NCBI GenBank assembly: GCA_033762115.1
Contig: JANRLX010000027.1
Span: 21,129-85,128, forward strand
Source of the DNA: Verrucomicrobiota bacterium
GTDB lineage: Bacteria > Verrucomicrobiota > Verrucomicrobiia > Limisphaerales > SXQI01
Length of the DNA stretch: 64,000 bases
Direction of reading: 5' to 3'
Position numbers and translations under genes: made by a program. Of this stretch, positions 1 to 64,000 are shown piece by piece (within the stretch, counting starts at the first letter, position 1; each line of letters opens with the position of its first letter). The notes below the pieces were generated by a model. That model ran no database searches, was not told the DNA's origin, and saw only the letters and a list, made by a program, of their open reading frames with translations.

Positions 1-1141
1 CGACAAGGATGTCCCAGACGCTTTTGTCCCCCCACAAAGAGGTTTGCAAGTCCTGAACAATCTCAGGGGTGGCCGGGACACCAAAGGTATCAATCCGCAC
101 ACGTTTGCCTTGCAGCACTTTGGCAAACTCGAGGAAGTCACTGGTTTTACCGCCGGTGCAGGAGCCGATATAGGCTCGATCCAATGTGACGCCGGATAAT
201 TCCCGGGCCAGTTTGCGTTGGCCAGGGTCAGGATGGCAGGCGACGGTGGGTTCCAGTTTGGATAAATCCACGGTGAATTCGTAAATAAATTTTTCCTGGG
301 AATCGCGCTCAACTGGCTGGTAATCGGTTTTGGTGCCATTGAGTTTGCAGCGGTAATCGACAAATTCTTTGGTTTTGGCATCGAATTCAAAAATGCCGTT
401 CTTGCCGCCTGCTTCAATGGCCATGTTTGCGACGGTCATGCGATCATCCATTGAAAGCGAAGTCACACCGGGGCCGTCGAATTGCATGGCGCGGTAGGTG
501 GCCCCGTCAAAACCGATCTGCCCGATGATATGCAAAATGATGTCCTTGGCCATGACACCTGGCAGCAGAGCGCCTTCGAGGCGGAAATGCATCGTTTCAG
601 GCACTTTAATCAAAAGCTTGCCAGTGCCCATGACGAACCCCGCATCGGTATTGCCAATCCCGGTGGCAAATTCATTGAAAGCCCCGGCCATGCAGGTATG
701 AGAATCAGTTCCAAACAGGATTTCACCGGGACGGGTGTGTCCTTTTTGGGGAAGGGCAGTATGGCAAACCCCGGCAAAACGGGAGCCGTACTGCCGTTTC
801 AAAGCGCCTTTGGTTTTATCAAAGACCCAGGTGCCGTTCGGATCATCGATGACATCGTAGAAATAAGGAAGATCCTGTTCCTGAACAAATTCCCGCAGGA
901 TATCGACGTTGCGGTTGGATTTGGAATCTGCGGTAAAAATGTAATGGTCCGGGATGATGACCACCCGGTTACGGTCCCAGACTTTGGCATTGGCCCCAAA
1001 TTCCCGTTTAAAAACACCAATGGTCCCGGGGCCACAGACATCGTGAGTCATCAGAATGTCTGCTTTTACCCAAACATTGTCACCCGCCTGGACGTGTGAT
1101 TTGCCAGAAGCTCGGGCCAGGATTTTTTCGGTCAGCGTCAT
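1..1141 (-). CDS. leuC: 3-isopropylmalate dehydratase / homoaconitase large subunit (aconitase family, LeuC type 2); 3' end runs off the window
   Basis: Own translation of the reverse strand from CAT at 1139-1141: MTLTEKILARASGKSHVQAGDNVWVKADILMTHDVCGPGTIGVFKREF...ILFGTDSHTCMAGAFNEF...DRAYIGSCTGGKT. These are aconitase-type Fe-S ligand contexts. It is absent from the ORF track because it is open at the window edge. In-frame ATGs also occur at 1165 and 1201, so the start is uncertain by up to 60 nt. Confidence 0.85.
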   Translation of the reverse strand, partial: MTLTEKILARASGKSHVQAGDNVWVKADILMTHDVCGPGTIGVFKREFGANAKVWDRNRVVIIPDHYIFTADSKSNRNVDILREFVQEQDLPYFYDVIDDPNGTWVFDKTKGALKRQYGSRFAGVCHTALPQKGHTRPGEILFGTDSHTCMAGAFNEFATGIGNTDAGFVMGTGKLLIKVPETMHFRLEGALLPGVMAKDIILHIIGQIGFDGATYRAMQFDGPGVTSLSMDDRMTVANMAIEAGGKNGIFEFDAKTKEFVDYRCKLNGTKTDYQPVERDSQEKFIYEFTVDLSKLEPTVACHPDPGQRKLARELSGVTLDRAYIGSCTGGKTSDFLEFAKVLQGKRVRIDTFGVPATPEIVQDLQTSLWGDKSVWDILV

Positions 1142-1246
1142 ACAATAGACAGACAGTTTACTCATACGGGACGGGGCTTGCAACAGAGCATTACGCTTCA
1201 TTGTGAGAGACTTGGAGGGAGAGGGACGGTTTTGCCAAAAAGATGA

Positions 1247-1267
1247 AAATCAGGAATTTCCTGATTT
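1247..1267. repeat. 21-nt perfect palindrome (10-bp arms, 1-nt spacer) in the leuC / receiver-gene divergent intergenic region
   Basis: AAATCAGGAA-T-TTCCTGATTT read directly, about 40 nt upstream of ATG 1305. A second small hairpin GTGAGC...GCTCAC lies just to its right. Confidence 0.8.
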
Positions 1268-1304
1268 GTGAGCTTTTCCCGCGCTCACTAGATTACGGCC
1301 ACAG

Positions 1305-1757
1305 ATGATGAAAGCTGCCGGAGTGAATGGCAATCGAGTGAGTATCCTCCTGATCGAGGATAACCCAGATGACATCACCTTGACTCTGAATGTGTTCAAA
1401 AAGAACAACCTCCTCAACAAGGTTCACGTTCTCAAAGACGGCGTTGAGGCGCTCGATTTTCTTTTTTCCACCGGCGTTTATGCTGACAAGCCACAAAACG
1501 GGCCTGAATTGATCCTGCTGGACCTGAATCTCCCTAAAATGCACGGGCTTGATGTGTTAAAAAAAATCAAGTCAGACGAGCGTACGAAAAATCTTCCTGT
1601 GGTGATTTTGACTGCCTCGCAGGAGGAGCGCGGGGTGATGCAAAGTTACAAGCTGGGAGCGCAAGGGTGCATTGTGAAGCCATTTGAGTTCCAAAAATTT
1701 TTGGAAGCTGTCACCGAACTGCGGCTCGCATGGGTGCTGATTGCGCCATCGGAATAA
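1305..1757 (+). CDS. single-domain response regulator (CheY-like receiver, no output domain)
   Basis: 150-aa ORF with receiver signature: VSILLIEDNPDD, LILLDLNLPKMHG (phospho-acceptor Asp), VVILTAS, KP. Confidence 0.85.
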   Translation: MMKAAGVNGNRVSILLIEDNPDDITLTLNVFKKNNLLNKVHVLKDGVEALDFLFSTGVYADKPQNGPELILLDLNLPKMHGLDVLKKIKSDERTKNLPVVILTASQEERGVMQSYKLGAQGCIVKPFEFQKFLEAVTELRLAWVLIAPSE

Positions 1758-1812
1758 GCCGATTTCCTCTTGCGTTGCCCCAACTGCAATCCCATGCTGC
1801 AAGCTAAGATCA

Positions 1813-2694
1813 ATGGCAGCAGTAAATTGCAATCTTTGTGGGGCGAATGATTTTTCAGTCGTTTTTGAAAAGGGTGTTGCCCAGATACACCGGATTGTCC
1901 GATGCAACCGATGTTCCCTGATGTATGCAAATCCTCAGGAAATAGTGGATTGCGTCGAGTTGGAGGCCGAACAGATTGTTCCAGACCCAAATGATTTCTC
2001 TGTTCAGCAATATCGCGAGAAACAGAAAATCCAGCTCGCCGATAATATCAAGGCGTTGGAGGTTTTAAATGGATTTGCGCCTCAGAGAGGCAAACTGCTC
2101 GAAGTGGGTAGTTTCATGGGATATTTTCTCCGTCTTATTCGCGAGAGCGGCTGGGATGTTACCGGGGTGGAGCTTGTCCATTGGGCAGCTGAATTTGCGC
2201 GGCAGGAATTTCAGTTAACCATTCATGAAAAGCTGTTAAGTGAGCTGGCTTTTCCGGAGGGCTATTTTGATGCGGTGATGATGCTTCATGTGATTGAGCA
2301 CATGCCGGACCCGTTGCGGGAATTGAGGGAGTTACGACGAATCACCCGAACAGGAGGGCATCTTGTGGTGGAAACTCCACGATTTGATTCGTTGATGTTT
2401 AAAATATTGGGCAGACGTGAGCGGAATCTTTCCACGAGCAACGGACACATTTTTTTCTTTGAAGTTCCCACCCTGACCAAACTTCTGGAAAAAGCAGGAT
2501 ATGAAGTTTTACGGGTCGATCTGGTGGGGCGAACGATGTCTTTAGACCGATTTATCGGCAATCTTGGACTTATTTTACGATATTACCCACTGCGAAAATT
2601 GATGAGTCGCATCAGCCAGGCGAGTTTTTTCACGAACCGCCGTGTGCATATTAATGTCCGGGATATGCAGCGGTTTTACTGCCGGGCAAAATAA
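1813..2694 (+). CDS. class I SAM-dependent methyltransferase with N-terminal zinc-ribbon
   Basis: ORF 1741..2694, with the start moved to ATG 1813 (MAAVNCNLCG). The N-terminus has CNLCG...CNRCS (CxxC-N-CxxC). SAM motif I is LLEVGSFMGYF, and HVIEHMPDP is typical of Methyltransf_11/23-like enzymes. Confidence 0.75.
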   Translation: MAAVNCNLCGANDFSVVFEKGVAQIHRIVRCNRCSLMYANPQEIVDCVELEAEQIVPDPNDFSVQQYREKQKIQLADNIKALEVLNGFAPQRGKLLEVGSFMGYFLRLIRESGWDVTGVELVHWAAEFARQEFQLTIHEKLLSELAFPEGYFDAVMMLHVIEHMPDPLRELRELRRITRTGGHLVVETPRFDSLMFKILGRRERNLSTSNGHIFFFEVPTLTKLLEKAGYEVLRVDLVGRTMSLDRFIGNLGLILRYYPLRKLMSRISQASFFTNRRVHINVRDMQRFYCRAK

Positions 2695-2951
2695 TTTTAA
2701 GAAAGCGGGACCAGGACAGCGTATGTCCTAGTGGTTGTTGCAGGATGATGGCGTATGAAAAACAACGTCATTATTGAGCAAATGGAACTTCGATTTTGCG
2801 GACAACGGATACAAAGGAAATCGGGAAAGGTGCAAAGAGCCAAGTGGTGGTTCACGAGAATGCGCAGTGCGGTGGATCGGGCGTTTAGTTGTTCCCACCC
2901 TGTTCCCCCGGAGCAAAAATATTTCGATTTGGCCAACTAACTGAAACCTGG

Positions 2952-3230
2952 TCAGCAATGGCAGGCATTTTCCACTTTCCATTTCTGCCATGCCCGCAGA
3001 TTCAAGCAGATAAAAACAATATTTGCCGCGATGCTGGCGTAGCTTTGGCTTAGAAAACCAAAGGCAATCCATGACGCATTGCCGATCAATCCAACCAGGA
3101 ATCCAAGTTTTCTACCCTGGCCAAGCAGGTGAGTTGAAACGAATCCCATGATGAACCCGAGCCAATCGGTGCCCTGATATTTGAACAACTCCTCCATGCC
3201 CAAAGCAGAATGTTCCCAAACAAAATGCAC
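2952..3230 (-). CDS. small 3-TM membrane protein resembling a single repeat of the PnuC (nicotinamide riboside/NMN transporter) family
   Basis: 92-aa ORF. The segment DWLGFIMGFVSTHLLGQGRKLGFLVGLIGNASWIAFGFLSQSYASIAANIVFICLNLRAWQKW follows the PnuC repeat pattern as I recall it from E. coli PnuC (...GLINVTLFGIIFFQIQLYASLLLQVFFFAANIYGWYAW). The start may instead be the internal Met at 3197. Confidence 0.45.
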   Translation of the reverse strand: MHFVWEHSALGMEELFKYQGTDWLGFIMGFVSTHLLGQGRKLGFLVGLIGNASWIAFGFLSQSYASIAANIVFICLNLRAWQKWKVENACHC

Positions 3231-3281
3231 TCTGACTCATGCGCACAGAAGGCAGCTCCGTGGCTCGGGTCACTAACTTGT

Positions 3282-3530
3282 TTATCGACGTCCCAGCATG
3301 ATCCCCAGGCAAGCACCCAAAGCAGCGGCGATGGCAATGCTTGACCATGTGTGATTATGGACGCAGTCATCCACGGAACGTGAAACATTCCTGGCAGAAT
3401 CCCCGATATTTGCCTTCCAATCAGCCCAACGCGCACGGCCATTCTCAAATCCGGCTTCCACCTGGGCGGAAAGTGATTCGAGTTGTTCGTCAAGTTGGTT
3501 GTTTAGTGGCGTACCCTGTGTGTTTTCCAT
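3282..3530 (-). CDS. DUF883 family (ElaB/YqjD-like) tail-anchored membrane protein
   Basis: 82 aa. A hydrophilic helical N-terminus is followed by a C-terminal anchor, WSSIAIAAALGACLGIMLGRR, which is typical of ElaB/YqjD/YgaM. Confidence 0.7.
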   Translation of the reverse strand: MENTQGTPLNNQLDEQLESLSAQVEAGFENGRARWADWKANIGDSARNVSRSVDDCVHNHTWSSIAIAAALGACLGIMLGRR

Positions 3531-3650
3531 ATATCCTCCTATGAATCAGAGTACGCGTGGGAAAGGCTATTTCAACGGAGCAGGTGCCTTAAAAGCTAAT
3601 AGGGGAATTACACGGTATAAGCCAAACAGAAGCGGAAAAAGATGCTTCGC

Positions 3651-4457
3651 TTAAGCTTCGGCAAGGGGTTCGTCCAGATGGCGTCTTTTCGAGACATCAA
3701 CACAAACGCCTCTTTTGCTGGAGTTAATAAAATCAAGCAGATGTGCTCCATATTTTCCGGGGTCATTAAACTTCAGAGTTTCACAAGCTTTTCGAGGGCT
3801 GACTCCGCGACGAAACAAGGCTTGATACAAGCGGCGCAGTTCCAGCCGTTCCGCGGAGCTGAGTCCGGCCCGTCGTAATCCGATTGAATTGAGTCCGCAA
3901 ATACTATTGTCCCCGCGTGCGATGGTAAAAGGGGGTAAATCCTTGCTGATGGCCGCTCCACCCTGCATCAAGGCCAGGGTTCCAATCCGAACAAATTGAT
4001 GGACGAGGCAATTGCCGGAAATGAAAACGCGATCTTCAACAGTGACATGGCCTGCGAGCAAGACGCCATTGGCGATGATCACATGGTTACCGACACGGGT
4101 GTTATGTCCCACATGAGCGTTGGCCATGAGCAGATTGTTTGAGCCAACCTCAGTATGCTCGGCAAGCTGGTTGGACCGTTGCACGGTGACATGCTCCCGG
4201 AAAATGTTTTCATTGCCGATAATCAGTCGGGTGTTTGCGCCCGAATATTTCAAATCCTGCGGTTCATCTCCAATCACGCAGCCTGCGTGGAAGCGATTAT
4301 TTTTGCCGATGGTTGTATGTCCGGTCAGATAAACATGAGGTCCTACACGGCAACCAGTGTCCATTGAGACGTGTGCATCAATGACAACATAAGGTCCGAT
4401 CTGGCAATCGGTGGAGATGGTTGCCTGTGGGTGGATGATTGCGGTCGGATGGATCAT
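3651..4457 (-). CDS. lpxA: acyl-ACP--UDP-N-acetylglucosamine O-acyltransferase
   Basis: 268 aa. Left-handed beta-helix hexapeptide repeats run from the N-terminus (MIHPTAIIHPQATIS..IGPYVVID..VGPHVYL) and are followed by a C-terminal helical domain. Length and layout are typical of LpxA. Confidence 0.85.
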   Translation of the reverse strand: MIHPTAIIHPQATISTDCQIGPYVVIDAHVSMDTGCRVGPHVYLTGHTTIGKNNRFHAGCVIGDEPQDLKYSGANTRLIIGNENIFREHVTVQRSNQLAEHTEVGSNNLLMANAHVGHNTRVGNHVIIANGVLLAGHVTVEDRVFISGNCLVHQFVRIGTLALMQGGAAISKDLPPFTIARGDNSICGLNSIGLRRAGLSSAERLELRRLYQALFRRGVSPRKACETLKFNDPGKYGAHLLDFINSSKRGVCVDVSKRRHLDEPLAEA

Positions 4458-5173
4458 TAAGTGTGGAAGTAACCCAGTTCCCGGAGAGAGACATAGTCCC
4501 TGGAGCGTTTTTCGGTTTTTTTTCCGAGGATGACATGGTCCTGCACTTCAATCCTCAACAATTGACCGGCGCGGATGAGGTCTCGGGTGACTTTGATATC
4601 AGCTTCGGATGGGGTGGGGTCGCCACTGGGATGGTTATGAACAAGGACGATTGCGGAAGCGTTGCCACTGATCGCGGCTTTGAATACTTCACGCGGGTGG
4701 ACGAGCAATGAGTCCAGCGTGCCCTGACTAATTCGTTCCACACGGATTAACCGGCCTCTGGTGTTCAGGAGCAGCGCCTGCAGATATTCCACTTCGTAGT
4801 GGCGATTTTCCTCCCGTAACAGATCAGCAACTGAATCAGGCGTGTTGACGAGTGGAGTTTCAAGGCGGATTTCCCCTGCCATTCGCTGAGCGAGGGTGAA
4901 GGCGCTTTTGAGGGCAATGGCCTTGTCCCTGCCGATCCCGTTCGTTTTTCGCAGATCCTCCACTGAAGCATGAGCCAGGGCGTTGAGGGTCGAAAATCTT
5001 TTTAAAAGCTGTTCTGCCACATGGACCGCGGAATAACCCTGCACCCCTGTGCGAAGTAAAATGGCGATCAAGTCAGCGTTTCGGAGGGCTTCTGCTCCGT
5101 GGGACAACATGCGTTCCCTGGGACGTTCATGGTCCGGGAGGTCCTTGATGAGCATGTGCCCGCTTTCGTTCAC
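4457..5173 (-). CDS. radC: RadC-family JAMM domain protein
   Basis: JAMM motif HNHPSGDPTPSEADIKVT. The N-terminus is IKDLPDHERPRERM...DLIAILLRTGVQG. The stop overlaps the lpxA start by 1 nt (TAATG on the minus strand). The start could be the Met at 5155. Confidence 0.85.
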   Translation of the reverse strand: MNESGHMLIKDLPDHERPRERMLSHGAEALRNADLIAILLRTGVQGYSAVHVAEQLLKRFSTLNALAHASVEDLRKTNGIGRDKAIALKSAFTLAQRMAGEIRLETPLVNTPDSVADLLREENRHYEVEYLQALLLNTRGRLIRVERISQGTLDSLLVHPREVFKAAISGNASAIVLVHNHPSGDPTPSEADIKVTRDLIRAGQLLRIEVQDHVILGKKTEKRSRDYVSLRELGYFHT

Positions 5174-5272
5174 AAAGCCAGTTTGAAAACCGGAGGGGGA
5201 AAAATCAATCCATGAATGGAAGGTTGTTCACCTCATCTTGTCATTGGGTAACCCTTGCTTTACTTTGCGGCC

Positions 5273-6613
5273 ATGTTCGATTCGCTGTCAGGAAAGCTCC
5301 AAAAGGTTTTCAAGGATCTTCGCGGGCTTGGGAAAATTTCCGAGGAAAACATTGCCACAGCCCTGCGCGATGTTCGCATGGCGTTGCTGGACGCGGATGT
5401 GAATTTCAAGGTGGCCCGTGATTTTATTGACCGGGTGAAGGAAAAGTCGATCGGACAGGAAGTGATCCAATCGATTCATCCCGGGCAGCAAATCATCAAA
5501 GTCATCAATGATGAATTGGTGGCTTTGCTTGGCTCGGAGAACAGTGCATTGGATCTTGGCGGCAATCCTACAGTGATCATGATGGTGGGCCTGCATGGAT
5601 CAGGCAAAACGACTTCGAGTGGAAAACTTGGCCGGTTGATGCAGAAGCAGGGACGGAAACCGTTGTTGGTGGGTTGCGATGTTTATCGACCGGCGGCAAT
5701 GGATCAGCTGGCAACACTGGGAAAACAGCTGGAGATCCCATCCTTCATCAAAAAGGGGGAAACGGACGTCCTGAAGATTGCCGAGGAAGGAATTGCCAGT
5801 GCGCGGGCCAATCAACAAAACGTGGTGATTCTCGATACGGCAGGGCGATTGCAGATCGATGAACCGCTTGTGCAGGAATTGGTGCGCTTGCGTGACATGG
5901 TCAAGCCGCAGGAAATACTACTGGTGCTGGATGCGGCTGTTGGGCAGGAAGCGGTCAATGTCGCAACGCATTTTGACAAGGCGTTAAATATCACTGGTTC
6001 GATCCTGACCAAGCTGGATGGCGATGCCCGTGGCGGTGCCGCCCTGAGCATGAAAGCGGTCACCGGAAAACCGATCAAATTTGCGGGGACGGGGGAGAAG
6101 CCGGAAAATTTTGAACCATTTCATCCTGAACGAATGGCTTCGCGAATCCTGGGGATGGGGGATGTGGTCAGCCTTGTGGAACGGGCCGCGGAAGCAGTTG
6201 ACCTGGACGAAGCCAGGCGCATGGAGGAAAAAATGCGCAAGGGACAGTTCACCCTGGAAGACTTTCTTGATCAACTGCGCGCCATGAAAAAACTGGGTTC
6301 ATTGGAAAGCATTGTCAGCATGCTGCCCGGTGGCAATGACATGATGAAGCAGGCTGATTTGAGCAAAAGCGAAAAAGAGTTCAAGCGGATGGAAGGCATG
6401 ATTTGCGCGATGACCCCACAGGAGCGGCGTCATCCGCAGATTTTGAATGCGCGTCGCCGTCAGCGAATTGCAAAAGGGAGTGGAGTGGCAGTTTCTGAAC
6501 TCAATACGTTGCTGAACAAATTTTCCCAAATGCAGCAGATGATGAAGAAAATGGGCAAGTTCCAAAAAATGATGACAAAGATGGGTCGGCTTCCGCCCGG
6601 GTTTCGCGGGTGA
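5273..6613 (+). CDS. ffh: signal recognition particle protein Ffh
   Basis: GTPase motifs GLHGSGKTT, DTAGR and TKLDGD, with a Met-rich M domain (FSQMQQMMKKMGKFQKMM). The start was moved from TTG 5255 to ATG 5273 to give the canonical MFDSLSGKLQ N-terminus. Confidence 0.95.
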   Translation: MFDSLSGKLQKVFKDLRGLGKISEENIATALRDVRMALLDADVNFKVARDFIDRVKEKSIGQEVIQSIHPGQQIIKVINDELVALLGSENSALDLGGNPTVIMMVGLHGSGKTTSSGKLGRLMQKQGRKPLLVGCDVYRPAAMDQLATLGKQLEIPSFIKKGETDVLKIAEEGIASARANQQNVVILDTAGRLQIDEPLVQELVRLRDMVKPQEILLVLDAAVGQEAVNVATHFDKALNITGSILTKLDGDARGGAALSMKAVTGKPIKFAGTGEKPENFEPFHPERMASRILGMGDVVSLVERAAEAVDLDEARRMEEKMRKGQFTLEDFLDQLRAMKKLGSLESIVSMLPGGNDMMKQADLSKSEKEFKRMEGMICAMTPQERRHPQILNARRRQRIAKGSGVAVSELNTLLNKFSQMQQMMKKMGKFQKMMTKMGRLPPGFRG

Positions 6614-6681
6614 TTTCGTCCTCTTTTCAAATGACTGCTTTCATGGGATGGTTTCATTTCAAATCAACACAGGAGATACGC

Positions 6682-8781
6682 ATGAAAAAACAGGTGCGGA
6701 AAATGGGCGCTATGATCATGGCCGGGTGTGTTTTATTAAATTCATCCATGCAGGCTGACGAGGGAATGTGGCTTTTTACTGACCCTCCAAAGGCTTACCT
6801 GAAAGAAAAGTATGGTTTTGAGCCAACTGACGCATGGTTGGAGCATGTTCAGAAATCTTCTGTTCGTTTTAACAGCGGCGGTTCCGGCTCCTTTGTCTCC
6901 GAGGATGGCCTGGTAATGTCCAATCACCATGTGGGAGCGGACGCTCTGCAAAAATTGAGCACTCCAGAACGCAACCTGCTGAAGGAAGGGTTCCATGCCA
7001 AAACCCATGCTGAGGAGAAGCAGTGCCATGATCTTGAATTGAATGTGCTCATGAGCATCGAGGATGTCACCGAGCGAGTTACCCGTGCGGTGACTCCGGA
7101 GATGGATGCTGACAAAGCGTTTGCTGCCCGAAGGGCAATCATGGCTGAGATCGAAAAGGAATCGCTGGAAAAAACCGGTTTTCGCAGCGATGTCGTCACC
7201 CTGTTTCAGGGTGGGAAATATCATCTTTACCGTTTCAAAAAATATACGGATGTGCGGCTTGTTTTCGCCCCCGAGCAACAGATCGCATTTTTCGGAGGTG
7301 ACCCGGACAATTTTGAGTATCCACGCTATGACCTGGATGTGGCTTTTTTTCGGGCCTATGAAAATGGGAAACCGGTCAAGGTGGAGCATTACCTGAAATG
7401 GAGCAAGGCTGGCGCCGCGGAAAATGAGTTGGTGTTCGTTTCAGGTCATCCGGGCGGGACAAGTCGTTCGCTGATTGTCGAGGAGCTCGAGTATAAAAGG
7501 GATGTCCAGTTTCCCAGCTTATTGCAATGGCTCAACCGTCTCGAAGTGATGTTAAATGTTTACAGTGATCGTAGTTCCGAGAATGCGCGGCGGGCCAAGG
7601 ATTATTTGTTTGGAGTGCAGAACAGCCGCAAAGCACGGGAAGGGGGATATGCCGGGTTGCTTGATCCGAAGCTGATCGCCCAGAAACGCACTGAGCAGCA
7701 GCAATTAATGGCGGCGGCGGAAGCCAGGCCTGACCTGAAACCAGCGGTGGAGGCTTTCGGAAAAATTGCTTCCGCGCAAAAGATCATTGCCGAGAATTCC
7801 GCGAAGTTCAACCTGCTGGAAGGTGGGCGAGGGTTTAATAGTGAATATTTCGACATTGCACGCACCATCGTTCGAGCTGCCGCAGAACGGAGCAAACCCA
7901 ACGGTGAACGACTGCGGGAATATCGGGATTCGGCCCGGGAATCGCTGGAATTCGAGCTTTTTTCGGAACGCCCGATTTTCGATGACCTTGAGCAGCTGAA
8001 GCTTGAAAATTCACTTGCGTGGCTGGCACAGCAGCTCGGTTATCAGCATGAATTTGTGAAGAAAGTTCTGCAGGGAAAATCTCCACGCGAACGTGCTGCC
8101 GAACTGACATCGAATACCAGGATGGAAGATGTTGCGGTTCGGAAGGAGCTTTACAAAGCGGAGCCGGCGCAACTTGCGGAGTCAAAAGATCCGATGATCC
8201 AGCTTGCCTTGCTGATCGATGATGAGTCGCGCGCGGTGCGGAAGATCATCGAAGCGCAGGACGAACTGAAACGCCAGGCTTACGGGGAGATCGCCAAGGC
8301 AAAATTCGCCATCAAGGGAACTGGCACCTATCCCGACGCGACTTTTACCCTTCGGCTCGCCTTTGGAGAGGTGAAAGGTTATATGGAGAATGGTAAAAAA
8401 CTGCCTCATCAGACCACTTACGATGGGCTTTACAAACGGTCGGCGGACCATGAAGGGCGACCACCGTTTGACCTGCCGCCACGCTGGGTGGAAAAGAAAT
8501 CAGCGCTGGACCTGAGCACCCTGTTTAACTTTGTCTGCACTGCTGATATTATCGGGGGAAATTCAGGCAGTCCTGTGATCAATAAAAATGCTGAGGTCGT
8601 CGGGTTGATCTTCGATGGAAATATCTATTCGCTCGTCCTTGATTTTGTTTACACAGACGAAATGGCACGAGCGATTTCGGTCCATTCACATGGAATTGTG
8701 GAGGCTTTGCGGAAGGTGTATCAGGCCAATGAACTCGCCGATGAGCTTGGCGGAGGGAAAAGCAAACGGACCGGATCATGA
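6682..8781 (+). CDS. secreted S46-family serine peptidase (DPP7/DPP11-like dipeptidyl-peptidase)
   Basis: AGGAG lies 7 nt upstream of ATG 6682, and a signal peptide is present. ADEGMW follows the signal immediately, which is the S46 hallmark. The catalytic triad context is SNHHVG...IIGGNSGSPVIN. Length is about 700 aa. Confidence 0.85.
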   Translation: MKKQVRKMGAMIMAGCVLLNSSMQADEGMWLFTDPPKAYLKEKYGFEPTDAWLEHVQKSSVRFNSGGSGSFVSEDGLVMSNHHVGADALQKLSTPERNLLKEGFHAKTHAEEKQCHDLELNVLMSIEDVTERVTRAVTPEMDADKAFAARRAIMAEIEKESLEKTGFRSDVVTLFQGGKYHLYRFKKYTDVRLVFAPEQQIAFFGGDPDNFEYPRYDLDVAFFRAYENGKPVKVEHYLKWSKAGAAENELVFVSGHPGGTSRSLIVEELEYKRDVQFPSLLQWLNRLEVMLNVYSDRSSENARRAKDYLFGVQNSRKAREGGYAGLLDPKLIAQKRTEQQQLMAAAEARPDLKPAVEAFGKIASAQKIIAENSAKFNLLEGGRGFNSEYFDIARTIVRAAAERSKPNGERLREYRDSARESLEFELFSERPIFDDLEQLKLENSLAWLAQQLGYQHEFVKKVLQGKSPRERAAELTSNTRMEDVAVRKELYKAEPAQLAESKDPMIQLALLIDDESRAVRKIIEAQDELKRQAYGEIAKAKFAIKGTGTYPDATFTLRLAFGEVKGYMENGKKLPHQTTYDGLYKRSADHEGRPPFDLPPRWVEKKSALDLSTLFNFVCTADIIGGNSGSPVINKNAEVVGLIFDGNIYSLVLDFVYTDEMARAISVHSHGIVEALRKVYQANELADELGGGKSKRTGS

Positions 8782-9929
8782 GTAAAGTTCGCGTTGGGGT
8801 GGTCGGGCTGGGAAACATGGGAAGGTTCCATTCCGATTATCTTTCCCAGGGAAAAGTGGGCCGCTGTGAACTGGCCGCGGTTGCCAGTTCCGACCCGCAG
8901 AAGCTGGCGAAATACCCCAATGCCAAAAAGTTCGCGAGCGGCGAGGAGCTGATTGATTCAGGAATGGTGGATGCGGTGCTGATTGCCACGCCGCATTATT
9001 CCCATACAACGTTTGGCATTCGGGCGTTGAACCGGGGTTTGCACATTATGGTGGAGAAGCCGATCTCCGTCCATAAAGCCGACTGCCTGCGATTGATTGA
9101 AGCATCTCGCAAAACCAAATTGGTTTTTGGTGCGATGTTTCAACTGCGCACAGAACCTCGGTATCAAAAACTCAAGAAGCTGATTGTCGAGGGAGAGCTG
9201 GGCGAAATCGTGCGGGTTTCCTGGATTATCACCGATTGGTTTCGCACGGAAGCTTACTACTCCAGCGGCGGGTGGCGGGCGACATGGAAGGGTGAAGGAG
9301 GAGGCGCTTTACTGAATCAATGTCCTCACCAGCTGGACCTGATGCAATGGCTTTGCGGAATGCCCTCCAAAATCCACGGTTTTGCCCAATTTGGTCGCTA
9401 CCACAACATTGAGGTCGAGGATAATGTCACGGTTTATTTTGAATATCCCAATGGCGCGACGGGCGTTTTCATCACTTCGACGGGTGAATCTCCAGGGACG
9501 AATCGATTCGAGATTGCGGGTGATCGTGGCAAAATTGTGATCGAACAGGGAAAGGTTTCATTCACCCGGAACGAATCCTCGATGCGGGAGTTCAGCCGAA
9601 GCGCGAAATCCGGTTTTGCAAGGCCGGATGTTTGGAATATTGATATCCCGATCGAGAATGCTTCCAGCCAGCATGCCACTGTCATGCAAAATTTCGTGGA
9701 CGCCATTCTTGATGGGGCGCCATTGATCGTTCCAGGAGAAGAAGGGTTACGTTCCGTGGAATGGGCAAATGCGGCGCTCTACTCGACGTGGACCGGGCAG
9801 ACAGTGGAACTTCCGCTGGACGCCACAGCTTACGAGAAGTTGCTGCAGGAAAAGATTGCAGCGTCGAAATTTGAAAAAACGGTCGTTGCTCCAGTTCAGG
9901 ATGATTTCACGAAATCCTTTATCCGTTAA
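8778..9929 (+). CDS. Gfo/Idh/MocA family oxidoreductase (cytoplasmic)
   Basis: Rossmann motif VGVVGLGNMGRFH and the MVEKPIS (EKP) motif. The C-terminal half is an alpha/beta dimerisation domain. The ATGA start/stop overlaps the S46 gene. Confidence 0.85.
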   Translation: MSKVRVGVVGLGNMGRFHSDYLSQGKVGRCELAAVASSDPQKLAKYPNAKKFASGEELIDSGMVDAVLIATPHYSHTTFGIRALNRGLHIMVEKPISVHKADCLRLIEASRKTKLVFGAMFQLRTEPRYQKLKKLIVEGELGEIVRVSWIITDWFRTEAYYSSGGWRATWKGEGGGALLNQCPHQLDLMQWLCGMPSKIHGFAQFGRYHNIEVEDNVTVYFEYPNGATGVFITSTGESPGTNRFEIAGDRGKIVIEQGKVSFTRNESSMREFSRSAKSGFARPDVWNIDIPIENASSQHATVMQNFVDAILDGAPLIVPGEEGLRSVEWANAALYSTWTGQTVELPLDATAYEKLLQEKIAASKFEKTVVAPVQDDFTKSFIR

Positions 9930-9934
9930 TTTGC

Positions 9935-10867
9935 ATGCAATACTCTGGCATAGGTGATGAGGCAGCCAATCTGATCGATGATCAAATCCGGGCGATCAAA
10001 GCGCTTGGCTGGAACTATCTTGAGGCGCGCAATGTGGAAGTGGCCGGTTTTCCGAAAGGGAACATCCATGATATTCCAGACGCTGCATTTGATATCCTTT
10101 GCGGCAAATTGGAGGACGCCGGGATCAGAATCAATTGTTTTGGATCGGCGATTGCGAATTGGGGAAAGAAGATTGATGAACCGTTCGATGCTTCCCTGGC
10201 TGAGGCTTGCCGCGCTATTCCGAGAATGCAACGACTCGGAACGAAATTTGTGCGAATCATGAGTTTCGCGGTGCGGGGTGAAGAGGATCAGATGGCGGAG
10301 GAGCGGTTTCGTCGATTGCGAGAGGTGACGAAAATGTTTTTGGATTCAGGCATCCAGCCTGTTCATGAGAACTGCATGAATTATGGGGGGATGGGCTGGC
10401 CTTTTACCCTGGAATTATTGGAGAAAGTTCCGGGGCTGCGACTTGTTTTTGACACCGCGAACCCGGTTTTCAACGATGATCGAAGCAAACCGAAACCGTG
10501 GCGCAAACAGGACCCCTGGGAATTTTATATCAATGTCAAAGAACAGATTGCCCATGTGCATATCAAGGATGCGATCTGGAACCCGCAAAAGAACGATGCT
10601 GATTACACCATGCCGGGAAAGGGAGATGGAAAGGTGCGCGCCATCATCAAAGATCTGCTCGCGAGCGGTTACAAAGGATTCCTTTCAATTGAACCGCACG
10701 TTGCGGTGGTGTTTCACGATGCTTCGGTGAAGGCGGATGCGAACCAGATGGAATCCTCCTTTATTGAGTATGGGCGGCAGTTAATGAGCCTGGTCGCGGA
10801 TATTGAGATCGAACTCAACCTTCCCGCAGAGCTTCAACGGGCTCCACGGATTGCTGAAAGTTGTTAA
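9935..10867 (+). CDS. xylose-isomerase-like TIM-barrel protein (sugar phosphate isomerase/epimerase family)
   Basis: 310 aa. The motifs FVRIMSF, HVHIKD and GFLSIEPH are typical of AP_endonuc_2/xylose-isomerase-like barrels. It lies 5 nt after the Gfo/Idh/MocA gene. Confidence 0.75.
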   Translation: MQYSGIGDEAANLIDDQIRAIKALGWNYLEARNVEVAGFPKGNIHDIPDAAFDILCGKLEDAGIRINCFGSAIANWGKKIDEPFDASLAEACRAIPRMQRLGTKFVRIMSFAVRGEEDQMAEERFRRLREVTKMFLDSGIQPVHENCMNYGGMGWPFTLELLEKVPGLRLVFDTANPVFNDDRSKPKPWRKQDPWEFYINVKEQIAHVHIKDAIWNPQKNDADYTMPGKGDGKVRAIIKDLLASGYKGFLSIEPHVAVVFHDASVKADANQMESSFIEYGRQLMSLVADIEIELNLPAELQRAPRIAESC

Positions 10868-12168
10868 TCAAGGACGAGCTCGTGACCTTCCCGGGCGGCT
10901 TCGACGATGAGTTTGCTGCCGTGGCTTTCGGCAAGCTGGCGCGCGTGAGCAAGCATTTGCGCCACCCTGGTATCGTCGTGATCGGGATCATGATGGAACA
11001 GGAAGAGGCGCTTCACCCCGGCACGAATGGCCAGTTCAACTGAATCATCGACACAACTATGGCCCCAGCTGATATGATTCTCATATTCACTCAGGTCATA
11101 TTGAGCGTCCATGATGGCGACATCCGCATTTCTCAGGAAATCAGCAAAGCGAGCGTCCTGTTCCTCCGCAAATTGCACCGCTTCTCCGGTGGCCTTGTTG
11201 CTGGTGCGGAGTCTGCGGTGGAGTTCGTTATCGGGCATGTAAACAACGGTCCCGCTGCTGGTGCGAAGACGGTAACCGGCGCAAACCCCGGGATGATTCA
11301 TAAAGGTGGCCTGCACGTTGACCTTGCCAATGGCAAATTCGAGGTCCTTCAATTCATGAATGGCTAGGTTCCCCGGCATTTGCTGCATGCTGATGGGAAA
11401 ATAGGGGCTCTCCATCTGACTTGCCAGAGTCGCTTCCAGTCCACGCCGCGCTCCTTCAAAAGAGAGAATCCGCACCTCATTTTTTGAATTATATGCCGGG
11501 CTGAAAAATGGAAATCCCTGGATATGGTCCCAATGAGTATGGGAGATCAGGATCGTAATCTTCACCGGGCGATTCCGAAACTCGGTCTGAATTTTACGAC
11601 CGAGAGGCCGAATGCCTGAACCGGCATCGAGGATGATCAGTTCACCATCGGCTCGAAGTTCCACGCAGGCAGTATTGCCGCCATAAAAAACCGTGTCCGG
11701 GCCCGGGGTGGGAATGGAGCCGCGAACACCCCAAAATTTCAGCCGGGTTGCTGAGTGAGGATCCAGTGAGGGGCCCAGTAGATCCGTTTCCTTCGAACTT
11801 CCGCCGATGCTGGCTTTCTCGAGGATTTTGAAAAGTTCATCCGGTTTGATCGGTTTGGTGATGTAGTCATCCGCACCGGCTTCAAATGCATTCAGGCGAT
11901 CTGTTGCATAGGCACTGCCGGTGGTGACCACGATCCGGGTGTTGGGAAGATAATCACGCTGTGATTTGAGCGCCCGGCAAAACTGGAACCCGTTGCATCG
12001 CGGCATGAGCAGGTCGCACAGGACAACGTCCGGTTTTTTTTGCAGGGCAATATTCAGACCAGCTTCTCCATCCTCAGCCTGAAATACTTGCCAACCGTGA
12101 CTTTCAAACAATTCCGTAAAGAGAGAACGGAATCCATGGTCATCGTCGATCAGGAGGACGGATTTCAT
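10864..12168 (-). CDS. response-regulator receiver fused to an MBL-fold metallo-hydrolase
   Basis: The start was moved to ATG 12168 (MKSVLLIDDD). The receiver has DVVLCDLLMPRCNG. The MBL half has LKFWGVRGSIPTPG, GGNTACVEL and the HxHxDH motif ISHTHWDHIQGFPFF. Confidence 0.85.
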   Translation of the reverse strand: MKSVLLIDDDHGFRSLFTELFESHGWQVFQAEDGEAGLNIALQKKPDVVLCDLLMPRCNGFQFCRALKSQRDYLPNTRIVVTTGSAYATDRLNAFEAGADDYITKPIKPDELFKILEKASIGGSSKETDLLGPSLDPHSATRLKFWGVRGSIPTPGPDTVFYGGNTACVELRADGELIILDAGSGIRPLGRKIQTEFRNRPVKITILISHTHWDHIQGFPFFSPAYNSKNEVRILSFEGARRGLEATLASQMESPYFPISMQQMPGNLAIHELKDLEFAIGKVNVQATFMNHPGVCAGYRLRTSSGTVVYMPDNELHRRLRTSNKATGEAVQFAEEQDARFADFLRNADVAIMDAQYDLSEYENHISWGHSCVDDSVELAIRAGVKRLFLFHHDPDHDDTRVAQMLAHARQLAESHGSKLIVEAAREGHELVLD

Positions 12169-12291
12169 TGGAACCCATCTCATAGAGGGGAGTGGGTCGG
12201 GTTGCAAGCGATTTGGTCATAAACCACAGAAAAGAGGGCGAAATCACCCCCTTTCTCCCGTTAAAACATGAATAAACAGGTGAAATGTTAT

Positions 12292-14601
12292 CTAAAAACG
12301 ACCTTCGGTTGCCTTTTCCGGGACAATGGCTTTGCTTGTCTGACAAGGAATGGAACTTACCTGATCGACTCGGTTCAGGTTCCTGCCAAGCTCAATGGAT
12401 GTGACAGTTTCAGGGCGTTTTGCCAGAAAATATTTATCCAATGCCTGTTCAAACGTTGGCAGCAATAATCCGCGCTCAGAGCCCAGCACCGAATAAATGG
12501 GGCGAGCGGCAGGAAGATGAAATTTGTGCAATGGGCGCGGCTCGATCAGGTGTGTCGGCAGGCCTGCACGGGTCGCGGCGAGGTAGGCCAGTTCCGCCCA
12601 TGTGATCGCTCCCTGGTTGGCGAGGTGCCAGATTCCAGACTCGCCATCAATCAATAAATCCAGGGTTGTGTTTACGAGGTCCGGCACATAGGTCGGCGAA
12701 ACAATGGCATCAACAGGCGCCTGGACGATTTCATTGGCACGCAGTTTATTCAGAGTCACGGTAATAAAATTGTGCTCATCCCAGGGCCCAAAAAATGCAC
12801 TGGTCCTGATGAGCAATGCAGCCGGGAACAGCTGCAATGCCTGTCGTTCTCCCTCCGCCTTGGTTTCACCATAAATATTCAATGGAGAGACGGGGTCACT
12901 CTCCTTGTAAGGTGTGCGTTTCAAGCCGTCGAAGACCAGATCACTGGAGAATGTGACCAGCCTGATTCCATGGGCGGCGCAAATTTTTGCCAGTGTTGCG
13001 GGACCGGTTGTATTTTCTCTCCTGCAACGCTCCTGTTCTGCTTCAGCCTGGTCCACCCGCACGTAACCTGCGGTGTTAACCACTGCCCAGGGTTTTAGGG
13101 TGCTGAGCATTGTTTCGACCGCTTCCGGAGAGGCAATGTCCAGTTCCTGCCGATTTAGCAGGCGGTATGGCAAACCGCGAATCTCACAGAGTCGGGCAAA
13201 GGCTTTTCCCAGGGTTCCGGTGGCCCCTGTGATGAGCAATGGTTGGGCAGTCTGGGTTGATTCAGGTGCAGAGGATAATGCTTCCATGGACTGGATCGGC
13301 ATGACTGGAGGATAAAGTAAACGAATTTCTCTCCTCCACCAACCGGGGGAATGCAACACAGGATGATCGAATGACTTTTTATCACCTAAAGCTGCGGCAG
13401 TTTGCGCGATTCCGGTTGGGCGAGGGGGAGAGCTGCGCAGGTCAAACGCACCCGGTTCATATTCGCGATCAGTCCGGGTGAGAAGGCTTGCCCAATCATA
13501 GGCCCCGAGCATGGACCATACTGTGACTGCCCGAATATCTGCTCCTTCCACCTTCAATTTGCAACAACCCTGCCAAACCTCCTTCAACCAGCGCATTTGC
13601 TCTTCCCGAGTGCAGCCCAGATGCGCTTCGGTGATTGCCAGGGGCTTTTGGTATCGCTCCCATACTTCCCGCAAGATGCCAGCGGCACCCGCAATACCCA
13701 GGGCCGAAACCCGAACCGCGGAGACATCGGCGTAAGATTCCCGTCCATTTCCTCCGTGATTCCGCTCCGGATAATATTGGAGGCGCTCATCCAAAAAACG
13801 CTCGCTGGTAACGTAATAATTAATTCCAAAAATATCAGGGGAGCAGGGGGACTCCTTGAACTGAAGAATTTCAGATGGTTCAAGGCCATTTTCGATCAGG
13901 TAGTTCCACATCCAATGCTGTTCATCAATACGCCCGCACAACAGATCAAAGCTCAACCAGCGGCGCTCATTGTCGAAACGAGCCTGGTAGGCCATATGCT
14001 CCGTGCTGTAGGTTTTGCCCATGTCTTCAGTTTGTACCAGCTGAGCGGCGGGGTTGATTGTGCGAATGGCAGCCATGGCAAGTTTGGTTGCCTGGCATTC
14101 GATCAATAAACTGCGCAAAAAACTTTTTGAATCAGCGCGATGCGGATACCAGTGACCGTAAAGACAGCTAAAGCGTGCGGTGGTTAATGGCTCGTTGACA
14201 GGGGTATAATATTTCACCCAGGGAAACTGCCGTGCGACCTTGGCTGCATACTCGGCCAGCAATGGAGCAAATTGAGGGTCCAGGAGATTGGTGAATTCCG
14301 GTCCGCTCCCATGATGCACCAATCCGACAATGGGATCGATGCCAAGGTCACGAATACGTTCCAGCCGTTTTGTATCCCCAGAAAAATCTGGTTGTGCCTG
14401 AGGATGTCTTTCCCACAAAACAGGGTAACGAATCGCTTGAATTCCCAATTCAGCGATCCGGTCCAGGTCGGAAATTCTGGAATAATGGCCTGCAAGTTCC
14501 AATTGATCATTATAACGGTCACCCACTCTGTTAATGGTGCATTCAATCCCCCCCCACAACTCGAGTCCGTTTTCTTTCGCTGTTTTCAAATCCATTTCCA
14601 A
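12292..14601 (-). CDS. fusion protein: N-terminal GH1-like (beta/alpha)8 glycosidase-fold domain + C-terminal RmlD-type (dTDP-4-dehydrorhamnose reductase-like) NAD(P) domain
   Basis: 769 aa. The N-terminus is WGGIECTINRVGDRYNDQLELAGHY...IRYPVLWERH...NEPLTTA. The C-terminal half is LLITGATGTLGKAF...VVNTAGYVRVDQAE...TFSSDLVFDG. Confidence 0.75.
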   Translation of the reverse strand: MEMDLKTAKENGLELWGGIECTINRVGDRYNDQLELAGHYSRISDLDRIAELGIQAIRYPVLWERHPQAQPDFSGDTKRLERIRDLGIDPIVGLVHHGSGPEFTNLLDPQFAPLLAEYAAKVARQFPWVKYYTPVNEPLTTARFSCLYGHWYPHRADSKSFLRSLLIECQATKLAMAAIRTINPAAQLVQTEDMGKTYSTEHMAYQARFDNERRWLSFDLLCGRIDEQHWMWNYLIENGLEPSEILQFKESPCSPDIFGINYYVTSERFLDERLQYYPERNHGGNGRESYADVSAVRVSALGIAGAAGILREVWERYQKPLAITEAHLGCTREEQMRWLKEVWQGCCKLKVEGADIRAVTVWSMLGAYDWASLLTRTDREYEPGAFDLRSSPPRPTGIAQTAAALGDKKSFDHPVLHSPGWWRREIRLLYPPVMPIQSMEALSSAPESTQTAQPLLITGATGTLGKAFARLCEIRGLPYRLLNRQELDIASPEAVETMLSTLKPWAVVNTAGYVRVDQAEAEQERCRRENTTGPATLAKICAAHGIRLVTFSSDLVFDGLKRTPYKESDPVSPLNIYGETKAEGERQALQLFPAALLIRTSAFFGPWDEHNFITVTLNKLRANEIVQAPVDAIVSPTYVPDLVNTTLDLLIDGESGIWHLANQGAITWAELAYLAATRAGLPTHLIEPRPLHKFHLPAARPIYSVLGSERGLLLPTFEQALDKYFLAKRPETVTSIELGRNLNRVDQVSSIPCQTSKAIVPEKATEGRF

Positions 14602-14857
14602 CCTCCTCTGCTGATGCTATTGGGACGCATCAAACTGCACAAAATTTACGGGCAGAGCAGGCGGAAATCTGTACAGTCAATCCCCCAAACTTGATAAGGA
14701 GAGTGCCTGATGTGGATGATGGCATGATTTCTCTCATACTGTTTTAAGTGGGTTTTCACAAAAACTGTGCATCTTACGCAGTGTGCTCTCCCTGGCAGAG
14801 TCGTTTCCAACCATTCAAATTGCGCACCCTGAAATCTCTTCTTAATATGCAGATGTA

Positions 14858-17800
14858 ATGTTGAAGCGTGAATTGATGTTATGCACCCGAGCGGTGGGTG
14901 TGTTGTTGTTAACGGCACCCTGTTTTAATAAAGCCAGTGCGGCTGAACCTGGTAATTCGAGGCCTGATGCTCCGATGGTGGCTGAAGCTTCCGGGGAAGG
15001 GGAATTGGCCATCAAAGGACTTCAGCTTCCAAGCGGGTTCAAAGCGGAACTGATCGCAGCGGAACCGCATCTTGCGAACCCAGTTGCCTTTTACATCGAT
15101 CATTCCGGCAAAATTTTTGTAGCGGAAACATTCCGCCACGGTGCAGGGGTGACGGATATTCGCGGTCACAATAATTGGCTGGATGAAGATTTGGCTTCGA
15201 GGACGGTGGATGATCGGCTGGCGATGTTGCGCCGACATGAAGGTTCCCACTTTCCAAATTACAGCAAGCAATCTGATCGCATCAAACTGTTGGAGGACCG
15301 GGACGGTGACGGAAAAATCGATCATTCGACAGTATTTGCCGATGGGTTTTACGATCCGCTCTCAGGCATTGGGTCGGGAGTGCTCTCATGGAGAGGGGAA
15401 ACATGGTATGCAAATATTCCTGATCTCTGGCTCTTAAAGGATAGTGATCAGAATGGGGTGGCTGAATTCAGAAAATCGTTGCATCACGGATTTGGTGTAA
15501 GGGTTGGCTTTTTGGGACATGACCTGCATGGGCTTCGCCTTGGACCGGACGGGAAGCTTTATTTTAGCATCGGTGATCGCGGCACCAGCGTTGATGTTGG
15601 TCACGGGACTCGTGTCGGTGACCCGGACAGCGGCGCGGTTTACCGCTGCAATCGTGATGGAAGTGATCTGGAACTGTTCGCCTTTGGCTTGCGAAATCCG
15701 CAGGAAATCATTTTTGATCAGTACGGCAATCTTTTCACTGGAGACAATAATTCAGACGGTGGCGACCGCGCCCGTTGGGTTTACCTTGTTGAAGGGGGGG
15801 ATAGTGGATGGCGGATTGGATATCAATTCATTGAATCGCCAAATGCTCGAGGACCCTGGAACGCTGAAAAGCTGTGGCATCCGAAATGGGATGGGCAAGC
15901 TGCCTACCTTCTTCCGCCGATTGCAAATGTCAGCGATGGTCCCAGCGGTTTGACGTATTATCCAGGTACCGGACTTCCCGAGAAGTATGCCGGTCATTTT
16001 TTCCTGGTGGATTTTAAAGGCAGCAGGGGAAGCGGTATTCATTCATTCAAAGTTGAGCCTGCAGGGGCAACCTTCCGGCTGGCAAATCGGGAAAATTTTG
16101 TTTGGGAAGCGCTCCCGACCGATGTTGATTTTGGATTGGACGGCGGCGTTTACTTTACTGATTGGGTGCAAGGCTGGGGTAAAACCGGGAAAGGGAGAGT
16201 CTATCGCGTCTACAACCCGGATACTGCTGCTGCGGCAATTGTCATAGAGACCAGGAAATTACTGCAAAGTGATTTTCGCAAGAAGAGCATCGGCGATCTG
16301 TCCAGATTGTTGAATCATGCGGACATGCGTGTCCGTCAGGAAGCCCAGTTTGAACTGTCTTTCCGGGGCAGGAAAGGCTTGGAGGCGTTCATCAAGACTA
16401 CGCAAAATGGATCGCAGCTTGCGAAAATTCATTCGCTATGGGGGCTGGGACAAATTGGACGGGAGCAGGCATCGTTGGTGATCAAGGCGCTGCTTGATGG
16501 AACGCGGGACAAGGATGCGGAAGTCCGTTCCCAGGCAGCGAAAGTCCTCGCTGATCTCAAGTTAAAAGGTGCGGAGGAAACATTCATTTCCTTATTAAAA
16601 GACCCGGAACCGCGTCCCCGATTTTTCGCAGCAATCGGCCTGGGCAAGCTTCGTTCCGAAAAAGCATTTGATGCAGTGGTCGAACTCCTGCGAGAGAATA
16701 ACGACAAGGACGTTTACATCCGCCATGCGGCAGTCATGGCATTGACCGGCATTGGAAACACAGAAGCGCTCCTTGCCCGGGCAAAGGATGAATCTTCGGC
16801 TGTTCGCATGGGAATTCTTCTGGCATTGCGCCGTTTACAACGAGCGGAGGTGGGGGTGTTCCTGAAAGACAGCTCACCGTTGATCGTGACAGAAGCAGCC
16901 AGAGCGATCAATGACGTGCCAATCAGTGGTGCAATGCTTGATCTGGCTGGATTAACGAGCAATCTCCGCAATTCAGAAGTGGCTCCTGAATTGGGAAGAC
17001 GAATTGTAAACGCCAATTTGCGGGTGGGAATCCAGCAAACCGCCGAGCATTTGGGAAGCATCGCCGCAGACCCCGGTGTGCCGGAGGCATTTCGCGCAGA
17101 GGCATTGCGCGCGCTCGGAAATTGGGAGCAGCCTTCAGGGCGTGACAGGGTTACCGGCCTCTGGCGCCCGGTGGTGGGGCCGCGAAAACAGCAGGATGCG
17201 GTCAAGGCTATTGAACCGCGCCTTGCCACCATTCTGTCAACCGCGCCGGAATCAGTCCAACGTGCGGCGGCCAGGGCTATTGCCCAGCTTGGGATTAACT
17301 CCTCCGGAGGAGATCTCGCAAAGCTCGTGCAATCCAGCGGCAGTTCTGCGGTGGTCCGGGTGGAATCGCTGCGTGCGCTGGCTGAGTTGAATCATGATCA
17401 GCTGGCGGCGGCGCTGGATGCTGCCCAAAACGATAACAGTGAGGAAGTTCGGCGCGAGGCGATCAAGCTTGGGGCAAACGCAAAGCCGACCGGGGCAATT
17501 GGCCAATTGGCATCAATTCTTGAAAGCGGTTCTGCTGGCGAAAAGCAAAGTGCTTTCGCCGCCCTGGCGAACATCGAAGGAAACAGCGCTGATGAGCTGC
17601 TCCTGAAATGGATGGAAAAATTGAAGAAAGGTGAGGTGCCGCAGGAGATCGTGCTGGATCTGATCGAGGCGGTTGCAAAGCGAAGTTCCGCGATTGTGAA
17701 AAGCAAATTGCAGGAGTATGAGGCAACCCTCCCCGCTTCGGACGAATTGAAAGAGTTTCAAGCTTCACTCGTGGGGGGGAATGCTGCCGAAGGAAAAAAA

Positions 17801-18193
17801 ATATTTCACGAACGGGCTGATGCAGCCTGCCTCCGCTGCCATAAAATCAACGGTGAAGGCGGTGAGGTGGGGCCGGAACTGACCGGGCTTGGCCAAAAAC
17901 AAAACCGCCAATATATCCTGGAGGCGATTGTCTACCCAAACAAGCATATTGCCCCTGGATATGAGAGCGTCATCGTCACGACCAAGAGCGGCATTGCCTA
18001 CGCCGGCGTGATCAAAAGTGAAAATGACCAGGAACTCGTCTTGAATTCGCCTGAGGATGGAATTGTCACTTTAAAGAAAACGGATGTCACAGGTCGTGAA
18101 CGTGGCTTGTCCGGAATGCCGGAAGGATTGGGTTCGCTCCTGACCAAACAGGAATTGCGAAACTTGATCGAATTTCTTGCCACCAGCAAATGA
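14858..18193 (+). CDS. PVC-type 'membrane-bound dehydrogenase domain' + HEAT repeats + C-terminal c-type heme-binding domain protein (paralogue 1)
   Basis: 1111 aa with a signal peptide. The N-terminal beta-propeller is dehydrogenase-like ([17 protein letters not shown]). The middle is a long HEAT-like region. CLRCH is encoded at 17828-17842, followed by GPELTG and a LSGMPEG tail. Confidence 0.85.
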
Positions 18194-18996
18194 GCGATCG
18201 TCGCTCAAGAAAACCGATTGCCTTGACCATCGCTGGTTCGGACAGCGGCGGTGGAGCAGGTATCCAGGCGGACCTGAAAACATTCGCGGCTCTCGCGGTT
18301 CACGGAACCAGCGTCATCACCTGTTTGACCGCGCAGAATCCGAAGGAAGTCCTGGCAGTGGAGGCCGCCAGCGGTTCTATAATTCAGGGTCAGCTGAAAG
18401 CTCTCTTTGCCGAATTGCCACCTCTTGCGGTGAAAACCGGAATGCTCTACTCGGTGGAAATTATCGAGGTGATTGCGAAATTTTTTTGGGAGCAAAAACG
18501 GCGGCAAATTCCTTTGATTATTGATCCAGTGATGGTCGCGACCAGCGGAGCGAAACTGCTTCAACCCGCCGCGATCCAGGCGTTTCGCGACACATTGTTG
18601 CCGAGGGCCGCACTGGTCACGCCAAACCTGGATGAAACTGAGATGCTCCTTGGCCGAAGCATTGTCGATGTGGAAGGAATGCGGATTGCCGCGCGTGAAT
18701 TACATGATCTGTTTGGCTGTGCTGCCTTGATCAAAGGGGGACATCTGAAAGGGATTCGGCAGGCAATCGATATTTTTTACGATGGCCGCGAGGAGTTGTT
18801 ACTGGATTCCGTCCGGATCAAGGGAGTTTCCACTCATGGCACCGGCTGCACCTATTCGGCTGCGATCACTGGTTATATTGCGCTTGGATGCAAAATTCCA
18901 TACGCAGTCCAGTTGGGAAAAGAGTTCATCACCCAGGCGATCGCGCAAAGTTACTTTGCGGGAAAGCACTCGGTGCTGGAACCGTTCTGGGAATAA
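18190..18996 (+). CDS. thiD: hydroxymethylpyrimidine/phosphomethylpyrimidine kinase
   Basis: [29 protein letters not shown] and [12 protein letters not shown]. An ATGA overlaps the upstream stop. Confidence 0.9.
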
Positions 18997-18999
18997 AAA

Positions 19000-20349
19000 T
19001 TAAACGGTGGCCGGATCTGGATGTGTCCATGGAGCGCGGTACGGGCGTGCCAGTCGCTTGTTGGCTTCTTCATCGCCCACCACACGGCCCTTTACAGGGT
19101 CCCATTCGAGCGTGCGGCCGAGTTCCAGCGCCAGGTTCGCCAAAATACAAGCGGTGCTGGAGATGTAACCTTGCTCGATATCTGCGACCGGTTTGCTTCG
19201 TTTCTCGACCGCGGTGAGAAAATCCTTGATATGACGCCGCAGGGCAGGGGCAACGTGTTTCTCCAGATCTTTCTCGACTTTATCGATTGGATATTCTTCC
19301 AATTCCATTTTCACGTCTGCATGCACTGGCTGACCATTGTTGGGAATAAAGTCATACCCATTAACACTGACCTTTAATGTCCCTTTTTCTCCATAGAAAG
19401 TGGCGCCCCATGGGTATTTGGGATCAGCAGGAGCCCCGTAGCTGCGGTGCTGCCAGACCACTTGCAGGTCGCCATAATCGAAAACCGCCCCCTGGGTGTC
19501 GGTAATGTTTGCCTTGCTTTGTTTTTGTACAAGGATGCCACCGGTGGAACTGATCCGCTTTGGCCAGCCCAGTTCCATCATCCAGCGCACCATATCAAGC
19601 ATGTGGATGCACATGTCCCCAAGAATGCCGTTTCCATATTCCATGAACGCCCGCCAGCCGCGAGGATGAACGATTTTATTGAAGGGTCTCATCGGTGCTG
19701 GTCCCGTCCACATTTCATAATCCAGGTAATCAGGCGGTTGGATGTCCGGAGGATTTTCGCCTGCACGCATATGGTAGTAACAGTAAATCTCCACATGCCC
19801 GATTTTCCCGAGAGCGCCTTCCCGAATAAAGCGGTCACGTGCTTCGATCAGGTGCGGTGTGCTGCGACGCTGGGTGTTTACCTGGACGACTTTGTTATAT
19901 TTGCGGGCGGCGGCAAGCATCGCCTGTCCTTCAATCACATCCACCCCAACCGGCTTTTCCACATAAACATCGGCCCCTGATTTAACAGCTTCGATCATGG
20001 GCAAGGCATGCCAATGGTCAGGGGTGCCAATCATGACAATATCCAAATCCTTTTCCTTTAACATCTGGCGGTAATCGCCATAAGTGCGGGGACGTTTTTT
20101 TGACAATTGGCGGGCGGCGACCATGTCAGCGGCTTCGCTGAGCATGTTCTTATCCACATCACATAGGGAAACGACTTCAACAGGGGCGACTTGAAGCATG
20201 CGAAACAGATCCGCTTTCCCGTACCATCCGGTTCCGATCAGACCCACCCGTTTCGGTTTTTGGTCAAGAAGTTCTGCTGCGTATCCATTTTTAATTGCGG
20301 ACATGGCAACGCCAGCCGCGCTGATTTGAAGAAATGTGCGCCGGTTCAT
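19000..20349 (-). CDS. Tat-signal Gfo/Idh/MocA family oxidoreductase (periplasmic)
   Basis: MNRRTFLQISAAGVAMSA is a twin-arginine signal. The Rossmann motif is VGLIGTGWYG, and the EKP motif is VYVEKPVG. Confidence 0.85.
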   Translation of the reverse strand: MNRRTFLQISAAGVAMSAIKNGYAAELLDQKPKRVGLIGTGWYGKADLFRMLQVAPVEVVSLCDVDKNMLSEAADMVAARQLSKKRPRTYGDYRQMLKEKDLDIVMIGTPDHWHALPMIEAVKSGADVYVEKPVGVDVIEGQAMLAAARKYNKVVQVNTQRRSTPHLIEARDRFIREGALGKIGHVEIYCYYHMRAGENPPDIQPPDYLDYEMWTGPAPMRPFNKIVHPRGWRAFMEYGNGILGDMCIHMLDMVRWMMELGWPKRISSTGGILVQKQSKANITDTQGAVFDYGDLQVVWQHRSYGAPADPKYPWGATFYGEKGTLKVSVNGYDFIPNNGQPVHADVKMELEEYPIDKVEKDLEKHVAPALRRHIKDFLTAVEKRSKPVADIEQGYISSTACILANLALELGRTLEWDPVKGRVVGDEEANKRLARPYRAPWTHPDPATV

Positions 20350-20412
20350 GCCTGTTTGTAGGCGGAGTGGGCGGTTGTGGCAAGCTTGAGTAGGCAGCGA
20401 ACTGATTTGCGG

Positions 20413-20706
20413 CTATTGCGAAAGGGAAATAACCTCCCTGCTCGACCGTTCGCGGTGATCAATTTCCTCTTTAATTGCCTGCTGCCGTTTGGTTTTCGCC
20501 AATTCCTTCTCCAAATCGCTAACACGGCGAAAGAGCTTGGCGCGGTCCCATTCCAGGCCAGCAATCACGATGAACATCACACCAAGGACGAAGCTTCGAT
20601 TACTGGCCATGTCCTGGCCGCTCATTCGCTCAACAATCCCACTGACAACGAGAAATCCAATTCCGAGAATAAGACAAATGATGGGACTGAGGTTGGCGGC
20701 TCTCAT
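20413..20706 (-). CDS. small hypothetical membrane protein (2 TM + charged C-terminal helix)
   Basis: 97-aa ORF with two hydrophobic spans (LSPIICLILGIGFLVVSGIV; FVLGVMFIVIAGL) followed by DLEKELAKTKRQQAIKEEIDHRE. It sits between a terminator and the next minus-strand gene. No family was recognised. Confidence 0.4.
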   Translation of the reverse strand: MRAANLSPIICLILGIGFLVVSGIVERMSGQDMASNRSFVLGVMFIVIAGLEWDRAKLFRRVSDLEKELAKTKRQQAIKEEIDHRERSSREVISLSQ

Positions 20707-20779
20707 GCAATGTCCTGACAGGACATCTACTCATCGGATGGAATGCAGAAAAGCTTAAGGAAAATTTTTAAGAGTTTAA

Positions 20780-20815
20780 AATAAAAAACCCTCCTGCCGG
20801 GAGCAGGAGGGTTTT
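20780..20815 (-). terminator. rho-independent terminator downstream of the porin gene
   Basis: Stem CCCTCCTGC (20789-20797) pairs with GCAGGAGGG (20803-20811). On the minus strand it is followed by TTTTTTAT. It lies about 15 nt after the stop at 20830. Confidence 0.8.
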
Positions 20816-20829
20816 GAGATTCAAGTCGA

Positions 20830-22032
20830 TTAGAACTTGTAGATCACGTTCGCTGCCAGAGTCAGCGCATCGCGGTCCGCGTCAGTGCCACCGAACTGGC
20901 CAGGGCCGGAGAACATATGATCCCAGCGTGCTTCAGCGCGGGTGATCACATTGGCCCAGAGGCTGTAATCAGCAGTCAGGGTCACAGCTCCGAGTTCATT
21001 ATCCTTATCAGCCAGGGCGATGGTACCTGCATCGTAGTAGGTGCCGTCATCTCCCTTGGTGTATTCACCACGTGCGTTCAGCTTCAACTTCTCAGATGCC
21101 TGGAAGGAAACATAAAGCGCAGCGGCCCATGCTTCGTTATCAGCAGCCAAAGCCACTGTTGGAGCATAACCGGCAGTGACAATTGCCGCACCGTCGTCGC
21201 GGAAGTCAAAAGCAGCTCCGACAGAGAGGCCTTCAACACCGGTCGAAAGGGTGGTTCCCAGGTAATAGCTGGTGACATCCTTCGCTGTTCCAGTGACTTC
21301 GCCATCGACAACACCAAGGTAAATCGCAGACCCGGCAAACAAACCGGCCGATTCTGGCAGGGTCAAAGTGAGCGAACCGAGGTAAGTCTTTGAAGCGTCT
21401 GAACTACCGCGGGTGTTGATGCCGCCAGTCCATTCATTGGCAACGCCAGCGCTGACGCTGATCATGTCGTTGACATGGTAGCTCAGGAGCACGCCTGTGT
21501 GGTGAGTTGGCTCCAGGGCAAATCCGTAAGAGCGGCTGAAGTTCGGGTTATTGCCGGTTTCAAAAACCTCGTAACCGATGATCGTGTCCCAAACACCCAT
21601 TTTGATGTCGAGGCCGTTGCCAACAGGAGCGCGCAGGGCGACATAAGCCTGTTTGACTGCCACATCATCAGCAAAGGTGGCACCAGCAGTGCCGTTCAGG
21701 CGGGTGCCGTACCAGTTTGCGTCAGGCCCAAAGATAAAGTCAGCCTTGTAACCGGCAGACCATTGGCCTTCATCAAGCGGCTTTTCAAGCATCAGCTTCA
21801 CAGCGTGCAAGTTAAAGCCGTCAACTTTATCACCACCATCAAATGAACGGCCAAAAAGAGCGCCGTTCGGCCCGTCGATCTTCCAGATCGCCGAGGTATC
21901 CACATAACCACTCAACGTGGTTGATGAGAGAGCAGTCATCACTTGACTCTGCTCTTCTGCTGCCTGGGCCGTTGAGGCCAGGCTTACCAAACCGACACCA
22001 GCTAAAGCCAGCGTCCATTTATTAAACTTCAT
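20830..22032 (-). CDS. outer-membrane beta-barrel porin-like protein
   Basis: Signal peptide MKFNKWTLALAGVGLVSLASTAQA. The body is G/T/A/Y-rich with an alternating pattern. The C-terminal beta-signal ends ...ANVIYKF. Confidence 0.6.
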   Translation of the reverse strand: MKFNKWTLALAGVGLVSLASTAQAAEEQSQVMTALSSTTLSGYVDTSAIWKIDGPNGALFGRSFDGGDKVDGFNLHAVKLMLEKPLDEGQWSAGYKADFIFGPDANWYGTRLNGTAGATFADDVAVKQAYVALRAPVGNGLDIKMGVWDTIIGYEVFETGNNPNFSRSYGFALEPTHHTGVLLSYHVNDMISVSAGVANEWTGGINTRGSSDASKTYLGSLTLTLPESAGLFAGSAIYLGVVDGEVTGTAKDVTSYYLGTTLSTGVEGLSVGAAFDFRDDGAAIVTAGYAPTVALAADNEAWAAALYVSFQASEKLKLNARGEYTKGDDGTYYDAGTIALADKDNELGAVTLTADYSLWANVITRAEARWDHMFSGPGQFGGTDADRDALTLAANVIYKF

Positions 22033-22369
22033 TCCAGGTTCCTCCTGCAGTGTTTTGTTTGTTTCGTTTAATGCAGAGACAACCGCCAGGTTGGCTCATA
22101 CACCAGACGGTGCATTTCGTGCGAAAATTAGGAAAAACCCTGATAGGCAGCAATCTTTTTTTTCCTATTATCTCCAGTTTTGCGATTGCGTTCCATGAAT
22201 CAAACTCATTCCTGGGCTCTTTTGTGGGTCAAAATGTCTCTCCGGCCGGCCATCTTGAACTGGATCATTCCGTCCCTCCACACTTCAATTTCTCAACTCA
22301 ATAAGCTTCATGGATAAGGATAACTTTTGACTTTGCCCTCCCCCCTCCTCCAATACTTCACTGGTCATC

Positions 22370-23611
22370 ATGGAACGTTTGCCCGGCTTTAGAGATTTTT
22401 ATCCCGAACCACTTCCATATCCGGAAGCCTGGAGCGCGGATTTGCGTACTTATATATTCAGCACCTGGCGATCTGTGGCGAAACGTTACGGATTCCGCGA
22501 ATATGATGGGCCTCCATTGGAATCCCTTGAGCTTTTCACCACCAAGAGCGGTGAGGAGATCGTTGGTCAGTTATATAATTTCATCGACAAGGGGGAACGC
22601 GCCGTGGCGTTGCGCCCGGAGATGACCCCAACTCTGGCGCGAATGGTTGCCAGCACAGAACGGCAGTACAAGAAGCCGATCAAGTGGTTTGCGATTCCCC
22701 AATTATTTCGTTACGAGAGGCAACAGAAGGGCCGTCTCAGGGAACATTTTCAGTTCAACGCGGACATTTTTGGTGAAAGTGGCACCTCCGCGGATGGAGA
22801 GCTGGTAGCGCTGTTGATTGACAGCTTGCGGGCATTTGGCCTGACGGAGGAAGATTTCGTGATTCGTTTAAGCAGTCGCAATGCCTGGCGCGATTTTTTC
22901 GCCAAACATAGCTCTGAAAACTCCAATGAGTATGCCTTTTACCAGGCAGTTGACAAAATCGAGCGGGATTCAGCTGAGGAAAGTGAAAAAAAATTTGCTG
23001 CGGTGGGATTTAAAAGAGAACAGGTCGTTGAATTTATCAATGCAGCCACACCCACCGAAGAACTGGCGGCGGTCATTGCAGACCTGACCGCGCGCGGTTT
23101 GGGGAATTATGTGCGGATCGATTATAACGTGATTCGCGGCCTGGCTTATTATACCGGGGTGGTTTTTGAAGCATTCGACCGGAAGGGGGAATTCCGGGCC
23201 ATTGCTGGAGGGGGGCGTTACGACAACCTTGTCGGCCTCATTTCGGGAGAGAAGGTCAAGCTGGCCGGGCTTGGGTTTGGAATGGGGGATGTTGTTCTCG
23301 CGGAATTATTGAAAAAACGGGAGTTGATTCCACGATTTCAAAGCGGAATTGAAGTTTATTTTGCCATTACAGATGAAACCGTAAGGGCCACATCACTTTC
23401 ATTTGTGCAGCAGTTGCGCCAGGGTGGCATTTCCACCGATTACTCCTTCACCCCCGCAAAATATGACAAACAATTGAAACGAGCGATAGAGCTTGGCGCA
23501 AAAGCTTTAGCCGAGGTGGTCGGCAGCCAGATTAAAGTCAAGAATCTGGCAACTCGTGAAGAGCAACTGATGAGTAGCCCGGCATTGATCGAATGGTTGA
23601 AGAAAACGTAG
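22370..23611 (+). CDS. hisS: histidine--tRNA ligase
   Basis: The N-terminus is PGFRDFYPE. Class II motifs are LRPEMTPTLARM and FRYERQQKGRLREHFQFN, followed by GGGRYDNL. A C-terminal anticodon-binding domain is present, so this is not HisZ. Confidence 0.9.
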   Translation: MERLPGFRDFYPEPLPYPEAWSADLRTYIFSTWRSVAKRYGFREYDGPPLESLELFTTKSGEEIVGQLYNFIDKGERAVALRPEMTPTLARMVASTERQYKKPIKWFAIPQLFRYERQQKGRLREHFQFNADIFGESGTSADGELVALLIDSLRAFGLTEEDFVIRLSSRNAWRDFFAKHSSENSNEYAFYQAVDKIERDSAEESEKKFAAVGFKREQVVEFINAATPTEELAAVIADLTARGLGNYVRIDYNVIRGLAYYTGVVFEAFDRKGEFRAIAGGGRYDNLVGLISGEKVKLAGLGFGMGDVVLAELLKKRELIPRFQSGIEVYFAITDETVRATSLSFVQQLRQGGISTDYSFTPAKYDKQLKRAIELGAKALAEVVGSQIKVKNLATREEQLMSSPALIEWLKKT

Positions 23612-23655
23612 CGCGTTTTATTTGGCGGAAACGATCTTTTCGTTACAATTAATCC

Positions 23656-26622
23656 ATGAATCCATCTCTCGCATGTCGGGTTTGGTTAATTTTTGCATCG
23701 GGAATTTTCCTGTTATTTTCAAGCAGGACGGTTTCGGCAGCAGAAGAAGCGAGTGCTCCTGTGCCATTGAGTGAAGCGGCTGGCCGGATGAATTATCCGG
23801 AAGGATTTCGGGTGACGTTATTTGCAGGAGAACCAGATATTGTCCAACCAATTGCCATGGCTTTTGATCCTCGGGGAAGGCTTTGGGTGGTCGAATGTCT
23901 CAGTTATCCGCAATGGACCACGAATCAAACAGGAGGGGACCGGGTCCTGATTTTTGAAGACAAAAACAATGATGGTAAATTCGATACACGCAAAGTGTTT
24001 CTGGAAAATGGACGAAACCTCACCGGGATTGCATTTGGTTTTGATGGTGTTTTCCTTTGCTCCAGTCCCGAGCTGATTTTTGTTGCGGACAAAAATGGCG
24101 ATGATTTGCCGGATGGTCCTCCGGAAGCATTGCTGGACGGCTGGAGCATTACAGCCAAGCATAATGTTTTTAATGGACTTGCCTGGGGTCCTGACGGCTG
24201 GCTCTACGGTTCCAACGGCATCCTGGACACCTCAAAAGTCGGTAAACCGGGTGCTTCAGATGCGGAGCGAGTGGCAGTCAGTTGCGGTGTCTGGCGGTAT
24301 CACCCAGTTAAAAGAAAATTTGAAGTTGTCGCGCGCGGTTCCACCAATCCCTGGGGCGTTGCATTCGATGAAAATGGACAGGCTTTTGTTGCCAATTGTG
24401 TCATCAAGCATCTTTTCCACATGGTCCCCGGCGGACGGTATGAGAGGATGTACGGTCAGGATGCGAACCCGTTATCCTTCCATCTGATTCCAAGCTGCGC
24501 CGACCACATTCATTGGGCAGGCGGGTTTTGGAAAACTGAAGGGGCGGAACATTCTCAAAATGATTCGGCTGGCGGGGGGCATGCCCATTCAGGCGCTTTG
24601 ATTTACCTGGGAGATAATTGGCCGGACCGCTACCGGGGTCACTTTTTCACCCTCAACATTCATGGGCACCGGATTAACAATGACCAATTGATCCGGAACG
24701 GGTCTGGATTTTCAGCGAGGCATCGCCCCGATTTTTTAAAGGCCAATGATGACTGGTTCCGGGGAGTGGCGCTTGCAGCCGCCCCGGACGGATCGGTTTT
24801 CATGTGTGACTGGAGTGACGCGGGTGAATGCCATGATTACGTGGATATTCATCGTGAGAATGGGCGAATTTACAAGATTTTCCATGGTCAGCCGAAAGCC
24901 GTGTCTCGAAATGTGGGAGCAATGACGGACAATGAACTGATCAAGCTTCAGCTGGAGAAGAATGAGTGGCTGGTCACGGCATCGCGGCTTGAGCTTCAAA
25001 AACGCTTTGCCAGCGGAGCGTTGAAACCGGGAGCAGCGGACGCTCTCAAGGAATTGATGCGAACGGACAATGATGCCCGACGTCAGCTTCGTTTTTTGTG
25101 GGCACTCCATACCATCGGTGGACTTGACTCGACATTTGCGGAACAGGCGTTGAAATCTCCAGCGGAATATGTTCGGGCCTGGGCGGTTCAGTTAAGCATC
25201 GAAAATGGAGCGACTCCAGAGCTTTTGAAACAGTTCGCTGAAATGGCCGAATCAGATCGGTCGCCGGTCGTTCGGTTATATCTCGCCTCGGCATTGCAAA
25301 AACTGGGGTTAAAGGAAGGGTCTCCCATCGCGACTGGCCTGGTGAAACATGCTGGAGATGCTGCTGACCCGAACCTTCCCTCAATGATCTGGTATGGGAT
25401 TGAGCCGATGATTTCGAATGAAGCAACGCTGGTCGAACCGCTTCTGCTGGCCGCGCGAATTCCGCAGGTCATCCGGTATATTGCCCAACGACTGGCCCTG
25501 CGCGAACAATTCGCCCCGATCATCACCGCGCTCAAGCTGCGAAATCCTGCGACAGAGGTTGAACTGGTTCGCGGACTTTACGATGCACTCAATGGGCGCA
25601 GAAACATCACCGCCCCAGTTGGGTGGGAAGATGTAGAAGGTCAATTGCTCAGGCATGGCCATGCAGAAACGAGGGAGCAGGCGCTGGGCCTGGGGTTGAT
25701 CTTCAATCGCCCAGCGGCATTGAAGGAGATGCGGGCTCGGATCATTGATGGGCGGGGCACGCTGAAGGAAAAACAGCAATCCATTGACGCATTGATCTCT
25801 GCGCGGCCTGAAGGGGTGATCGAGTTGCTGCGTTCTGCGTTCGAGGATAAAAATATTCGTGCCTCGGTCATTCGCGGATTGGCCGCAGTAGAGGATCCTC
25901 GTACCCCGGAACTGCTTCTCACAAATTATTCCACCTTCAACACCGAAGAAAAAATCCAGGCAATCAACACCCTCTCAACCCGTCCTCGCTATGCGGAGCC
26001 ATTGCTGATGGCGATGAAGAGCGGAACCATTCCAGTGAGGGATGTTTCTCCCTTTAATGCGAGACAGATTCTTGCCCACAAGGATGAAAAAATCACTGGT
26101 TTACTGAAAGATGTGGTTGGCGAGGTCCGAAGGGTAGGTGAAGAAAAAGCCGCCCAGGTGGAGGCTTATAAAAAAATGCTTCAGCCAGGATTGCTTCAGC
26201 AGGCAGACCTGCGACATGGAAGGCAATTGTTTGAAAAAACCTGCGCTGCCTGTCACACCCTTTTTGGAGTGGGAGGAAAACTCGCTCCTGAATTAACCGG
26301 TTCGCAGCGTTCCAGCCTGGATTATCTGCTGGAGAATATCGTCGATCCGAACGCGGTCGTTTGGGACATTTACAAGGCCACCTACTTTGAGACAGCCGAT
26401 GATCGATTGATCTCGGGGATTGTTCTGCGCGAGAATGAAAGTACTGTCACGATCCAGACTCAGGATAATGTGGTTACCCTGCCCAGGAACGACATCACTT
26501 CGCGGCAAAACTCATCATTGTCCTTGATGCCTGAAGGATTGCTTGATCCATTGACTGAACAGGAAGTCATTGACCTGATCGCTTATTTACAAAGCCCGAG
26601 CCAGGTGTCATTGCCCAGGTAA
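23656..26622 (+). CDS. PVC-type dehydrogenase-domain + HEAT + C-terminal c-type heme-binding protein (paralogue 2)
   Basis: 988 aa with a signal peptide. CAACH is encoded at 26242-26256, followed by APELTG and a SLMPEG tail. The N-terminal propeller and HEAT-like middle are as in paralogue 1. Confidence 0.85.
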   Translation: MNPSLACRVWLIFASGIFLLFSSRTVSAAEEASAPVPLSEAAGRMNYPEGFRVTLFAGEPDIVQPIAMAFDPRGRLWVVECLSYPQWTTNQTGGDRVLIFEDKNNDGKFDTRKVFLENGRNLTGIAFGFDGVFLCSSPELIFVADKNGDDLPDGPPEALLDGWSITAKHNVFNGLAWGPDGWLYGSNGILDTSKVGKPGASDAERVAVSCGVWRYHPVKRKFEVVARGSTNPWGVAFDENGQAFVANCVIKHLFHMVPGGRYERMYGQDANPLSFHLIPSCADHIHWAGGFWKTEGAEHSQNDSAGGGHAHSGALIYLGDNWPDRYRGHFFTLNIHGHRINNDQLIRNGSGFSARHRPDFLKANDDWFRGVALAAAPDGSVFMCDWSDAGECHDYVDIHRENGRIYKIFHGQPKAVSRNVGAMTDNELIKLQLEKNEWLVTASRLELQKRFASGALKPGAADALKELMRTDNDARRQLRFLWALHTIGGLDSTFAEQALKSPAEYVRAWAVQLSIENGATPELLKQFAEMAESDRSPVVRLYLASALQKLGLKEGSPIATGLVKHAGDAADPNLPSMIWYGIEPMISNEATLVEPLLLAARIPQVIRYIAQRLALREQFAPIITALKLRNPATEVELVRGLYDALNGRRNITAPVGWEDVEGQLLRHGHAETREQALGLGLIFNRPAALKEMRARIIDGRGTLKEKQQSIDALISARPEGVIELLRSAFEDKNIRASVIRGLAAVEDPRTPELLLTNYSTFNTEEKIQAINTLSTRPRYAEPLLMAMKSGTIPVRDVSPFNARQILAHKDEKITGLLKDVVGEVRRVGEEKAAQVEAYKKMLQPGLLQQADLRHGRQLFEKTCAACHTLFGVGGKLAPELTGSQRSSLDYLLENIVDPNAVVWDIYKATYFETADDRLISGIVLRENESTVTIQTQDNVVTLPRNDITSRQNSSLSLMPEGLLDPLTEQEVIDLIAYLQSPSQVSLPR

Positions 26623-26625
26623 TTC

Positions 26626-27594
26626 ATGTTAAAAAAGTTAGCTCTGCCCCTCTGCAGAATTGCCTGGCGTTTTCCGGGAGCGCGATTGGCAACTCCAGAG
26701 GTGCCGATAGTGCTCCTCTATCATGAGGTGCCCCGGTCGCGACCGGGAGGGGTGGAAGCGAAATCGTTTGAAGAGCATGTAAAATTTCTTCAAAAAAATT
26801 TTGAGCTTGTTGCGCCGGGTGATGTCGGCACCAGAAAGTCAGGACGAACACGGGTGATGTTGACCTTCGATGACGGGTTCAAAAATAACGCTGAAGTGGT
26901 TGCTCCCATTTTGAAAAAAGAGCGAGTCCCGGCGCTTTTTTTCATCAGTTCAAGGCATTGCGAGAGGGGGAAATATCTTTGGTTCCATTATCTGCGCGGA
27001 TTGGAACGTTACTTCACGGGCAATGGCTTCAATTATCAGGGTGAATTTTGGGAAATGCGTCCGGAAAAGCGGCGCGAGACGATGGCTCGTCTTTGGAAAC
27101 ACCTGGTCGAACTAAAGCCTCATCCTGCGGCCATGTACGAAGCGATTGACCAGCAACTGCCGAAGCTGGGAGATTTTATTCCGCAAAGCACCTTGGATGA
27201 TTTTTTTGAGGGCATGACTCCGGAACAGGTGGGCGAGCTTGCTTCAGATCCGCTTTTCACCGTCGGTAATCATACCCATGATCATCCTTATCTCACCCAA
27301 TGCGACCTGCGGGTAGCTGAGGAGCAAATTCTTCGGAACAAAATCTGGCTGGAAAAACATACGGGAAAGCCTTGCGATATTATTTCCTACCCGATTGGGG
27401 ATTACAACCAGCAGATACTTGAAACAAGCGTCAAGCTCGGTTTTCACACGGGCCATGCTGTCCAACCTTCGATTGGAAAAGTTCCTGCGATGGAAATTGA
27501 ACGGCTGGGGATCTACTCAGCCTCGACCGATTTACTTGGATTCAAGGTGACGTATGGGCTTTTCCTCAGGAAACTGGGACTAAAGCTTGGCTAG
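26626..27594 (+). CDS. polysaccharide deacetylase (NodB-fold) family protein
   Basis: RVMLTFDDGFKNN (TFDDG motif), FFISS and NHTHDHP. It lies 3 nt after the preceding gene. Confidence 0.75.
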   Translation: MLKKLALPLCRIAWRFPGARLATPEVPIVLLYHEVPRSRPGGVEAKSFEEHVKFLQKNFELVAPGDVGTRKSGRTRVMLTFDDGFKNNAEVVAPILKKERVPALFFISSRHCERGKYLWFHYLRGLERYFTGNGFNYQGEFWEMRPEKRRETMARLWKHLVELKPHPAAMYEAIDQQLPKLGDFIPQSTLDDFFEGMTPEQVGELASDPLFTVGNHTHDHPYLTQCDLRVAEEQILRNKIWLEKHTGKPCDIISYPIGDYNQQILETSVKLGFHTGHAVQPSIGKVPAMEIERLGIYSASTDLLGFKVTYGLFLRKLGLKLG

Positions 27595-27596
27595 TC

Positions 27597-28367
27597 ATGC
27601 GCATTGTTTTTTATACAAACCGATCCTATCAGCAGGACCCGCTCTTCAATTACATTTACGCCCATGTTGCCGCGCATTATCCGGATCATCATATTGTAGC
27701 CGCCATTCCGAAACGGACAGGAAAACTTTCCCGCCATTTCAAAAAATTCCGGAAGCTGGGTCTCCTGCAATCCCTTGAGGTACTCTCCTCATACCCGCTT
27801 GCGTCCCATTTCCTGAAAAAAGACCGGGCGGAGTTGAATCTCTGCCTCAATGCCCTGGCCCGACCACAATGCGATCTTGAAAAAACTCCGAGCGCAACGG
27901 TGCATTCGATCAATGGCCCAGATGCCGTTGAAACCATTCGTTCGTTGTCATCTGATATCATCCTGCAAAGCGGGGCAGGAATTTTGCGCCCACAAATTTT
28001 TCAATTAGCCAAAATCGCCACCCTCAACATGCATCACGGGATCGCTCCGCTGATCAAAGGAATGAGTTCGATCTACTGGGGGCTTTACGAGGGGAAGCCG
28101 GAATGGCTCGGGGCCACCATTCATGAAGTCGATGAGGGTATCGATACAGGTCGTGTGCTGGCTTATGCGCCGATAAAGCAACAGGGCGATGAACGGTTTC
28201 CACAATTATTCTGCAAGGCCACGGAGGAGGGGGTGGTGCAATTATTGCAGGTGCTCAAGCGCCTGGAAAAAGGAGAGCGCTGGACTGTCCCTTTACCTCC
28301 AGGCACGCACGAATATCGCAGCACAATTTCCGGCTGGAAGCTTCTGCGAATCAAACTACGGAATTAA
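27597..28367 (+). CDS. formyltransferase-family protein (divergent)
   Basis: 256 aa. LNMHHGIAPLIKGMSSIYWGLYEG aligns with the N(I/M)H-x-(S/G)-LP-x-x-(R/K)G core of Formyl_trans_N. It lies 2 nt after the deacetylase gene. Confidence 0.5.
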   Translation: MRIVFYTNRSYQQDPLFNYIYAHVAAHYPDHHIVAAIPKRTGKLSRHFKKFRKLGLLQSLEVLSSYPLASHFLKKDRAELNLCLNALARPQCDLEKTPSATVHSINGPDAVETIRSLSSDIILQSGAGILRPQIFQLAKIATLNMHHGIAPLIKGMSSIYWGLYEGKPEWLGATIHEVDEGIDTGRVLAYAPIKQQGDERFPQLFCKATEEGVVQLLQVLKRLEKGERWTVPLPPGTHEYRSTISGWKLLRIKLRN

Positions 28368-28375
28368 CAATTCCA

Positions 28376-28750
28376 TTAACCTCCAGCGAAAACCGGGCGA
28401 AAACCCGCAGCCTCAAGTATTTTGGCTACTTCAGCCCGTTTATCCCCCTGGATTTCGATCTGGCCATCCTTCACTGTACCGCCTGTTCCGCAGCTCTTTT
28501 GCATCTCCCGGGCGAGCTTTTCCTTTTCTGGAAGACCAATGCCCATAAAATTTTTCACCACGGTCACTGTTTTTCCTCCCCGGCCAGCTTTCTGCCGCAC
28601 AATGTCAACTCGGCCTCGATTTTTCCGGGGACGGTCAGATGCGAGTTCCTGTGGCGAACTGTCCACAGGACCAGGCGGCAATCCTTCACTGCTTAATGCA
28701 GCAAAAGGATTAACTTCAAAACTGCCATTGCTCTGATCCTTGGGAATCAT
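28376..28750 (-). CDS. yciH: SUI1/YciH-family translation initiation factor-like protein
   Basis: RQKAGRGGKTVTVVKNF...KSCGTGGTVKDGQIEIQGDKRAEVAKILEAAGF. The start was moved to ATG 28750 (MIPKDQ). Confidence 0.8.
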   Translation of the reverse strand: MIPKDQSNGSFEVNPFAALSSEGLPPGPVDSSPQELASDRPRKNRGRVDIVRQKAGRGGKTVTVVKNFMGIGLPEKEKLAREMQKSCGTGGTVKDGQIEIQGDKRAEVAKILEAAGFRPVFAGG

Positions 28751-28996
28751 GCCATTCAATTTAAGGCAGCATAATCGGAGCGCCAGCCTCAAGTGGATAA
28801 CTGAAAGTGGGCGATTCGGGGGTGAAAGCTGGCCCGAATTATGCTAAGTTTTCAGTGGGGTAATGGGTGAAAAATTCTTAAAATTTTTCTTTACAGTCGT
28901 GTGACTTTTTCTTACCGTTGAACCGTCTTAAACGACAATCATTCTTCTTATTGCCTTTAGCGAATGATTCTGTAAGTCGTGCAATGCGCCTTACGT

Positions 28997-29028
28997 AAAA
29001 CGGCCCCGCAAGGGGCCGTTTTATTTTG
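28997..29028. terminator. bidirectional rho-independent terminator (ends the minus-strand glycosyltransferase operon)
   Basis: AAAACGGCCCC-GCAA-GGGGCCGTTTT, flanked by T-runs on both strands. It lies about 30 nt below the stop at 29058. Confidence 0.8.
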
Positions 29029-29057
29029 CTCGTTATTCTTATGTAAGTCGTTCCACA

Positions 29058-30158
29058 TTAGCATTTAAGGCTTTTCACTATCCGTGCGAGTTGTCGCAAT
29101 TGACGTTCAGGGTCACACAGTTGAATTGCGCGTTGGTATCCGGCCTGACCCAGCCGCTGACGGCGAACGGAATCCTCCAATAACTCCTTGATTGCACTCC
29201 TTAACGCTGGGAGATCACCGGATGGAACCAACATGGCATTATGTTCATCCAATAATTCCAGTGCTCCGCCAATCCGTGAGGTAATGATTGGAAGAGAAGC
29301 GAGTGCTGCTTCAACAAAAACAATACTGAATCCTTCTCCGGCTATATTCGGTTGGCAAAAGAGGTCGGCAGCGGTCATCAGGGAGGCAATATCTGAACGG
29401 TGCCCCAGGAACCGGACCCGTTCCCCGAGACCGTGTTTAACGCAAAGAGCGCCAAGATACTGGAAATACTGACGCTCCTGGTCTGTGGCAGGTCCTCCCG
29501 CGATCCAGGCTACCCACGGTTTTGAACTCTTGAGATCGGCAAGGGCTTGAAGCAGTTGCTCATGACCTTTCCACGGTTCCATTCGACTGGCCTGTAGAAT
29601 CACATTGGTTTCTTCCGGGGTGGAGAGTTCCCGGCGGAGGCGGGCGCGCGTTTCTGCGCGGTTCAACGAGGGCCGCGCAACCGGGGCATAAAAGAGTTCG
29701 GTTCGAACGTCGCGGAAAATCTTCGGGACAGATGCAACTGTTTCCTGGCTGACGGCCAATACAAGATCTGGTTTGTGGCGCTGGCCAAGATGATGGATCA
29801 ACGTTTTCTTTACAAAAGGGATATGCATCCAAAAAATGAGAGGGAGCCTGCTGCGTTTGGCAATTGCTCCAAAAAGGGCGAGTGACCAAAAGGAATGAAC
29901 AATCAGCGCGTCAGGCTGAAGGGTGGAAAGCAGAGTGCGAAGTGATTGCCGGGTTCGCCATACTGAGAGAGGATTGCGCAGTTGCGCAGGCTTTAATCGA
30001 TGGACCGGAGCGCCACGGGATTGCAAGTCCCCGGCAAGTTGAGCTTCCCAGCAGAGAGCGAAGTGGTGCTCCAGTCCGTGGGAGTGGAGCGGCAATGTAA
30101 GAAGGATGCGTTCAATCCCCCCAAACAAATTCCCACTATGAAGATGCAGGATTCGCAT
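29058..30158 (-). CDS. glycosyltransferase family 4 (GT-B)
   Basis: The N-terminus is MRILHLHSGNLFGG. The C-terminal E-x7-E region is GEGFSIVFVEAALASLPIITS. Confidence 0.8.
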   Translation of the reverse strand: MRILHLHSGNLFGGIERILLTLPLHSHGLEHHFALCWEAQLAGDLQSRGAPVHRLKPAQLRNPLSVWRTRQSLRTLLSTLQPDALIVHSFWSLALFGAIAKRSRLPLIFWMHIPFVKKTLIHHLGQRHKPDLVLAVSQETVASVPKIFRDVRTELFYAPVARPSLNRAETRARLRRELSTPEETNVILQASRMEPWKGHEQLLQALADLKSSKPWVAWIAGGPATDQERQYFQYLGALCVKHGLGERVRFLGHRSDIASLMTAADLFCQPNIAGEGFSIVFVEAALASLPIITSRIGGALELLDEHNAMLVPSGDLPALRSAIKELLEDSVRRQRLGQAGYQRAIQLCDPERQLRQLARIVKSLKC

Positions 30159-30165
30159 TCAATTA

Positions 30166-31341
30166 TTAACCGGGTACCAAATCTGAAAATAGTTGTTCGA
30201 GAGCGTTGATGTGGTGCTCGAGAGTGAATTTTCGTGCTGTTTGAAAAGCCCCCGCTCTGAGTTGATGCAAATACGCACGAGAAGCGCAGCAACGTGCCAC
30301 GGCTTCTGCAAAATGGGAGGGGGAAGGCGGATTCGAAGAGGCCAAATGCCCGTTCACACCTTCATCGAGCCATTCTGAAATTCCGCCGACATCAAATGCT
30401 GCGGCCGGAACGCCGAAAGCGGCGGCTTCAAGTCCGACCAGACCGAACGGTTCCGGCCAGATGCCTGGCATTACCAGGAGATCAGTTTCGAGAAATAGTT
30501 TTTCACGTTCCAAGGGATTAACCCATCCAATGAATTGAATGGTAATCAGGGGTGAAGTGATCTGGCGCGCCTGATCCATCCATTGTTTCCGGCAGGGACC
30601 ATCGCCTGCGAAGGTCAGTAATAAAGGGCGATCCAGTTGATGTTGAATGGCGGGTAATGATTCGAGCAGCAAACCACCTCCCTTGAGATGATCCATGCGC
30701 CCAAGAAAAAGCAGGCGAACATGGTCGTTCCTTGGGAGAAAACTGGTAGATGATCGGGCCGCTTGCATCACAAAAGGTTTCAGGTGAACGATCTGTCCTC
30801 TTGGAAAGCCATGATTTAAATATTCACGGGTCAAATGCCCTGAAAAAGTAACGATTCTTGAAAAAGACCGGATGGCTTGAAGCTGGGACCAGGCATTCTG
30901 ATAATCATGAAGCATCGTCAAAGGATTCAACCCCCCGCAACGTTTCGGAAAAAAATGAGCAAGACAACCGCGACCCAAAGGGCGGGAACAGGCATGTCCC
31001 TGGGATTGCCAGGTTTTCAGGCCACTGATGCAAGTGGCCCGATAATCATGCGCGAAATAAAGCGACGGTGCGAGGGGGAACAGTCGAACGAGATACCGGG
31101 GTGAACTGACACCGTGGCAATGAACCATGGTGGGGGACCAGGAATGGGCTTTCTCCTCCCAATTCCTGTCAGTCAAAGACCAGGAATGTGAAACCAGGGA
31201 ATTCAATTCGCCCGGGCCTTCGTTCTCATGGATTAAAGCGAGTTCATGACCGCTTGCTCGCAAGGCAGGCAGCAGGTTGGAGAGATATCCTTCGATGCCA
31301 CCGAGTAGGCGCGATTCACGGTTTACGATGAGGAGGCGCAT
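30166..31341 (-). CDS. glycosyltransferase family 4 (GT-B)
   Basis: The start was moved to ATG 31341 (MRLLIVNRESRLLGG). The E-x7-E region is PEPFGLVGLEAAAFGVPAAA. It overlaps the upstream gene by 19 nt. Confidence 0.75.
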   Translation of the reverse strand: MRLLIVNRESRLLGGIEGYLSNLLPALRASGHELALIHENEGPGELNSLVSHSWSLTDRNWEEKAHSWSPTMVHCHGVSSPRYLVRLFPLAPSLYFAHDYRATCISGLKTWQSQGHACSRPLGRGCLAHFFPKRCGGLNPLTMLHDYQNAWSQLQAIRSFSRIVTFSGHLTREYLNHGFPRGQIVHLKPFVMQAARSSTSFLPRNDHVRLLFLGRMDHLKGGGLLLESLPAIQHQLDRPLLLTFAGDGPCRKQWMDQARQITSPLITIQFIGWVNPLEREKLFLETDLLVMPGIWPEPFGLVGLEAAAFGVPAAAFDVGGISEWLDEGVNGHLASSNPPSPSHFAEAVARCCASRAYLHQLRAGAFQTARKFTLEHHINALEQLFSDLVPG

Positions 31342-32444
31342 CTGGAGGGTAAAAGGGGATAGGTGGCGGCGAGCGGATGTTGGTGCACTTCGATCAATTT
31401 TTCCAAAATCGCAGCAGAGTCGCCAGTGGGAACAATCCAACCATTTATCCCGGGGCGGATTAACTCTTTCATCCCGGTGTCCCCTGAAGCGATCACAGGC
31501 ACCCCGCAGGCGAGCGCTTCGAGACCGGCATATGCAAGCCCATCATTATAACTCGGATGTACGCAGACATCGGCCTGCTGCAAACAAGGTAATGGATCGC
31601 CGGGCCGGATCTGAATTCGGGGATCGGACCGAACGGCTTGCTGCAGGAAACGATTCATCTGGCGAGTGCCTGAGCCGCCAATCAAAAGCAATTCAGCGGG
31701 GGAAGTCTGAAACGATTGGAACGCCCTGATCAAAACCTGCACCCCTTTAGTGACACTCAAGCTTCCGACGTAAACGACTCGAAATATATCCTCCTTTTCC
31801 CTGCGGTTTGGCGGCACAAAACGGCTTGCAGGCGTGAGGTCAAAACGGGTGAGCTTGCCGGGAGAAATGCCCTCCTGAACAAAGCTTTCCCTGGTGTAGT
31901 TGCTGGAATAGTAAATCCCGGAGGCAAGTTCATATTCAGCAAGAAATCGTTGATGCATTCCACGCAAGTAGCCGATCGGCTCAATCGGATGATCATGAAA
32001 TGCCTGCCGCATTTTTCGGGCAGTCAGGTTGAAGTGAGAATTGGCCGCGGCAAGAATCCTTGCAGAGGCCCGGGCGTGGCGAAAGGTTGTGAGAGCCTGC
32101 CCATTGAAGCAAATGAGCAGGTCGGTCTCGATTTGACGGGAAGCCACCGCGCGATCAAAAAGCCTGTTTTCAAAGTAGATTTGCCACTCTCGATAAAATC
32201 GCAGAGGAGACCATCGTTGCAGCAGGCGCAGACCTGCCAGGGAAATGGAATGGCCATGCGGGTCCCTGGACAGAGGACGCAGGCAGAAATATTCCGTTGA
32301 AACCTGGGGTTGATAATACTCGACAACTTCCTGCAGGTGCCGTCCCAGGCCGCCGGTCCCAAACGGGGCGCAACAGGCAATAGCCACTTTCCGCGTGGCA
32401 GCAGAAAGGGGAGGGCGATTTGTGAATGGAACAGGCTGGTTCAA
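31323..32444 (-). CDS. glycosyltransferase family 4 (GT-B)
   Basis: NDGLAYAGLEALACGVPVIASGDTG. The TTG start overlaps the GT2 stop (TTGA). Confidence 0.7.
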   Translation of the reverse strand: MNQPVPFTNRPPLSAATRKVAIACCAPFGTGGLGRHLQEVVEYYQPQVSTEYFCLRPLSRDPHGHSISLAGLRLLQRWSPLRFYREWQIYFENRLFDRAVASRQIETDLLICFNGQALTTFRHARASARILAAANSHFNLTARKMRQAFHDHPIEPIGYLRGMHQRFLAEYELASGIYYSSNYTRESFVQEGISPGKLTRFDLTPASRFVPPNRREKEDIFRVVYVGSLSVTKGVQVLIRAFQSFQTSPAELLLIGGSGTRQMNRFLQQAVRSDPRIQIRPGDPLPCLQQADVCVHPSYNDGLAYAGLEALACGVPVIASGDTGMKELIRPGINGWIVPTGDSAAILEKLIEVHQHPLAATYPLLPSRCASSS

Positions 32445-33292
32445 GGGCGGAGAAATTTGATGGCGGTGCGGAGGGCCTCGAAACGTACCTTGCGCCTGAG
32501 TGAACTGGGAGTTGTTAATTGGGCGGAAGAGCGTTGCAGGTCCCAGTAATTAATCGCCACTTGCGCTTCGTAAAGCCCCATACAAAGACTCCAGACAAGG
32601 CCATGCATTCCGTGACGCCAGGCGCCGGAAGCAAAGTAACGGCCGAGAAATTCAGAAACAGGGCGTCGCAGCAGCCAGGGCCAGATTGGTGGAGCAACGT
32701 TTTGCTTGAGACGTTCTGCGTCCAGCCGGCTGTAACGAAGCTGCTTCTCCAGGAATTTTCCCAGGTCAAGGACATAACCGGTGTGCTCTATTGCAGCTTC
32801 CGGGTCTGGCGGGAGGTGATGAATGGGACCCTTAATTTCAGGATGCTCATGGATCAAGCCGCTCCAGCTTGCCAGCCCTTTTCGCACGAGCCTGGTCTGA
32901 GGGTCAGGCCAGCAACCATGCTCCAGCCAGGTGCCGAGAAAATAATTTTTCCGCGGAACAGTAAAAGCGGCGGCCGCTTCGCTGTTTTTAATGGCATTGC
33001 GCAATCCGTTGGCCAAAGCCGGGGTGGCGCGTTCATCCGCGTCGAGGATGAAGACCCAATCGTGAGTGCATTGAGCCAGCGCGAGATTACGGACTTTTTC
33101 AACGATTGGCAGAACGGGCATTTCCAGGACACGAGCACCGAAGCGCACGGCAATTGAGCGGGTCTGGTCTGTGCTCGCCATGTCTGCCACCAGCAGCTCG
33201 TCCGCCCATTGGAGGGACTCCAGACAACCGGCCAGTTGATTTTCCTCGTTGCGAGTATGCACCAGCGCCGTGATCTGTGGCGAAATGCTCAT
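32441..33292 (-). CDS. glycosyltransferase family 2 (GT-A)
   Basis: ITALVHTRNEENQL, then the DxD motif FILDADE. 283 aa. Confidence 0.8.
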   Translation of the reverse strand: MSISPQITALVHTRNEENQLAGCLESLQWADELLVADMASTDQTRSIAVRFGARVLEMPVLPIVEKVRNLALAQCTHDWVFILDADERATPALANGLRNAIKNSEAAAAFTVPRKNYFLGTWLEHGCWPDPQTRLVRKGLASWSGLIHEHPEIKGPIHHLPPDPEAAIEHTGYVLDLGKFLEKQLRYSRLDAERLKQNVAPPIWPWLLRRPVSEFLGRYFASGAWRHGMHGLVWSLCMGLYEAQVAINYWDLQRSSAQLTTPSSLRRKVRFEALRTAIKFLRP

Positions 33293-33448
33293 ACCTCGAT
33301 TAATCGCTGTTCAATGAGGCAAGTAAAGATCGCAAGTGGATTTGACGTTCGATTAAATCATCATTCCAGGGGATTGATTCGGCTGGTCAAAAAAGCTGGT
33401 TCCGGTTAACAAAGCGGCGTCTGTCGAAGCTTTGACAGAGGATCATCC

Positions 33449-34333
33449 ATGAGCGCACAAACCTTTGCCGAATTTTATAGAGCGAAAAAGCCCGTCATTT
33501 CTTTCGAGGTGTTTCCTCCAAAAACAGATGCCGCTTACGATAATCTCCGGCAAATCCTGCCTGAATTAGTGGCGCTGAAACCGGACTTCATGACAGTGAC
33601 ATATGGGGCCTTTGGGTCCACCCAGGAACGGACGCTGGAAATTGCCCGGTTGATCCAGGACAAGTATGGCTTGCCCACAGCCTGCCACCTCACATGTGTC
33701 GGGTCATCACGGAGCGACCTGGACAAAATTCTTTCTGATTTTGAAAAAGCCGGGATCAAAAACATCGTGGCTTTGAGAGGGGACCCTCCTCAGGGGCAAA
33801 CCGCTTTTGTGCCACCGGCTGATGGTTACTCCCATGCAGACCAGCTCGTTCGCCACATTCGTGATCGTGAAAGCAGCGGCGGGACTCGGTTTGGCATCGT
33901 GGTGGCCGGATACCCGGAAAAGCATGTGGAAGCTCCGGACCTTCAAACCGACATGTTGAATTTGAAGCGAAAGGTCGAGGCTGGCGCTGACGGGGTGGTA
34001 ACCCAGCTTTTTTACGAGAATGACTTCTTCTTCAGATTTCAGGATTCCATGCAAAAGCTGGGAGTGCATGTGCCAATCATCCCGGGCCTGTTACCAGTCC
34101 TCTCGGCCAAACAAATCATGCGCATCACATCCCTTTGCGGTTCCTGTCTGCCCAAGGGATTGATGGCTGAATTGGAATTGGCTGGAGATGATGCTGACAA
34201 AGCGGAAGCCATCGGGGTCAAGCAATGCGTAGCGCAGGCGAAAGAACTGATTGCGCGCGGGGTTCCCGGAATTCATTTTTATGTGCTGAACAAGTCCTCG
34301 CACATGAAGCAGATCATGGCATCCTTGCGCTGA
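33449..34333 (+). CDS. metF: methylenetetrahydrofolate reductase
   Basis: ISFEVFPPKT, LTCVG and ALRGDPP. The 294-aa length and the motifs are typical of MetF. Confidence 0.9.
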   Translation: MSAQTFAEFYRAKKPVISFEVFPPKTDAAYDNLRQILPELVALKPDFMTVTYGAFGSTQERTLEIARLIQDKYGLPTACHLTCVGSSRSDLDKILSDFEKAGIKNIVALRGDPPQGQTAFVPPADGYSHADQLVRHIRDRESSGGTRFGIVVAGYPEKHVEAPDLQTDMLNLKRKVEAGADGVVTQLFYENDFFFRFQDSMQKLGVHVPIIPGLLPVLSAKQIMRITSLCGSCLPKGLMAELELAGDDADKAEAIGVKQCVAQAKELIARGVPGIHFYVLNKSSHMKQIMASLR

Positions 34334-34336
34334 TCC

Positions 34337-35317
34337 TCAGGCCGGGTTCTCCCATCGAAGTGGTTCAAATATCAATTCCGCACGCCCGTTCTGGTGTAGC
34401 AGCACACGGTAAAATCCCCCGTCCTTGAGCAATTGCGACCCCGCCAGGGAAGGGCAAAGGACCACCTTGAACGGTTTCCAGCCCCTTGCCCGGTTTAATG
34501 CAGAACTCATCCTTCGCACGGCATTCCCCAAAAATGTCAGCGTCGGCATTCCTGCCAGAACCCGGCTCAAGCGGAAAACAAGCGGTGTGTGAAGATGGCC
34601 AATTACAGTGCGTTCGATTTGTGAGAAGCGTTCACTGACCTGGGGAATTTGCGCGAGGAACGGCAGGGCGCTGGGATCATGGCAAAAAAGCAGAATGCGA
34701 TGGCCGGGAGGAATGTCTTCAAACAATGCGGCCACTTTTCTGATATGTTCGTTTCTTGATTCTTTCCAGGCATCACGCTCATTTGGCAGCGTTTCCGGTT
34801 CAAATACAGGCAACGCGAGCAAACTTGAAGTAACTCCGATCAATGTATGAAATTCGAGCTTTACCGACCATGTGGGTTGAAGCCCAAGCTCATGGGTCGC
34901 TCGTTGCAAACTCCCAATTCGAAACCCTCCGCTCCTCCCTGCCAGGCTCTGCTTGCCGATTTCATGATCTCCGATGGTCAATCGCAGGCGTGCGCCAAAT
35001 TTTTCGCGAAGTTTGCCAATACAAAGCGAGGCGCTTTGAAACGAAGGATCATCCATCACACCGATAAACGCTGAATCGCATGAGTAATCGCCATTGGCGA
35101 TGACAATATCCGGCGCTCCAGCGCGCTCCAGCAACTGGTCCAGCAGGTGATTATGTCCGAATGGATCGCGCAACCAGACCACTCTCCGGAAAAAACGAAT
35201 GAACATGCGGGACATTGGATTGTGAACCTGCTGAAGTTCAAAATCCACTCGCTCCTTTTCAGCCGGCCCCGCAAAATGAATATCGCTGAGGACCAGCAGC
35301 TGTTTCGTTTCCGCCAT
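34337..35317 (-). CDS. metallophosphoesterase
   Basis: The start was moved to ATG 35317 (MAETKQLLVLSDIHF). The calcineurin-like metal ligand set is SDIHF, ANGDY and VIGHLHTP. Confidence 0.75.
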   Translation of the reverse strand: MAETKQLLVLSDIHFAGPAEKERVDFELQQVHNPMSRMFIRFFRRVVWLRDPFGHNHLLDQLLERAGAPDIVIANGDYSCDSAFIGVMDDPSFQSASLCIGKLREKFGARLRLTIGDHEIGKQSLAGRSGGFRIGSLQRATHELGLQPTWSVKLEFHTLIGVTSSLLALPVFEPETLPNERDAWKESRNEHIRKVAALFEDIPPGHRILLFCHDPSALPFLAQIPQVSERFSQIERTVIGHLHTPLVFRLSRVLAGMPTLTFLGNAVRRMSSALNRARGWKPFKVVLCPSLAGSQLLKDGGFYRVLLHQNGRAELIFEPLRWENPA

Positions 35318-35398
35318 TCGCGAACTTGAATAGCATAGAGTCGAACTTGAGGCGAATCTCCCTTGGACGGCTTCACAGCTGATGTAGAATGGGGAGGG

Positions 35399-36628
35399 AT
35401 GGTAGCAGAAGAGAGAACGCGGATCACCTACCGCAATGAACGTTGGCGGGCGGTTTCCGCGGGGGTGCTGGAGAGTGCCGGGACCGCATTTCTTCTTTTG
35501 ATCGCCGTAAAATGGTTTCATGCCGGGGCCATCGCCAAAGCCCTCGTTGCAGGAGGCGGCAGCTTCGGACTGATGCTTTCTCCCGTGATGGTGGGAGTTG
35601 TCAGCAGACTGGGCTGGCCCACTTCACGCGCTGCGGGGCGGCTGGCATTCATTGGCTGCGGCTTGTTTTTTTTGATGGCCATCTTCCCATTTATCGGGGT
35701 GTTTGTCGTGGGGAGTGTGCTTGCGATGACCATGTCCACAGCGGCAATCCCGTTGCTCACACATCTTTACCATGAAAATTATCCGGAGAGCCTTCGCGGG
35801 CGGCTTTTCTCCCGGACAGTGATGATCCGCATCGCCTCGGCAGCAATTTTCAGTTATGCGGCGGGAGCTTTCCTGGATGTGGATATCGGAAGATTCCGAT
35901 GGTTGCTCGTTGCTTTTGCCATGGCTTTTGCGCTGGCGGGCTGGAAACTGATACACTCTCCCTCTTCTCCCCTGCACGAACTGGAAGGCACGCATCCGTT
36001 TCGGTCTTTGAGATTTGCCAGGAGCGATCCGATGTTCCGTCGAACCTTGATTTCATGGATGTTGCTCGGTTTCGGCAATCTGATGATGGTCCCGATCCGG
36101 GTGGAATATCTTGCGAACCCCGGACACGGGCTCGGATTATCCGTGGAAAAAGTGGCATTGATCGTCGGCGTGGTTCCCAATCTCGCCCGGTTTGTGATGA
36201 GCCCGGTGTGGGGATGGTTTTTCGATCACCTGAATTTTTTTCTGCTGCGAGTTGTGCTGAATATCGGATTCGCTGTTGGCATCCTCTCCTTTTTCACCAG
36301 CGATAGTTACACCGGATTGATCATTGGGGCGGTGGTGTACGGTATCTCGATGGCCGGAGGCGACATCGCCTGGAGTTTATGGGTCACAAAGTTTGCGCCG
36401 CCGCAACGAGTCGCTGATTACATGAGTGTGCATACTTTCTTCACCGGCCTGCGCGGCATCGCGGCACCCATTGCAGCCTTTTATTTTTTGGGACTTTTTC
36501 CAGTGGTGTATCTGGGGTATTTCAGTGCCGCACTGATTGTGGTTGCCAGCCTGCTGCTGCTGCCGGAGATAAGAATCAATCGATTCGGCCGAAAATCCGG
36601 CGCTCTTACCGAGGAAGTGAGCGATTGA
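35399..36628 (+). CDS. MFS transporter
   Basis: GGGGAGGG SD lies directly before ATG 35399. About 12 hydrophobic spans are arranged in two halves. Confidence 0.7.
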   Translation: MVAEERTRITYRNERWRAVSAGVLESAGTAFLLLIAVKWFHAGAIAKALVAGGGSFGLMLSPVMVGVVSRLGWPTSRAAGRLAFIGCGLFFLMAIFPFIGVFVVGSVLAMTMSTAAIPLLTHLYHENYPESLRGRLFSRTVMIRIASAAIFSYAAGAFLDVDIGRFRWLLVAFAMAFALAGWKLIHSPSSPLHELEGTHPFRSLRFARSDPMFRRTLISWMLLGFGNLMMVPIRVEYLANPGHGLGLSVEKVALIVGVVPNLARFVMSPVWGWFFDHLNFFLLRVVLNIGFAVGILSFFTSDSYTGLIIGAVVYGISMAGGDIAWSLWVTKFAPPQRVADYMSVHTFFTGLRGIAAPIAAFYFLGLFPVVYLGYFSAALIVVASLLLLPEIRINRFGRKSGALTEEVSD

Positions 36629-37645
36629 TCAACGCTGATGGGCTGCCCTGGTGAGACGATCCCGAACTCCTTCCCACTCGGGAGTTGCTGGCAGATCCTC
36701 AACAATGATCAATTTCGCGCCCGTTTCATCGCAGCGATGCAGCTCTGAATAAAGCGCCCGGGCATAGGCTTCAGCATCCGCTGGAATAAGCGCAATGCGA
36801 CCAAGTGAATTGCTGTGGGGGACCTTCTCATGACAAACCAGGTGGATGAGCCTGGGATTTACCCCGCTTTCATCGATGATCCTGGTTAACTCCGTTTCAT
36901 TTTTCCATGTGCGCAAAACCAAGCAGGCTTGAGGGGAATAATGGCGTGCGAGTTGCCCAGGACTTTTTGCCGGGCCATTCGAAATTTTTTTCGAGTCGCG
37001 CTGCTCTTTTCCCAGGGTCTTTTCAATAGCTTTGCTTGTGATCGAACCGGGTCGCAGAAGATGGAACCCTGAGGCCGTCACTTCAATTACCGTGGATTCA
37101 ATTCCCACCGCTGAGGGACCTGCATCAATCACGAGCGGAATTCGTTCACCAAGGCTTTTGATCACATGTTCAGCCTGGGTGGGTGAAAGCTCGTTGGAAC
37201 TGTTGGCGCTGGGCGCGGCCAGTGGAAAACCGCACTCCTGGATCAGCGCCTGCATGAACGGATGAGAGGGCCAGCGAATGCCCACAGTGTTCCCTCCGGC
37301 GGTAACAGCATCCGGAATTCTGGAAGATTTGGGCAGGACAATCGTTAAGGGGCCGGGCCAAAATTGACGCGCCAAAAGTTCCGCATCCTCCGGCCAGTTG
37401 CTGACACATTGCAGCGCCATTTCGCGAGAAGCAACGTGGACAATCAACGGATTGCTTGCAGGCCTTTCCTTGGCCGCAAAAATTCGCAGGACGGCCTCCT
37501 CGTCCCAGGCATTTGCCGCCAGCCCGTAAACAGTTTCCGTCGGTACGGCCACCAGTTCTCCGCGACGCAGCAGTTCGGCGGCTTTGAAGACGGCATGACG
37601 CAGGTCGTCAGGAAATTCGATTCGAAAAATTTCCGCCACAATCAA
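36629..37645 (-). CDS. tsaC: L-threonylcarbamoyladenylate synthase (Sua5/YwlC type: YrdC domain + Sua5 C-terminal domain)
   Basis: GELVAVPTETVYGLAANA...RIFAAKERPASNPLIVHV. The 338-aa length indicates the Sua5-type extension. Confidence 0.85.
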   Translation of the reverse strand: MIVAEIFRIEFPDDLRHAVFKAAELLRRGELVAVPTETVYGLAANAWDEEAVLRIFAAKERPASNPLIVHVASREMALQCVSNWPEDAELLARQFWPGPLTIVLPKSSRIPDAVTAGGNTVGIRWPSHPFMQALIQECGFPLAAPSANSSNELSPTQAEHVIKSLGERIPLVIDAGPSAVGIESTVIEVTASGFHLLRPGSITSKAIEKTLGKEQRDSKKISNGPAKSPGQLARHYSPQACLVLRTWKNETELTRIIDESGVNPRLIHLVCHEKVPHSNSLGRIALIPADAEAYARALYSELHRCDETGAKLIIVEDLPATPEWEGVRDRLTRAAHQR

Positions 37646-37662
37646 TTCTCTGCGATCGCTTC

Positions 37663-39726
37663 CTACCAGATTTTGACCCGATCTTCCGGTTTTTTATACA
37701 TCTTCTCGCCCGGTTTGATATCAAAAGCATCGTAGAATTCCTGCAAATTGACATGGGGTCCCACGGCGCGAAATTGTCCCGGCGAATGAGGTCCCACGGT
37801 TATTTGACGCTGTAATGCCGCATCCCGCCAATTGATCCGCCATACCTGGGACATGGAAAGAAAAAAGCGTTGCTCAGGCGTAAAACCATCGATCATCTTC
37901 CGTTTGGAAGGATCCTTCGCCAGGGCACGTTGCAACGCTTCATAGGCGATGCTTGCGCCCCCGAGATCGGCAATATTTTCACCGAGGGAAAGACGGCCAT
38001 TCACTTTCAACCCTGGCAAGGCTTCATACTGGTTATACTGCTCAACCAGTTTTTCCGCGCGCGCTTCAAACGCTTTGCTGTCCTCAGCGGTCCACCAGTC
38101 ATTAAGGTTGCCGTCAATATCGTATTTGCGTCCCTGATCATCATAACCGTGGGTAATTTCATGGCCGATCACATAACCGATGGCGCCATAGTTTACCGCG
38201 TCATCCGCTTCAAGATCAAAGAACGGTGGCTGGAGAATTCCGGCAGGGAAGGCAATTTCGTTTTGCGTCCCGCTGAAGTAGGCATTCACCGTTTGAGGGG
38301 TCATGCTCCATTCATTTTTGTCCACTGGTTTGCCGATCCGGTCAAACCGGCGTTTCGTATCAAATGCCTCGGCCCGCTGCACGTTCCCGAGATAATCATC
38401 CGGTTTGATCTCCACTGAGGAATAATCACGGAACTTATCTGGATGCCCTATTTTTCTTTTGAAACGCGCAAATTTGGCCAGAGCCTTTTCACGTGTCGGT
38501 GGGGTCATCCATTCCAGTTTGCCGAGTCGGTCCCGAAATACAGCCTCAAGATTGTCAATCAGTTCATTCATGCGCTTCCGGGCGGCTGGCGTGAAATGCT
38601 TCTGCACATACACCTCTCCCACTGCTTCTCCAATGCCGTCGTCAATCACTCGGGCGGCCCGTTTCCATCGCGGTTCCTGCTCAGGAATCCCGTTGATTAC
38701 AGCACCGTAAAAAGCAAACGACTCCGCGCTCGCTGCCTCATGCAAATAAGGGGCCGCACTGGAAATGATATGCCATGACACATAGGTCTTTAAATCTTCC
38801 ATCGGCGTTTCCTTCAGCAAAGTTTCCAGTGTGCCAAAGAATGCTGGCTGACCGACAATCATTTCCGGCAGATCTGTGAGGTGGGCTGCAGCAAGGTAAC
38901 TGCTTAATGGCAGACCGGGATATTTTTTGAGCAAATCCGATCGGGTGAACTTGTGATAATTGGCCAGGGCATCTCGAAGATCGACCTTTGATTTGCTTCC
39001 CTGTGCCAGTGCGGTCTCCAGACTTATAATGCGATCCGCTTTCGCGATCGCCTTCTCTTCCGAGTCCCCGAGCAGCCGGAACATCTTTGTAATATGTTTC
39101 TGGTAGGCTTCTCGGATTTTGGCGAATCCTTCGCTCAGATAATACTCACGATCAGGCATTCCAAGCCCTCCCTGGCTTAAATAAAAACCATAAACAGAGC
39201 TTTTTTTCTGGTCCGGGTAGGCGGCAGCCCCAAAAAATGAACTGACTCCCCGCCGATGCAGATCGGCCATCAATTCGAACAACTCATCCACCGACTTGCA
39301 TGCCATGACTTTTTTCAAATCCGGCTGGACGGGGGAGAATTGCAGTTGCTCCAGCCGATTCGTATCGAGAGCTGACCGAAAAAAATTTCCAACCTGTTGC
39401 TCCGGACCCTTTTCGGTGGCCTGAACAGATTCTTCCAGGATCCGCTTGATCAAATATTGGTTTCGCTCCCGTAACTGGGCAAACGCCCCCCAGGAAGGCT
39501 TGTCTGATGGAACAGGATTTTTCTTTGCCCAGGTTCCTGAAGCATATTGATAAAAATCGGTTCCCGGAGCCACTGACCGATCCATGTGCTCGACAGAAAA
39601 GCGGGGGATTTCAGGCTCAACATCAGCGGCGCTGCCCAAAGTTGTGGTCACTGCCAGCATGGCTGCTGAAAACCATTGGGTAGCAATTGATTGAAGCAGG
39701 GAAGGCTTAAAGCTGGTCATTCGCAT
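37663..39726 (-). CDS. secreted M13-family zinc metallopeptidase (PepO/endothelin-converting-enzyme-like)
   Basis: Signal peptide present. The zinc motif is VIGHEITHGYD, the downstream motif is GENIADLGG, and the C-terminus ends in W. Confidence 0.9.
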   Translation of the reverse strand: MRMTSFKPSLLQSIATQWFSAAMLAVTTTLGSAADVEPEIPRFSVEHMDRSVAPGTDFYQYASGTWAKKNPVPSDKPSWGAFAQLRERNQYLIKRILEESVQATEKGPEQQVGNFFRSALDTNRLEQLQFSPVQPDLKKVMACKSVDELFELMADLHRRGVSSFFGAAAYPDQKKSSVYGFYLSQGGLGMPDREYYLSEGFAKIREAYQKHITKMFRLLGDSEEKAIAKADRIISLETALAQGSKSKVDLRDALANYHKFTRSDLLKKYPGLPLSSYLAAAHLTDLPEMIVGQPAFFGTLETLLKETPMEDLKTYVSWHIISSAAPYLHEAASAESFAFYGAVINGIPEQEPRWKRAARVIDDGIGEAVGEVYVQKHFTPAARKRMNELIDNLEAVFRDRLGKLEWMTPPTREKALAKFARFKRKIGHPDKFRDYSSVEIKPDDYLGNVQRAEAFDTKRRFDRIGKPVDKNEWSMTPQTVNAYFSGTQNEIAFPAGILQPPFFDLEADDAVNYGAIGYVIGHEITHGYDDQGRKYDIDGNLNDWWTAEDSKAFEARAEKLVEQYNQYEALPGLKVNGRLSLGENIADLGGASIAYEALQRALAKDPSKRKMIDGFTPEQRFFLSMSQVWRINWRDAALQRQITVGPHSPGQFRAVGPHVNLQEFYDAFDIKPGEKMYKKPEDRVKIW

Positions 39727-39841
39727 GACGACAAATTACCCGTTCAAATGGAAAAGTCAGGTGAATCCTTTTCTTTGTAACCACGCAGACCGCAACGTTC
39801 GTCTTAGACTCTGTCCTGGAGTAAAAATCGATTACATTTTT

Positions 39842-41176
39842 ATGCGCATACTTATTCCTGCTCTTTGCCTGGTAACCGCATTGGTGGCTGCCCATGCAGC
39901 CAGTCCCTCGGAAAACTCCTGGCCGCAATGGCGTGGACCGCTCGCCACGGGCGTCGCTCCCAAAGGCAAAGTCCCCTCCGAATGGAGTGAAGAGAAGAAT
40001 GTGCAATGGAAATACCAAATTCATGGCTTCGGCTCTTCCACCCCGATTGTCTGGGGCAACCAGGTATTTATTCAGACTGCTGTTCCCACCGGCAAAAAAG
40101 AGGAAAAACCGCAGGCTGAAGAACCGTCAGGCAGGCGCGGACGCGGGGAAGTTCCAACCGAGTACCAGGATTTCGTGATTCTCTCAGTGGACAGGACAAC
40201 CGGTAAACAACTTTGGCAAAAGACTGCCAGGACAGAACTTCCACATGAAGGCCATCATAAGGATCATGGGTTCGCCTCTGCTTCACCTGTAACTGATGGA
40301 GAACACCTCTACGTCTATTTTGGCTCCCGCGGGTTATATTGCTACGATCTTTCCGGAAATCTGAAATGGGAAAAGGACCTGGGTGACATGCGCACCCGGA
40401 ACGGTTTTGGTGAAGGAAGTTCTCCAGCGTTGCACGGCAATACGCTGGTGGTGAATTGGGACCATGAAGGAGAGGATTTTATTGCCGCCCTTGATAAGCG
40501 AACTGGCAAGGAAATCTGGAGAAAGCCTCGTGAGGAGGCAACGACCTGGGTGACTCCTGTAATCTTTGAGCACAGTGGCAAAACCCAGGTGGTAGTCAGC
40601 GCGACCACCAAAATTCGCAGTTACGACCTCAACAATGGAGAAGTCATCTGGGAATGTTCCGGAATGACTGCCAATGTCATTCCCACTCCGGTCATTGGCT
40701 TTGACATGGTTTATGCCTTAAGCGGCTTTCGCGGCAATTCCCTCCTCGCCATTAAGCTGGGCAGAACCGGAGACCTTACAGGCACCGATGCAATCGCCTG
40801 GAGCCACAACAAAAATACTCCTTATGTCCCATCCCCTTTGCTTTACGGCGAAAGACTGTATTTCTTCGGGGGGAACAATGCCATCCTCTCCTGTTTTAAT
40901 GCAAAAACGGGCAAGGTCCTGATTGATGCGGAACGGCTCCCTGGGATTTTTGGTGTGTATGGATCCCCGATTGCTGCGGATGGCAAGGTTTTCCTGGTTG
41001 GGCGGGAGGGCGTCTCTCTCGTCATCAAGGACTCCGATAAATTGGAACTGCTTGCCACCAACAAACTGGACGACAAATTTGATGCCTCGCCTGCAATCAG
41101 CGGCAATCAACTCTTCCTTCGCGGTCATAAATTCCTTTACGCCATTTCAGACACCAAGGAGATGGCTGACAAATAA
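39842..41176 (+). CDS. secreted PQQ-like beta-propeller repeat protein
   Basis: The start was moved to ATG 39842 (MRILIPALCLVTALVAAHA signal). W/G-rich blades repeat through the protein (NWPQWRGP, LYCYDLSGNLKWE, IRSYDLNNGEVIWE). Confidence 0.7.
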   Translation: MRILIPALCLVTALVAAHAASPSENSWPQWRGPLATGVAPKGKVPSEWSEEKNVQWKYQIHGFGSSTPIVWGNQVFIQTAVPTGKKEEKPQAEEPSGRRGRGEVPTEYQDFVILSVDRTTGKQLWQKTARTELPHEGHHKDHGFASASPVTDGEHLYVYFGSRGLYCYDLSGNLKWEKDLGDMRTRNGFGEGSSPALHGNTLVVNWDHEGEDFIAALDKRTGKEIWRKPREEATTWVTPVIFEHSGKTQVVVSATTKIRSYDLNNGEVIWECSGMTANVIPTPVIGFDMVYALSGFRGNSLLAIKLGRTGDLTGTDAIAWSHNKNTPYVPSPLLYGERLYFFGGNNAILSCFNAKTGKVLIDAERLPGIFGVYGSPIAADGKVFLVGREGVSLVIKDSDKLELLATNKLDDKFDASPAISGNQLFLRGHKFLYAISDTKEMADK

Positions 41177-41227
41177 TCACGCTCTACATAAGCTCGAAGG
41201 CGACTGCACCATTCAGCCGCCAACAAA

Positions 41228-42040
41228 GTGCGTGAATTGCTTGCTGCCCTGTTCCAGGAACAGGATTACAAGCATCAGCTAAAAATCCATAGAGGGGAGA
41301 TTTCCTCATTTTGGGGGAGCTCAAGGTGCTCCCCTGTTTTGGCTGAACGCAGAAAATGGATCGACTCCACGCCGGAGCTTAATTCATTTGAATCTCCGGA
41401 GGCAGTTCCCTTGCTGGCTGAAGCAACCGCCCTGCTTCGGCTTCCGGAAGCAATCTCCTCATGCCGTGTGCTGGGGACTTTTTTGGAACCCGATTTTCTG
41501 TTGTTAAAAAAGAATGAATCAGGCGCCTTTCAATTCGTCGGAGGCTCTGTTTGTTTTCCTTCATCATGGAAACCGGAAGAAAAATTCGGCAAACCGCTTG
41601 CAGAAATTCATTCCCCGGTTCCCCACCTGAATGAGGAAATCGGGACGCAGATTCATCTCTTTCTTCAACGGCTCCGCCCTGGCCACTCCTGGGAGCGATA
41701 TAATTGGGGATTAAGCCGTTCCTCCGAACTGAACCAGCATCCAGTTCGCAAGTTGCCTCCTCTTCTGCCAGAAACTGAACCCGGAGACATTTGGGTCCGG
41801 ATTGAGCATCAATCCCTTCTCGCTCTTCCTGTCACGACCGGCATCCTCTTTGGAATTCGCATCGTGAATGTGCCGTTGCTCGATTTGCTGAAAGATTCCC
41901 AAATATCGATGCATTTCGCCCGCATGCTGAGAACGATGCCGGAGGAAATGGCCCGGTATAAGGGCATTTTAGCCATTCGCCCCAATTTATTGAGGCATAT
42001 CGCTTCGCTCCCCCAACTCAGGATTGACGACCCTCATTGA
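41228..42040 (+). CDS. DUF3445-like protein (heme-dependent oxidative N-demethylase alpha-subunit-like family)
   Basis: FVGGSVCFPSSWKPEEKFGKPLAEIHSPVPHLNEE...FLQRLRPGHSWERYNWGLS matches the conserved core of DUF3445 as I remember it. The GTG start is uncertain. Confidence 0.5.
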   Translation: MRELLAALFQEQDYKHQLKIHRGEISSFWGSSRCSPVLAERRKWIDSTPELNSFESPEAVPLLAEATALLRLPEAISSCRVLGTFLEPDFLLLKKNESGAFQFVGGSVCFPSSWKPEEKFGKPLAEIHSPVPHLNEEIGTQIHLFLQRLRPGHSWERYNWGLSRSSELNQHPVRKLPPLLPETEPGDIWVRIEHQSLLALPVTTGILFGIRIVNVPLLDLLKDSQISMHFARMLRTMPEEMARYKGILAIRPNLLRHIASLPQLRIDDPH

Positions 42041-42163
42041 TTTTTGGAGGATTAATCTTCGCGATAGCAATCAGGTCTTCTTCATCCTCATTTTTATTTT
42101 TGGAATTATTCTCACTTCTCTGATCCTTCCACTTGCCCAGATGGCCCGGGCCAAAAATAATTG

Positions 42164-42190
42164 TTAAGTTTTTTTCTCTTCTTCCGATAG
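42164..42190 (+). promoter_or_regulatory. sigma-28 (FliA)-type promoter upstream of flagellin
   Basis: TTAAGTTT-N11-TCCGATAG compared with the enterobacterial consensus TAAAGTTT-N11-GCCGATAA gives 7/8 and 6/8 matches at the exact spacing. It lies about 145 nt upstream of the flagellin ATG. Confidence 0.65.
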
Positions 42191-42277
42191 CAGACTTGTC
42201 GCAGAGTGCGACAGGAGCGCAGGCTGCCATTACAAGTGCCTGCACGGTTTGGTGGACACCGCAATCAAAGCGCCATC

Positions 42278-42295
42278 CACAGCAAGGACGCTGTG
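42278..42295 (+). promoter_or_regulatory. hairpin presenting GGA in its loop (candidate CsrA site) in the flagellin leader
   Basis: The CACAGC-AAGGAC-GCTGTG stem-loop was read directly. A second GGA-rich element, GGAAGGAG (42326-42333), is the Shine-Dalgarno sequence. Confidence 0.45.
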
Positions 42296-42335
42296 ATCCA
42301 ACAAAGGCCCATTCGGGCGACTCATGGAAGGAGTT

Positions 42336-43139
42336 ATGGTAATCAATACAAACATTGCAGCACAGAATGGAGCACGTTTGCTCTCAGAATCCAACACAAT
42401 GCTGGGCAAGTCTCTTGCCCGACTTTCCTCAGGATCGAAAATTGTTTCGCCTGAAGATGATGCAGCTGGGTTGGCGGTCTCATTAAGGTTCGACGCACAA
42501 GTGCGGCGAATCAATGCGGCAGACGCAAACGTGGGAAATGCAGTCTCACTGAACCAAACGCAGGACGGGTTCCTGAAAAAGGTCGGCAAAGCGCTTGACC
42601 GGATGAGTGAGCTCTCCATTCTCTCGCAGGATGTGACAAAAACGGACGACGATCGCGCGCTATATAATGCTGAGTTTGCCACTCTCGGCGCGTACATCGA
42701 CGACATTGCCACGAAGGATTTCAACGGAGTGGCTTTGTTCGATGGGACAAGCCTGGATGTCACCACAGATGGTGACGGCGCTCTGTTCACAATGAGCGGA
42801 GTGGATTTGACCGCAGCAGCATATACTGATGCTTCTTCGTCCACAGTGGATTCGGTGGCGAATGCAGTCACGGCGTTGCAAAACGTCAAGGCTGCTATCG
42901 AACAGGTTGCGACTGATCGCGCGACAATTGGCGCGAACATTTCACGACTGAATTCCACGAGCGAACAACTCGGTGTTCTGTCCGACAATTTGACTGCCGC
43001 AAGCAGCCGAATCAAGGATGTGGATGTGGCTGAAGAAAGCACGAACTTTGCAAAGTTCAACATCCTCGTCCAGGCAGGCACAGCGATGCTCGCCCAGGCC
43101 AACAGCACACCGCAATCGGTGCTGAGATTGATTCAGTAA
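42336..43139 (+). CDS. fliC: flagellin (short form, D0/D1 only)
   Basis: The start was moved to ATG 42336, after GGAAGGAG. The N-terminus is MVINTNIAAQNGARLL...LSSGSKIVSPEDDAAGLAVS. The C-terminus is IGANISRLNST...SRIKDVDVAEESTNFAKFNILVQAGTAMLAQANSTPQSVLRLIQ. Confidence 0.95.
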   Translation: MVINTNIAAQNGARLLSESNTMLGKSLARLSSGSKIVSPEDDAAGLAVSLRFDAQVRRINAADANVGNAVSLNQTQDGFLKKVGKALDRMSELSILSQDVTKTDDDRALYNAEFATLGAYIDDIATKDFNGVALFDGTSLDVTTDGDGALFTMSGVDLTAAAYTDASSSTVDSVANAVTALQNVKAAIEQVATDRATIGANISRLNSTSEQLGVLSDNLTAASSRIKDVDVAEESTNFAKFNILVQAGTAMLAQANSTPQSVLRLIQ

Positions 43140-43157
43140 TTTTACTGATCTGACACT

Positions 43158-43196
43158 CCCGGAAGGTCACCCCCTTCCGGGCTCTTTTTTCTTTTT
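43158..43196 (+). terminator. rho-independent terminator after flagellin
   Basis: CCCGGAAGG-TCACCC-CCTTCCGGG followed by CTCTTTTTTCTTTTT. Confidence 0.85.
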
Positions 43197-43267
43197 GGCA
43201 TTTCATCCCGCCACCTGAGTAAGGCGACAGGGTTGAAAACTGCAGCAGTCAGGAATATCCTCCCCTC

Positions 43268-43564
43268 ATGTCGCAAACGGCTGAACCGCCAGTCTTGCCG
43301 GAAATCCAGGAGAAAACAATTGAGCAGGTTGATCCGGGATATCTGGTGATTTGCTGGGATGATCCCGTAAACCTCATGGATTATGTGACCCATGTCTTTC
43401 AACAGGTTTTCGGCTGGCCCCGCCAGAAAGCGGAAGAGCACATGCTTCAGGTGCATCATCAGGGAAAAAGTGTCCTCATCCGGGAAAGCATGGAAAAAGC
43501 GGAACATTACGTGCATCAGCTCCAACGGTACGCTTTGCATGCCACCATGGAAAAGGCTTCGTGA
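43268..43564 (+). CDS. clpS: ATP-dependent Clp protease adaptor ClpS
   Basis: 98 aa. VICWDDPVNLMDYVTHVFQQVFGWPRQKAEEHMLQVHHQGKSVL is the ClpS core. Confidence 0.9.
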   Translation: MSQTAEPPVLPEIQEKTIEQVDPGYLVICWDDPVNLMDYVTHVFQQVFGWPRQKAEEHMLQVHHQGKSVLIRESMEKAEHYVHQLQRYALHATMEKAS

Positions 43565-44040
43565 GATTGCTCAAATTTGAAGGGGAAAACTTCGTCTTTC
43601 GATTTGAAAAAATCGACAAGCAGATTCTTTTTTGCCTGCTTAGGCGCTACCCTGCCTGTTCAGCCCCGCTTACCCCCGAAACCATGAAGGAGGGGGAGGT
43701 CATCGGCCCAGACCTCCATCTTTTGGAAGCCTCGCTGGAAGAGCAGCGGGTGGGACACCGCAAACAGGTGGAAGCCATACTCAGTGATGAGGGTCGCTTT
43801 CAGGAAGATGAGCTTGGCTATCGTTTTTACCTTACCGAACCGCAGATCGATTGCCTGTTGCAGATATTAAACAATATCAGTGTGGGAAGTTGGTTGCAGC
43901 TGGGTCGGCCTAATCCTCAGATGGGGAAGGGTTCCCAAATCACTGAGAAAAACATTGAACTTGCCTGGGCCATGGACTCAGCGCGCCTGTTCCAGTCAGA
44001 ATTGTTGAAAGCACTCCGCCAAAAGCAGGAATTCCAATAA
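43561..44040 (+). CDS. hypothetical protein translationally coupled to clpS (possibly DUF2017-like)
   Basis: 159-aa ORF whose GTG start overlaps the clpS stop (GTGA, 43561-43564). The segment LTEPQIDCLLQILNNISVGSWLQLG recalls the conserved 'W..aLNdlRL.LG' region of the actinobacterial ClpS-neighbour family DUF2017. This is from memory and was not searched. Confidence 0.55.
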   Translation: MRLLKFEGENFVFRFEKIDKQILFCLLRRYPACSAPLTPETMKEGEVIGPDLHLLEASLEEQRVGHRKQVEAILSDEGRFQEDELGYRFYLTEPQIDCLLQILNNISVGSWLQLGRPNPQMGKGSQITEKNIELAWAMDSARLFQSELLKALRQKQEFQ

Positions 44041-44107
44041 AATACGGAACATTTCTCTCCACGGCTTGTCTGAAAAGAGATAAAGTGCGACGAAATCACA
44101 CTAGAAC

Positions 44108-46999
44108 ATGTCCCTGCCCAAAATAATTTTTTTTGGAGCTTTACTGTATCTATCGTGCAATTTACTTGCTGCCGATAAATTGACTCCTTCGCAGCGGGAT
44201 TTTTTTGAGTCCAAAGTTCGTCCCATCCTTGTCGAGTCCTGCTATTCCTGCCACAGCCTTGAAGCAGGCAAGTCGAAGGGGGGCCTGTTGCTGGATAGTC
44301 GCGCCGGTTGGCAAAAAGGCGGAGATTCCGGGCTGGTCATCGTGTCCGGGAAACCGGACGAAAGCCGGCTGATCAAGGCAATCGAGTGGGCCAGTGAAGA
44401 TCTGCAGATGCCCCCGAAGGAAAAGTTGGGTCCTGACAAAATTCAGGTCTTGCGTCAATGGATAGAAGCGGGAGCCCCTGATCCCAGGGTTCAAGCAGCA
44501 GCTTCCCAATCCATCACAGCCAATCATTGGGCATTCAAAAGCGTTCAGGTTCCTGTTCCTCCCAAAGTGAAGGATTTAAAATGGCCGCGCACTCCCATCG
44601 ACCAGTTCATTTTGGCCGAACTCGAACAAAAACGATTAAAACCAGCGCCCCCTGCGGATAAACGAACCCTGCTGCGGCGGGCGACATTTGATCTTACCGG
44701 CCTCCCTCCCACAGCCGCTGAAATCGAAACCTTCCTTGCAGATCAAACACCGGACGCATTTACAAAAGTGGTGGATCGGTTGCTCCAGAGTCCACACTTT
44801 GGAGAACGTTGGGGACGTCACTGGCTGGACCTTGCCCGTTATGCAGATTCAAACGGTCTCGAAGTCAATACTCCTTATCCCAATGCCTGGCGTTATCGTG
44901 ATTACGTCATCAAATCCTTCAATGACGACAAGCCTTATCGCGATTTTATTCGAGAACAACTTGCGGGTGATCTCTTGCCTGTAAAGGACATCGCTGATCA
45001 GCATGAAAAATGGATCGCAACCGGATTCCTCATGTTGGGACCAAAAGCTCTTGGCGAGCCGGACAGAACCAGGCTGATCATGGACGTGGTTGATGAACAG
45101 ATCGATGTCACCACCCGCACTTTTCTTGGCTTAACCGTCAGTTGCGCCCGCTGCCATGATCACAAGTTCGACCCCATTCCGACCAGAGATTATTACGCGC
45201 TCGCCGGAATTTTTCACAGCACCCTGACTCTGGACGATGGAAATCCCCTCGGGGCAGGCGCTGCCCGGGCATGGCAGGAACGTCCCCTTGGCACCTTGGA
45301 ACAAATTCGTCAGCAGGAGGAATACGACCGCGAATTACAACGGTTACAGGCAGAATTGGCCCAACTTCAGCAAATCCAGCAAAACCTCCCCGGTGGAATC
45401 GATTCCTCTCAAATGGCTGGAGTGGTTGTCGATAACTTGAAGGCCGAGGTGACGGGTAATTGGAGGGCCTCCAATTATTCCACAAATTTTGTCGATAAAA
45501 ACTACCTGCATGATGGGGATGAAAAGAGCGCCAAGGGCAAAAAGACTGTCCGTTTTGTTCCTGATCTTCCCAGGGCAGGCGCTTATGAAGTTCGCCTGGC
45601 CTACACACCTCGATTTGACCGAGCCACCAACGTACCTGTGACGATCCATTCTGAAAAAGGGGAAAAAACAATTCGCCTTAACCAAAGGCTTGCCACTGAA
45701 TTTGATAAGGCATTTGTTTATCTTGGGATTTTCGACTTTGCGGCGGGCACCAACGGCTCAGTAACCGTGGGCACTGAAGGCACCAAAGGTTTCGTGGTCG
45801 CTGATGCAGTCCAGTTTTTGCCGCTCGAAAGCCAATCAACAATGACCATGGCCATGCGCTCTGAAGCAACCTTGAAATCGGAAGGCAAAAGCGCATTGAT
45901 CGCCGCCCGGGAACATGCCCAAATGCAGGTCAAAATCACTGACCTTCGAAGCCAGGCGCCTCCACCGCTTCCCGCTGCCATGTCCGTCCAGGAAGGTAAA
46001 GGGCATAACCTCCAGATCCATTTGCGGGGGGACCCTCAGCGACTCGGAGTTGAAGCGCCGCGCGGTTTTATTTCAGTTGTCGAACAATCAGGAGCCCTCA
46101 AACCGGAAACTCAGATCGCCCATACTCAATCCAGCGGCCGCCTGGAACTTGCAGATTGGATCGCCCATCCAGACCATCCATTGACCTCCCGCGTGATGGT
46201 GAATCGGATCTGGTATCACCTGATGGGAAGAGGTTTGGTGGATACCTTGGATAATTTCGGGGCGCTTGCCGAGCCGCCCACGCATCCTGAACTGCTCGAT
46301 TTTCTCGCCCGGAGATTTTCAGAACGGCAATGGTCAATCAAAAAGATAATCCGGGAAATCATGCTTTCCAGCGTTTATCAGATGGGATCAGAATTTAACC
46401 CCGCGGCTTACCAGAAAGATCCGGAGAATCGTTACTACTGGCGCAAACCCCAGAAGCACCTTGAGGCGGAGGCATTGCGCGACTCCATATTATTTATCAC
46501 TGGTGAATTGGACATTACCCAGGGCGGTGCTCCCTTGCCGGGAAATCTGCCCCCGGTCATTCAAACCGACGCCTTGGCTGCCACTGACAACCTGCATCGA
46601 AGAAGTGTTTATCTTCCCATCATTCGGAACGGAGCCCCTGAGATGCTGCAAACATTTGATTTTGCTGATCCTCACGCCGTTGTTGCCCGGCGCCATGCCA
46701 CCAGCACCGCCATGCAGGCCCTTTTCCTGATGAACAGCCCTTTTATCAACGAACGTGCAAAAGCCTGGGCCACACGCCTGCTCCAGGCTTCCAGCGAAGA
46801 CACCTCCCGAATCAGGACGGCCTTCACACAAGCCTTTGGCCGCTTGCCCGCGCCCCGTGAGGAAAAACTGACTCTCAATTTCCTCAATCAATTCCAGGCT
46901 TCATTGATCTCCTTCCCCGAAGCAGAACGCCATCAACGGGCTTGGGCGGCTTTCTGTCATTCGTTGCTGACCACGGCAGAATTTCGTTTTGTGAATTAA
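44108..46999 (+). CDS. PSCyt1 (planctomycete cytochrome c) + DUF1549 + inserted beta-sandwich + DUF1553 protein
   Basis: Signal peptide present. CYSCH is encoded at 44240-44254. The DUF1549 core is DRLLQSPHFGERWGRHWLDLARYADSNG ... CARCHDHKFDP. The DUF1553-type C-terminus is RRSVYLPIIRN...FDFADP...TTAEFRFVN. Confidence 0.85.
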   Translation: MSLPKIIFFGALLYLSCNLLAADKLTPSQRDFFESKVRPILVESCYSCHSLEAGKSKGGLLLDSRAGWQKGGDSGLVIVSGKPDESRLIKAIEWASEDLQMPPKEKLGPDKIQVLRQWIEAGAPDPRVQAAASQSITANHWAFKSVQVPVPPKVKDLKWPRTPIDQFILAELEQKRLKPAPPADKRTLLRRATFDLTGLPPTAAEIETFLADQTPDAFTKVVDRLLQSPHFGERWGRHWLDLARYADSNGLEVNTPYPNAWRYRDYVIKSFNDDKPYRDFIREQLAGDLLPVKDIADQHEKWIATGFLMLGPKALGEPDRTRLIMDVVDEQIDVTTRTFLGLTVSCARCHDHKFDPIPTRDYYALAGIFHSTLTLDDGNPLGAGAARAWQERPLGTLEQIRQQEEYDRELQRLQAELAQLQQIQQNLPGGIDSSQMAGVVVDNLKAEVTGNWRASNYSTNFVDKNYLHDGDEKSAKGKKTVRFVPDLPRAGAYEVRLAYTPRFDRATNVPVTIHSEKGEKTIRLNQRLATEFDKAFVYLGIFDFAAGTNGSVTVGTEGTKGFVVADAVQFLPLESQSTMTMAMRSEATLKSEGKSALIAAREHAQMQVKITDLRSQAPPPLPAAMSVQEGKGHNLQIHLRGDPQRLGVEAPRGFISVVEQSGALKPETQIAHTQSSGRLELADWIAHPDHPLTSRVMVNRIWYHLMGRGLVDTLDNFGALAEPPTHPELLDFLARRFSERQWSIKKIIREIMLSSVYQMGSEFNPAAYQKDPENRYYWRKPQKHLEAEALRDSILFITGELDITQGGAPLPGNLPPVIQTDALAATDNLHRRSVYLPIIRNGAPEMLQTFDFADPHAVVARRHATSTAMQALFLMNSPFINERAKAWATRLLQASSEDTSRIRTAFTQAFGRLPAPREEKLTLNFLNQFQASLISFPEAERHQRAWAAFCHSLLTTAEFRFVN

Positions 47000-47011
47000 C
47001 CAACGTTTCTC

Positions 47012-48415
47012 ATGAAAATCCATCATCCATTGTCACGGCGGGAGATGCTTAAGAAGTGTAGTTCCGGTTTCGGTTATCTCGCCCTTGCCACCCTCGCAAT
47101 GGAGAATGCCGCGCCTCTTTCAATGGCCAATCCTTTGGCCCCCAAACCGGGTCATTTCCCAGGTCGCGCAAAACGGGTCATTTTCCTCTTCATGCACGGC
47201 GGTCCTTCACAGGTGGATACATTCGATTACAAGCCGCTCCTTGCCCGCGACCAGGAGAAGACGCTGCCTGAAAGCATGCGGAAAGGAGTGGCAGACCCCA
47301 GCGCCAGGCTGCTGCCTTCTCCTTTTGAGTTCAAAAAACAGGGCCACAGTGGAATCGAAATTTCCGAAATTTTTCCGGAAATTGGAAAATGCGCGGATGA
47401 TCTTTGCGTTATCCGCAGCATGCACACCAATGGTCAGGACCATGGCCAGGCAGTCCTCAAGTTGCATACCGGTTCCGAAACGCAGGTTCGTCCCAGTGTT
47501 GGTGCCTGGATCACTTACGGCCTCGGTTCCGAGAACCAAAATCTGCCGGGATTTGTCACGATCAGCCCCAGCCCCCTGACCGGTGGCCCGCAAAATTATG
47601 GGTCAGCGTTTCTTCCTGCAGTTTACCAGGGCACAGCAATTGGACGCTCCGGAACCTCCTTGACCCAGGCCCAGATCCGCCATATCCAGGCCAACCTCCC
47701 TCCTGACTTGCAGCGGCAGCAACTCGATTTTGTCCAAAGCCTCAATCGTCTCCAACTCGAACAGGCTCGCACCAACGCCGCCCTGGAAGGGGTCATTGAA
47801 TCGTATGAACTGGCCTTTCGCATGCAAACTGAGGCGCCTGAGTTGACTGATCTTTCACGCGAATCTCAAGCGACACGCGATTTATACGGAGTTGACCAGG
47901 CACCCACCGATGATTTTGCGCGGCAATGTCTTCTGGCTCGTCGCTTTGCTGAAAAGGGAGTGCGATTCATCCAGGTGAGTCATAGTTTCAAATGGGACCA
48001 GCACGCCAACCTGCGCCGCGAGCATGAACGCAACGCCCGCGAGGTGGATAAACCGATTGCCGGGTTGCTTCAGGATTTGAAAGCCCGCGATCTGCTCAAG
48101 GACACTTTGGTCATTTGGGGGGGAGAGTTCGGCCGCACCCCTACCGCCCAGGGCTCACGGGATGGGCGTGATCACAACCCGCACGGTTTCACCATTTGGC
48201 TGGCGGGCGGCGGTGTTAAACCCGGCATGGTCCATGGCTCAACTGATGAGTACGGATATCAAGCGGTGGAAAACAAGGTTCACACTCACGACCTTCATGC
48301 CACAATCCTCCACCTTCTCGGGATCAATCATGAGAAACTCACCTACCGTTATGCGGGTAGAGATTACCGTCTGACCGATATCCATGGAAACATCGTGAAA
48401 GCGATTTTGGCCTGA
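47012..48415 (+). CDS. Tat-signal DUF1501 protein (alkaline-phosphatase/sulfatase-like fold)
   Basis: SRREMLKK twin-arginine N-terminus. Core motifs are [20 protein letters not shown] and WGGEFGRTP...GRDHNPHGF. Confidence 0.85.
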
Positions 48416-48500
48416 TTTCAGACCTGTAATCCTTTTAAGTGCTTTGGGAGTGGCACCCATTGTGCTGACAACTGCTGGATCGTCAGTAACTGCACTTGTT

Positions 48501-50921
48501 ATGAGTTCGTTAAAGCAACTCTTCGGAATATCGGTTTTCGCCGTCGCGCTCGCCGTCCACTCTGGCTCCCAGGCTCAACCCCTCCCGGATATCGGAATCA
48601 CCCGGACAAATGGAAATGCTTCCATTCGATTGCCTCTTTACCCTGCGGCAGAACAGTTTCGCGTTTTTAAAAGCCAGAATCTCGAAGGGCCTTATGAAGA
48701 AGTGCTCACAGGGAATATTACCGGGTTTAACTGGCAGGAAATCATCTCCGGCCAAAGCAACGCCTTCTTCAAAGTCGAAATCAACACTCTCTCCTCAAAC
48801 GATCTGCTCTCTGCCACAGTTCTCAATCGGCTGGCTTATGGCCCCACTCCTGATGAATTGGAAAGAGTCAGGGCGATGGGTGCCGAGGCGTATATTGCCG
48901 AGCAACTGGCCCCTGAAAATATCCAGGAAACCTTGGATTTCGATCAACCAGTTACCGCTGCCGAATGGCGTTACGTCACCATCACAGGGACCGCCACCTC
49001 AAGAGATTTTTATATTTACCTGACCCAGCCCGGTGACGTGTACCTCGATGACATGAAACTGGTTGCGGGAATAGTGCCGGAAGTCGGCGCGAATCTTCTT
49101 GTCAATGGCGATTTTGAATCTGCTCTTACCCCTCCCTGGACCGTCTCTGCAAACCATGCTGCCACAGTCATTACATCAGCGCAGGTTCATTCCGGGAGCG
49201 GCGCGCTCCACCTCATTGCAGATGACGGTGGCACATCCAAATCTTCTTCCGTCTGGCAAACCATCAGCAACGTTACCGTCGGCCAGACCTATACTTTAAG
49301 TTACTGGTTCCGTCCCGGCACCAACCTGATCACCAGCCTCACAATCCGCTTCTCCAATGACGGCTTGCGCCATAATCCTGATTCGATTGCGACCAAACTT
49401 GCCAGCGGTCTGGCCGATCTCGATGACCTGCGCGCCTGGCATGTCCTGCGCGCCATCAAATCAAAGCGCCAGTTGCTCGAAATCCTCCTGCAATTTCTTG
49501 AAAACCACTTCGTCACCCAGGCATCAAAATCGAAGGAATATTTTGATGGCATTTACAGTGATGACATTTTGATCGAGGGATTGGCAACAGAGATGGAATA
49601 TCGGGAAAACAAAAACTGGCGCGCCGCCTTGTTGCGGCCCGATTGCAGCTTCCATGACCTTTTGAAAATCAGCGCGGAAAGCCCCGCCATGATCATTTAC
49701 CTCGATACCGTCGGAAGCAAGGGCAACGGAAAAAATGTCGCCAACGAAAATTACGCTCGCGAATTACTCGAACTCTTCACCTTCGGGGTTGATAACGGTT
49801 ATCAGCAGAATGATATCACTGTCCTGTCTCGTGCCTGGACTGGCTGGTCTGTAAATATTGTGGACAGTAACCAGTTCCACAATCCATTCGCTCCCCGCAG
49901 CGTTACAGTCATTCCCGGTTCACCCACAAACACCATGCAGTACCTCCAGGGAATCTGGGCCTTCAACTACAAAACCGGCAATCACAATACGAATTCCAAA
50001 ACCATCTTTCCAGGCGCAACCGTCCCGGCTCGTTTTGGTCCCCCCTACGCCGGGCGCAATTACCAACTGGTCCTTCCCCAGCGAAATGGCACCAATGGCA
50101 TCAAGGACGGGTACGAAGTCCTCGCTCATCTTGCCGACCAGCCCTTCACCCAGGAATACATCAGCGTCAAACTTTGCCAACTCTTTGTGCATGAACATTT
50201 CGAGCACGGCTACGATTTCACTGACCCAAACCTTTCTGAAGAAGGCAAACTCGTTCGCGCCTGCATGGCAACCTGGGAAAGCACCACTCCGAAAGGGCAA
50301 ATTCGTCCAATACTTCAAACGATTTTCAATTCGGAGATGTTCCGCGGCCTGGGAAGTGCCTCCCATAAGGTCAAAACCCCCCTCGAATTCACCGTCAGCG
50401 CGGTTCGCGCCCTTTGGTCGCCAACTCCGTTCCCCACTGCCTACTCCGATGGCTATTCGCACAAGAACCCGCTTGATCTGATGGGAGCCATGAAGCTCTT
50501 TGATCGCGCCGAGCCCGATGGTTACCCGGAATCAGCCCCCGGCTGGATCAGCGCTGGAACATTGGCTGAGCGCGTTCGTTTCGTGCAGGCAATGCTCATT
50601 GCCCCCGGTCAAAGCGGGCGGGGCGATGCCGGGCAGATCACAGCTGACCCTGTCGCTTTATTAAAGCGAAAGTTGGACCCGGCGGATTATAACAATGCGG
50701 GAAAAATCGCTGATTATTTTCTCTCCATTCTCTTTCCTGGTGAAGGCAAGGCAAACCTCAAGCTCTATCACGAGGCTTGCGTCAGTTTCCTTAATACCGG
50801 CGACAATGGCATCGTCAGTTCTCCAATCAGCCTTTTGGCCCACACCAGCATTCCTTACGACACCCGTGTTCGCGGGATGGTGGCCATGTTGATGAGTTCA
50901 CAACGTTTTCAGGAGCAATAA
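48501..50921 (+). CDS. DUF1800 protein with N-terminal beta-sandwich and an inserted CBM-like jelly-roll
   Basis: The start was moved to ATG 48501 (MSSLKQLFGISVFAVALAVHSGSQA signal). The DUF1800 core is LNRLAYGPTPDELE ... ENHFVTQ ... NENYARELLELFTFGV. Confidence 0.8.
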   Translation: MSSLKQLFGISVFAVALAVHSGSQAQPLPDIGITRTNGNASIRLPLYPAAEQFRVFKSQNLEGPYEEVLTGNITGFNWQEIISGQSNAFFKVEINTLSSNDLLSATVLNRLAYGPTPDELERVRAMGAEAYIAEQLAPENIQETLDFDQPVTAAEWRYVTITGTATSRDFYIYLTQPGDVYLDDMKLVAGIVPEVGANLLVNGDFESALTPPWTVSANHAATVITSAQVHSGSGALHLIADDGGTSKSSSVWQTISNVTVGQTYTLSYWFRPGTNLITSLTIRFSNDGLRHNPDSIATKLASGLADLDDLRAWHVLRAIKSKRQLLEILLQFLENHFVTQASKSKEYFDGIYSDDILIEGLATEMEYRENKNWRAALLRPDCSFHDLLKISAESPAMIIYLDTVGSKGNGKNVANENYARELLELFTFGVDNGYQQNDITVLSRAWTGWSVNIVDSNQFHNPFAPRSVTVIPGSPTNTMQYLQGIWAFNYKTGNHNTNSKTIFPGATVPARFGPPYAGRNYQLVLPQRNGTNGIKDGYEVLAHLADQPFTQEYISVKLCQLFVHEHFEHGYDFTDPNLSEEGKLVRACMATWESTTPKGQIRPILQTIFNSEMFRGLGSASHKVKTPLEFTVSAVRALWSPTPFPTAYSDGYSHKNPLDLMGAMKLFDRAEPDGYPESAPGWISAGTLAERVRFVQAMLIAPGQSGRGDAGQITADPVALLKRKLDPADYNNAGKIADYFLSILFPGEGKANLKLYHEACVSFLNTGDNGIVSSPISLLAHTSIPYDTRVRGMVAMLMSSQRFQEQ

Positions 50922-50922
50922 A

Positions 50923-52518
50923 ATGAAACACTTCCACTTGGTTACACGTCGTCAGTTTCTGGATCGAGCCATGAAAACCGGCGCCGCTGCGGCGCTGGCC
51001 AGCCTCACCAACATCCCCCTGGTCATGAAACAGGCGCTCGCGGCTGAGAGCAGCCTCGGCACCAACGGCAAAAAGCTGCTCTTTATTTTCCTGCGCGGGG
51101 CCAATGACGGGCTGAATTCTGTAATCCCAATTGGCGATGATGGCTACAGCCTGGAGCATCGCCCGGACATCCTGATCCCTCGCGATCCCGGAACTGATTA
51201 TACCATCCTGGGTGGCTGCGATTATCCTTCTGTTGCAACACCTGATGCTCCAACGTTCGGTTACGCTTCCGCCATCCGCCTCGGCAATGGATTTTCTGCT
51301 CTCCATCCCTCCTTGAAATTTCTGGCCCCTGTTTACAACGCAGGCGATCTGGCCATGATCCATCGTGTCGGCTATCCCAAACAAAGCCGTTCCCATTTCG
51401 ATTCACAGGTTTATTGGGAAACCGGGCATCCCAACAATCCATCCAAGGAAGGGATTTTTTACCGCACCATCATGGAATCCGGCCTCGCCCACACGCTTCC
51501 GCTCACAGGCGTTTCCATCCAATCCTCCCTGCCAGTGATTTTGCGCGGATCGGACGCGGCCATGACCAACCTGAAAGATCCCAATCGATACGATCTGCTC
51601 GGCATTCCCAACAATACCAACGGCAACAGCAAAGCGGATTTTCATCTGCGCAATGCCAATGAATTTCCTTTCCCTTCAAGACTCAATCGGGACCTCCTTA
51701 AGCTGCAATACAATAATCTCTCCCAGACTCTCTCGATTTTCGATGCGATGGATTTCTCTGAAACGGGCAACATTTTCACCGACGATGTGAACACTGATGG
51801 AGATACTGTTCCCTACCATCTTTTTCCAACGACCAACAGCAAGAACGGCGGATACCAGGCACACAACAACGATCCATTGAAATACGTCGTGAATCCCAAC
51901 TCCTACAGCTTTTTCCGCGACCTCAAAGCCGCTGCAATGGTTCTCAACAACACGGATGCCATGATTGCCGGCACCCGTCTCGATGGGTTCGACACCCACA
52001 GCAACCAGGGCGGTGTCACAGGTGCCCACGCCAACTTGCAACGTTCCATCGGCTGGGCCATCTACGCCCTCAGAAAATATTTCACCAAATACGCGCAGCG
52101 TGTGAACTGGAACAACCTGGTGGTGGTCACTCTCTCCGAATTCGGACGCACCACCATTCAGAATTCTGATGCAGGAACAGATCACGCGGAAGCCAATGTC
52201 ATGTTTGTCGCTGGCGGGGGAGTCAAAGGCTACAACAAGGGCAATCCATCCGGCGTTTTTGCCGGTCACCCGAACGATTCCATCCCCTGGGTTACCGGAA
52301 GAACCGGTTCCATGTTCGGCGTCAGCACTCGTTATCTAAAACGTTCTGTGGATTACCGCTCCGTTCTCGGAAAATTGATTCGCGATCATTTGGGCGCTTC
52401 GCAAGAGCAGTTGAACCGGATCATCCCCGGCTATGCCACCGCCAGCAAACGATTGTTAAGCGGTGGTGTTTCAGGCGAAGACGGCACCCAGATCACGGGC
52501 GAACTGCCAATCGTCTAA
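50923..52518 (+). CDS. Tat-signal DUF1501 protein
   Basis: TRRQFLDRAMKTGAAAALA Tat signal. Core motifs are LLFIFLRGANDGLN and SEFGRT...GTDHAEANVMFVAGGGVKG. An AGGAG SD lies inside the end of the DUF1800 gene, 1 nt from its stop. Confidence 0.85.
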   Translation: MKHFHLVTRRQFLDRAMKTGAAAALASLTNIPLVMKQALAAESSLGTNGKKLLFIFLRGANDGLNSVIPIGDDGYSLEHRPDILIPRDPGTDYTILGGCDYPSVATPDAPTFGYASAIRLGNGFSALHPSLKFLAPVYNAGDLAMIHRVGYPKQSRSHFDSQVYWETGHPNNPSKEGIFYRTIMESGLAHTLPLTGVSIQSSLPVILRGSDAAMTNLKDPNRYDLLGIPNNTNGNSKADFHLRNANEFPFPSRLNRDLLKLQYNNLSQTLSIFDAMDFSETGNIFTDDVNTDGDTVPYHLFPTTNSKNGGYQAHNNDPLKYVVNPNSYSFFRDLKAAAMVLNNTDAMIAGTRLDGFDTHSNQGGVTGAHANLQRSIGWAIYALRKYFTKYAQRVNWNNLVVVTLSEFGRTTIQNSDAGTDHAEANVMFVAGGGVKGYNKGNPSGVFAGHPNDSIPWVTGRTGSMFGVSTRYLKRSVDYRSVLGKLIRDHLGASQEQLNRIIPGYATASKRLLSGGVSGEDGTQITGELPIV

Positions 52519-52534
52519 CCAATTGCCGATGCCA

Positions 52535-55500
52535 TTATTTCGCTTCGCTTTTCAACGAGGAGAGATAAGCGATCAGGTCAGCAAATTCTTCGATGGAAAG
52601 CGCGGCATGCAATCCCTCCGGCATCAGCGAGAAATTGCTGTTCCTGCGCGCCTTGATTGCTGACCTCTGCAATTTGTGTTCACGGCCTGAGCTGTCCCGC
52701 AATGTGACCAGTCCATTGTTCTCCCCTTTGATCACCCCACTGAACTCCTCGTCATCGTTCATTTCCAATGTGATCTGCTGGTAACCTTCACGGACAGTTT
52801 TGCTCGGATAGATAATGGCTTCCGCCAATGCGCGTCGATCAAACTGCGTGCCCGCTCCGCTCAAGTCCGGGCCCACATCACTTCCTTCCCCTCCAACTCG
52901 ATGGCACGCAGCGCAATTGACTCCATTCGCCTCAAAGAACAACGATTTTCCCCGCACGACATCTCCAGGAACTTTAATTGCGGCCTCGAGATACTCCTCC
53001 GCGCTCGGTTGCCTGATCTCCCGGGTGAAAAGCGGACCGGCTTCCGCTGTTTTGTTCCCCGCGTAAATATGGCGTAATTCAGTGATTGCCTGTGGCGAAA
53101 GCGTGGCAGCTCTCGCTTCAGCCGCCTTCAACATCTTCCCGCTGATATTTCGGATTGCCAGGTGCGCGGCATTCCGCTCGGCAGGATTTTTCGAAGAAAT
53201 ACCATCCAGGAGCGCATCACTGGCGCGGGCATCCGGCGTCCTGGCCAGCCCGGCAAAAGCGTCGTTGCGTAACGCTCCATCCGAATAAGCTTTCAATAAG
53301 GCGGGAATGGCCTTGGGGCTTTTCAGGTCACTCAAGCTTTTCACCGCTGCGCGTCTTACTTCCAATTCCCCGTCCTCCAGGGCTTTCTCCAGCAGTGGCA
53401 CGCTGACATCTCCTTGAAGGCGCGAAAGCGTGCTGAGCGCTGCGGCACGAACGGAGCCCTTTGGATGATTTGCCAGCGGTTCAATCGCAGTCGATCCCTC
53501 CTTCACTGAAAGTTTTCCCACTCCCTTGATTGCTGCCACCAGAGATTCGGCATTTTTTTCAGGTCCGGTTAAAAATGCGGATAACGCCTGCGCCGCCTGC
53601 TCACCCCCAATATCTGCGGCTGCCTCGATCGCAGCCATGGTCAATTCAGCATTCGAGGGACGCGATAATTCCATCGTCACCATTCCGAGCGCTTCGCTGT
53701 CCTTCATTGTCCCCAGCGCTCTCAGGATGGTGGCCTTGACTTGTGGGTTGCTTTCCTTCGGATAAATCTCACGCAGGGCAGGGGAGTACCCTCTATCCCC
53801 CGCAACAGCCAATCCTCGAATGCACGCCAGTCGCAACTCCGAATTGGTTTCCGTGAGCCCCGCTTGCAATGTGGCCAGGACCAGCTCTGTGCCGCTCCAT
53901 TTCACAGTCTTTGCAGGTGCCGGTTGCAACGCCGGATGATAAGCCCACCATTCACCTTTCCATTCCGGTTTCTGATGATGTAACGTGGCGATCAACTCCA
54001 CCGCTCGTTGCCGCATTGCCAGGTTTTTTCCTTTGTCCCGGAATACTTTCACCAGGGCTGCCAGTAAATCGCCATCATACGTCTCCCGCACCGCAAAACT
54101 CGTTCCTTCAATGATCCGATCATTGTTGCTTTCCCATCCCTGCAAAATCATTTCCCATGCGGATGGCGACTTTCTGCCTATGCGATTCAACGCAGTAAAC
54201 GCAGCATATCGCGCAAATAAATCCTCCTCCTTCAACGCCGCCACAAGCTCCGGAACTGCCTCAGCTCCACCGATTCTTCCCAATGCGGTTGCTGCCTGGA
54301 ACCGCACCGATGCCTCCTCATCCTTTAGCCGTAACTCCAGCGCACCAACAGCCTCGGTAACCTGTTTCAATCCCAATTGGCGGATCGCCTGCCGCCGAAT
54401 CATCGAATCGCTCTCACGGGTGACTGCAATCATCACAGGCTTGACAGAATCATCCCCCATTTCATGCAACGCCCAGATCGCATGGCTTCTCGCCAATGCA
54501 GGGGCTGACGCATTTTGAACAACTCCAATCAGCAGTTTCCTGGTTTCCATGCCTTTCGATCTGGATAACTCCCGTTGCGCAGCTAATCGAACATTTCGTG
54601 AGGGATGAAACAACCCCTTCACAAAATCTTCCGCCTTCCCTTCAGGCGCTTTCCCCATTGCAGCTGGCAAATACCATTCTGGCTTTGGGCTGCTGTGGTC
54701 TTTTCCTTTCCAGGTCAGCTTTAATAATCGCCCCACGCTGACCTTTGCCTTTTCATCCCGATGCTGCCAGTCACAAATGTAAATGCTTTTTCCATCTGCG
54801 CTCTGGGTGATACCCACGGGCCGAAAATCTCCCGGCGGATTCGGAAACAAATCTTCCTTCAACACCGCCTGATAACTGCCTCCTTCCCGTTTGACCTGCA
54901 CCCGCATCACTTGCCGCTTGCCAAAATCAGACAAAAAAACATTCCCTTCATACTCCGGCGGCAACGCATCCTCATTGTTTGCCAAAGCTCCGCAAGCCGC
55001 CCCCGCTCCATAATCCTCCATCATCCACAAGGTGTACGGACGGCGCGGAATAAAATCGTGCGGATAACCGTAAAATCCCGCTTCCACCATGTGAGTAAAA
55101 CGTCCCATCCATTCATGCTCATCGGTGTTGTCATAAGTGAATTGCTCATCCTCCGCGTTCAGCGCCACATCAAGGATATTTCTCACCCCATGCGACATGA
55201 CTTCAAGTCGGGTTCCATCCGGTCGAATCCGGAAGATGCCGCCCGTCGAAAGTGTCGCCCTTGAGCCATCCCTTCCCTCTGCCCCGTACAACCCCTTGTC
55301 CCCGCATGCCGCATAAAAAAAGCCATCCATCCCCAGCTTGAAATTCGCAGGAATATGGTCGTTCCAGTTCAACGCGGAAGGTTCAGGCAATGTTTGCTCG
55401 ATCAGTTCACGACGGTTTCGGCCAATTCCATTGTCATCCTCAAAAACGCTGAACTTCGGGTTGTGCAGCACGTACAATTTTCCTTCCAGGTATTGCAACC

Positions 55501-55792
55501 CAAAGACCGCATAAAGCTTTTCTGCAAACACCGTTATCCTGCCATCCGGGTGGAGGCACAGGATTCTCCCTTCAGCCGCGCTTGCTTCAGGAAGGCTGAT
55601 ATCCATCGGATCTTCCGCCACGAAAACCCGTCCATCCGGTGCGCACGCCACCACCGACGGATGACGAAGTGTTGGCGCTTCGGCAACCACTTCAACCTGC
55701 CATCCTGCAACCGGTTCCGGGAGAGCGGCAGCTTCTCCCTTGCATGCGATGATCAGGGCTGAAAACAGGAACTGAACAACTGAAAATTTCAT
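52535..55792 (-). CDS. PVC-type dehydrogenase-domain + HEAT + C-terminal c-type heme-binding protein (paralogue 3)
   Basis: 1085 aa with a signal peptide. CAACH is encoded at 52901-52915 on the minus strand, followed by GPDLSG and a SLMPEG tail. Confidence 0.85.
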   Translation of the reverse strand: MKFSVVQFLFSALIIACKGEAAALPEPVAGWQVEVVAEAPTLRHPSVVACAPDGRVFVAEDPMDISLPEASAAEGRILCLHPDGRITVFAEKLYAVFGLQYLEGKLYVLHNPKFSVFEDDNGIGRNRRELIEQTLPEPSALNWNDHIPANFKLGMDGFFYAACGDKGLYGAEGRDGSRATLSTGGIFRIRPDGTRLEVMSHGVRNILDVALNAEDEQFTYDNTDEHEWMGRFTHMVEAGFYGYPHDFIPRRPYTLWMMEDYGAGAACGALANNEDALPPEYEGNVFLSDFGKRQVMRVQVKREGGSYQAVLKEDLFPNPPGDFRPVGITQSADGKSIYICDWQHRDEKAKVSVGRLLKLTWKGKDHSSPKPEWYLPAAMGKAPEGKAEDFVKGLFHPSRNVRLAAQRELSRSKGMETRKLLIGVVQNASAPALARSHAIWALHEMGDDSVKPVMIAVTRESDSMIRRQAIRQLGLKQVTEAVGALELRLKDEEASVRFQAATALGRIGGAEAVPELVAALKEEDLFARYAAFTALNRIGRKSPSAWEMILQGWESNNDRIIEGTSFAVRETYDGDLLAALVKVFRDKGKNLAMRQRAVELIATLHHQKPEWKGEWWAYHPALQPAPAKTVKWSGTELVLATLQAGLTETNSELRLACIRGLAVAGDRGYSPALREIYPKESNPQVKATILRALGTMKDSEALGMVTMELSRPSNAELTMAAIEAAADIGGEQAAQALSAFLTGPEKNAESLVAAIKGVGKLSVKEGSTAIEPLANHPKGSVRAAALSTLSRLQGDVSVPLLEKALEDGELEVRRAAVKSLSDLKSPKAIPALLKAYSDGALRNDAFAGLARTPDARASDALLDGISSKNPAERNAAHLAIRNISGKMLKAAEARAATLSPQAITELRHIYAGNKTAEAGPLFTREIRQPSAEEYLEAAIKVPGDVVRGKSLFFEANGVNCAACHRVGGEGSDVGPDLSGAGTQFDRRALAEAIIYPSKTVREGYQQITLEMNDDEEFSGVIKGENNGLVTLRDSSGREHKLQRSAIKARRNSNFSLMPEGLHAALSIEEFADLIAYLSSLKSEAK

Positions 55793-55796
55793 GGCC

Positions 55797-57218
55797 TCAG
55801 GGCAACTCTTTGATTCGCAGGTTTCGATGCCGGACTATTTTATCATCATTATAATTTTGCAGCCCAATATAACCGCTTGCTGATCTGCCCGAAACATCTG
55901 TCCATGTATTCACCACCACATCATTGATCCGCACGCTGTAATCATGACCTTTGCACACAATTTCGTAACTGTTCCATTCCCCAGTCGGTTTTACCGTCAT
56001 CTTCGATGGCGCACGGAAAGGGTAGATCGCTCCGGTCTTCCACTCCGGCTTTTCAGCTTTCGAATCGCCGATTTCCATTTCATGCCCTTTTTTCACCGCC
56101 ACCCAGGGGTCATTGCCCGGATCGGGAAAACGCAAAAACACCCCTGAGTCCGCTATCTCCTGCTCCTGCAGGAACTCCCCGCGAATAACAAAATTCGTAA
56201 ATTGCTTTCCAGAGTACCACCACAATCCCATGCCTCCTTCGCCACTGGCAACCCCGTTGGAAACTTTGAATTTTCCCGGGCCTGACTGTTTCCATTCCTT
56301 CAAAGCGTCCCCCTCCAGCAACGGTTTGAACCCCTCCTCACTTCCCACAGGCGACACCACATAATCCAGCAACTCTGCCGGTATGGAAAACAGCGGGCGT
56401 ACCTCCGCTTTTCGATAAAACAACTCCGCAGCTTCCGATTGCAGTTGAATCTTGCCATGGGTCAATGCCTTCCAGACACCTCCCTCCTGGTAACGGGGAT
56501 TGAACGCAACCAGGTTGACATGCCCGTTCAGGATATGAATGCAGTTGCCTCCCCAGAACACCACTTCCACCGTGTTCCAGTTGCCGAAAACCTCTTCCAC
56601 ATCAAATGGTGGCGTGATTCCGTTCGCCCCCGTCGCGGTAATTCGGGGAGCCCCTTTTTTCCAGACAATATTCTTCTCTCCTGCGCCTTCCTTCTTGTAC
56701 GGGATGTAAAGTTCGTTCTCGGCTGTAATCCACTCCCCCTCGCAATCAATCCTTGCTCCATTCACGCTCCACCATTGCCCCACCCCTTTTTCCATGATGT
56801 TGTTCTCCACCGAAGTCATCCAGCCAGTCCCTGGATTCGGGGCCCCAATCGCACAGTAGAGTATCCCTGAGTCCCGTCCCACATTCCCTCGCGCCGGCCA
56901 TCGTTTCATTCCCCATTTGAACTGCACCCGAAAATGGAAATTCGTGAAAACCTCATGCGTTGTGATCGCGCCGTAAATCTCTCCGGAGACATGAATCAGG
57001 TTTTCCCCATTCTCGTTGGTAATGCTGAAGACTCCTTTCGGATCAACATTCGGGACAAGTGGTGTCGAACTTCCCGGCGTCGCGAGGAACTTGTCCCAAT
57101 TCGATAAATCCTTCCCGTTGAAGAGCGCCTTCCATCCCGGTTCAGGCGTTGCGATCTCCGGTTCCGCCGCAAAAAGCGTGCTGACCAGCATGGCCAAAAT
57201 TAAAACTCTTGGTTTCAT
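55797..57218 (-). CDS. secreted protein with two tandem DUF1080 (3-keto-disaccharide-hydrolase-like, concanavalin-type) domains
   Basis: Signal peptide present. Domain 1 runs GWKALFNGKDLSNW ... IQLQSEAAELFYRKAEV. Domain 2 runs GFKPLLEGDALKEWKQ ... GYIGLQNYNDDKIVRHRNLRIKEL. Confidence 0.8.
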   Translation of the reverse strand: MKPRVLILAMLVSTLFAAEPEIATPEPGWKALFNGKDLSNWDKFLATPGSSTPLVPNVDPKGVFSITNENGENLIHVSGEIYGAITTHEVFTNFHFRVQFKWGMKRWPARGNVGRDSGILYCAIGAPNPGTGWMTSVENNIMEKGVGQWWSVNGARIDCEGEWITAENELYIPYKKEGAGEKNIVWKKGAPRITATGANGITPPFDVEEVFGNWNTVEVVFWGGNCIHILNGHVNLVAFNPRYQEGGVWKALTHGKIQLQSEAAELFYRKAEVRPLFSIPAELLDYVVSPVGSEEGFKPLLEGDALKEWKQSGPGKFKVSNGVASGEGGMGLWWYSGKQFTNFVIRGEFLQEQEIADSGVFLRFPDPGNDPWVAVKKGHEMEIGDSKAEKPEWKTGAIYPFRAPSKMTVKPTGEWNSYEIVCKGHDYSVRINDVVVNTWTDVSGRSASGYIGLQNYNDDKIVRHRNLRIKELP

Positions 57219-57222
57219 AAAA

Positions 57223-57996
57223 TTATCCTGCCTGCTGCCTTCTTTTGTTTACCGGTTTTCCTTCCAATTCCTTCACTCGCGTCACCAGCTTGTCCAGCAC
57301 CGCCAGTTGGCAGATTCGCGGCGCGATTGCAAAGCTACCCGCCGGACGCTCCACCGTTTGCGTGGGCAGCAGGATATCCACTGCCCGCCCCAGTTCGCTC
57401 CCGGGTTCGTTGGTCAATCCAATCGTTTTCACACCCGCCCGTTTCGCTTCCATGACAGCTTGCAACGTAAATTGTGTTTCTCCTGAGTGGGAAATCGCCA
57501 GCAACACCAGCCCGTTCACAGGAGGAGTGAATGCAAACCCTGCCATTTGCGCGTCCGCGATCGGAAGCGCCTGTTTTCGCATCGTGAAAAGAATATCCGT
57601 CAGCACCAGCGCAATTCCGTGTGATGCTCCCACTCCCACCAGGGCCACTCGCGAAGCATTTTTCAATGCCTCCGCTGCCTCCTCCATACCCGCTGCTGCG
57701 GCTGCAAGGCTTGCGGTCATGTCGCTTCCATAATGCCCCTCCCCATTAGCAACCTGCTTGAACTCGCCGCCGGTCAACTCCCGCAGCACATGATACTTCA
57801 AGTCCTGAAATCCATCGAACCCCGCTGCGCGACACGCCCGAACCACTGTCGCGTCACTCGTTTGGCATCCTTGTGCCACTTCTCGCAGGCTCTTTTCCGC
57901 CACCACTCCCATGTCCCGCAGCAATCGTCGCGTCACTTCAGCCTCGCTTGGGCGCATCTCCGCAAGACGTGACTGCAATGTTTGGCTGACGGACAT
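57223..57996 (-). CDS. MurR/RpiR-family transcriptional regulator (HTH + SIS sugar-phosphate-binding domain)
   Basis: The N-terminal HTH_6-like region is SLREVAQGCQTSDATVVRACRAAGFDGFQDLK. The SIS domain is RVALVGVGASHGIA...LLAISHSGET. Confidence 0.8.
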   Translation of the reverse strand: MSVSQTLQSRLAEMRPSEAEVTRRLLRDMGVVAEKSLREVAQGCQTSDATVVRACRAAGFDGFQDLKYHVLRELTGGEFKQVANGEGHYGSDMTASLAAAAAGMEEAAEALKNASRVALVGVGASHGIALVLTDILFTMRKQALPIADAQMAGFAFTPPVNGLVLLAISHSGETQFTLQAVMEAKRAGVKTIGLTNEPGSELGRAVDILLPTQTVERPAGSFAIAPRICQLAVLDKLVTRVKELEGKPVNKRRQQAG

Positions 57997-58127
57997 GCGA
58001 CAAAACTATATAAATATGTTGCAGGCACAACAAAAAATTGATTAAGTCGCTTTCCAATGACGCGCGCTTCCATTTTTCAATCCGGCAGGTTCGTTTCTGC
58101 CCTTCACGTCATTTCCCAATCACCACA

Positions 58128-59246
58128 ATGAGATCGATGCCACCTGCCGTTCCCATCCGCATCGGTGTGATTGGCTGCGGCAATGTCCTCAGCGCCTATC
58201 GCGTCACGATTGATAAGCTCCGTGCACGCGGCGAAGTCCAGGTTGTCCTGGCCTGTGGACGGGAATCGCAACGCGCCTCAGCCTGTGCAGCTCTTGGTAA
58301 CACCGAGTTCACCACCGATGCCACCCAGGTCATCACCTCCTCACAAGTTGATCTTGTGATCATCCTGACCTCCATGTCCGAACACGCGCGACTGGCCCGC
58401 GCAGCCTTGGAAGCAGGCAAGCATGTGCTGCTCGAAAAACCGCTCGCCACCTCCCTTGCCGAGGCCCGGGCCCTCGTTGACATGGCGCAACGCACTCCCG
58501 GTTACCTGGCCTGCGCTCCTTTCACCATTCTCAGTCCCACCTTCAAAACCATCGCCGCACGCATTCGCAACGGGGACATTGGAAAACCCTGCTCCGCTCG
58601 TGCTCGTTATGGATGGGCCGGTCCCGATTGGAATGAATGGTTTTACAAACCCGGTGGCGGTTGCCTCTTTGATCTCGCGGTCTATTGCCTCACCAGCCTC
58701 ACCGGCCTGCTCGGCCCGGCAAAAAGGGTCATGGCCATGACCGGCATTGCCCAACCTGAAAGAATAATCAATGGCCGCCCTGTTTCCGTTACCGCCGAAG
58801 ACAATGCACAAGTCCTGCTTGATTTCGGCCAGGGAACTTTCGCTGTTGTCACCAGCGGCTTCAACATCCAGCAATATCGTAATCCCGCTCTTGAAGTTTA
58901 CGGCACCACCGGAACCATCCAGATGCTTGGTGACGATTGGGACCCCGATGGCTACGAGCTTTGGCAAAACTCCTTCGGCGCTTGGCAGCTTTACAAGGAA
59001 ACCGCTCCCGATTGGCCCTGGACCGATGGTTTGAACCACCTTGTCGATTGCATTCGCCAACGATCCAAACTCCTCGTCACTCCGGAGCACGCCTTGCATG
59101 TCCTTGAAATCATGCTCCAGGCCCAGCAATCCGGACTGCATGGCAACGCCTGCCAGTTGGAATCCACCTTTGTTCCACCCACCTTTGAAACATCCCCGAC
59201 CGGGGAAGCTGCCCATCGCGTCCACGATCGCACAAGAGAACACTGA
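58128..59246 (+). CDS. Gfo/Idh/MocA family oxidoreductase (cytoplasmic)
   Basis: The start was moved to ATG 58128 (MRSMPPAVPIRIGVIGCGN). The EKP motif is VLLEKPLA. Confidence 0.8.
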   Translation: MRSMPPAVPIRIGVIGCGNVLSAYRVTIDKLRARGEVQVVLACGRESQRASACAALGNTEFTTDATQVITSSQVDLVIILTSMSEHARLARAALEAGKHVLLEKPLATSLAEARALVDMAQRTPGYLACAPFTILSPTFKTIAARIRNGDIGKPCSARARYGWAGPDWNEWFYKPGGGCLFDLAVYCLTSLTGLLGPAKRVMAMTGIAQPERIINGRPVSVTAEDNAQVLLDFGQGTFAVVTSGFNIQQYRNPALEVYGTTGTIQMLGDDWDPDGYELWQNSFGAWQLYKETAPDWPWTDGLNHLVDCIRQRSKLLVTPEHALHVLEIMLQAQQSGLHGNACQLESTFVPPTFETSPTGEAAHRVHDRTREH

Positions 59247-60121
59247 TGCTCCCTCGCTGGCTCATCTTCACCATCCTTGCGCTCCTCAGTTGGGGATTAT
59301 GGGCGATTGTTTCTAAACTCATTGGCGAATCCGTCACCGCTGCCCAAAGCCAGGCTCTCTCCACCATCGGGTTGGTTCCTGTCATGCTGCTGCTCGCCTT
59401 TTCAAAAAAAACTTCCTCTCCCGGCAGCAAGGGCAGGGGATCACTCCTGGCTTTTATCGCTGGTTGCCTGACCTGTGCCGGGAACGTTGCCTACTACCAT
59501 GCCCTTAACCTGGGCGGCAAGGCGGCCACTGTTGTCCCACTCACCGCCCTCTATCCACTCGTCACCATTTTGCTCGCGCTGCTGTTCCTGCGCGAACGGC
59601 TCAATAATATCCAGATCGCCGGGATGGGCCTTTCATTCGTCGCCATTTATCTCTTCAACATCACTTCCATGGAAGGGATGGCCTCCAAATGGCTGCTTTA
59701 TGCCCTGGTTCCGATTCTCCTTTGGGGAATCTCCGGCCTGGTTCAGAAAATCTCCACCAACCATATCCCCGGCGAACTTTCTGCTCTTTGGTTTCTTTCC
59801 GCCTTTGTCCCTGCTGGAATTCTCATTCTCATTTTCGAACCGCTCTCTACTTCCCTTTCCCTCCGGACCTGGACCCTTGTTGCCGCCCTCGGCCTTTTTT
59901 TAAGTCTTGGCAATTTTTCAATCCTGCTCGCTTTTGCGAGCACGGGAAAAGCTTCCATTATCGCTCCTTTGGCCGGCCTTTACCCGCTTGTCAGCGTTCC
60001 CATCGCCATTTTCTTCCTCGGTGAAAAAATCGGTCAAAGGGAACTGGCTGGAATTTTCGTCGCTCTCCTCTCCGTGGTTGCACTCGCATGGGAAAAACCC
60101 GGCGCTGCCTCAAATACTTGA
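59246..60121 (+). CDS. EamA/DMT-superfamily transporter
   Basis: 291 aa with ten hydrophobic spans in two 5-TM halves. The ATG overlaps the upstream TGA by 1 nt. Confidence 0.75.
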   Translation: MLPRWLIFTILALLSWGLWAIVSKLIGESVTAAQSQALSTIGLVPVMLLLAFSKKTSSPGSKGRGSLLAFIAGCLTCAGNVAYYHALNLGGKAATVVPLTALYPLVTILLALLFLRERLNNIQIAGMGLSFVAIYLFNITSMEGMASKWLLYALVPILLWGISGLVQKISTNHIPGELSALWFLSAFVPAGILILIFEPLSTSLSLRTWTLVAALGLFLSLGNFSILLAFASTGKASIIAPLAGLYPLVSVPIAIFFLGEKIGQRELAGIFVALLSVVALAWEKPGAASNT

Positions 60122-60126
60122 TTATT

Positions 60127-61071
60127 ATGAAATCCATCACTGAACTCATGAAAAATAACGTCGTCCTGGGGGATGGCGGTTACCTTATCGAACTCGAACG
60201 CCGCGGTTATGTCGATAGCGGCTCCGGCCGGGAAAAAGTCGGCACCGGTCGCGGCAGCGGCCAGTTCACACCCGAAGTCGCTGTCGAACAGCCCGACGCC
60301 TTGCGCGAGTTGCATCGCGAATTTTTAAATGCCGGTTCCCAGGTCCTTCAGGCCCTCACCTTTTTCGGTACCCGCGAAAAACTGAACCGCGCCGGTTACG
60401 GCGCTCAGACCGAATCCATCAATGCCGCCGCGGTCAAGCTCGCCAGGGAAATCGCCGGTGACAAGGCCCTCGTCGCAGGCAGTGTTTCCCGCACCCAGCT
60501 CACCGAACGCGAAGGAATGGAGTCCCTCGGTAAATCACGCGACCATATTGCCGAGCAGATCCGCCTGCTCAAGGATGCCGGGGTCGATTTCCTCATTCTT
60601 GAAACCTTCTTTCATCTCGCCGAAATGAAAGTGGCCCTTGAATGCGCCTCCGCTGCCGGTCTCCCTGCTGTCGCCACCATGAGCTTCCGCCCGCTCATCA
60701 CCAAATGCACCGATGGGTTCACCCCCGCCGAATGCGCCAGGGCCATGGCCGACCTGGGTGCCATCGCCGTCGGTGCCAATTGCGAACAGGACCCTGCTCG
60801 CATGCTGCCTCTCCTTCGCGAAATGCGTGCCGCCACCAATGTCCCCATCGCTGCCCAACCCGCCGCTTTCCACACCACCGAGGAATGCCACAGCTTCACT
60901 CGCCTTCCCGCATTTCCGGATGATCTTGAAACCATCCAGGTCTCACGCACTGAATTCCTGAACTTCGGAAAAATTGCCCGTCAGGAAGGCATCGGTTTCC
61001 TGGGCGGCTGCTGCGGCTGCAATGCCGCTTACATTCGCTCCCTTGCTTCTGGGATTCAGTCCGCAAAATAA
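60127..61071 (+). CDS. homocysteine S-methyltransferase-family protein, betaine-homocysteine methyltransferase (BHMT)-like
   Basis: The start was moved to ATG 60127. It is collinear with vertebrate BHMT as I recall it: VLGDGGYLIELERRGY, PEVAVEQPDALRELHREFLNAGSQV, VGANC, and the zinc-site motif FLGGCCGC near the C-terminus. Confidence 0.75.
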   Translation: MKSITELMKNNVVLGDGGYLIELERRGYVDSGSGREKVGTGRGSGQFTPEVAVEQPDALRELHREFLNAGSQVLQALTFFGTREKLNRAGYGAQTESINAAAVKLAREIAGDKALVAGSVSRTQLTEREGMESLGKSRDHIAEQIRLLKDAGVDFLILETFFHLAEMKVALECASAAGLPAVATMSFRPLITKCTDGFTPAECARAMADLGAIAVGANCEQDPARMLPLLREMRAATNVPIAAQPAAFHTTEECHSFTRLPAFPDDLETIQVSRTEFLNFGKIARQEGIGFLGGCCGCNAAYIRSLASGIQSAK

Positions 61072-61085
61072 TCCCTTCTACGGAG

Positions 61086-61802
61086 ATGAACATCGTTCTC
61101 CACCCAAACGCTGAACAGGCCAACACCGCCGCCGCAAGGTTGCTGTTGGATTGGCTCCTGCCACCCTCCACCCGCAATGTCATGGTTGCGGCTGGCAACA
61201 CTCCCCTCGAACTCTATCGCAAAGTCGGTGAACAACAACGCCAACTCTCCCACCTGAATATCTTTGCCCTGGACGAGTATGTTGGTGTTCCGCTTGAGGA
61301 ACCTCGGAATTGCGCCAATCTCATTCGCCGTTCTGTCATTGAGTCCTGGCGCATCCCTCCCGCTCAATACCATTCCGTAAGCTCCCTGGAACAGGATGCC
61401 CTGCAAAGCGTTGCTCAACATGAACGCAGGATCGCTGCCTTTGGCGGTCTGGATGTGATTATCCTCGGCCTCGGCCAGAATGGCCACCTCGGTTTCAATG
61501 AACCAGGCAGCGCCAGCGATTCCGTGGGCCGGTTGCTTGATCTCCAACCCATTTCCATCGAAGCCAATCGAAAATGGTTTGGTGGCGATTACGCTCCATC
61601 CAAAGGTGTTACCGTCGGCATGAAAACCATCCTTTCCGCTCGCAGGGTCATGATCCTTGCTTACGGACCGCACAAAACAGCCGCTGTCAAAGCCATGGTT
61701 AATGGTCCCGTCACCGCGGAATGTCCGGCTTCCTTTTTGCAGAATCATCCGCATGTCCGTCTCTTCCTGGATGAAGCTGCGGCAAAGGATCTCGCCCCAT
61801 GA
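61086..61802 (+). CDS. nagB: glucosamine-6-phosphate deaminase / 6-phosphogluconolactonase-family protein (NagB-like)
   Basis: VMVAAGNTPLELY, LDEYVG and ILGLGQNGHLGFNEPGS. 238 aa. Confidence 0.7.
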   Translation: MNIVLHPNAEQANTAAARLLLDWLLPPSTRNVMVAAGNTPLELYRKVGEQQRQLSHLNIFALDEYVGVPLEEPRNCANLIRRSVIESWRIPPAQYHSVSSLEQDALQSVAQHERRIAAFGGLDVIILGLGQNGHLGFNEPGSASDSVGRLLDLQPISIEANRKWFGGDYAPSKGVTVGMKTILSARRVMILAYGPHKTAAVKAMVNGPVTAECPASFLQNHPHVRLFLDEAAAKDLAP

Positions 61803-62722
61803 GCCCTCCTTCTTTTACTGCCCTGGGCATTGATGTCGGCGGGACCAAAATCGCTGCTGGCCTCGTAACCTTCCCTCAATGTCTCGTCGGTCCCCGAAAA
61901 ACGATCCGCACCGCACCCCTTCGCGGCTCACATGCCGTCCTTGACGATGTCGAACATCTTGTGCGGGAACTCACCTTGGAAGCCGCTGACGCAGCCATCT
62001 CGATTGATGCCATCGGCCTGGGAATTTGCGAAATCGTGACCTCATCCGGCGACATCGCCAGTTCCAATTGTATCCATTGGCCTGGCACAATGGGCCGTGA
62101 CCGCCTTGCCTCTTTTGCCCCCGTTATCATTGAGGCCGATGTCCGCGCAGCCGCACGGGCGGAAGCCCTTTTCGGTGCCGGTCAAAACCGTGGTTCTTTT
62201 CTCTACATCTCAATTGGCACCGGCATTTCCTGCTCTCTGGTTATCCAGGGCAAACCGTTCCTCGGCGCTCGTGGCGCCACCGGGACCATGGCCAGCGGAC
62301 CCTTTCCCGGGTACCGGGAAATCGCCTCCAAAAATGTGCTTCCCCCTCTGGAACAGATCGCTTCAGGCGCAGGGCTCGTCGCTCGTTTCAATGCTCTCCA
62401 TGGAAATGCCACCTCCGCTCAAGAGGTCCTTGCCGCTGCCGACCATGGAAACGAACATGCCATCCATATTCTCGATTCTGCTGCCAAGGCCCTGGGCGGA
62501 AGCATCGGTACGCTCGTTAATGTCCTTGATCCCGAAGCCGTCATCCTGGGCGGTGGTTTGGGTTCTCTTCCCGGGCGGTATCACGACCGTCTGGTGGAAT
62601 TCGCCCGCCACCATATCTGGTGGCAAGGGCATCGCGATCTTCCCATCCTCCTCGCCGCCACCGGCCCGGATGCCGGGCTCATCGGTGCAGCCGCTTCTGC
62701 CTGGAAACATTTCTCCCCCTAA
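61799..62722 (+). CDS. ROK-family sugar kinase-like protein (no HTH; canonical Zn motif absent)
   Basis: LGIDVGGTKIAAGLV, ISIGTGIS and VILGGGL. The ATGA overlaps the nagB-like stop. Confidence 0.75.
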   Translation: MSPPSFTALGIDVGGTKIAAGLVTFPQCLVGPRKTIRTAPLRGSHAVLDDVEHLVRELTLEAADAAISIDAIGLGICEIVTSSGDIASSNCIHWPGTMGRDRLASFAPVIIEADVRAAARAEALFGAGQNRGSFLYISIGTGISCSLVIQGKPFLGARGATGTMASGPFPGYREIASKNVLPPLEQIASGAGLVARFNALHGNATSAQEVLAAADHGNEHAIHILDSAAKALGGSIGTLVNVLDPEAVILGGGLGSLPGRYHDRLVEFARHHIWWQGHRDLPILLAATGPDAGLIGAAASAWKHFSP

Positions 62723-62790
62723 CCAGCAGCTTCCCAATCCATCGGTGGTTGCCTCCTCAGGCACGCCCACCTCAACCGACTCAAATTAAA

Positions 62791-62830
62791 ATACTGTTTT
62801 TATTGACAATATACTGTTCAAAATGACAAC
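62791..62830 (+). repeat. two tandem 20-nt direct repeats in an AT-rich island (candidate protein-binding site or promoter)
   Basis: ATACTGTTTTTATTGACAAT / ATACTGTTCAAAATGACAAC. That is ATACTGTT-N5-TGACAA twice, with 15/20 identical and a 20-nt period. A TTGACA hexamer lies at 62803-62808. Confidence 0.8.
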
Positions 62831-63283
62831 TTATTCCCGGAAAAGGACAACGTGAATAGTAAAACCATGAAATAAACAATAATTCTTACCGGCACCGCAG
62901 CCACACACGGCCCTGGAACAAGCACCCATGATTTCACTGATCGACGGGTGCTCGTGCGATGGCCAGCCGAAGGATGCCCTGGCGGTAACCACCATGACCC
63001 TCCTCCTTAAAAAGGCCGATTATGGTCAACGCCATTTCCATGCCTATGAGCAAAGCAGGCAACCCAGCCATGCTGGATGGCTTCCAAGCCATATTATTAT
63101 GAACACCAAAAAATCATTACCTCTCCCCAGCTTGAGTTATCGAAAACGCTTTCAACCCAGATCCATGAGCTGCGGTCAATCCGCTGCGGCAAAGACGAAA
63201 CCCTGTTTCACCAATTCCCACTTATTCCCACTTCCTCCTGCAACCAGTGAAGCAGACCAGCCATGGGTCAGATGACCGAAACC

Positions 63284-64000
63284 CTATTTCTCATCCATTT
63301 TAATCTCTCCAAGCCATTCGGATGGAGGATGTTTCTGGTACTTGATGCAGAAATCGCGATAAAAGATCGATGGACCGTCACTGGCTTTCATTGCCAGGAT
63401 CTCCTCGAATGTCACCTGCGCAGCGGAGAATTCACCATCGCAAAATTTTCGCATCCCTTCCCGGAACTTCTCCCGCCACGGTTTGCTGCTTTCAGCCACA
63501 TCAAGATTCCCAATCAACTCATGAATCTTCACCACCCGGTCCAATCCCTTGAACCGGAAATGCCCCACCGGTCGCGTCACGAAAAGCTTCGGCACATGCT
63601 CCAGCAAATCGTCCGTCAGCAAAATATCGGTTCCCAGGTATTTGTTCAGTCCTTCCAATCTCGCTGCAAGGTTGATGGCCGGTCCCACTGCCGTGTAATC
63701 AAATCGTTCCCTGCTGCCGATATTGCCAACACTTGCCTCCCCGGTATGCATGCCAACTCGCGTTTTTAACCGGAAACTTTCATTCTCCGCCTCAAACTCG
63801 ATTAACCGCTCCCGCAGCAGCAACGCTGCCCGGCAGGCAAGTTCCGCATGGTTCGGTTGCGGCTCAGGCGCGTTCCACACTGCGAATACCGCATCACCAA
63901 TCAATTTGATCACAGTCCCGTTCGTGTCCTTGACGCATGGCAGGACTGCCTCGAAATACTGGTTCAGCAATTGCATCAATTCTCCCAGCCGCGTCCGATC
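63284..64000 (-). CDS. class III adenylate/guanylate cyclase catalytic domain protein; 5' end outside the window
   Basis: IKLIGDAVFAVWNAP...RVGMHTGEASVGNIGSRERFDYTAVGPAINLAARLEG. The frame stays open to position 64000. Confidence 0.85.
   Translation of the reverse strand, partial: DRTRLGELMQLLNQYFEAVLPCVKDTNGTVIKLIGDAVFAVWNAPEPQPNHAELACRAALLLRERLIEFEAENESFRLKTRVGMHTGEASVGNIGSRERFDYTAVGPAINLAARLEGLNKYLGTDILLTDDLLEHVPKLFVTRPVGHFRFKGLDRVVKIHELIGNLDVAESSKPWREKFREGMRKFCDGEFSAAQVTFEEILAMKASDGPSIFYRDFCIKYQKHPPSEWLGEIKMDEK

Follow-up and report, generated by a model that had tools for sequence, protein, structure and literature searches.

Do four neighbouring genes of a Verrucomicrobiota bacterium encode one periplasmic system, or do they belong to separate modules? 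The genes, referred to here as g1 to g4, lie in a window of 64,000 nucleotides, which is the whole stretch of DNA that was analysed (Table 1). The initial annotation had joined them into a single block and regarded it as a candidate for an undescribed two-subunit enzyme system. Its description of the locus held up: the common strand and the gaps of 12, 85 and 1 nt were recovered from the sequence, Pfam found all of the domains named (PSCyt1, DUF1549, DUF1553, DUF1501 and DUF1800), and the motifs CYSCH, SRREML, TRRQFL, GRDH and GTDH were all present in the translations. The AGGAG of the last gene was also seen where it had been placed, within the 3' end of the DUF1800 gene and 7 nt before the g4 start codon (ATG at 50923); the g3 stop codon occupies 50919-50921. 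The interpretation as one block was not supported. We think it probable that the locus consists of two independent, widespread periplasmic two-gene modules whose head-to-tail position here is incidental, and not of a conserved four-gene system.

Table 1. Features of the four-gene block. Positions are those of the window; residues are those of the encoded protein.
Feature	Position	Strand	Residues or length	Basis or remark
g1 ORF	44108-46999	+	963 aa	ORF list
g1 domain order: PSCyt1 - DUF1549/PSCyt2 - Golvesin_C-like insert - DUF1553/PSD1				exported partner, pair 1
g1 Sec-type N-terminal signal			about aa 1-22	hydrophobic, 12-mer hydropathy 2.32
g1 PSCyt1, mono-haem cytochrome c-like domain	44240-44422	+	aa 45-105	Pfam 55.9 bits
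g1 CYSCH	44240-44254	+	aa 45-49	translation
g1 DUF1549/PSCyt2	44594-45223	+	aa 163-372	Pfam 286.7 bits
g1 second CxxCH in DUF1549, C346-A-R-C349-H350-D-H352-K353	45143-45166	+		regex check
g1 beta-sandwich insert, Golvesin_C-type	45422-45817	+	aa 439-570	Pfam 81.9 bits, E 5.8e-23
g1 DUF1553/PSD1	46136-46882	+	aa 677-925	Pfam 288.3 bits
g2 ORF	47012-48415	+	467 aa	ORF list
g2 twin-arginine motif SRREML	47033-47050	+	aa 8-13	
g2 GGEFGR			aa 370-375	
g2 GRDH	48164-48175	+	aa 385-388	
g2-g3 spacer	48416-48500	+	85 nt	separates the two pairs
g3 ORF	48501-50921	+	806 aa from ATG	ORF list
g3 layout: Sec-type signal peptide, Fn3-like domain, CBM_4_9-like insert, helical DUF1800 core	48501-50921	+		
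g3 Fn3-like beta domain	48594-48788	+	aa 32-96	AF2 secondary-structure map
g3 CBM_4_9-like jelly-roll insert	48969-49352	+	aa 157-284	Pfam 30.8 bits
g3 helical DUF1800 core			aa 296-806	Pfam DUF1800 257.5 bits
g4 Shine-Dalgarno-like AGGAG	50911-50915	+		within g3 3' end
g4 ORF	50923-52518	+	531 aa	ORF list
g4 twin-arginine motif TRRQFL	50944-50961	+	aa 8-13	
g4 FDTH			aa 356-359	
g4 SEFGRT			aa 405-410	
g4 GTDH	52174-52185	+	aa 418-421	

The large partner of the first pair, g1, has two potential haem sites. C45, C48, H49 and M101, the last within a conserved Met-Pro-Pro of PSCyt1, were invariant in 42 close homologues and nearly invariant (at least 90%) in 48 more diverse relatives. An invariant second CxxCH, CARCH at residues 346-350, had been overlooked in the initial annotation; C346, R348, C349, H350, H352 and K353 were the same in all 48 diverse relatives. 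The PSCyt1, PSCyt2 and PSD1 domains are reportedly due to work by Studholme et al. in 2004. The DUF1553/PSD1 domain occurred in 48 of 48 relatives and the Golvesin_C insert in only 12 of 48 PSCyt/PSD1 relatives, which makes the insert a variable cassette. The architecture of g1 was found in orthologues from Verrucomicrobiota and Planctomycetota, with 45% identity in a Gimesia example. A PDB search showed that residues 438-571 are clearly homologous to residues 906-1037 of 6F2P (E 5.7e-19), the Paenibacillus xanthan lyase PXL. This accessory C-terminal beta-sandwich module is all that g1 has in common with that enzyme, and Pfam found none of the PL8 lyase domains in g1; database names such as "xanthan lyase" and "xly", carried by some g1 homologues, are therefore over-annotations.

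The large partner of the second pair, g3, has the same length of 806 aa in the database gene call (P0121), and M1 is nearly invariant among its homologues; an alternative TTG start at 48444 would give 825 aa. Its insert scored above the Pfam cut-off for CBM_4_9 (25.9 bits) and was present in 0, 1 or 2 copies among DUF1800 orthologues. The AF2 model of g3 (pLDDT 84.4, pTM 0.81) gave a local Foldseek match to the Fn3-like part only, with no significant match for the DUF1800 core. The beta-sandwich inserts noted earlier in both large partners were thus assigned by Pfam to Golvesin_C in g1 and CBM_4_9 in g3, and homology between them was not detected (E 0.07, prob 0.8%). Homology was likewise not detected between the partners when the DUF1800 and PSCyt/PSD1 profiles were compared with hhalign (prob 0.8% and 0.3%).

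The smaller proteins of the two pairs are related to each other. g2 matched Pfam DUF1501 with 509.7 bits, while g4 gave a partial match of 67.1 bits, confined to residues 351-436 (cut-off 27), and is by its profile a divergent DUF1501. Alignment of g4 with the g2 family by hhalign (prob 94.7%, E 5.6e-8) covered only about 130 C-terminal columns, and at this level of comparison g2 and g4 are homologous in at least their C-terminal halves. Among 41 neighbour-encoded homologues of g2, the residues R9, R10, H144, W328, D329, H331, E372-R375, G385, R386 and H388 were invariant. The g4 family is highly conserved: its mean column identity is 69%, and R9, R10, D62, S155-F159, D357-H359, E406-T410 and T419-H421 are invariant. 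Its AF2 model (pLDDT 74.9, pTM 0.80) is poor at residues 155-256. R9 and R10 of the twin-arginine motif were thus invariant in both DUF1501 families, and the h-regions of both DUF1501 signals fell below the Sec signals of g1 and g3 in hydrophobicity. These data agree with the proposed division of export in both pairs, Sec for the large partner and Tat for the DUF1501 protein.

Each pair is strongly conserved and inherited as a unit. A g2-type DUF1501 gene lay immediately 3' of the g1-type gene on the same strand at 51 of the 54 related loci with room for it (median apparent gap of 53 nt), and a DUF1800 gene lay immediately 5' of the g4-type gene at 13 of 13 loci, as expected from the earlier reading of each half as a large partner with its DUF1501 protein. 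Distances between g1-type cores were correlated with those between the neighbouring DUF1501 proteins (r = 0.75 for 30 loci; Mantel test, 0 of 2000 permutations). The genes flanking pair 1 varied among all loci compared, and the neighbours of pair 2 included PEPCK, complex I, SH3-domain and sulfatase genes.

Both pair types are already known as conserved modules with no assigned function, and the locus adds new members to them; to call the system undescribed was too strong. The PSCyt/PSD1 module with its DUF1501 gene was described in PVC bacteria, and electron transport with an enzymatic, Tat-exported partner was proposed (Kamneva 2012, PMC3542564). It resembles g1-g2 in its domain order, in the DUF1501 gene immediately downstream, in its export signals (a signal peptide for the partner, a twin-arginine motif for DUF1501), and in the optional carbohydrate-binding-type module between PSCyt2 and PSD1. 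That module is of the Golvesin_C/xanthan-lyase C-terminal type in g1, whereas Laminin_G_3 and F5_F8_type_C are named in that study, and the DUF1800 pair that directly follows here is no part of the published module. The DUF1800-DUF1501 operon pair (OperonDB) was described as co-transferred (Gonçalves 2016, PMC5122149). It has the gene order, tight spacing and twin-arginine DUF1501 of g3-g4 and, like g3-g4, moves and persists as a unit. In contrast to that pair, g3 belongs to a Verrucomicrobiota subfamily whose DUF1800 protein bears an Fn3-like domain at its N-terminus as well as a CBM_4_9-like insert, g4 is longer as well as divergent, and there is no chitin-synthase neighbour. Literature searches found no experimental function for either pair type, in line with the initial annotation.

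What chemistry might the DUF1501 proteins perform? Comparisons with solved structures by PDB profile search and Foldseek gave no significant fold match that assigns a chemistry to either pair. The matches below significance, however, resemble the alkaline-phosphatase superfamily consistently. The Pfam Sulfatase match was sub-threshold (E 6e-4). Among the PDB profile matches, all sub-threshold (E of at least 0.06), 13 of 15 were S1 sulfatases or LtaS, and the sulfatase and LtaS profiles all aligned at one segment of helix, strand and metal ligand, where a weak likeness extends to AP, NPP and LtaS/EptA. The top 50 Foldseek matches of the g4 model were mostly sulfatases, alkaline phosphatases and NPPs (E of at least 0.5, TM 0.1-0.2). 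Single-sequence hhalign against the superfamily reached a probability of at most 3%. Like those enzymes, DUF1501 proteins are exported and probably metal-dependent. They differ from S1 sulfatases in their Tat export, in an obligatory large gene neighbour that sulfatases do not have, and in the formylglycine motif C/S-x-P-x-R, which a motif search did not find. GRDH and GTDH had been read as a motif of the sulfatase and alkaline-phosphatase fold. The motifs are present, but this role is doubtful since the sulfatase DHG aligned, if weakly, with E372-F373 in GGEFGR of g2 and not with GRDH. The replacement of Asp-His by Glu-Phe suggests that a metal site, if any, is non-canonical. A two-subunit periplasmic enzyme system remains a reasonable hypothesis. 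A role tied to classical polysaccharide breakdown is argued against by the PSCyt gene density in freshwater Verrucomicrobia, which is nearly opposite to that of glycoside hydrolases (He et al. 2017).

Tat export is typical for redox enzymes with cofactors. The pairs could be redox enzymes in which the PSCyt haem or haems exchange electrons with a cofactor-bearing DUF1501 protein, the DUF1800 pair being a haem-less variant with another electron partner. This would account for the export route; also in its favour are the two invariant CxxCH motifs with the conserved Met-Pro-Pro of g1, the apparently replaced Asp-His and the proposal of electron transport cited above. However, neither Pfam nor NCBIfam detected a Cys-rich, flavin, molybdopterin or Fe-S signature in DUF1501, and every weak similarity was to hydrolases or transferases of the alkaline-phosphatase superfamily. 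In addition, the homologous g4-type DUF1501 is partnered with a protein that has no CxxCH at all, so DUF1501 proteins do not inherently depend on haem for their function. We regard a redox pair as unlikely.

It is similarly improbable that the proteins are non-enzymatic parts of the PVC envelope, such as scaffolds or uptake and binding factors, with DUF1501 as a degenerate pseudo-enzyme. The lack of significant matches to solved enzymes, the apparent substitution of the canonical metal-ligand pair and the very high copy number of the pairs in PVC genomes (each domain occurs 41 times in R. baltica) would fit such a role. Nevertheless, both DUF1501 families retain many invariant D, H, E, R and K residues even between diverged paralogues, a pattern typical of active sites, and the Tat signal is strictly conserved.

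Conservation does not extend to the tandem of the two pairs, and the block itself is ordinary. Starting from g4, 10 relatives had at least 3 kb of sequence upstream, and none of them carried a PSCyt/DUF1501 pair there. Starting from g1, a weak DUF1800-like match was seen at 1 of 30 loci, 4.4 kb downstream and not adjacent. In relatives, each pair occurs by itself, with neighbours that are unrelated or transcribed divergently, and must therefore have a promoter of its own. The spacer between g2 and g3 gave no significant match in a promoter scan and has no stable or terminator-like hairpin (MFE z-score +0.83), and a promoter and terminator scan found no more sites than in shuffled sequence; co-transcription is thus neither contradicted nor shown, and g1-g4 are possibly co-transcribed in this lineage. 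The least likely reading, and a quite improbable one, is a single functional operon for a composite periplasmic system, with both partner/enzyme pairs working together on the same polymer. This reading draws on the close, co-directional genes, the hairpin-free spacer and the carbohydrate-binding-like inserts of both partners but conflicts with the missing tandem, the solitary pairs and the different insert families. Given the short gaps, the common strand and the absence of a terminator, the four genes may still be co-expressed and cooperate in this organism.

For the two independent modules that we favour, the following mechanism is proposed. The DUF1501 protein of each module would fold and take up metal in the cytoplasm and would then be exported by Tat. 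In the periplasm, it would be a metallo-esterase or transferase resembling the alkaline-phosphatase superfamily, with an anionic ester (phospho- or sulfo-) as its substrate and Ser or Thr instead of formylglycine as the nucleophile. The Sec-exported large partner would dock to it and recognize the substrate through its beta-sandwich module. In the first module only, the partner would also bind c-type haem, one or two groups in all, and use it to transfer electrons or to sense redox state. Substrates probably differ between the two modules, which in this lineage may share a transcript simply from their juxtaposition.

The gene for the PSCyt1/DUF1549/DUF1553 protein (g1) and that for its DUF1501 neighbor (g2) are referred to as pair 1, and the gene for the DUF1800 protein (g3) and that for a divergent DUF1501 protein (g4) as pair 2. 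Every element of the layout proposed in the initial annotation was recovered: the open reading frames, the gaps of 12, 85, and 1 nt between g1 and g2, g2 and g3, and g3 and g4, respectively, and the AGGAG at 50911-50915, which lies within the 3' end of g3, 7 nt ahead of the g4 ATG. An alternative TTG start for g3 at 48444 would yield 825 aa. The 806-aa start is the same in the database gene call, and its M1 is nearly invariant across homologs. No paralogs of g1 to g4 were found elsewhere in the window.

Coordinates of the four genes, their inserts, and the DUF7133-type paralogs in the window
Feature	Position	Strand	Description
g1	44108-46999	+	ORF, 963 aa
g2	47012-48415	+	ORF, 467 aa
g3	48501-50921	+	ORF, 806 aa counted from ATG
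g4	50923-52518	+	ORF, 531 aa
g1 insert (Golvesin_C)	45422-45817	+	aa 439-570
g3 insert (CBM_4_9-like jelly-roll)	48969-49352	+	aa 157-284
DUF7133/HEAT-repeat/C-terminal cytochrome c giant protein, paralog 1	14858-18193	+	
DUF7133/HEAT-repeat/C-terminal cytochrome c giant protein, paralog 2	23656-26622	+	
DUF7133/HEAT-repeat/C-terminal cytochrome c giant protein, paralog 3	52535-55792	-	

The domain calls made previously by eye (PSCyt1, DUF1549, DUF1553, DUF1501, and DUF1800) were all reproduced by Pfam. In g1, PSCyt1 (55.9 bits), PSCyt2, which corresponds to DUF1549 (286.7 bits), and PSD1, which corresponds to DUF1553 (288.3 bits), all exceeded their cut-offs, and a Golvesin_C insert was also detected. 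DUF1501 (PF07394; gathering threshold 27 bits) matched g2 over its full length with 509.7 bits and g4 with 67.1 bits, the latter match being limited to aa 351-436. The g3 protein scored 257.5 bits for DUF1800 (cut-off 26.1) and carries a CBM_4_9 insert. NCBIfam gave no match above its cut-offs. Thus, g1 and g2 have the features of the PSCyt/PSD1 and DUF1501 module of PVC bacteria (three domains, a same-strand DUF1501 gene, and a twin-arginine motif), and g3 and g4 have those of a DUF1800-DUF1501 pair (DUF1800 above threshold with DUF1501 directly downstream).

The short motifs quoted in the initial annotation, CYSCH, SRREML, TRRQFL, GRDH, and GTDH, could each be read in the translations. At their N-termini, g1 and g3 have strongly hydrophobic h-regions, as expected of Sec signals; in g2 and g4, the h-region is less hydrophobic and follows an RR, a combination consistent with Tat signals. 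CYSCH occupies aa 45-49 of g1 (44240-44254) and is accompanied by a conserved M101. A second CxxCH motif, CARCH (aa 346-350), had been left unmentioned, as only CYSCH was named; it is part of C-A-R-C-H-D-H-K at aa 346-353 (45143-45166), inside DUF1549/PSCyt2. Since CARCH is invariant among 48 diverse g1 relatives, g1 may be a di-heme protein or may carry a Cys/His metal site.

Pair 1 and pair 2 are each robust two-gene units and their juxtaposition in the window is lineage-specific, because relatives on both sides have kept the pairs but not the tandem or the flanks. Thirteen related loci (L001-L009 and L092-L095) were surveyed for g4, and a DUF1800 gene was directly upstream of the g4 homolog in all 13. 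The survey for g1 covered 82 loci, 54 of which had room for a downstream neighbor; 51 of these 54 had a g2-type DUF1501 gene immediately downstream in the same orientation, and one of the three exceptions had DUF1501 directly upstream. R9 and R10 of the neighboring DUF1501 were invariant in the g1-side relatives.

The initial annotation had joined both pairs into one block and had named absence of the tandem from relatives as the outcome that would count against it, and this was the outcome observed. Upstream of DUF1800, at least 3 kb of sequence was available in 10 close relatives, and none of them (0/10) had a PSCyt/DUF1553 or g2-type gene there; the position was taken by complex I genes, an SH3-domain protein, or a YgjP-like protein. 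In L009, a more distant paralog locus, a g2-like gene lies 5.5 kb upstream, with opposite-strand ORFs intervening. On the g1 side, 30 loci extended at least 6.2 kb downstream, and just one of them showed a DUF1800-like match, which was weak (115 bits) and 4.4 kb past the DUF1501 gene. The flanking genes of g1-type loci vary from locus to locus. Within the window, a promoter and terminator scan of the region gave sites not above shuffled-sequence expectation, and no stable hairpin or terminator-like structure was found in the 85-nt spacer between g2 and g3. Co-transcription of all four genes across 48415/48501 is possible.

Next, the relatedness of the two halves was examined. When the g4 and g2 families were compared by hhalign, they aligned over 130 C-terminal columns (probability 94.7%, E = 5.6e-8), with the motifs W/F-D-x-H, (G/S)EFGRT, and G(R/T)DH in register. 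Judged by this profile alignment, homology between the two DUF1501 families covers their C-terminal halves. Distant homology between DUF1800 and DUF1549/DUF1553 was rejected, as hhalign gave probabilities of 0.8% for the close profiles (A1 vs A2) and 0.3% for the diverse ones (A6 vs A5); this idea had arisen from the similar C-terminal "...S/T-x-E/Q-F/R-x-x-x" ends of these proteins. Distances among g1-type cores were correlated with those among the neighboring DUF1501s (r = 0.75 for 30 loci; Mantel 0/2000), indicating that pair 1 diversifies as a unit. The correlation is compatible with partner specificity. Another possible explanation is that it could stem from shared phylogeny.

The inserts of both large partners are variable cassettes. 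The g1 insert is homologous to the C-terminal accessory module of a Paenibacillus xanthan lyase (PDB entry 6F2P; E = 5.7e-19), which accounts for the misleading name "xanthan lyase/xly" given to some database homologs of g1, although these have no lyase domain. Golvesin_C inserts were found in 12 of 48 PSCyt/PSD1 relatives. Among DUF1800 orthologs, the CBM_4_9-like insert is absent from L003, L004, and L008, present once in the window and in L005-L007, and present twice in L001 and L002; the module also recurs in unrelated proteins of 1,000-3,460 aa. We did not retain the idea that the g1 and g3 inserts are one module: this was the best hhalign match between the profiles, yet its E-value was 0.07, and the Pfam families differ. 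The linker between DUF1549 and the g1 insert (aa ~395-430, window ~45290-45400) is rich in Gln, Glu, and Leu (EQIRQQEEYDRELQRLQAELAQLQQIQQ) and coiled-coil-like in appearance.

The enzyme class was then considered. Sequence searches of the PDB with the four proteins and with the g2 and g4 family profiles revealed no significant relative for g2, g3, or g4, the g1 insert being the sole exception. Foldseek searches of the PDB with AF2 models of g3 and g4 likewise returned nothing at E <= 0.001. In the g3 model (pLDDT 84.4), a signal peptide is followed by an Fn3-like domain at aa 32-96, the jelly-roll insert, and a mostly helical core at aa 296-806 without a significant PDB match; therefore, the DUF1800 core has no recognizable solved relative. 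For the g4 model (pLDDT 74.9, pTM 0.80, with aa 155-256 poor), the best Foldseek match was below significance (E = 0.5, TM 0.1-0.2), and sulfatases, alkaline phosphatases, and NPPs made up the majority of the weak top 50. A profile of 41 g2-type proteins gave only sub-threshold PDB matches (E = 0.06-1.5), 13 of 15 of which were S1 sulfatases or LtaS in one common register. In these weak alignments, it is "E372-F373-G" of g2, and not GRDH, that pairs with the sulfatase "DHG" metal-ligand motif; DUF1501 thus apparently lacks the canonical sulfatase Asp-His.

The possibility that DUF1501 proteins are S1 (formylglycine) sulfatases was rejected, as they have no formylglycine motif at the expected position and do not reach the Pfam Sulfatase threshold. 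No C/S-x-P-x-R motif is present in g4, and the only loose match in g2 is SQATR (aa 285), which has Ala for Pro and is far from the canonical N-terminal site. Against Pfam Sulfatase (PF00884; 25-bit threshold), g2 scored 19.6 bits (E = 6e-4) and g4 gave no match. No significant similarity was obtained when the DUF1501 families were compared by hhalign with one sulfatase and one "Metalloenzyme" protein from locus L095. An RR and numerous D/H/E/R/K residues are invariant in both DUF1501 families. Because of the weak superfamily matches, the absent formylglycine motif, and these invariant residues, we infer that DUF1501 may be a non-canonical alkaline-phosphatase-superfamily-like metalloenzyme, in which the nucleophile would be Ser or Thr and not formylglycine. 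DUF1501 may also belong to the Pfam clan of the alkaline-phosphatase superfamily.

Several features surround the four genes. The three DUF7133-type giant paralogs share 22-30% mutual identity; the third lies immediately next to the end of g4 in convergent orientation and is followed by a 3-keto-disaccharide-hydrolase-domain gene and an RpiR regulator gene. Downstream of g1 to g4, 57223-62722 is a sugar-metabolism neighborhood with an RpiR/SIS regulator, a GFO/IDH/MocA oxidoreductase, an EamA transporter, a homocysteine S-methyltransferase, a glucosamine-6-P isomerase/6-phosphogluconolactonase-like protein, and a ROK kinase. Upstream, a flagellin gene (42324-43139) is followed by a strong terminator-like hairpin (43158-43181). 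A 159-aa ORF with a GTG start (43561-44040, + strand) lies just upstream of g1 and may not be a real gene, since it belongs to no Pfam family and has no counterpart upstream of g1-type genes at the 82 related loci. GC skew is positive over 1-37 kb and increasingly negative from ~44 kb to the end, regardless of gene strand, with the sign change at ~37000-44000 and the cumulative maximum near 36-38 kb. This switch could correspond to the terminus of replication or to a boundary created by assembly or rearrangement.

The initial annotation had named the four genes as its best candidate for an undescribed two-subunit enzyme system, but both modules are already published. The DUF1501 and PSCyt/PSD1 module, with Tat and signal peptides and optional carbohydrate-binding domains, was described by Kamneva 2012 (PMC3542564), where electron transport was proposed for it. 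DUF1800-DUF1501 was reported as an operon pair that has been transferred together with bacterial chitin synthases (Gonçalves 2016, PMC5122149). In freshwater Verrucomicrobia, PSCyt gene density is nearly opposite to glycoside-hydrolase density (He et al. 2017), which calls for caution regarding a simple role in polysaccharide degradation. For none of DUF1501, DUF1800, DUF1549, DUF1553, and PSCyt did full-text literature searches turn up an experimentally determined function. The earlier description of two function-unknown pairs, each a partner with DUF1501, stands; as periplasmic two-subunit enzymes they are plausible, while the single block is not upheld by the comparison of loci.

A broader reading, which we regard as rather unlikely, is that PSCyt/DUF1553-DUF1501 and DUF1800-DUF1501 would be convergent forms of a single, undescribed design of periplasmic enzyme. 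A Tat-exported, non-canonical catalytic subunit of the alkaline-phosphatase superfamily would have as its obligatory partner a large, non-homologous specificity subunit that is exported by Sec and has exchangeable binding modules, with c-type heme in one form; here, both forms would be co-expressed from a shared transcript and have related substrates.

The nearest homologs are from Verrucomicrobiota (Limisphaerales, Pedosphaera, and "Verrucomicrobiae bacterium"), with top identities of only 57% for g1, 60% for g3, and 72% for g4, so the collections hold no close relative. The pair genes are very common: in R. baltica, the DUF1549 and DUF1553 domains each occur 41 times, and the DUF1800 query matched 8,256 representatives of 50%-identity clusters at E <= 1e-3. 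The locus in the window offers no better handle on the DUF1501 problem than do thousands of other loci, and its sole distinguishing feature, the two-pair tandem, is not conserved. The domain arrangement of g1, Golvesin_C insert included, defines an orthologous group that extends to Planctomycetota (locus L011, Gimesia, 45% identity), and Gimesia is a genetically tractable genus with an ortholog of the g1-g2 pair. What was gained is that a homologous DUF1501 subunit is common to both pair types, whose partners are unrelated. In Planctomycetota and Verrucomicrobiota, DUF1501 and its PSCyt/PSD1 or DUF1800 partners rank among the largest gene families still unexplained, each genome having dozens of copies; if the function of one pair were solved, a very large amount of environmental sequence would gain an annotation.

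Follow-up and report, generated by a model that had tools for sequence, protein, structure and literature searches.

The window, a stretch of 64,000 nucleotides from a bacterium of the order Limisphaerales (Verrucomicrobiota), contains a locus of eight open reading frames in two divergent arms. On the minus strand, the first gene encodes a regulator of the RpiR/MurR family with HTH_6 and SIS domains (57223..57996), and is followed at a distance of 4 nt by a gene for an exported tandem DUF1080 protein of the 3-keto-disaccharide-hydrolase family (55797..57218; two PF06439 matches) and, after a further 4 nt, by a gene for an exported PVC-type heme protein (52535..55792; assigned with Pfam and NCBIfam). 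On the plus strand, beyond a divergent region of 131 nt, are genes for a cytoplasmic type 1 Gfo/Idh/MocA NAD(P) oxidoreductase (58128..59246; Pfam), an EamA/DMT transporter (59246..60121; Pfam), a BHMT-like zinc-dependent homocysteine S-methyltransferase, here called HMT (60127..61071; PF02574), a NagB-type hexosamine-6-phosphate deaminase paralogue (61086..61802; PF01182), and a divergent ROK-family kinase (61799..62722; PF00480). Neighbouring genes within an arm lie close together or overlap: the Gfo and EamA genes overlap by 1 nt, 5 nt separate EamA from HMT and 14 nt separate HMT from the NagB-type gene, which overlaps the ROK gene by 4 nt. The coordinates of the original prediction matched exactly, and its spacings and every Pfam assignment were confirmed, although it had spoken of a ten-gene neighbourhood while itself naming eight genes. 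Two start codons deserve comment. The open reading frame listing gives a TTG at 58038 as the start of the Gfo gene, and orthologues align from residue 3–9 of the form that begins at the ATG at 58128; for HMT an in-frame ATG is also present at 60088, and homologues of 314 amino acids favour 60127.

Conservation of the Core Genes

A core consisting of the EamA transporter, the BHMT-like zinc methyltransferase, the ROK-like kinase, a hexosamine-6-phosphate deaminase, and the Gfo/Idh/MocA oxidoreductase was found in 39 of 301 Limisphaerales genomes and in none of approximately 398 other sampled Verrucomicrobiota, and it also occurs in the Pirellulales and in one soil-metagenome lineage. In 80 GTDB species loci, HMT was present in 78, the ROK-like kinase in 75, EamA in 69 (mostly immediately upstream of HMT), the NagB-like protein in 65, and the Gfo of this cluster family in 57; these loci are phylogenetically related, and the counts are not independent. 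The RpiR regulator (20 loci), the tandem DUF1080 protein (21 loci), and the heme protein (7 loci) are absent from most core-bearing loci, and the latter two are lineage-specific additions to the core. A further 80 metagenome loci carry the core in the order SIS-EamA-Gfo-ROK-HMT-Gfo, so that in this soil variant HMT lies between ROK and a second Gfo and apart from EamA. Fusions of HMT with NagB, of HMT with SIS, and of EamA with HMT were each seen on one contig.

The neighbourhood is conserved in related genomes, and, as had been suspected, we found no described pathway for this gene combination and no description of the cluster in the literature. The locus is a real and conserved sugar-breakdown cluster of verrucomicrobial and planctomycete bacteria that has apparently gone undescribed so far.

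The Regulator and its Putative Operator

The regulator contains PF01418 (residues 1–74, HTH_6) and PF01380 (residues 111–238, SIS). Its score against the MurR/RpiR model PRK11337 was 86 bits, compared to a cut-off of 378. The description of the locus as RpiR-centred does not hold in general, because RpiR orthologues (55–82% identity) adjoin the cluster in the 20 loci mentioned above, whereas the other loci have a regulator of the XylR type or no regulator nearby; RpiR is lineage-specific. All of the regulators at the loci are of sugar type (RpiR or XylR-like), and a search for a SAM/SAH riboswitch at the loci found none.

A palindrome of the form TGTTG-N6-CAACA had been proposed as an operator at about 58018–58033, and it is present one base away, at 58017..58032 (no strand; TGTTGCAGGCACAACA; consensus T-GTTGCA-N2-YR-CAAC-A). 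It proved to be a strong phylogenetic footprint: GTTG-N6-CAAC occurs in 19 of the 19 intergenic regions that adjoin rpiR, always at 20–21 nt from the start of rpiR and between flanks that diverge, and the site is kept with Gfo, HMT, or EamA as the gene on the other side. Across 1.22 Mb of locus sequence, 21 full sites were observed compared to about 1.2 expected, and 20 of these 21 lie at the rpiR-start position; the genome of the window has one further operator-like site, located within an ORF. We regard the palindrome as a putative RpiR operator, and we infer that both arms may be co-regulated by RpiR.

The layout resembles that of E. coli MurR-murQP, where an HTH_6 and SIS regulator is likewise divergent from an operon acting on a substituted hexosamine, with a palindromic operator (putative here) in a short intergenic region and an expected phosphosugar effector. 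In contrast to MurR-murQP, the cluster has neither an etherase nor a PTS, uptake being assigned to a DMT transporter and a ROK-like kinase, and its core adds a BHMT-like methyltransferase and a Gfo/Idh/MocA enzyme.

The BHMT-like Methyltransferase

The original prediction listed the BHMT-like gene as one item among others and gave it no role. It is in fact the most conserved and defining member of the cluster as judged by sequence comparison, with 80% identity across phyla as opposed to 30–49% for the neighbouring genes. The best PDB match of HMT was animal BHMT (EC 2.1.1.5; 1umy, 1lt8) at 171 bits, and the two share the PF02574 TIM barrel, the zinc ligands of the GxNC and GGCCG motifs, and the homocysteine-binding Asp and Glu. 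The HMT motifs GDGG, LETF, GANC, and GGCCG align to BHMT such that the three zinc Cys residues and the homocysteine-binding Asp and Glu are kept.

The donor side differs from that of animal BHMT. The positions aligned to human BHMT W44, Y77, and Y160, aromatic residues of the betaine pocket, are F, F, and T in HMT, and the donor-side loop that bears W44 contains a family-specific insertion of 13 amino acids rich in Gly, Ser, and Arg. The insertion, the zinc Cys ligands, and the homocysteine-binding residues are invariant in 79 orthologues, whereas the insertion is absent from relatives of 36–48% identity. An AF2 model of HMT had a pLDDT of 92.8, with low confidence for the insertion itself. 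HMT ends at residue 314, aligned to residue 313 of the 406–407 residues of BHMT, and so lacks the C-terminal oligomerisation region of about 90 residues; its gene, unlike that of animal BHMT, lies inside a sugar operon. The score against the curated BHMT model was 106.7, short of the cut-off of 338.

The Deaminase, Kinase, and Oxidoreductase

The best PDB match of the NagB-type protein was S. mutans NagB, and the catalytic LDEY and GHxGFNEP motifs are kept. It scored below the equivalog cut-offs (188 compared to 326 for NF001684, and 144 compared to 236.9 for TIGR00502) and is an extra paralogue, the genome having four PF01182 genes in all. Three families take the deaminase slot, namely NagB, an AgaI-like protein in the Planctomycetota, and a GlmS-C-like SIS protein in the soil variant. 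Because three deaminase families occupy the slot, a kinase and hexosamine-6-phosphate deaminase step appears to be required, which bears out the cytoplasmic step that had been predicted.

The ROK-like kinase, likewise an extra paralogue and the lowest-scoring of the four ROK genes in the genome, keeps the DxGGT motif (GIDVGGTK) and the catalytic Asp, and END reads EAD (EADVRAAA). The ExGH motif is replaced by RG(A/L)TGT(M/F)ASSP, which has no Cys or His, and the CxCGxxGC zinc motif is absent; all of these features hold across 76 orthologues. HMT, NagB, and ROK all retain catalytic residues and have altered specificity residues. The Gfo protein combines PF01408 (N-terminal Rossmann) with PF22725 (C-terminal alpha/beta), has no signal peptide or Tat motif at its N terminus, and reached no equivalog model; its best PDB relatives are oxidoreductases acting at C1, C2, or C3 of sugar rings.

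The nagK/nagB, agaI, and frl/fra Amadori-compound loci follow the same logic of a transporter, a kinase, and a 6-phosphate deaminase or deglycase. In contrast to those loci, the cluster has no NagA deacetylase, has a kinase without the ROK sugar-binding and zinc motifs, and includes a methyltransferase and an oxidoreductase in addition.

The operon could instead hold two modules with no common substrate, EamA and HMT importing an ordinary methyl donor (S-methylmethionine or a betaine-like compound) for methionine synthesis, and Gfo, ROK, and NagB breaking down a plain hexosamine. Permeases are known to be paired with homocysteine methyltransferases (E. coli mmuPM), no adjacency in the loci is more constant than EamA-HMT, and the homocysteine and zinc sites of HMT are intact. 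We nevertheless consider two such modules unlikely, since the five core functions travel together in three lineages despite reshuffling, including the displacement of HMT from EamA in the soil variant and a locus (L198) in which HMT directly abuts and follows the tandem DUF1080 gene. The exclusively sugar-type regulators, the lack of a SAM/SAH riboswitch at the loci, and the specialised, invariant character of both the pocket of ROK and the donor loop of HMT also argue for one pathway.

The Exported Arm

The tandem DUF1080 protein has two PF06439 stretches and a signal peptide (judged by eye), and its gene lies beside one for a candidate periplasmic sugar dehydrogenase, traits shared with the DUF1080 3-ketoglycoside hydrolases. 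The heme protein has a signal peptide (again by eye), an N-terminal six-bladed-propeller domain (DUF7133/TIGR02604), HEAT repeats, and a C-terminal CxxCH cytochrome c domain. A six-bladed propeller is a generic fold. The heme and cytochrome c part of the predicted heme dehydrogenase stands, whereas the word dehydrogenase is an inherited label with indirect support. Close homologues (66–75% identity) carry PF07995 (GSDH), some of them fused to PF06439; PF07995 itself had no match in the heme protein of the window at E ≤ 1e-3, and an AF2 model of residues 1–364 (pLDDT 73, moderate confidence) gave best fold matches to the PQQ sugar dehydrogenases 2ism, 3a9g, 3das, 2g8s, and 1cq1 with TM values of 0.5–0.64.

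In Caulobacter LacABC with DUF1080 (PMC9007349) and in Bacteroides BT2157-2160, an exported DUF1080 protein is likewise found beside a periplasmic cytochrome-linked sugar dehydrogenase, with a cytoplasmic Gfo/Idh/MocA enzyme available for the keto-sugar, and there is precedent for the dehydrogenase and the DUF1080 3-ketoglycoside hydrolase acting together (PMC9007349). Unlike in those systems, the dehydrogenase candidate of the window is a propeller, HEAT, and cytochrome c protein in place of a GMC flavoprotein (a GMC enzyme is used in the soil variant), the DUF1080 domains are in tandem, and the downstream route consists of a kinase, a methyltransferase, and a deaminase. We infer that the minus arm carries out periplasmic oxidation and cleavage.

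It could be objected that the DUF1080 and heme genes are merely common PVC genes downstream of rpiR with no role in the pathway, as PVC genomes contain many members of both families, and these adjoin the core in a minority of the 80 loci. We find this quite improbable. The spacing from rpiR is 4 nt, and the tandem DUF1080 gene adjoins the orthologous type 1 Gfo in all 21 of its loci and is never there without it, being on the same strand and 9–150 nt away in at least seven. In at least 10 loci, genes of the minus-arm type form one-strand arrays with genes of the plus arm, including heme protein-DUF1080x2-Gfo-EamA-HMT-ROK-NagB arrays in L026/L091 and L101, and there are such arrays in which no gap exceeds 36 nt. 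DUF1080-heme fusions and the analogous arm of the soil variant, in which an unrelated type of periplasmic dehydrogenase (GMC with Gluconate_2-dh3) occupies the corresponding position, further support the proposed tie between the exported and cytoplasmic arms.

Discussion

We hold with about even confidence that the region is a single co-regulated locus for the catabolism of a modified amino sugar, the most likely candidates being a hexosamine with a transferable methyl group or a methyl-releasing glycoside. The cytochrome-linked propeller protein would oxidise a glycoside in the periplasm, and the tandem DUF1080 protein would split the resulting keto-glycoside, on the model of LacABC with DUF1080. 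The released sugar would be taken up via EamA and phosphorylated by the ROK-like kinase that is without the usual hydroxyl-binding residues. The BHMT-like enzyme would then move the sugar methyl group to homocysteine, yielding methionine, and the Gly- and Arg-rich inserted loop may hold the phosphate. The Gfo redox step may be reduction of the keto group or transient activation of the methyl-bearing position, and the NagB-type enzyme would convert the hexosamine-6-phosphate to a ketose-6-phosphate and an amine. Binding of a phosphosugar intermediate to the SIS domain of RpiR would lead to derepression of both arms.

A more specific and more tentative proposal is an undescribed route in which the BHMT-like zinc enzyme demethylates an amino sugar, probably as the 6-phosphate, onto homocysteine. 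The donor could be an onium (N- or S-methyl) hexosamine or a Gfo-activated O-methyl hexosamine; in the latter case the co-conserved Gfo/Idh/MocA enzyme would oxidise the neighbouring carbon and so generate a reactive methyl donor. To our knowledge, BHMT-type zinc-thiolate chemistry occurs solely with onium donors (betaine, S-methylmethionine, AdoMet), and no onium hexosamine is known to be abundant in nature, the one reported source of trimethylglucosamine being TMG-chitotriomycin. The stoichiometric consumption of homocysteine would also limit flux, which counts against a sugar-demethylation pathway.

The cluster might alternatively be biosynthetic, making a modified amino sugar or thio-compound that is exported by EamA, and HMT would then methylate some thiol that is not homocysteine. 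Export is the function of many characterised EamA proteins, and NagB-type reactions are reversible. This seems very improbable to us, as the homocysteine-binding Asp and Glu of BHMT are invariant in HMT, RpiR- or XylR-type regulators with a kinase and exported hydrolase-like proteins make a catabolic type of layout, and no glycosyltransferase or nucleotide-sugar gene recurs at the loci.

Lakes, soils, and sludge harbour abundant glycan degraders among the Verrucomicrobiota of the Limisphaerales/Pedosphaera type and the Pirellulales, whose sugar pathways are mostly unassigned. The catabolic locus proposed here offers a defined and testable regulon with a predicted repressor, a putative operator, and eight genes. 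Through it the PVC heme protein and the DUF1080 protein, a very common but uncharacterised pair, acquire a genomic role, and its homocysteine methyltransferase, which has a remodelled donor site, is more conserved than every neighbour. Should the methyl donor be a sugar, the enzymology would be new, the first thiol-dependent demethylation of a sugar, and carbohydrate turnover would be linked in a new way to one-carbon and methionine metabolism, with glycan breakdown tied directly to the methionine supply of PVC bacteria that abound in fresh water and soil.

Organization of the divergent gene cluster

The gene coordinates and domain assignments of the original prediction were all reproduced by ORF listing and by Pfam and NCBIfam searches, respectively. 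On the minus strand, the rpiR gene (57223-57996) is followed by a tandem DUF1080 gene (55797-57218) and a gene encoding a 1085-aa heme protein (52535-55792), with a spacing of 4 nt each. A 131-nt intergenic region separates rpiR from the plus-strand arm, which consists of the Gfo/Idh/MocA oxidoreductase gene (Gfo; 58128-59246, ATG start), the EamA transporter gene (59246-60121), the PF02574 methyltransferase gene (HMT; 60127-61071), the PF01182 NagB-like gene (61086-61802), and the ROK gene (61799-62722), with neighbors that overlap or lie 14 nt or less apart. The tandem DUF1080 and heme proteins start with a signal peptide and the Gfo protein is without one. None of the cluster proteins reached a curated equivalog cut-off in the Pfam/NCBIfam search.

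The flanking genes are unrelated: those upstream are for DUF1501/DUF1800 proteins, and downstream is an adenylate cyclase gene in convergent orientation. Between the ROK and cyclase genes is a gene-free gap of 560 nt (62723-63283), where the ORFs listed, of 115 and 168 aa, gave no Pfam match. An Rfam search of positions 52000-64000 gave no match at E ≤ 0.1, hence no riboswitch was found, and scans for promoters and terminators gave results at chance level.

Conservation and distribution of the cluster

HMT orthologs of 80-92% identity were found in 7 of 40 relatives, and all seven carried syntenic neighbors of HMT. When one genome per GTDB species was scanned, 189 HMT relatives were obtained. 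The top 80 have identities of 75-92% and belong to the Verrucomicrobiota (Limisphaerales/Pedosphaera-type), represented by MAGs of lake, soil, groundwater, and sludge origin, and to the Planctomycetota (Pirellulales, Lacipirellulaceae). Within these 80 loci, HMT was found in 78, ROK in 75, EamA in 69, the NagB-like gene in 65, and Gfo in 57, with the tandem DUF1080 gene in 21, RpiR in 20, an XylR-like regulator in 12, and the heme protein in 7. There were no other recurrent genes in the 80 loci, the remaining large clusters being antisense shadow ORFs. The description of the locus as centered on RpiR was not upheld in general, because RpiR is not universal and other loci have an XylR-type regulator (periplasmic-binding-fold and AraC).

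The prevalence of the cluster in the order of this bacterium is patchy (39/301 genomes; 27/200 high-quality genomes; 28/144 genera), and about 398 genomes sampled across the other orders of the phylum all lacked the cluster family. The resolution of the HMT tree was too poor to give the direction of transfer between the phyla. Apparent HMT fusions in long open frames (593-771 aa, 4 genomes) were discarded as out-of-frame read-through of GC-rich upstream genes. Loci L028, L034, L043, L050, L053, L088, and L103 have record titles of 'Akkermansia muciniphila' or 'uncultured Bifidobacterium sp.', though the cluster is verrucomicrobial; these contigs, from lake and other MAGs, are probably mislabeled bins. 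Some loci have an additional gene next to the core, for either a DUF6807 protein or a Gfo/Idh/MocA protein of greater length (~460-505 aa) that contains PF19051 (L070:8126-9100, L069:5657-7174). Such additions resemble further redox accessories restricted to particular lineages.

A putative RpiR operator

A palindromic operator had been proposed in the intergenic region next to rpiR, and TGTTG-N6-CAACA lies at 58017-58032. When the rpiR-adjacent intergenic regions were taken from 19 loci, this one included, GTTG-N6-CAAC was found in 19/19, 20-21 nt from the rpiR start codon. The position holds with Gfo, HMT, or EamA as the divergent gene, and the sequences flanking the motif are unconserved. 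The full 16-nt pattern occurred at 21 sites in 1.22 Mb of loci, compared to about 1.2 expected, and 20 of the 21 were at the rpiR-adjacent position. At the sequence level, GTTG-N6-CAAC is a clean phylogenetic footprint of a putative RpiR operator, in a location from which both divergent transcripts could be controlled.

In two loci (L028:7944, L031:7914), the site is kept upstream of Gfo in the absence of an adjacent rpiR, and the regulator may have been lost recently or its gene may be at another site. A second TGTTG-N6-CAACA in the genome of the bacterium studied here (contig 17) is within an ORF and was taken as a chance occurrence.

The BHMT-like protein HMT

The best match of HMT was to animal BHMT (171 bits, about 40% identity). 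In an alignment to BHMT, the zinc cysteines and the homocysteine-binding Asp and Glu are retained, and the positions of the specificity residues W44, Y77, and Y160 are changed to F, F, and T. The loop that holds W44 in BHMT contains a 13-residue insertion in HMT, SGSGREKVGTGRGS, which is invariant in 79 orthologs, kept in an outlier of 71% identity, and found in none of the relatives of 36-48% identity. The AF2 model of HMT had a pLDDT of 92.8, with low confidence at the insertion only.

Loci of the planctomycete type encode proteins whose median identity to those encoded here was 80% for HMT, 49% for EamA, 46% for ROK, 36% for Gfo, and 30% for the NagB-like protein. Across loci L028-L107, HMT evolves far slower than its operon partners (80% vs. 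30-49% between phyla), which suggests unusually tight constraints, such as oligomerization or contacts with a partner protein. The PVC HMT is nearer to animal BHMT than to the other stand-alone HMTs of related genomes (≤33%), and a tier of relatives at 44-49% identity stands in between. The evolution of metazoan BHMT has been described as 'non-tree-of-life' (PMC4303824), so a bacterial connection is possible. The longer mid-tier HMT relatives contain pterin-binding or unrelated domains, which gave no clue to the methyl donor.

The deaminase position and the ROK kinase

The NagB-like protein has kept the LDEY and GHxGFNEP motifs. The corresponding position in the Planctomycetota is held by a protein that shares only about 30% identity with the NagB-like protein and nearly reached the AgaI equivalog cut-off (242 vs. 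271 bits). A metagenome scan seeded with P0124, the HMT outlier of 71% identity, revealed a third variant of the cluster, mostly soil-borne, with the gene order SIS-EamA-Gfo-ROK-HMT-Gfo. The SIS gene, present in at least 25 loci of this variant (example L133:1222-10133), encodes a double-SIS protein that resembles the isomerase domain of GlmS and replaces the NagB-like protein. Fusions of HMT with NagB, HMT with SIS, and EamA with HMT were found on one contig each. The occupation of one position by three families that interconvert 2-amino-aldose-6-phosphates and ketose-6-phosphates is the strongest argument for a hexosamine-6-phosphate intermediate.

The ROK protein has kept DxGGT and the catalytic Asp and has lost the Asn of END, ExGH, and the zinc cysteines; RG(A/L)TGT(M/F)ASSP is found instead in all ROK orthologs. 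PF01182 and ROK are each represented in the genome by three additional genes with better scores for the respective family, and therefore the cluster copies are specialized paralogs.

The data show the gene content of the cluster and its conservation, the retention of catalytic residues, changes in specificity residues, and the operator footprint; the substrate and the sequence of reactions are inferred. A methyl-bearing hexosamine is favored as substrate for three reasons: the cluster is defined by its methyltransferase, three deaminase families fill one position, and the residues lost from the kinase are exactly those that usually hydrogen-bond sugar hydroxyls. The main rival explanation is that EamA and HMT are an independent methyl-donor salvage pair that shares the operon with plain hexosamine catabolism; the reshuffled gene order of the soil variant, which splits HMT from EamA, argues against this pairing.

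For a methyl-bearing hexosamine, the form of the methyl group matters in that, to our knowledge, the chemistry of PF02574 enzymes requires an onium donor. On chemical grounds, a quaternary N-methyl hexosamine would be suitable, as it could be demethylated to a tertiary amine releasable by an enamine/iminium-type deaminase. Trimethylglucosamine itself is an unlikely substrate for such a widespread cluster, the only natural example found being in TMG-chitotriomycin, a Streptomyces inhibitor. Alternatively, the co-conserved Gfo could activate an O-methyl group by oxidizing the carbon next to it, which would account for an oxidoreductase among the core members; we know of no precedent for such an activation.

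The exported proteins and their link to the core

The tandem DUF1080 gene and an orthologous Gfo (at least 53% identical) were found together in 21 loci; the tandem DUF1080 gene was present without that Gfo in none, and 50 loci had neither. In at least seven loci, the tandem DUF1080 gene is directly upstream of Gfo on the same strand, 9-150 nt apart. A one-strand array of heme protein, tandem DUF1080, Gfo, EamA, HMT, ROK, and NagB genes was found in L026/L091, with gaps of 36 nt or less by tblastn coordinates, and in L101, and in L198 HMT is abutted by the tandem DUF1080 gene.

Homologs of the heme protein (66-75% identical) contain PF07995 (glucose/sorbosone dehydrogenase), and the AF2 model of residues 1-364 (pLDDT 73) best matched PQQ-dependent sugar dehydrogenases, with TM scores of 0.5-0.64. 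Heme/propeller/HEAT proteins of about 1310 aa fused to PF06439 were also found (P0332, P0334-P0336, P0342, P0365, P0369, and P0379). Such fusions are Rosetta-stone evidence, from gene architecture, that the partners of this very common PVC gene pair would act jointly.

In the soil variant, the divergent arm of L133 instead has genes for a GMC flavoprotein and for a Gluconate_2-dh3 subunit, an arrangement present in four loci. Caulobacter LacABC is an enzyme of this same type, and its partner is a DUF1080 3-ketoglycoside hydrolase of the periplasm (PMC9007349). That the same cytoplasmic core occurs next to periplasmic sugar dehydrogenases of two unrelated kinds supports the scheme originally proposed, in which a sugar would be oxidized or cleaved in the periplasm and, after import, processed in the cytoplasm. 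The periplasmic arm is an accessory front end, since it is absent from most core-bearing loci.

Comparison with described systems

The literature on this gene combination, on PVC BHMT, and on the catabolism of methylated amino sugars yielded nothing relevant and no description of the cluster. The BHMT-like step has no described counterpart, and the regulated cytoplasmic part of the locus is likened to a MurR-murQP-type regulon for a modified amino sugar, onto which a periplasmic front end like that of the LacABC/DUF1080 type is joined.
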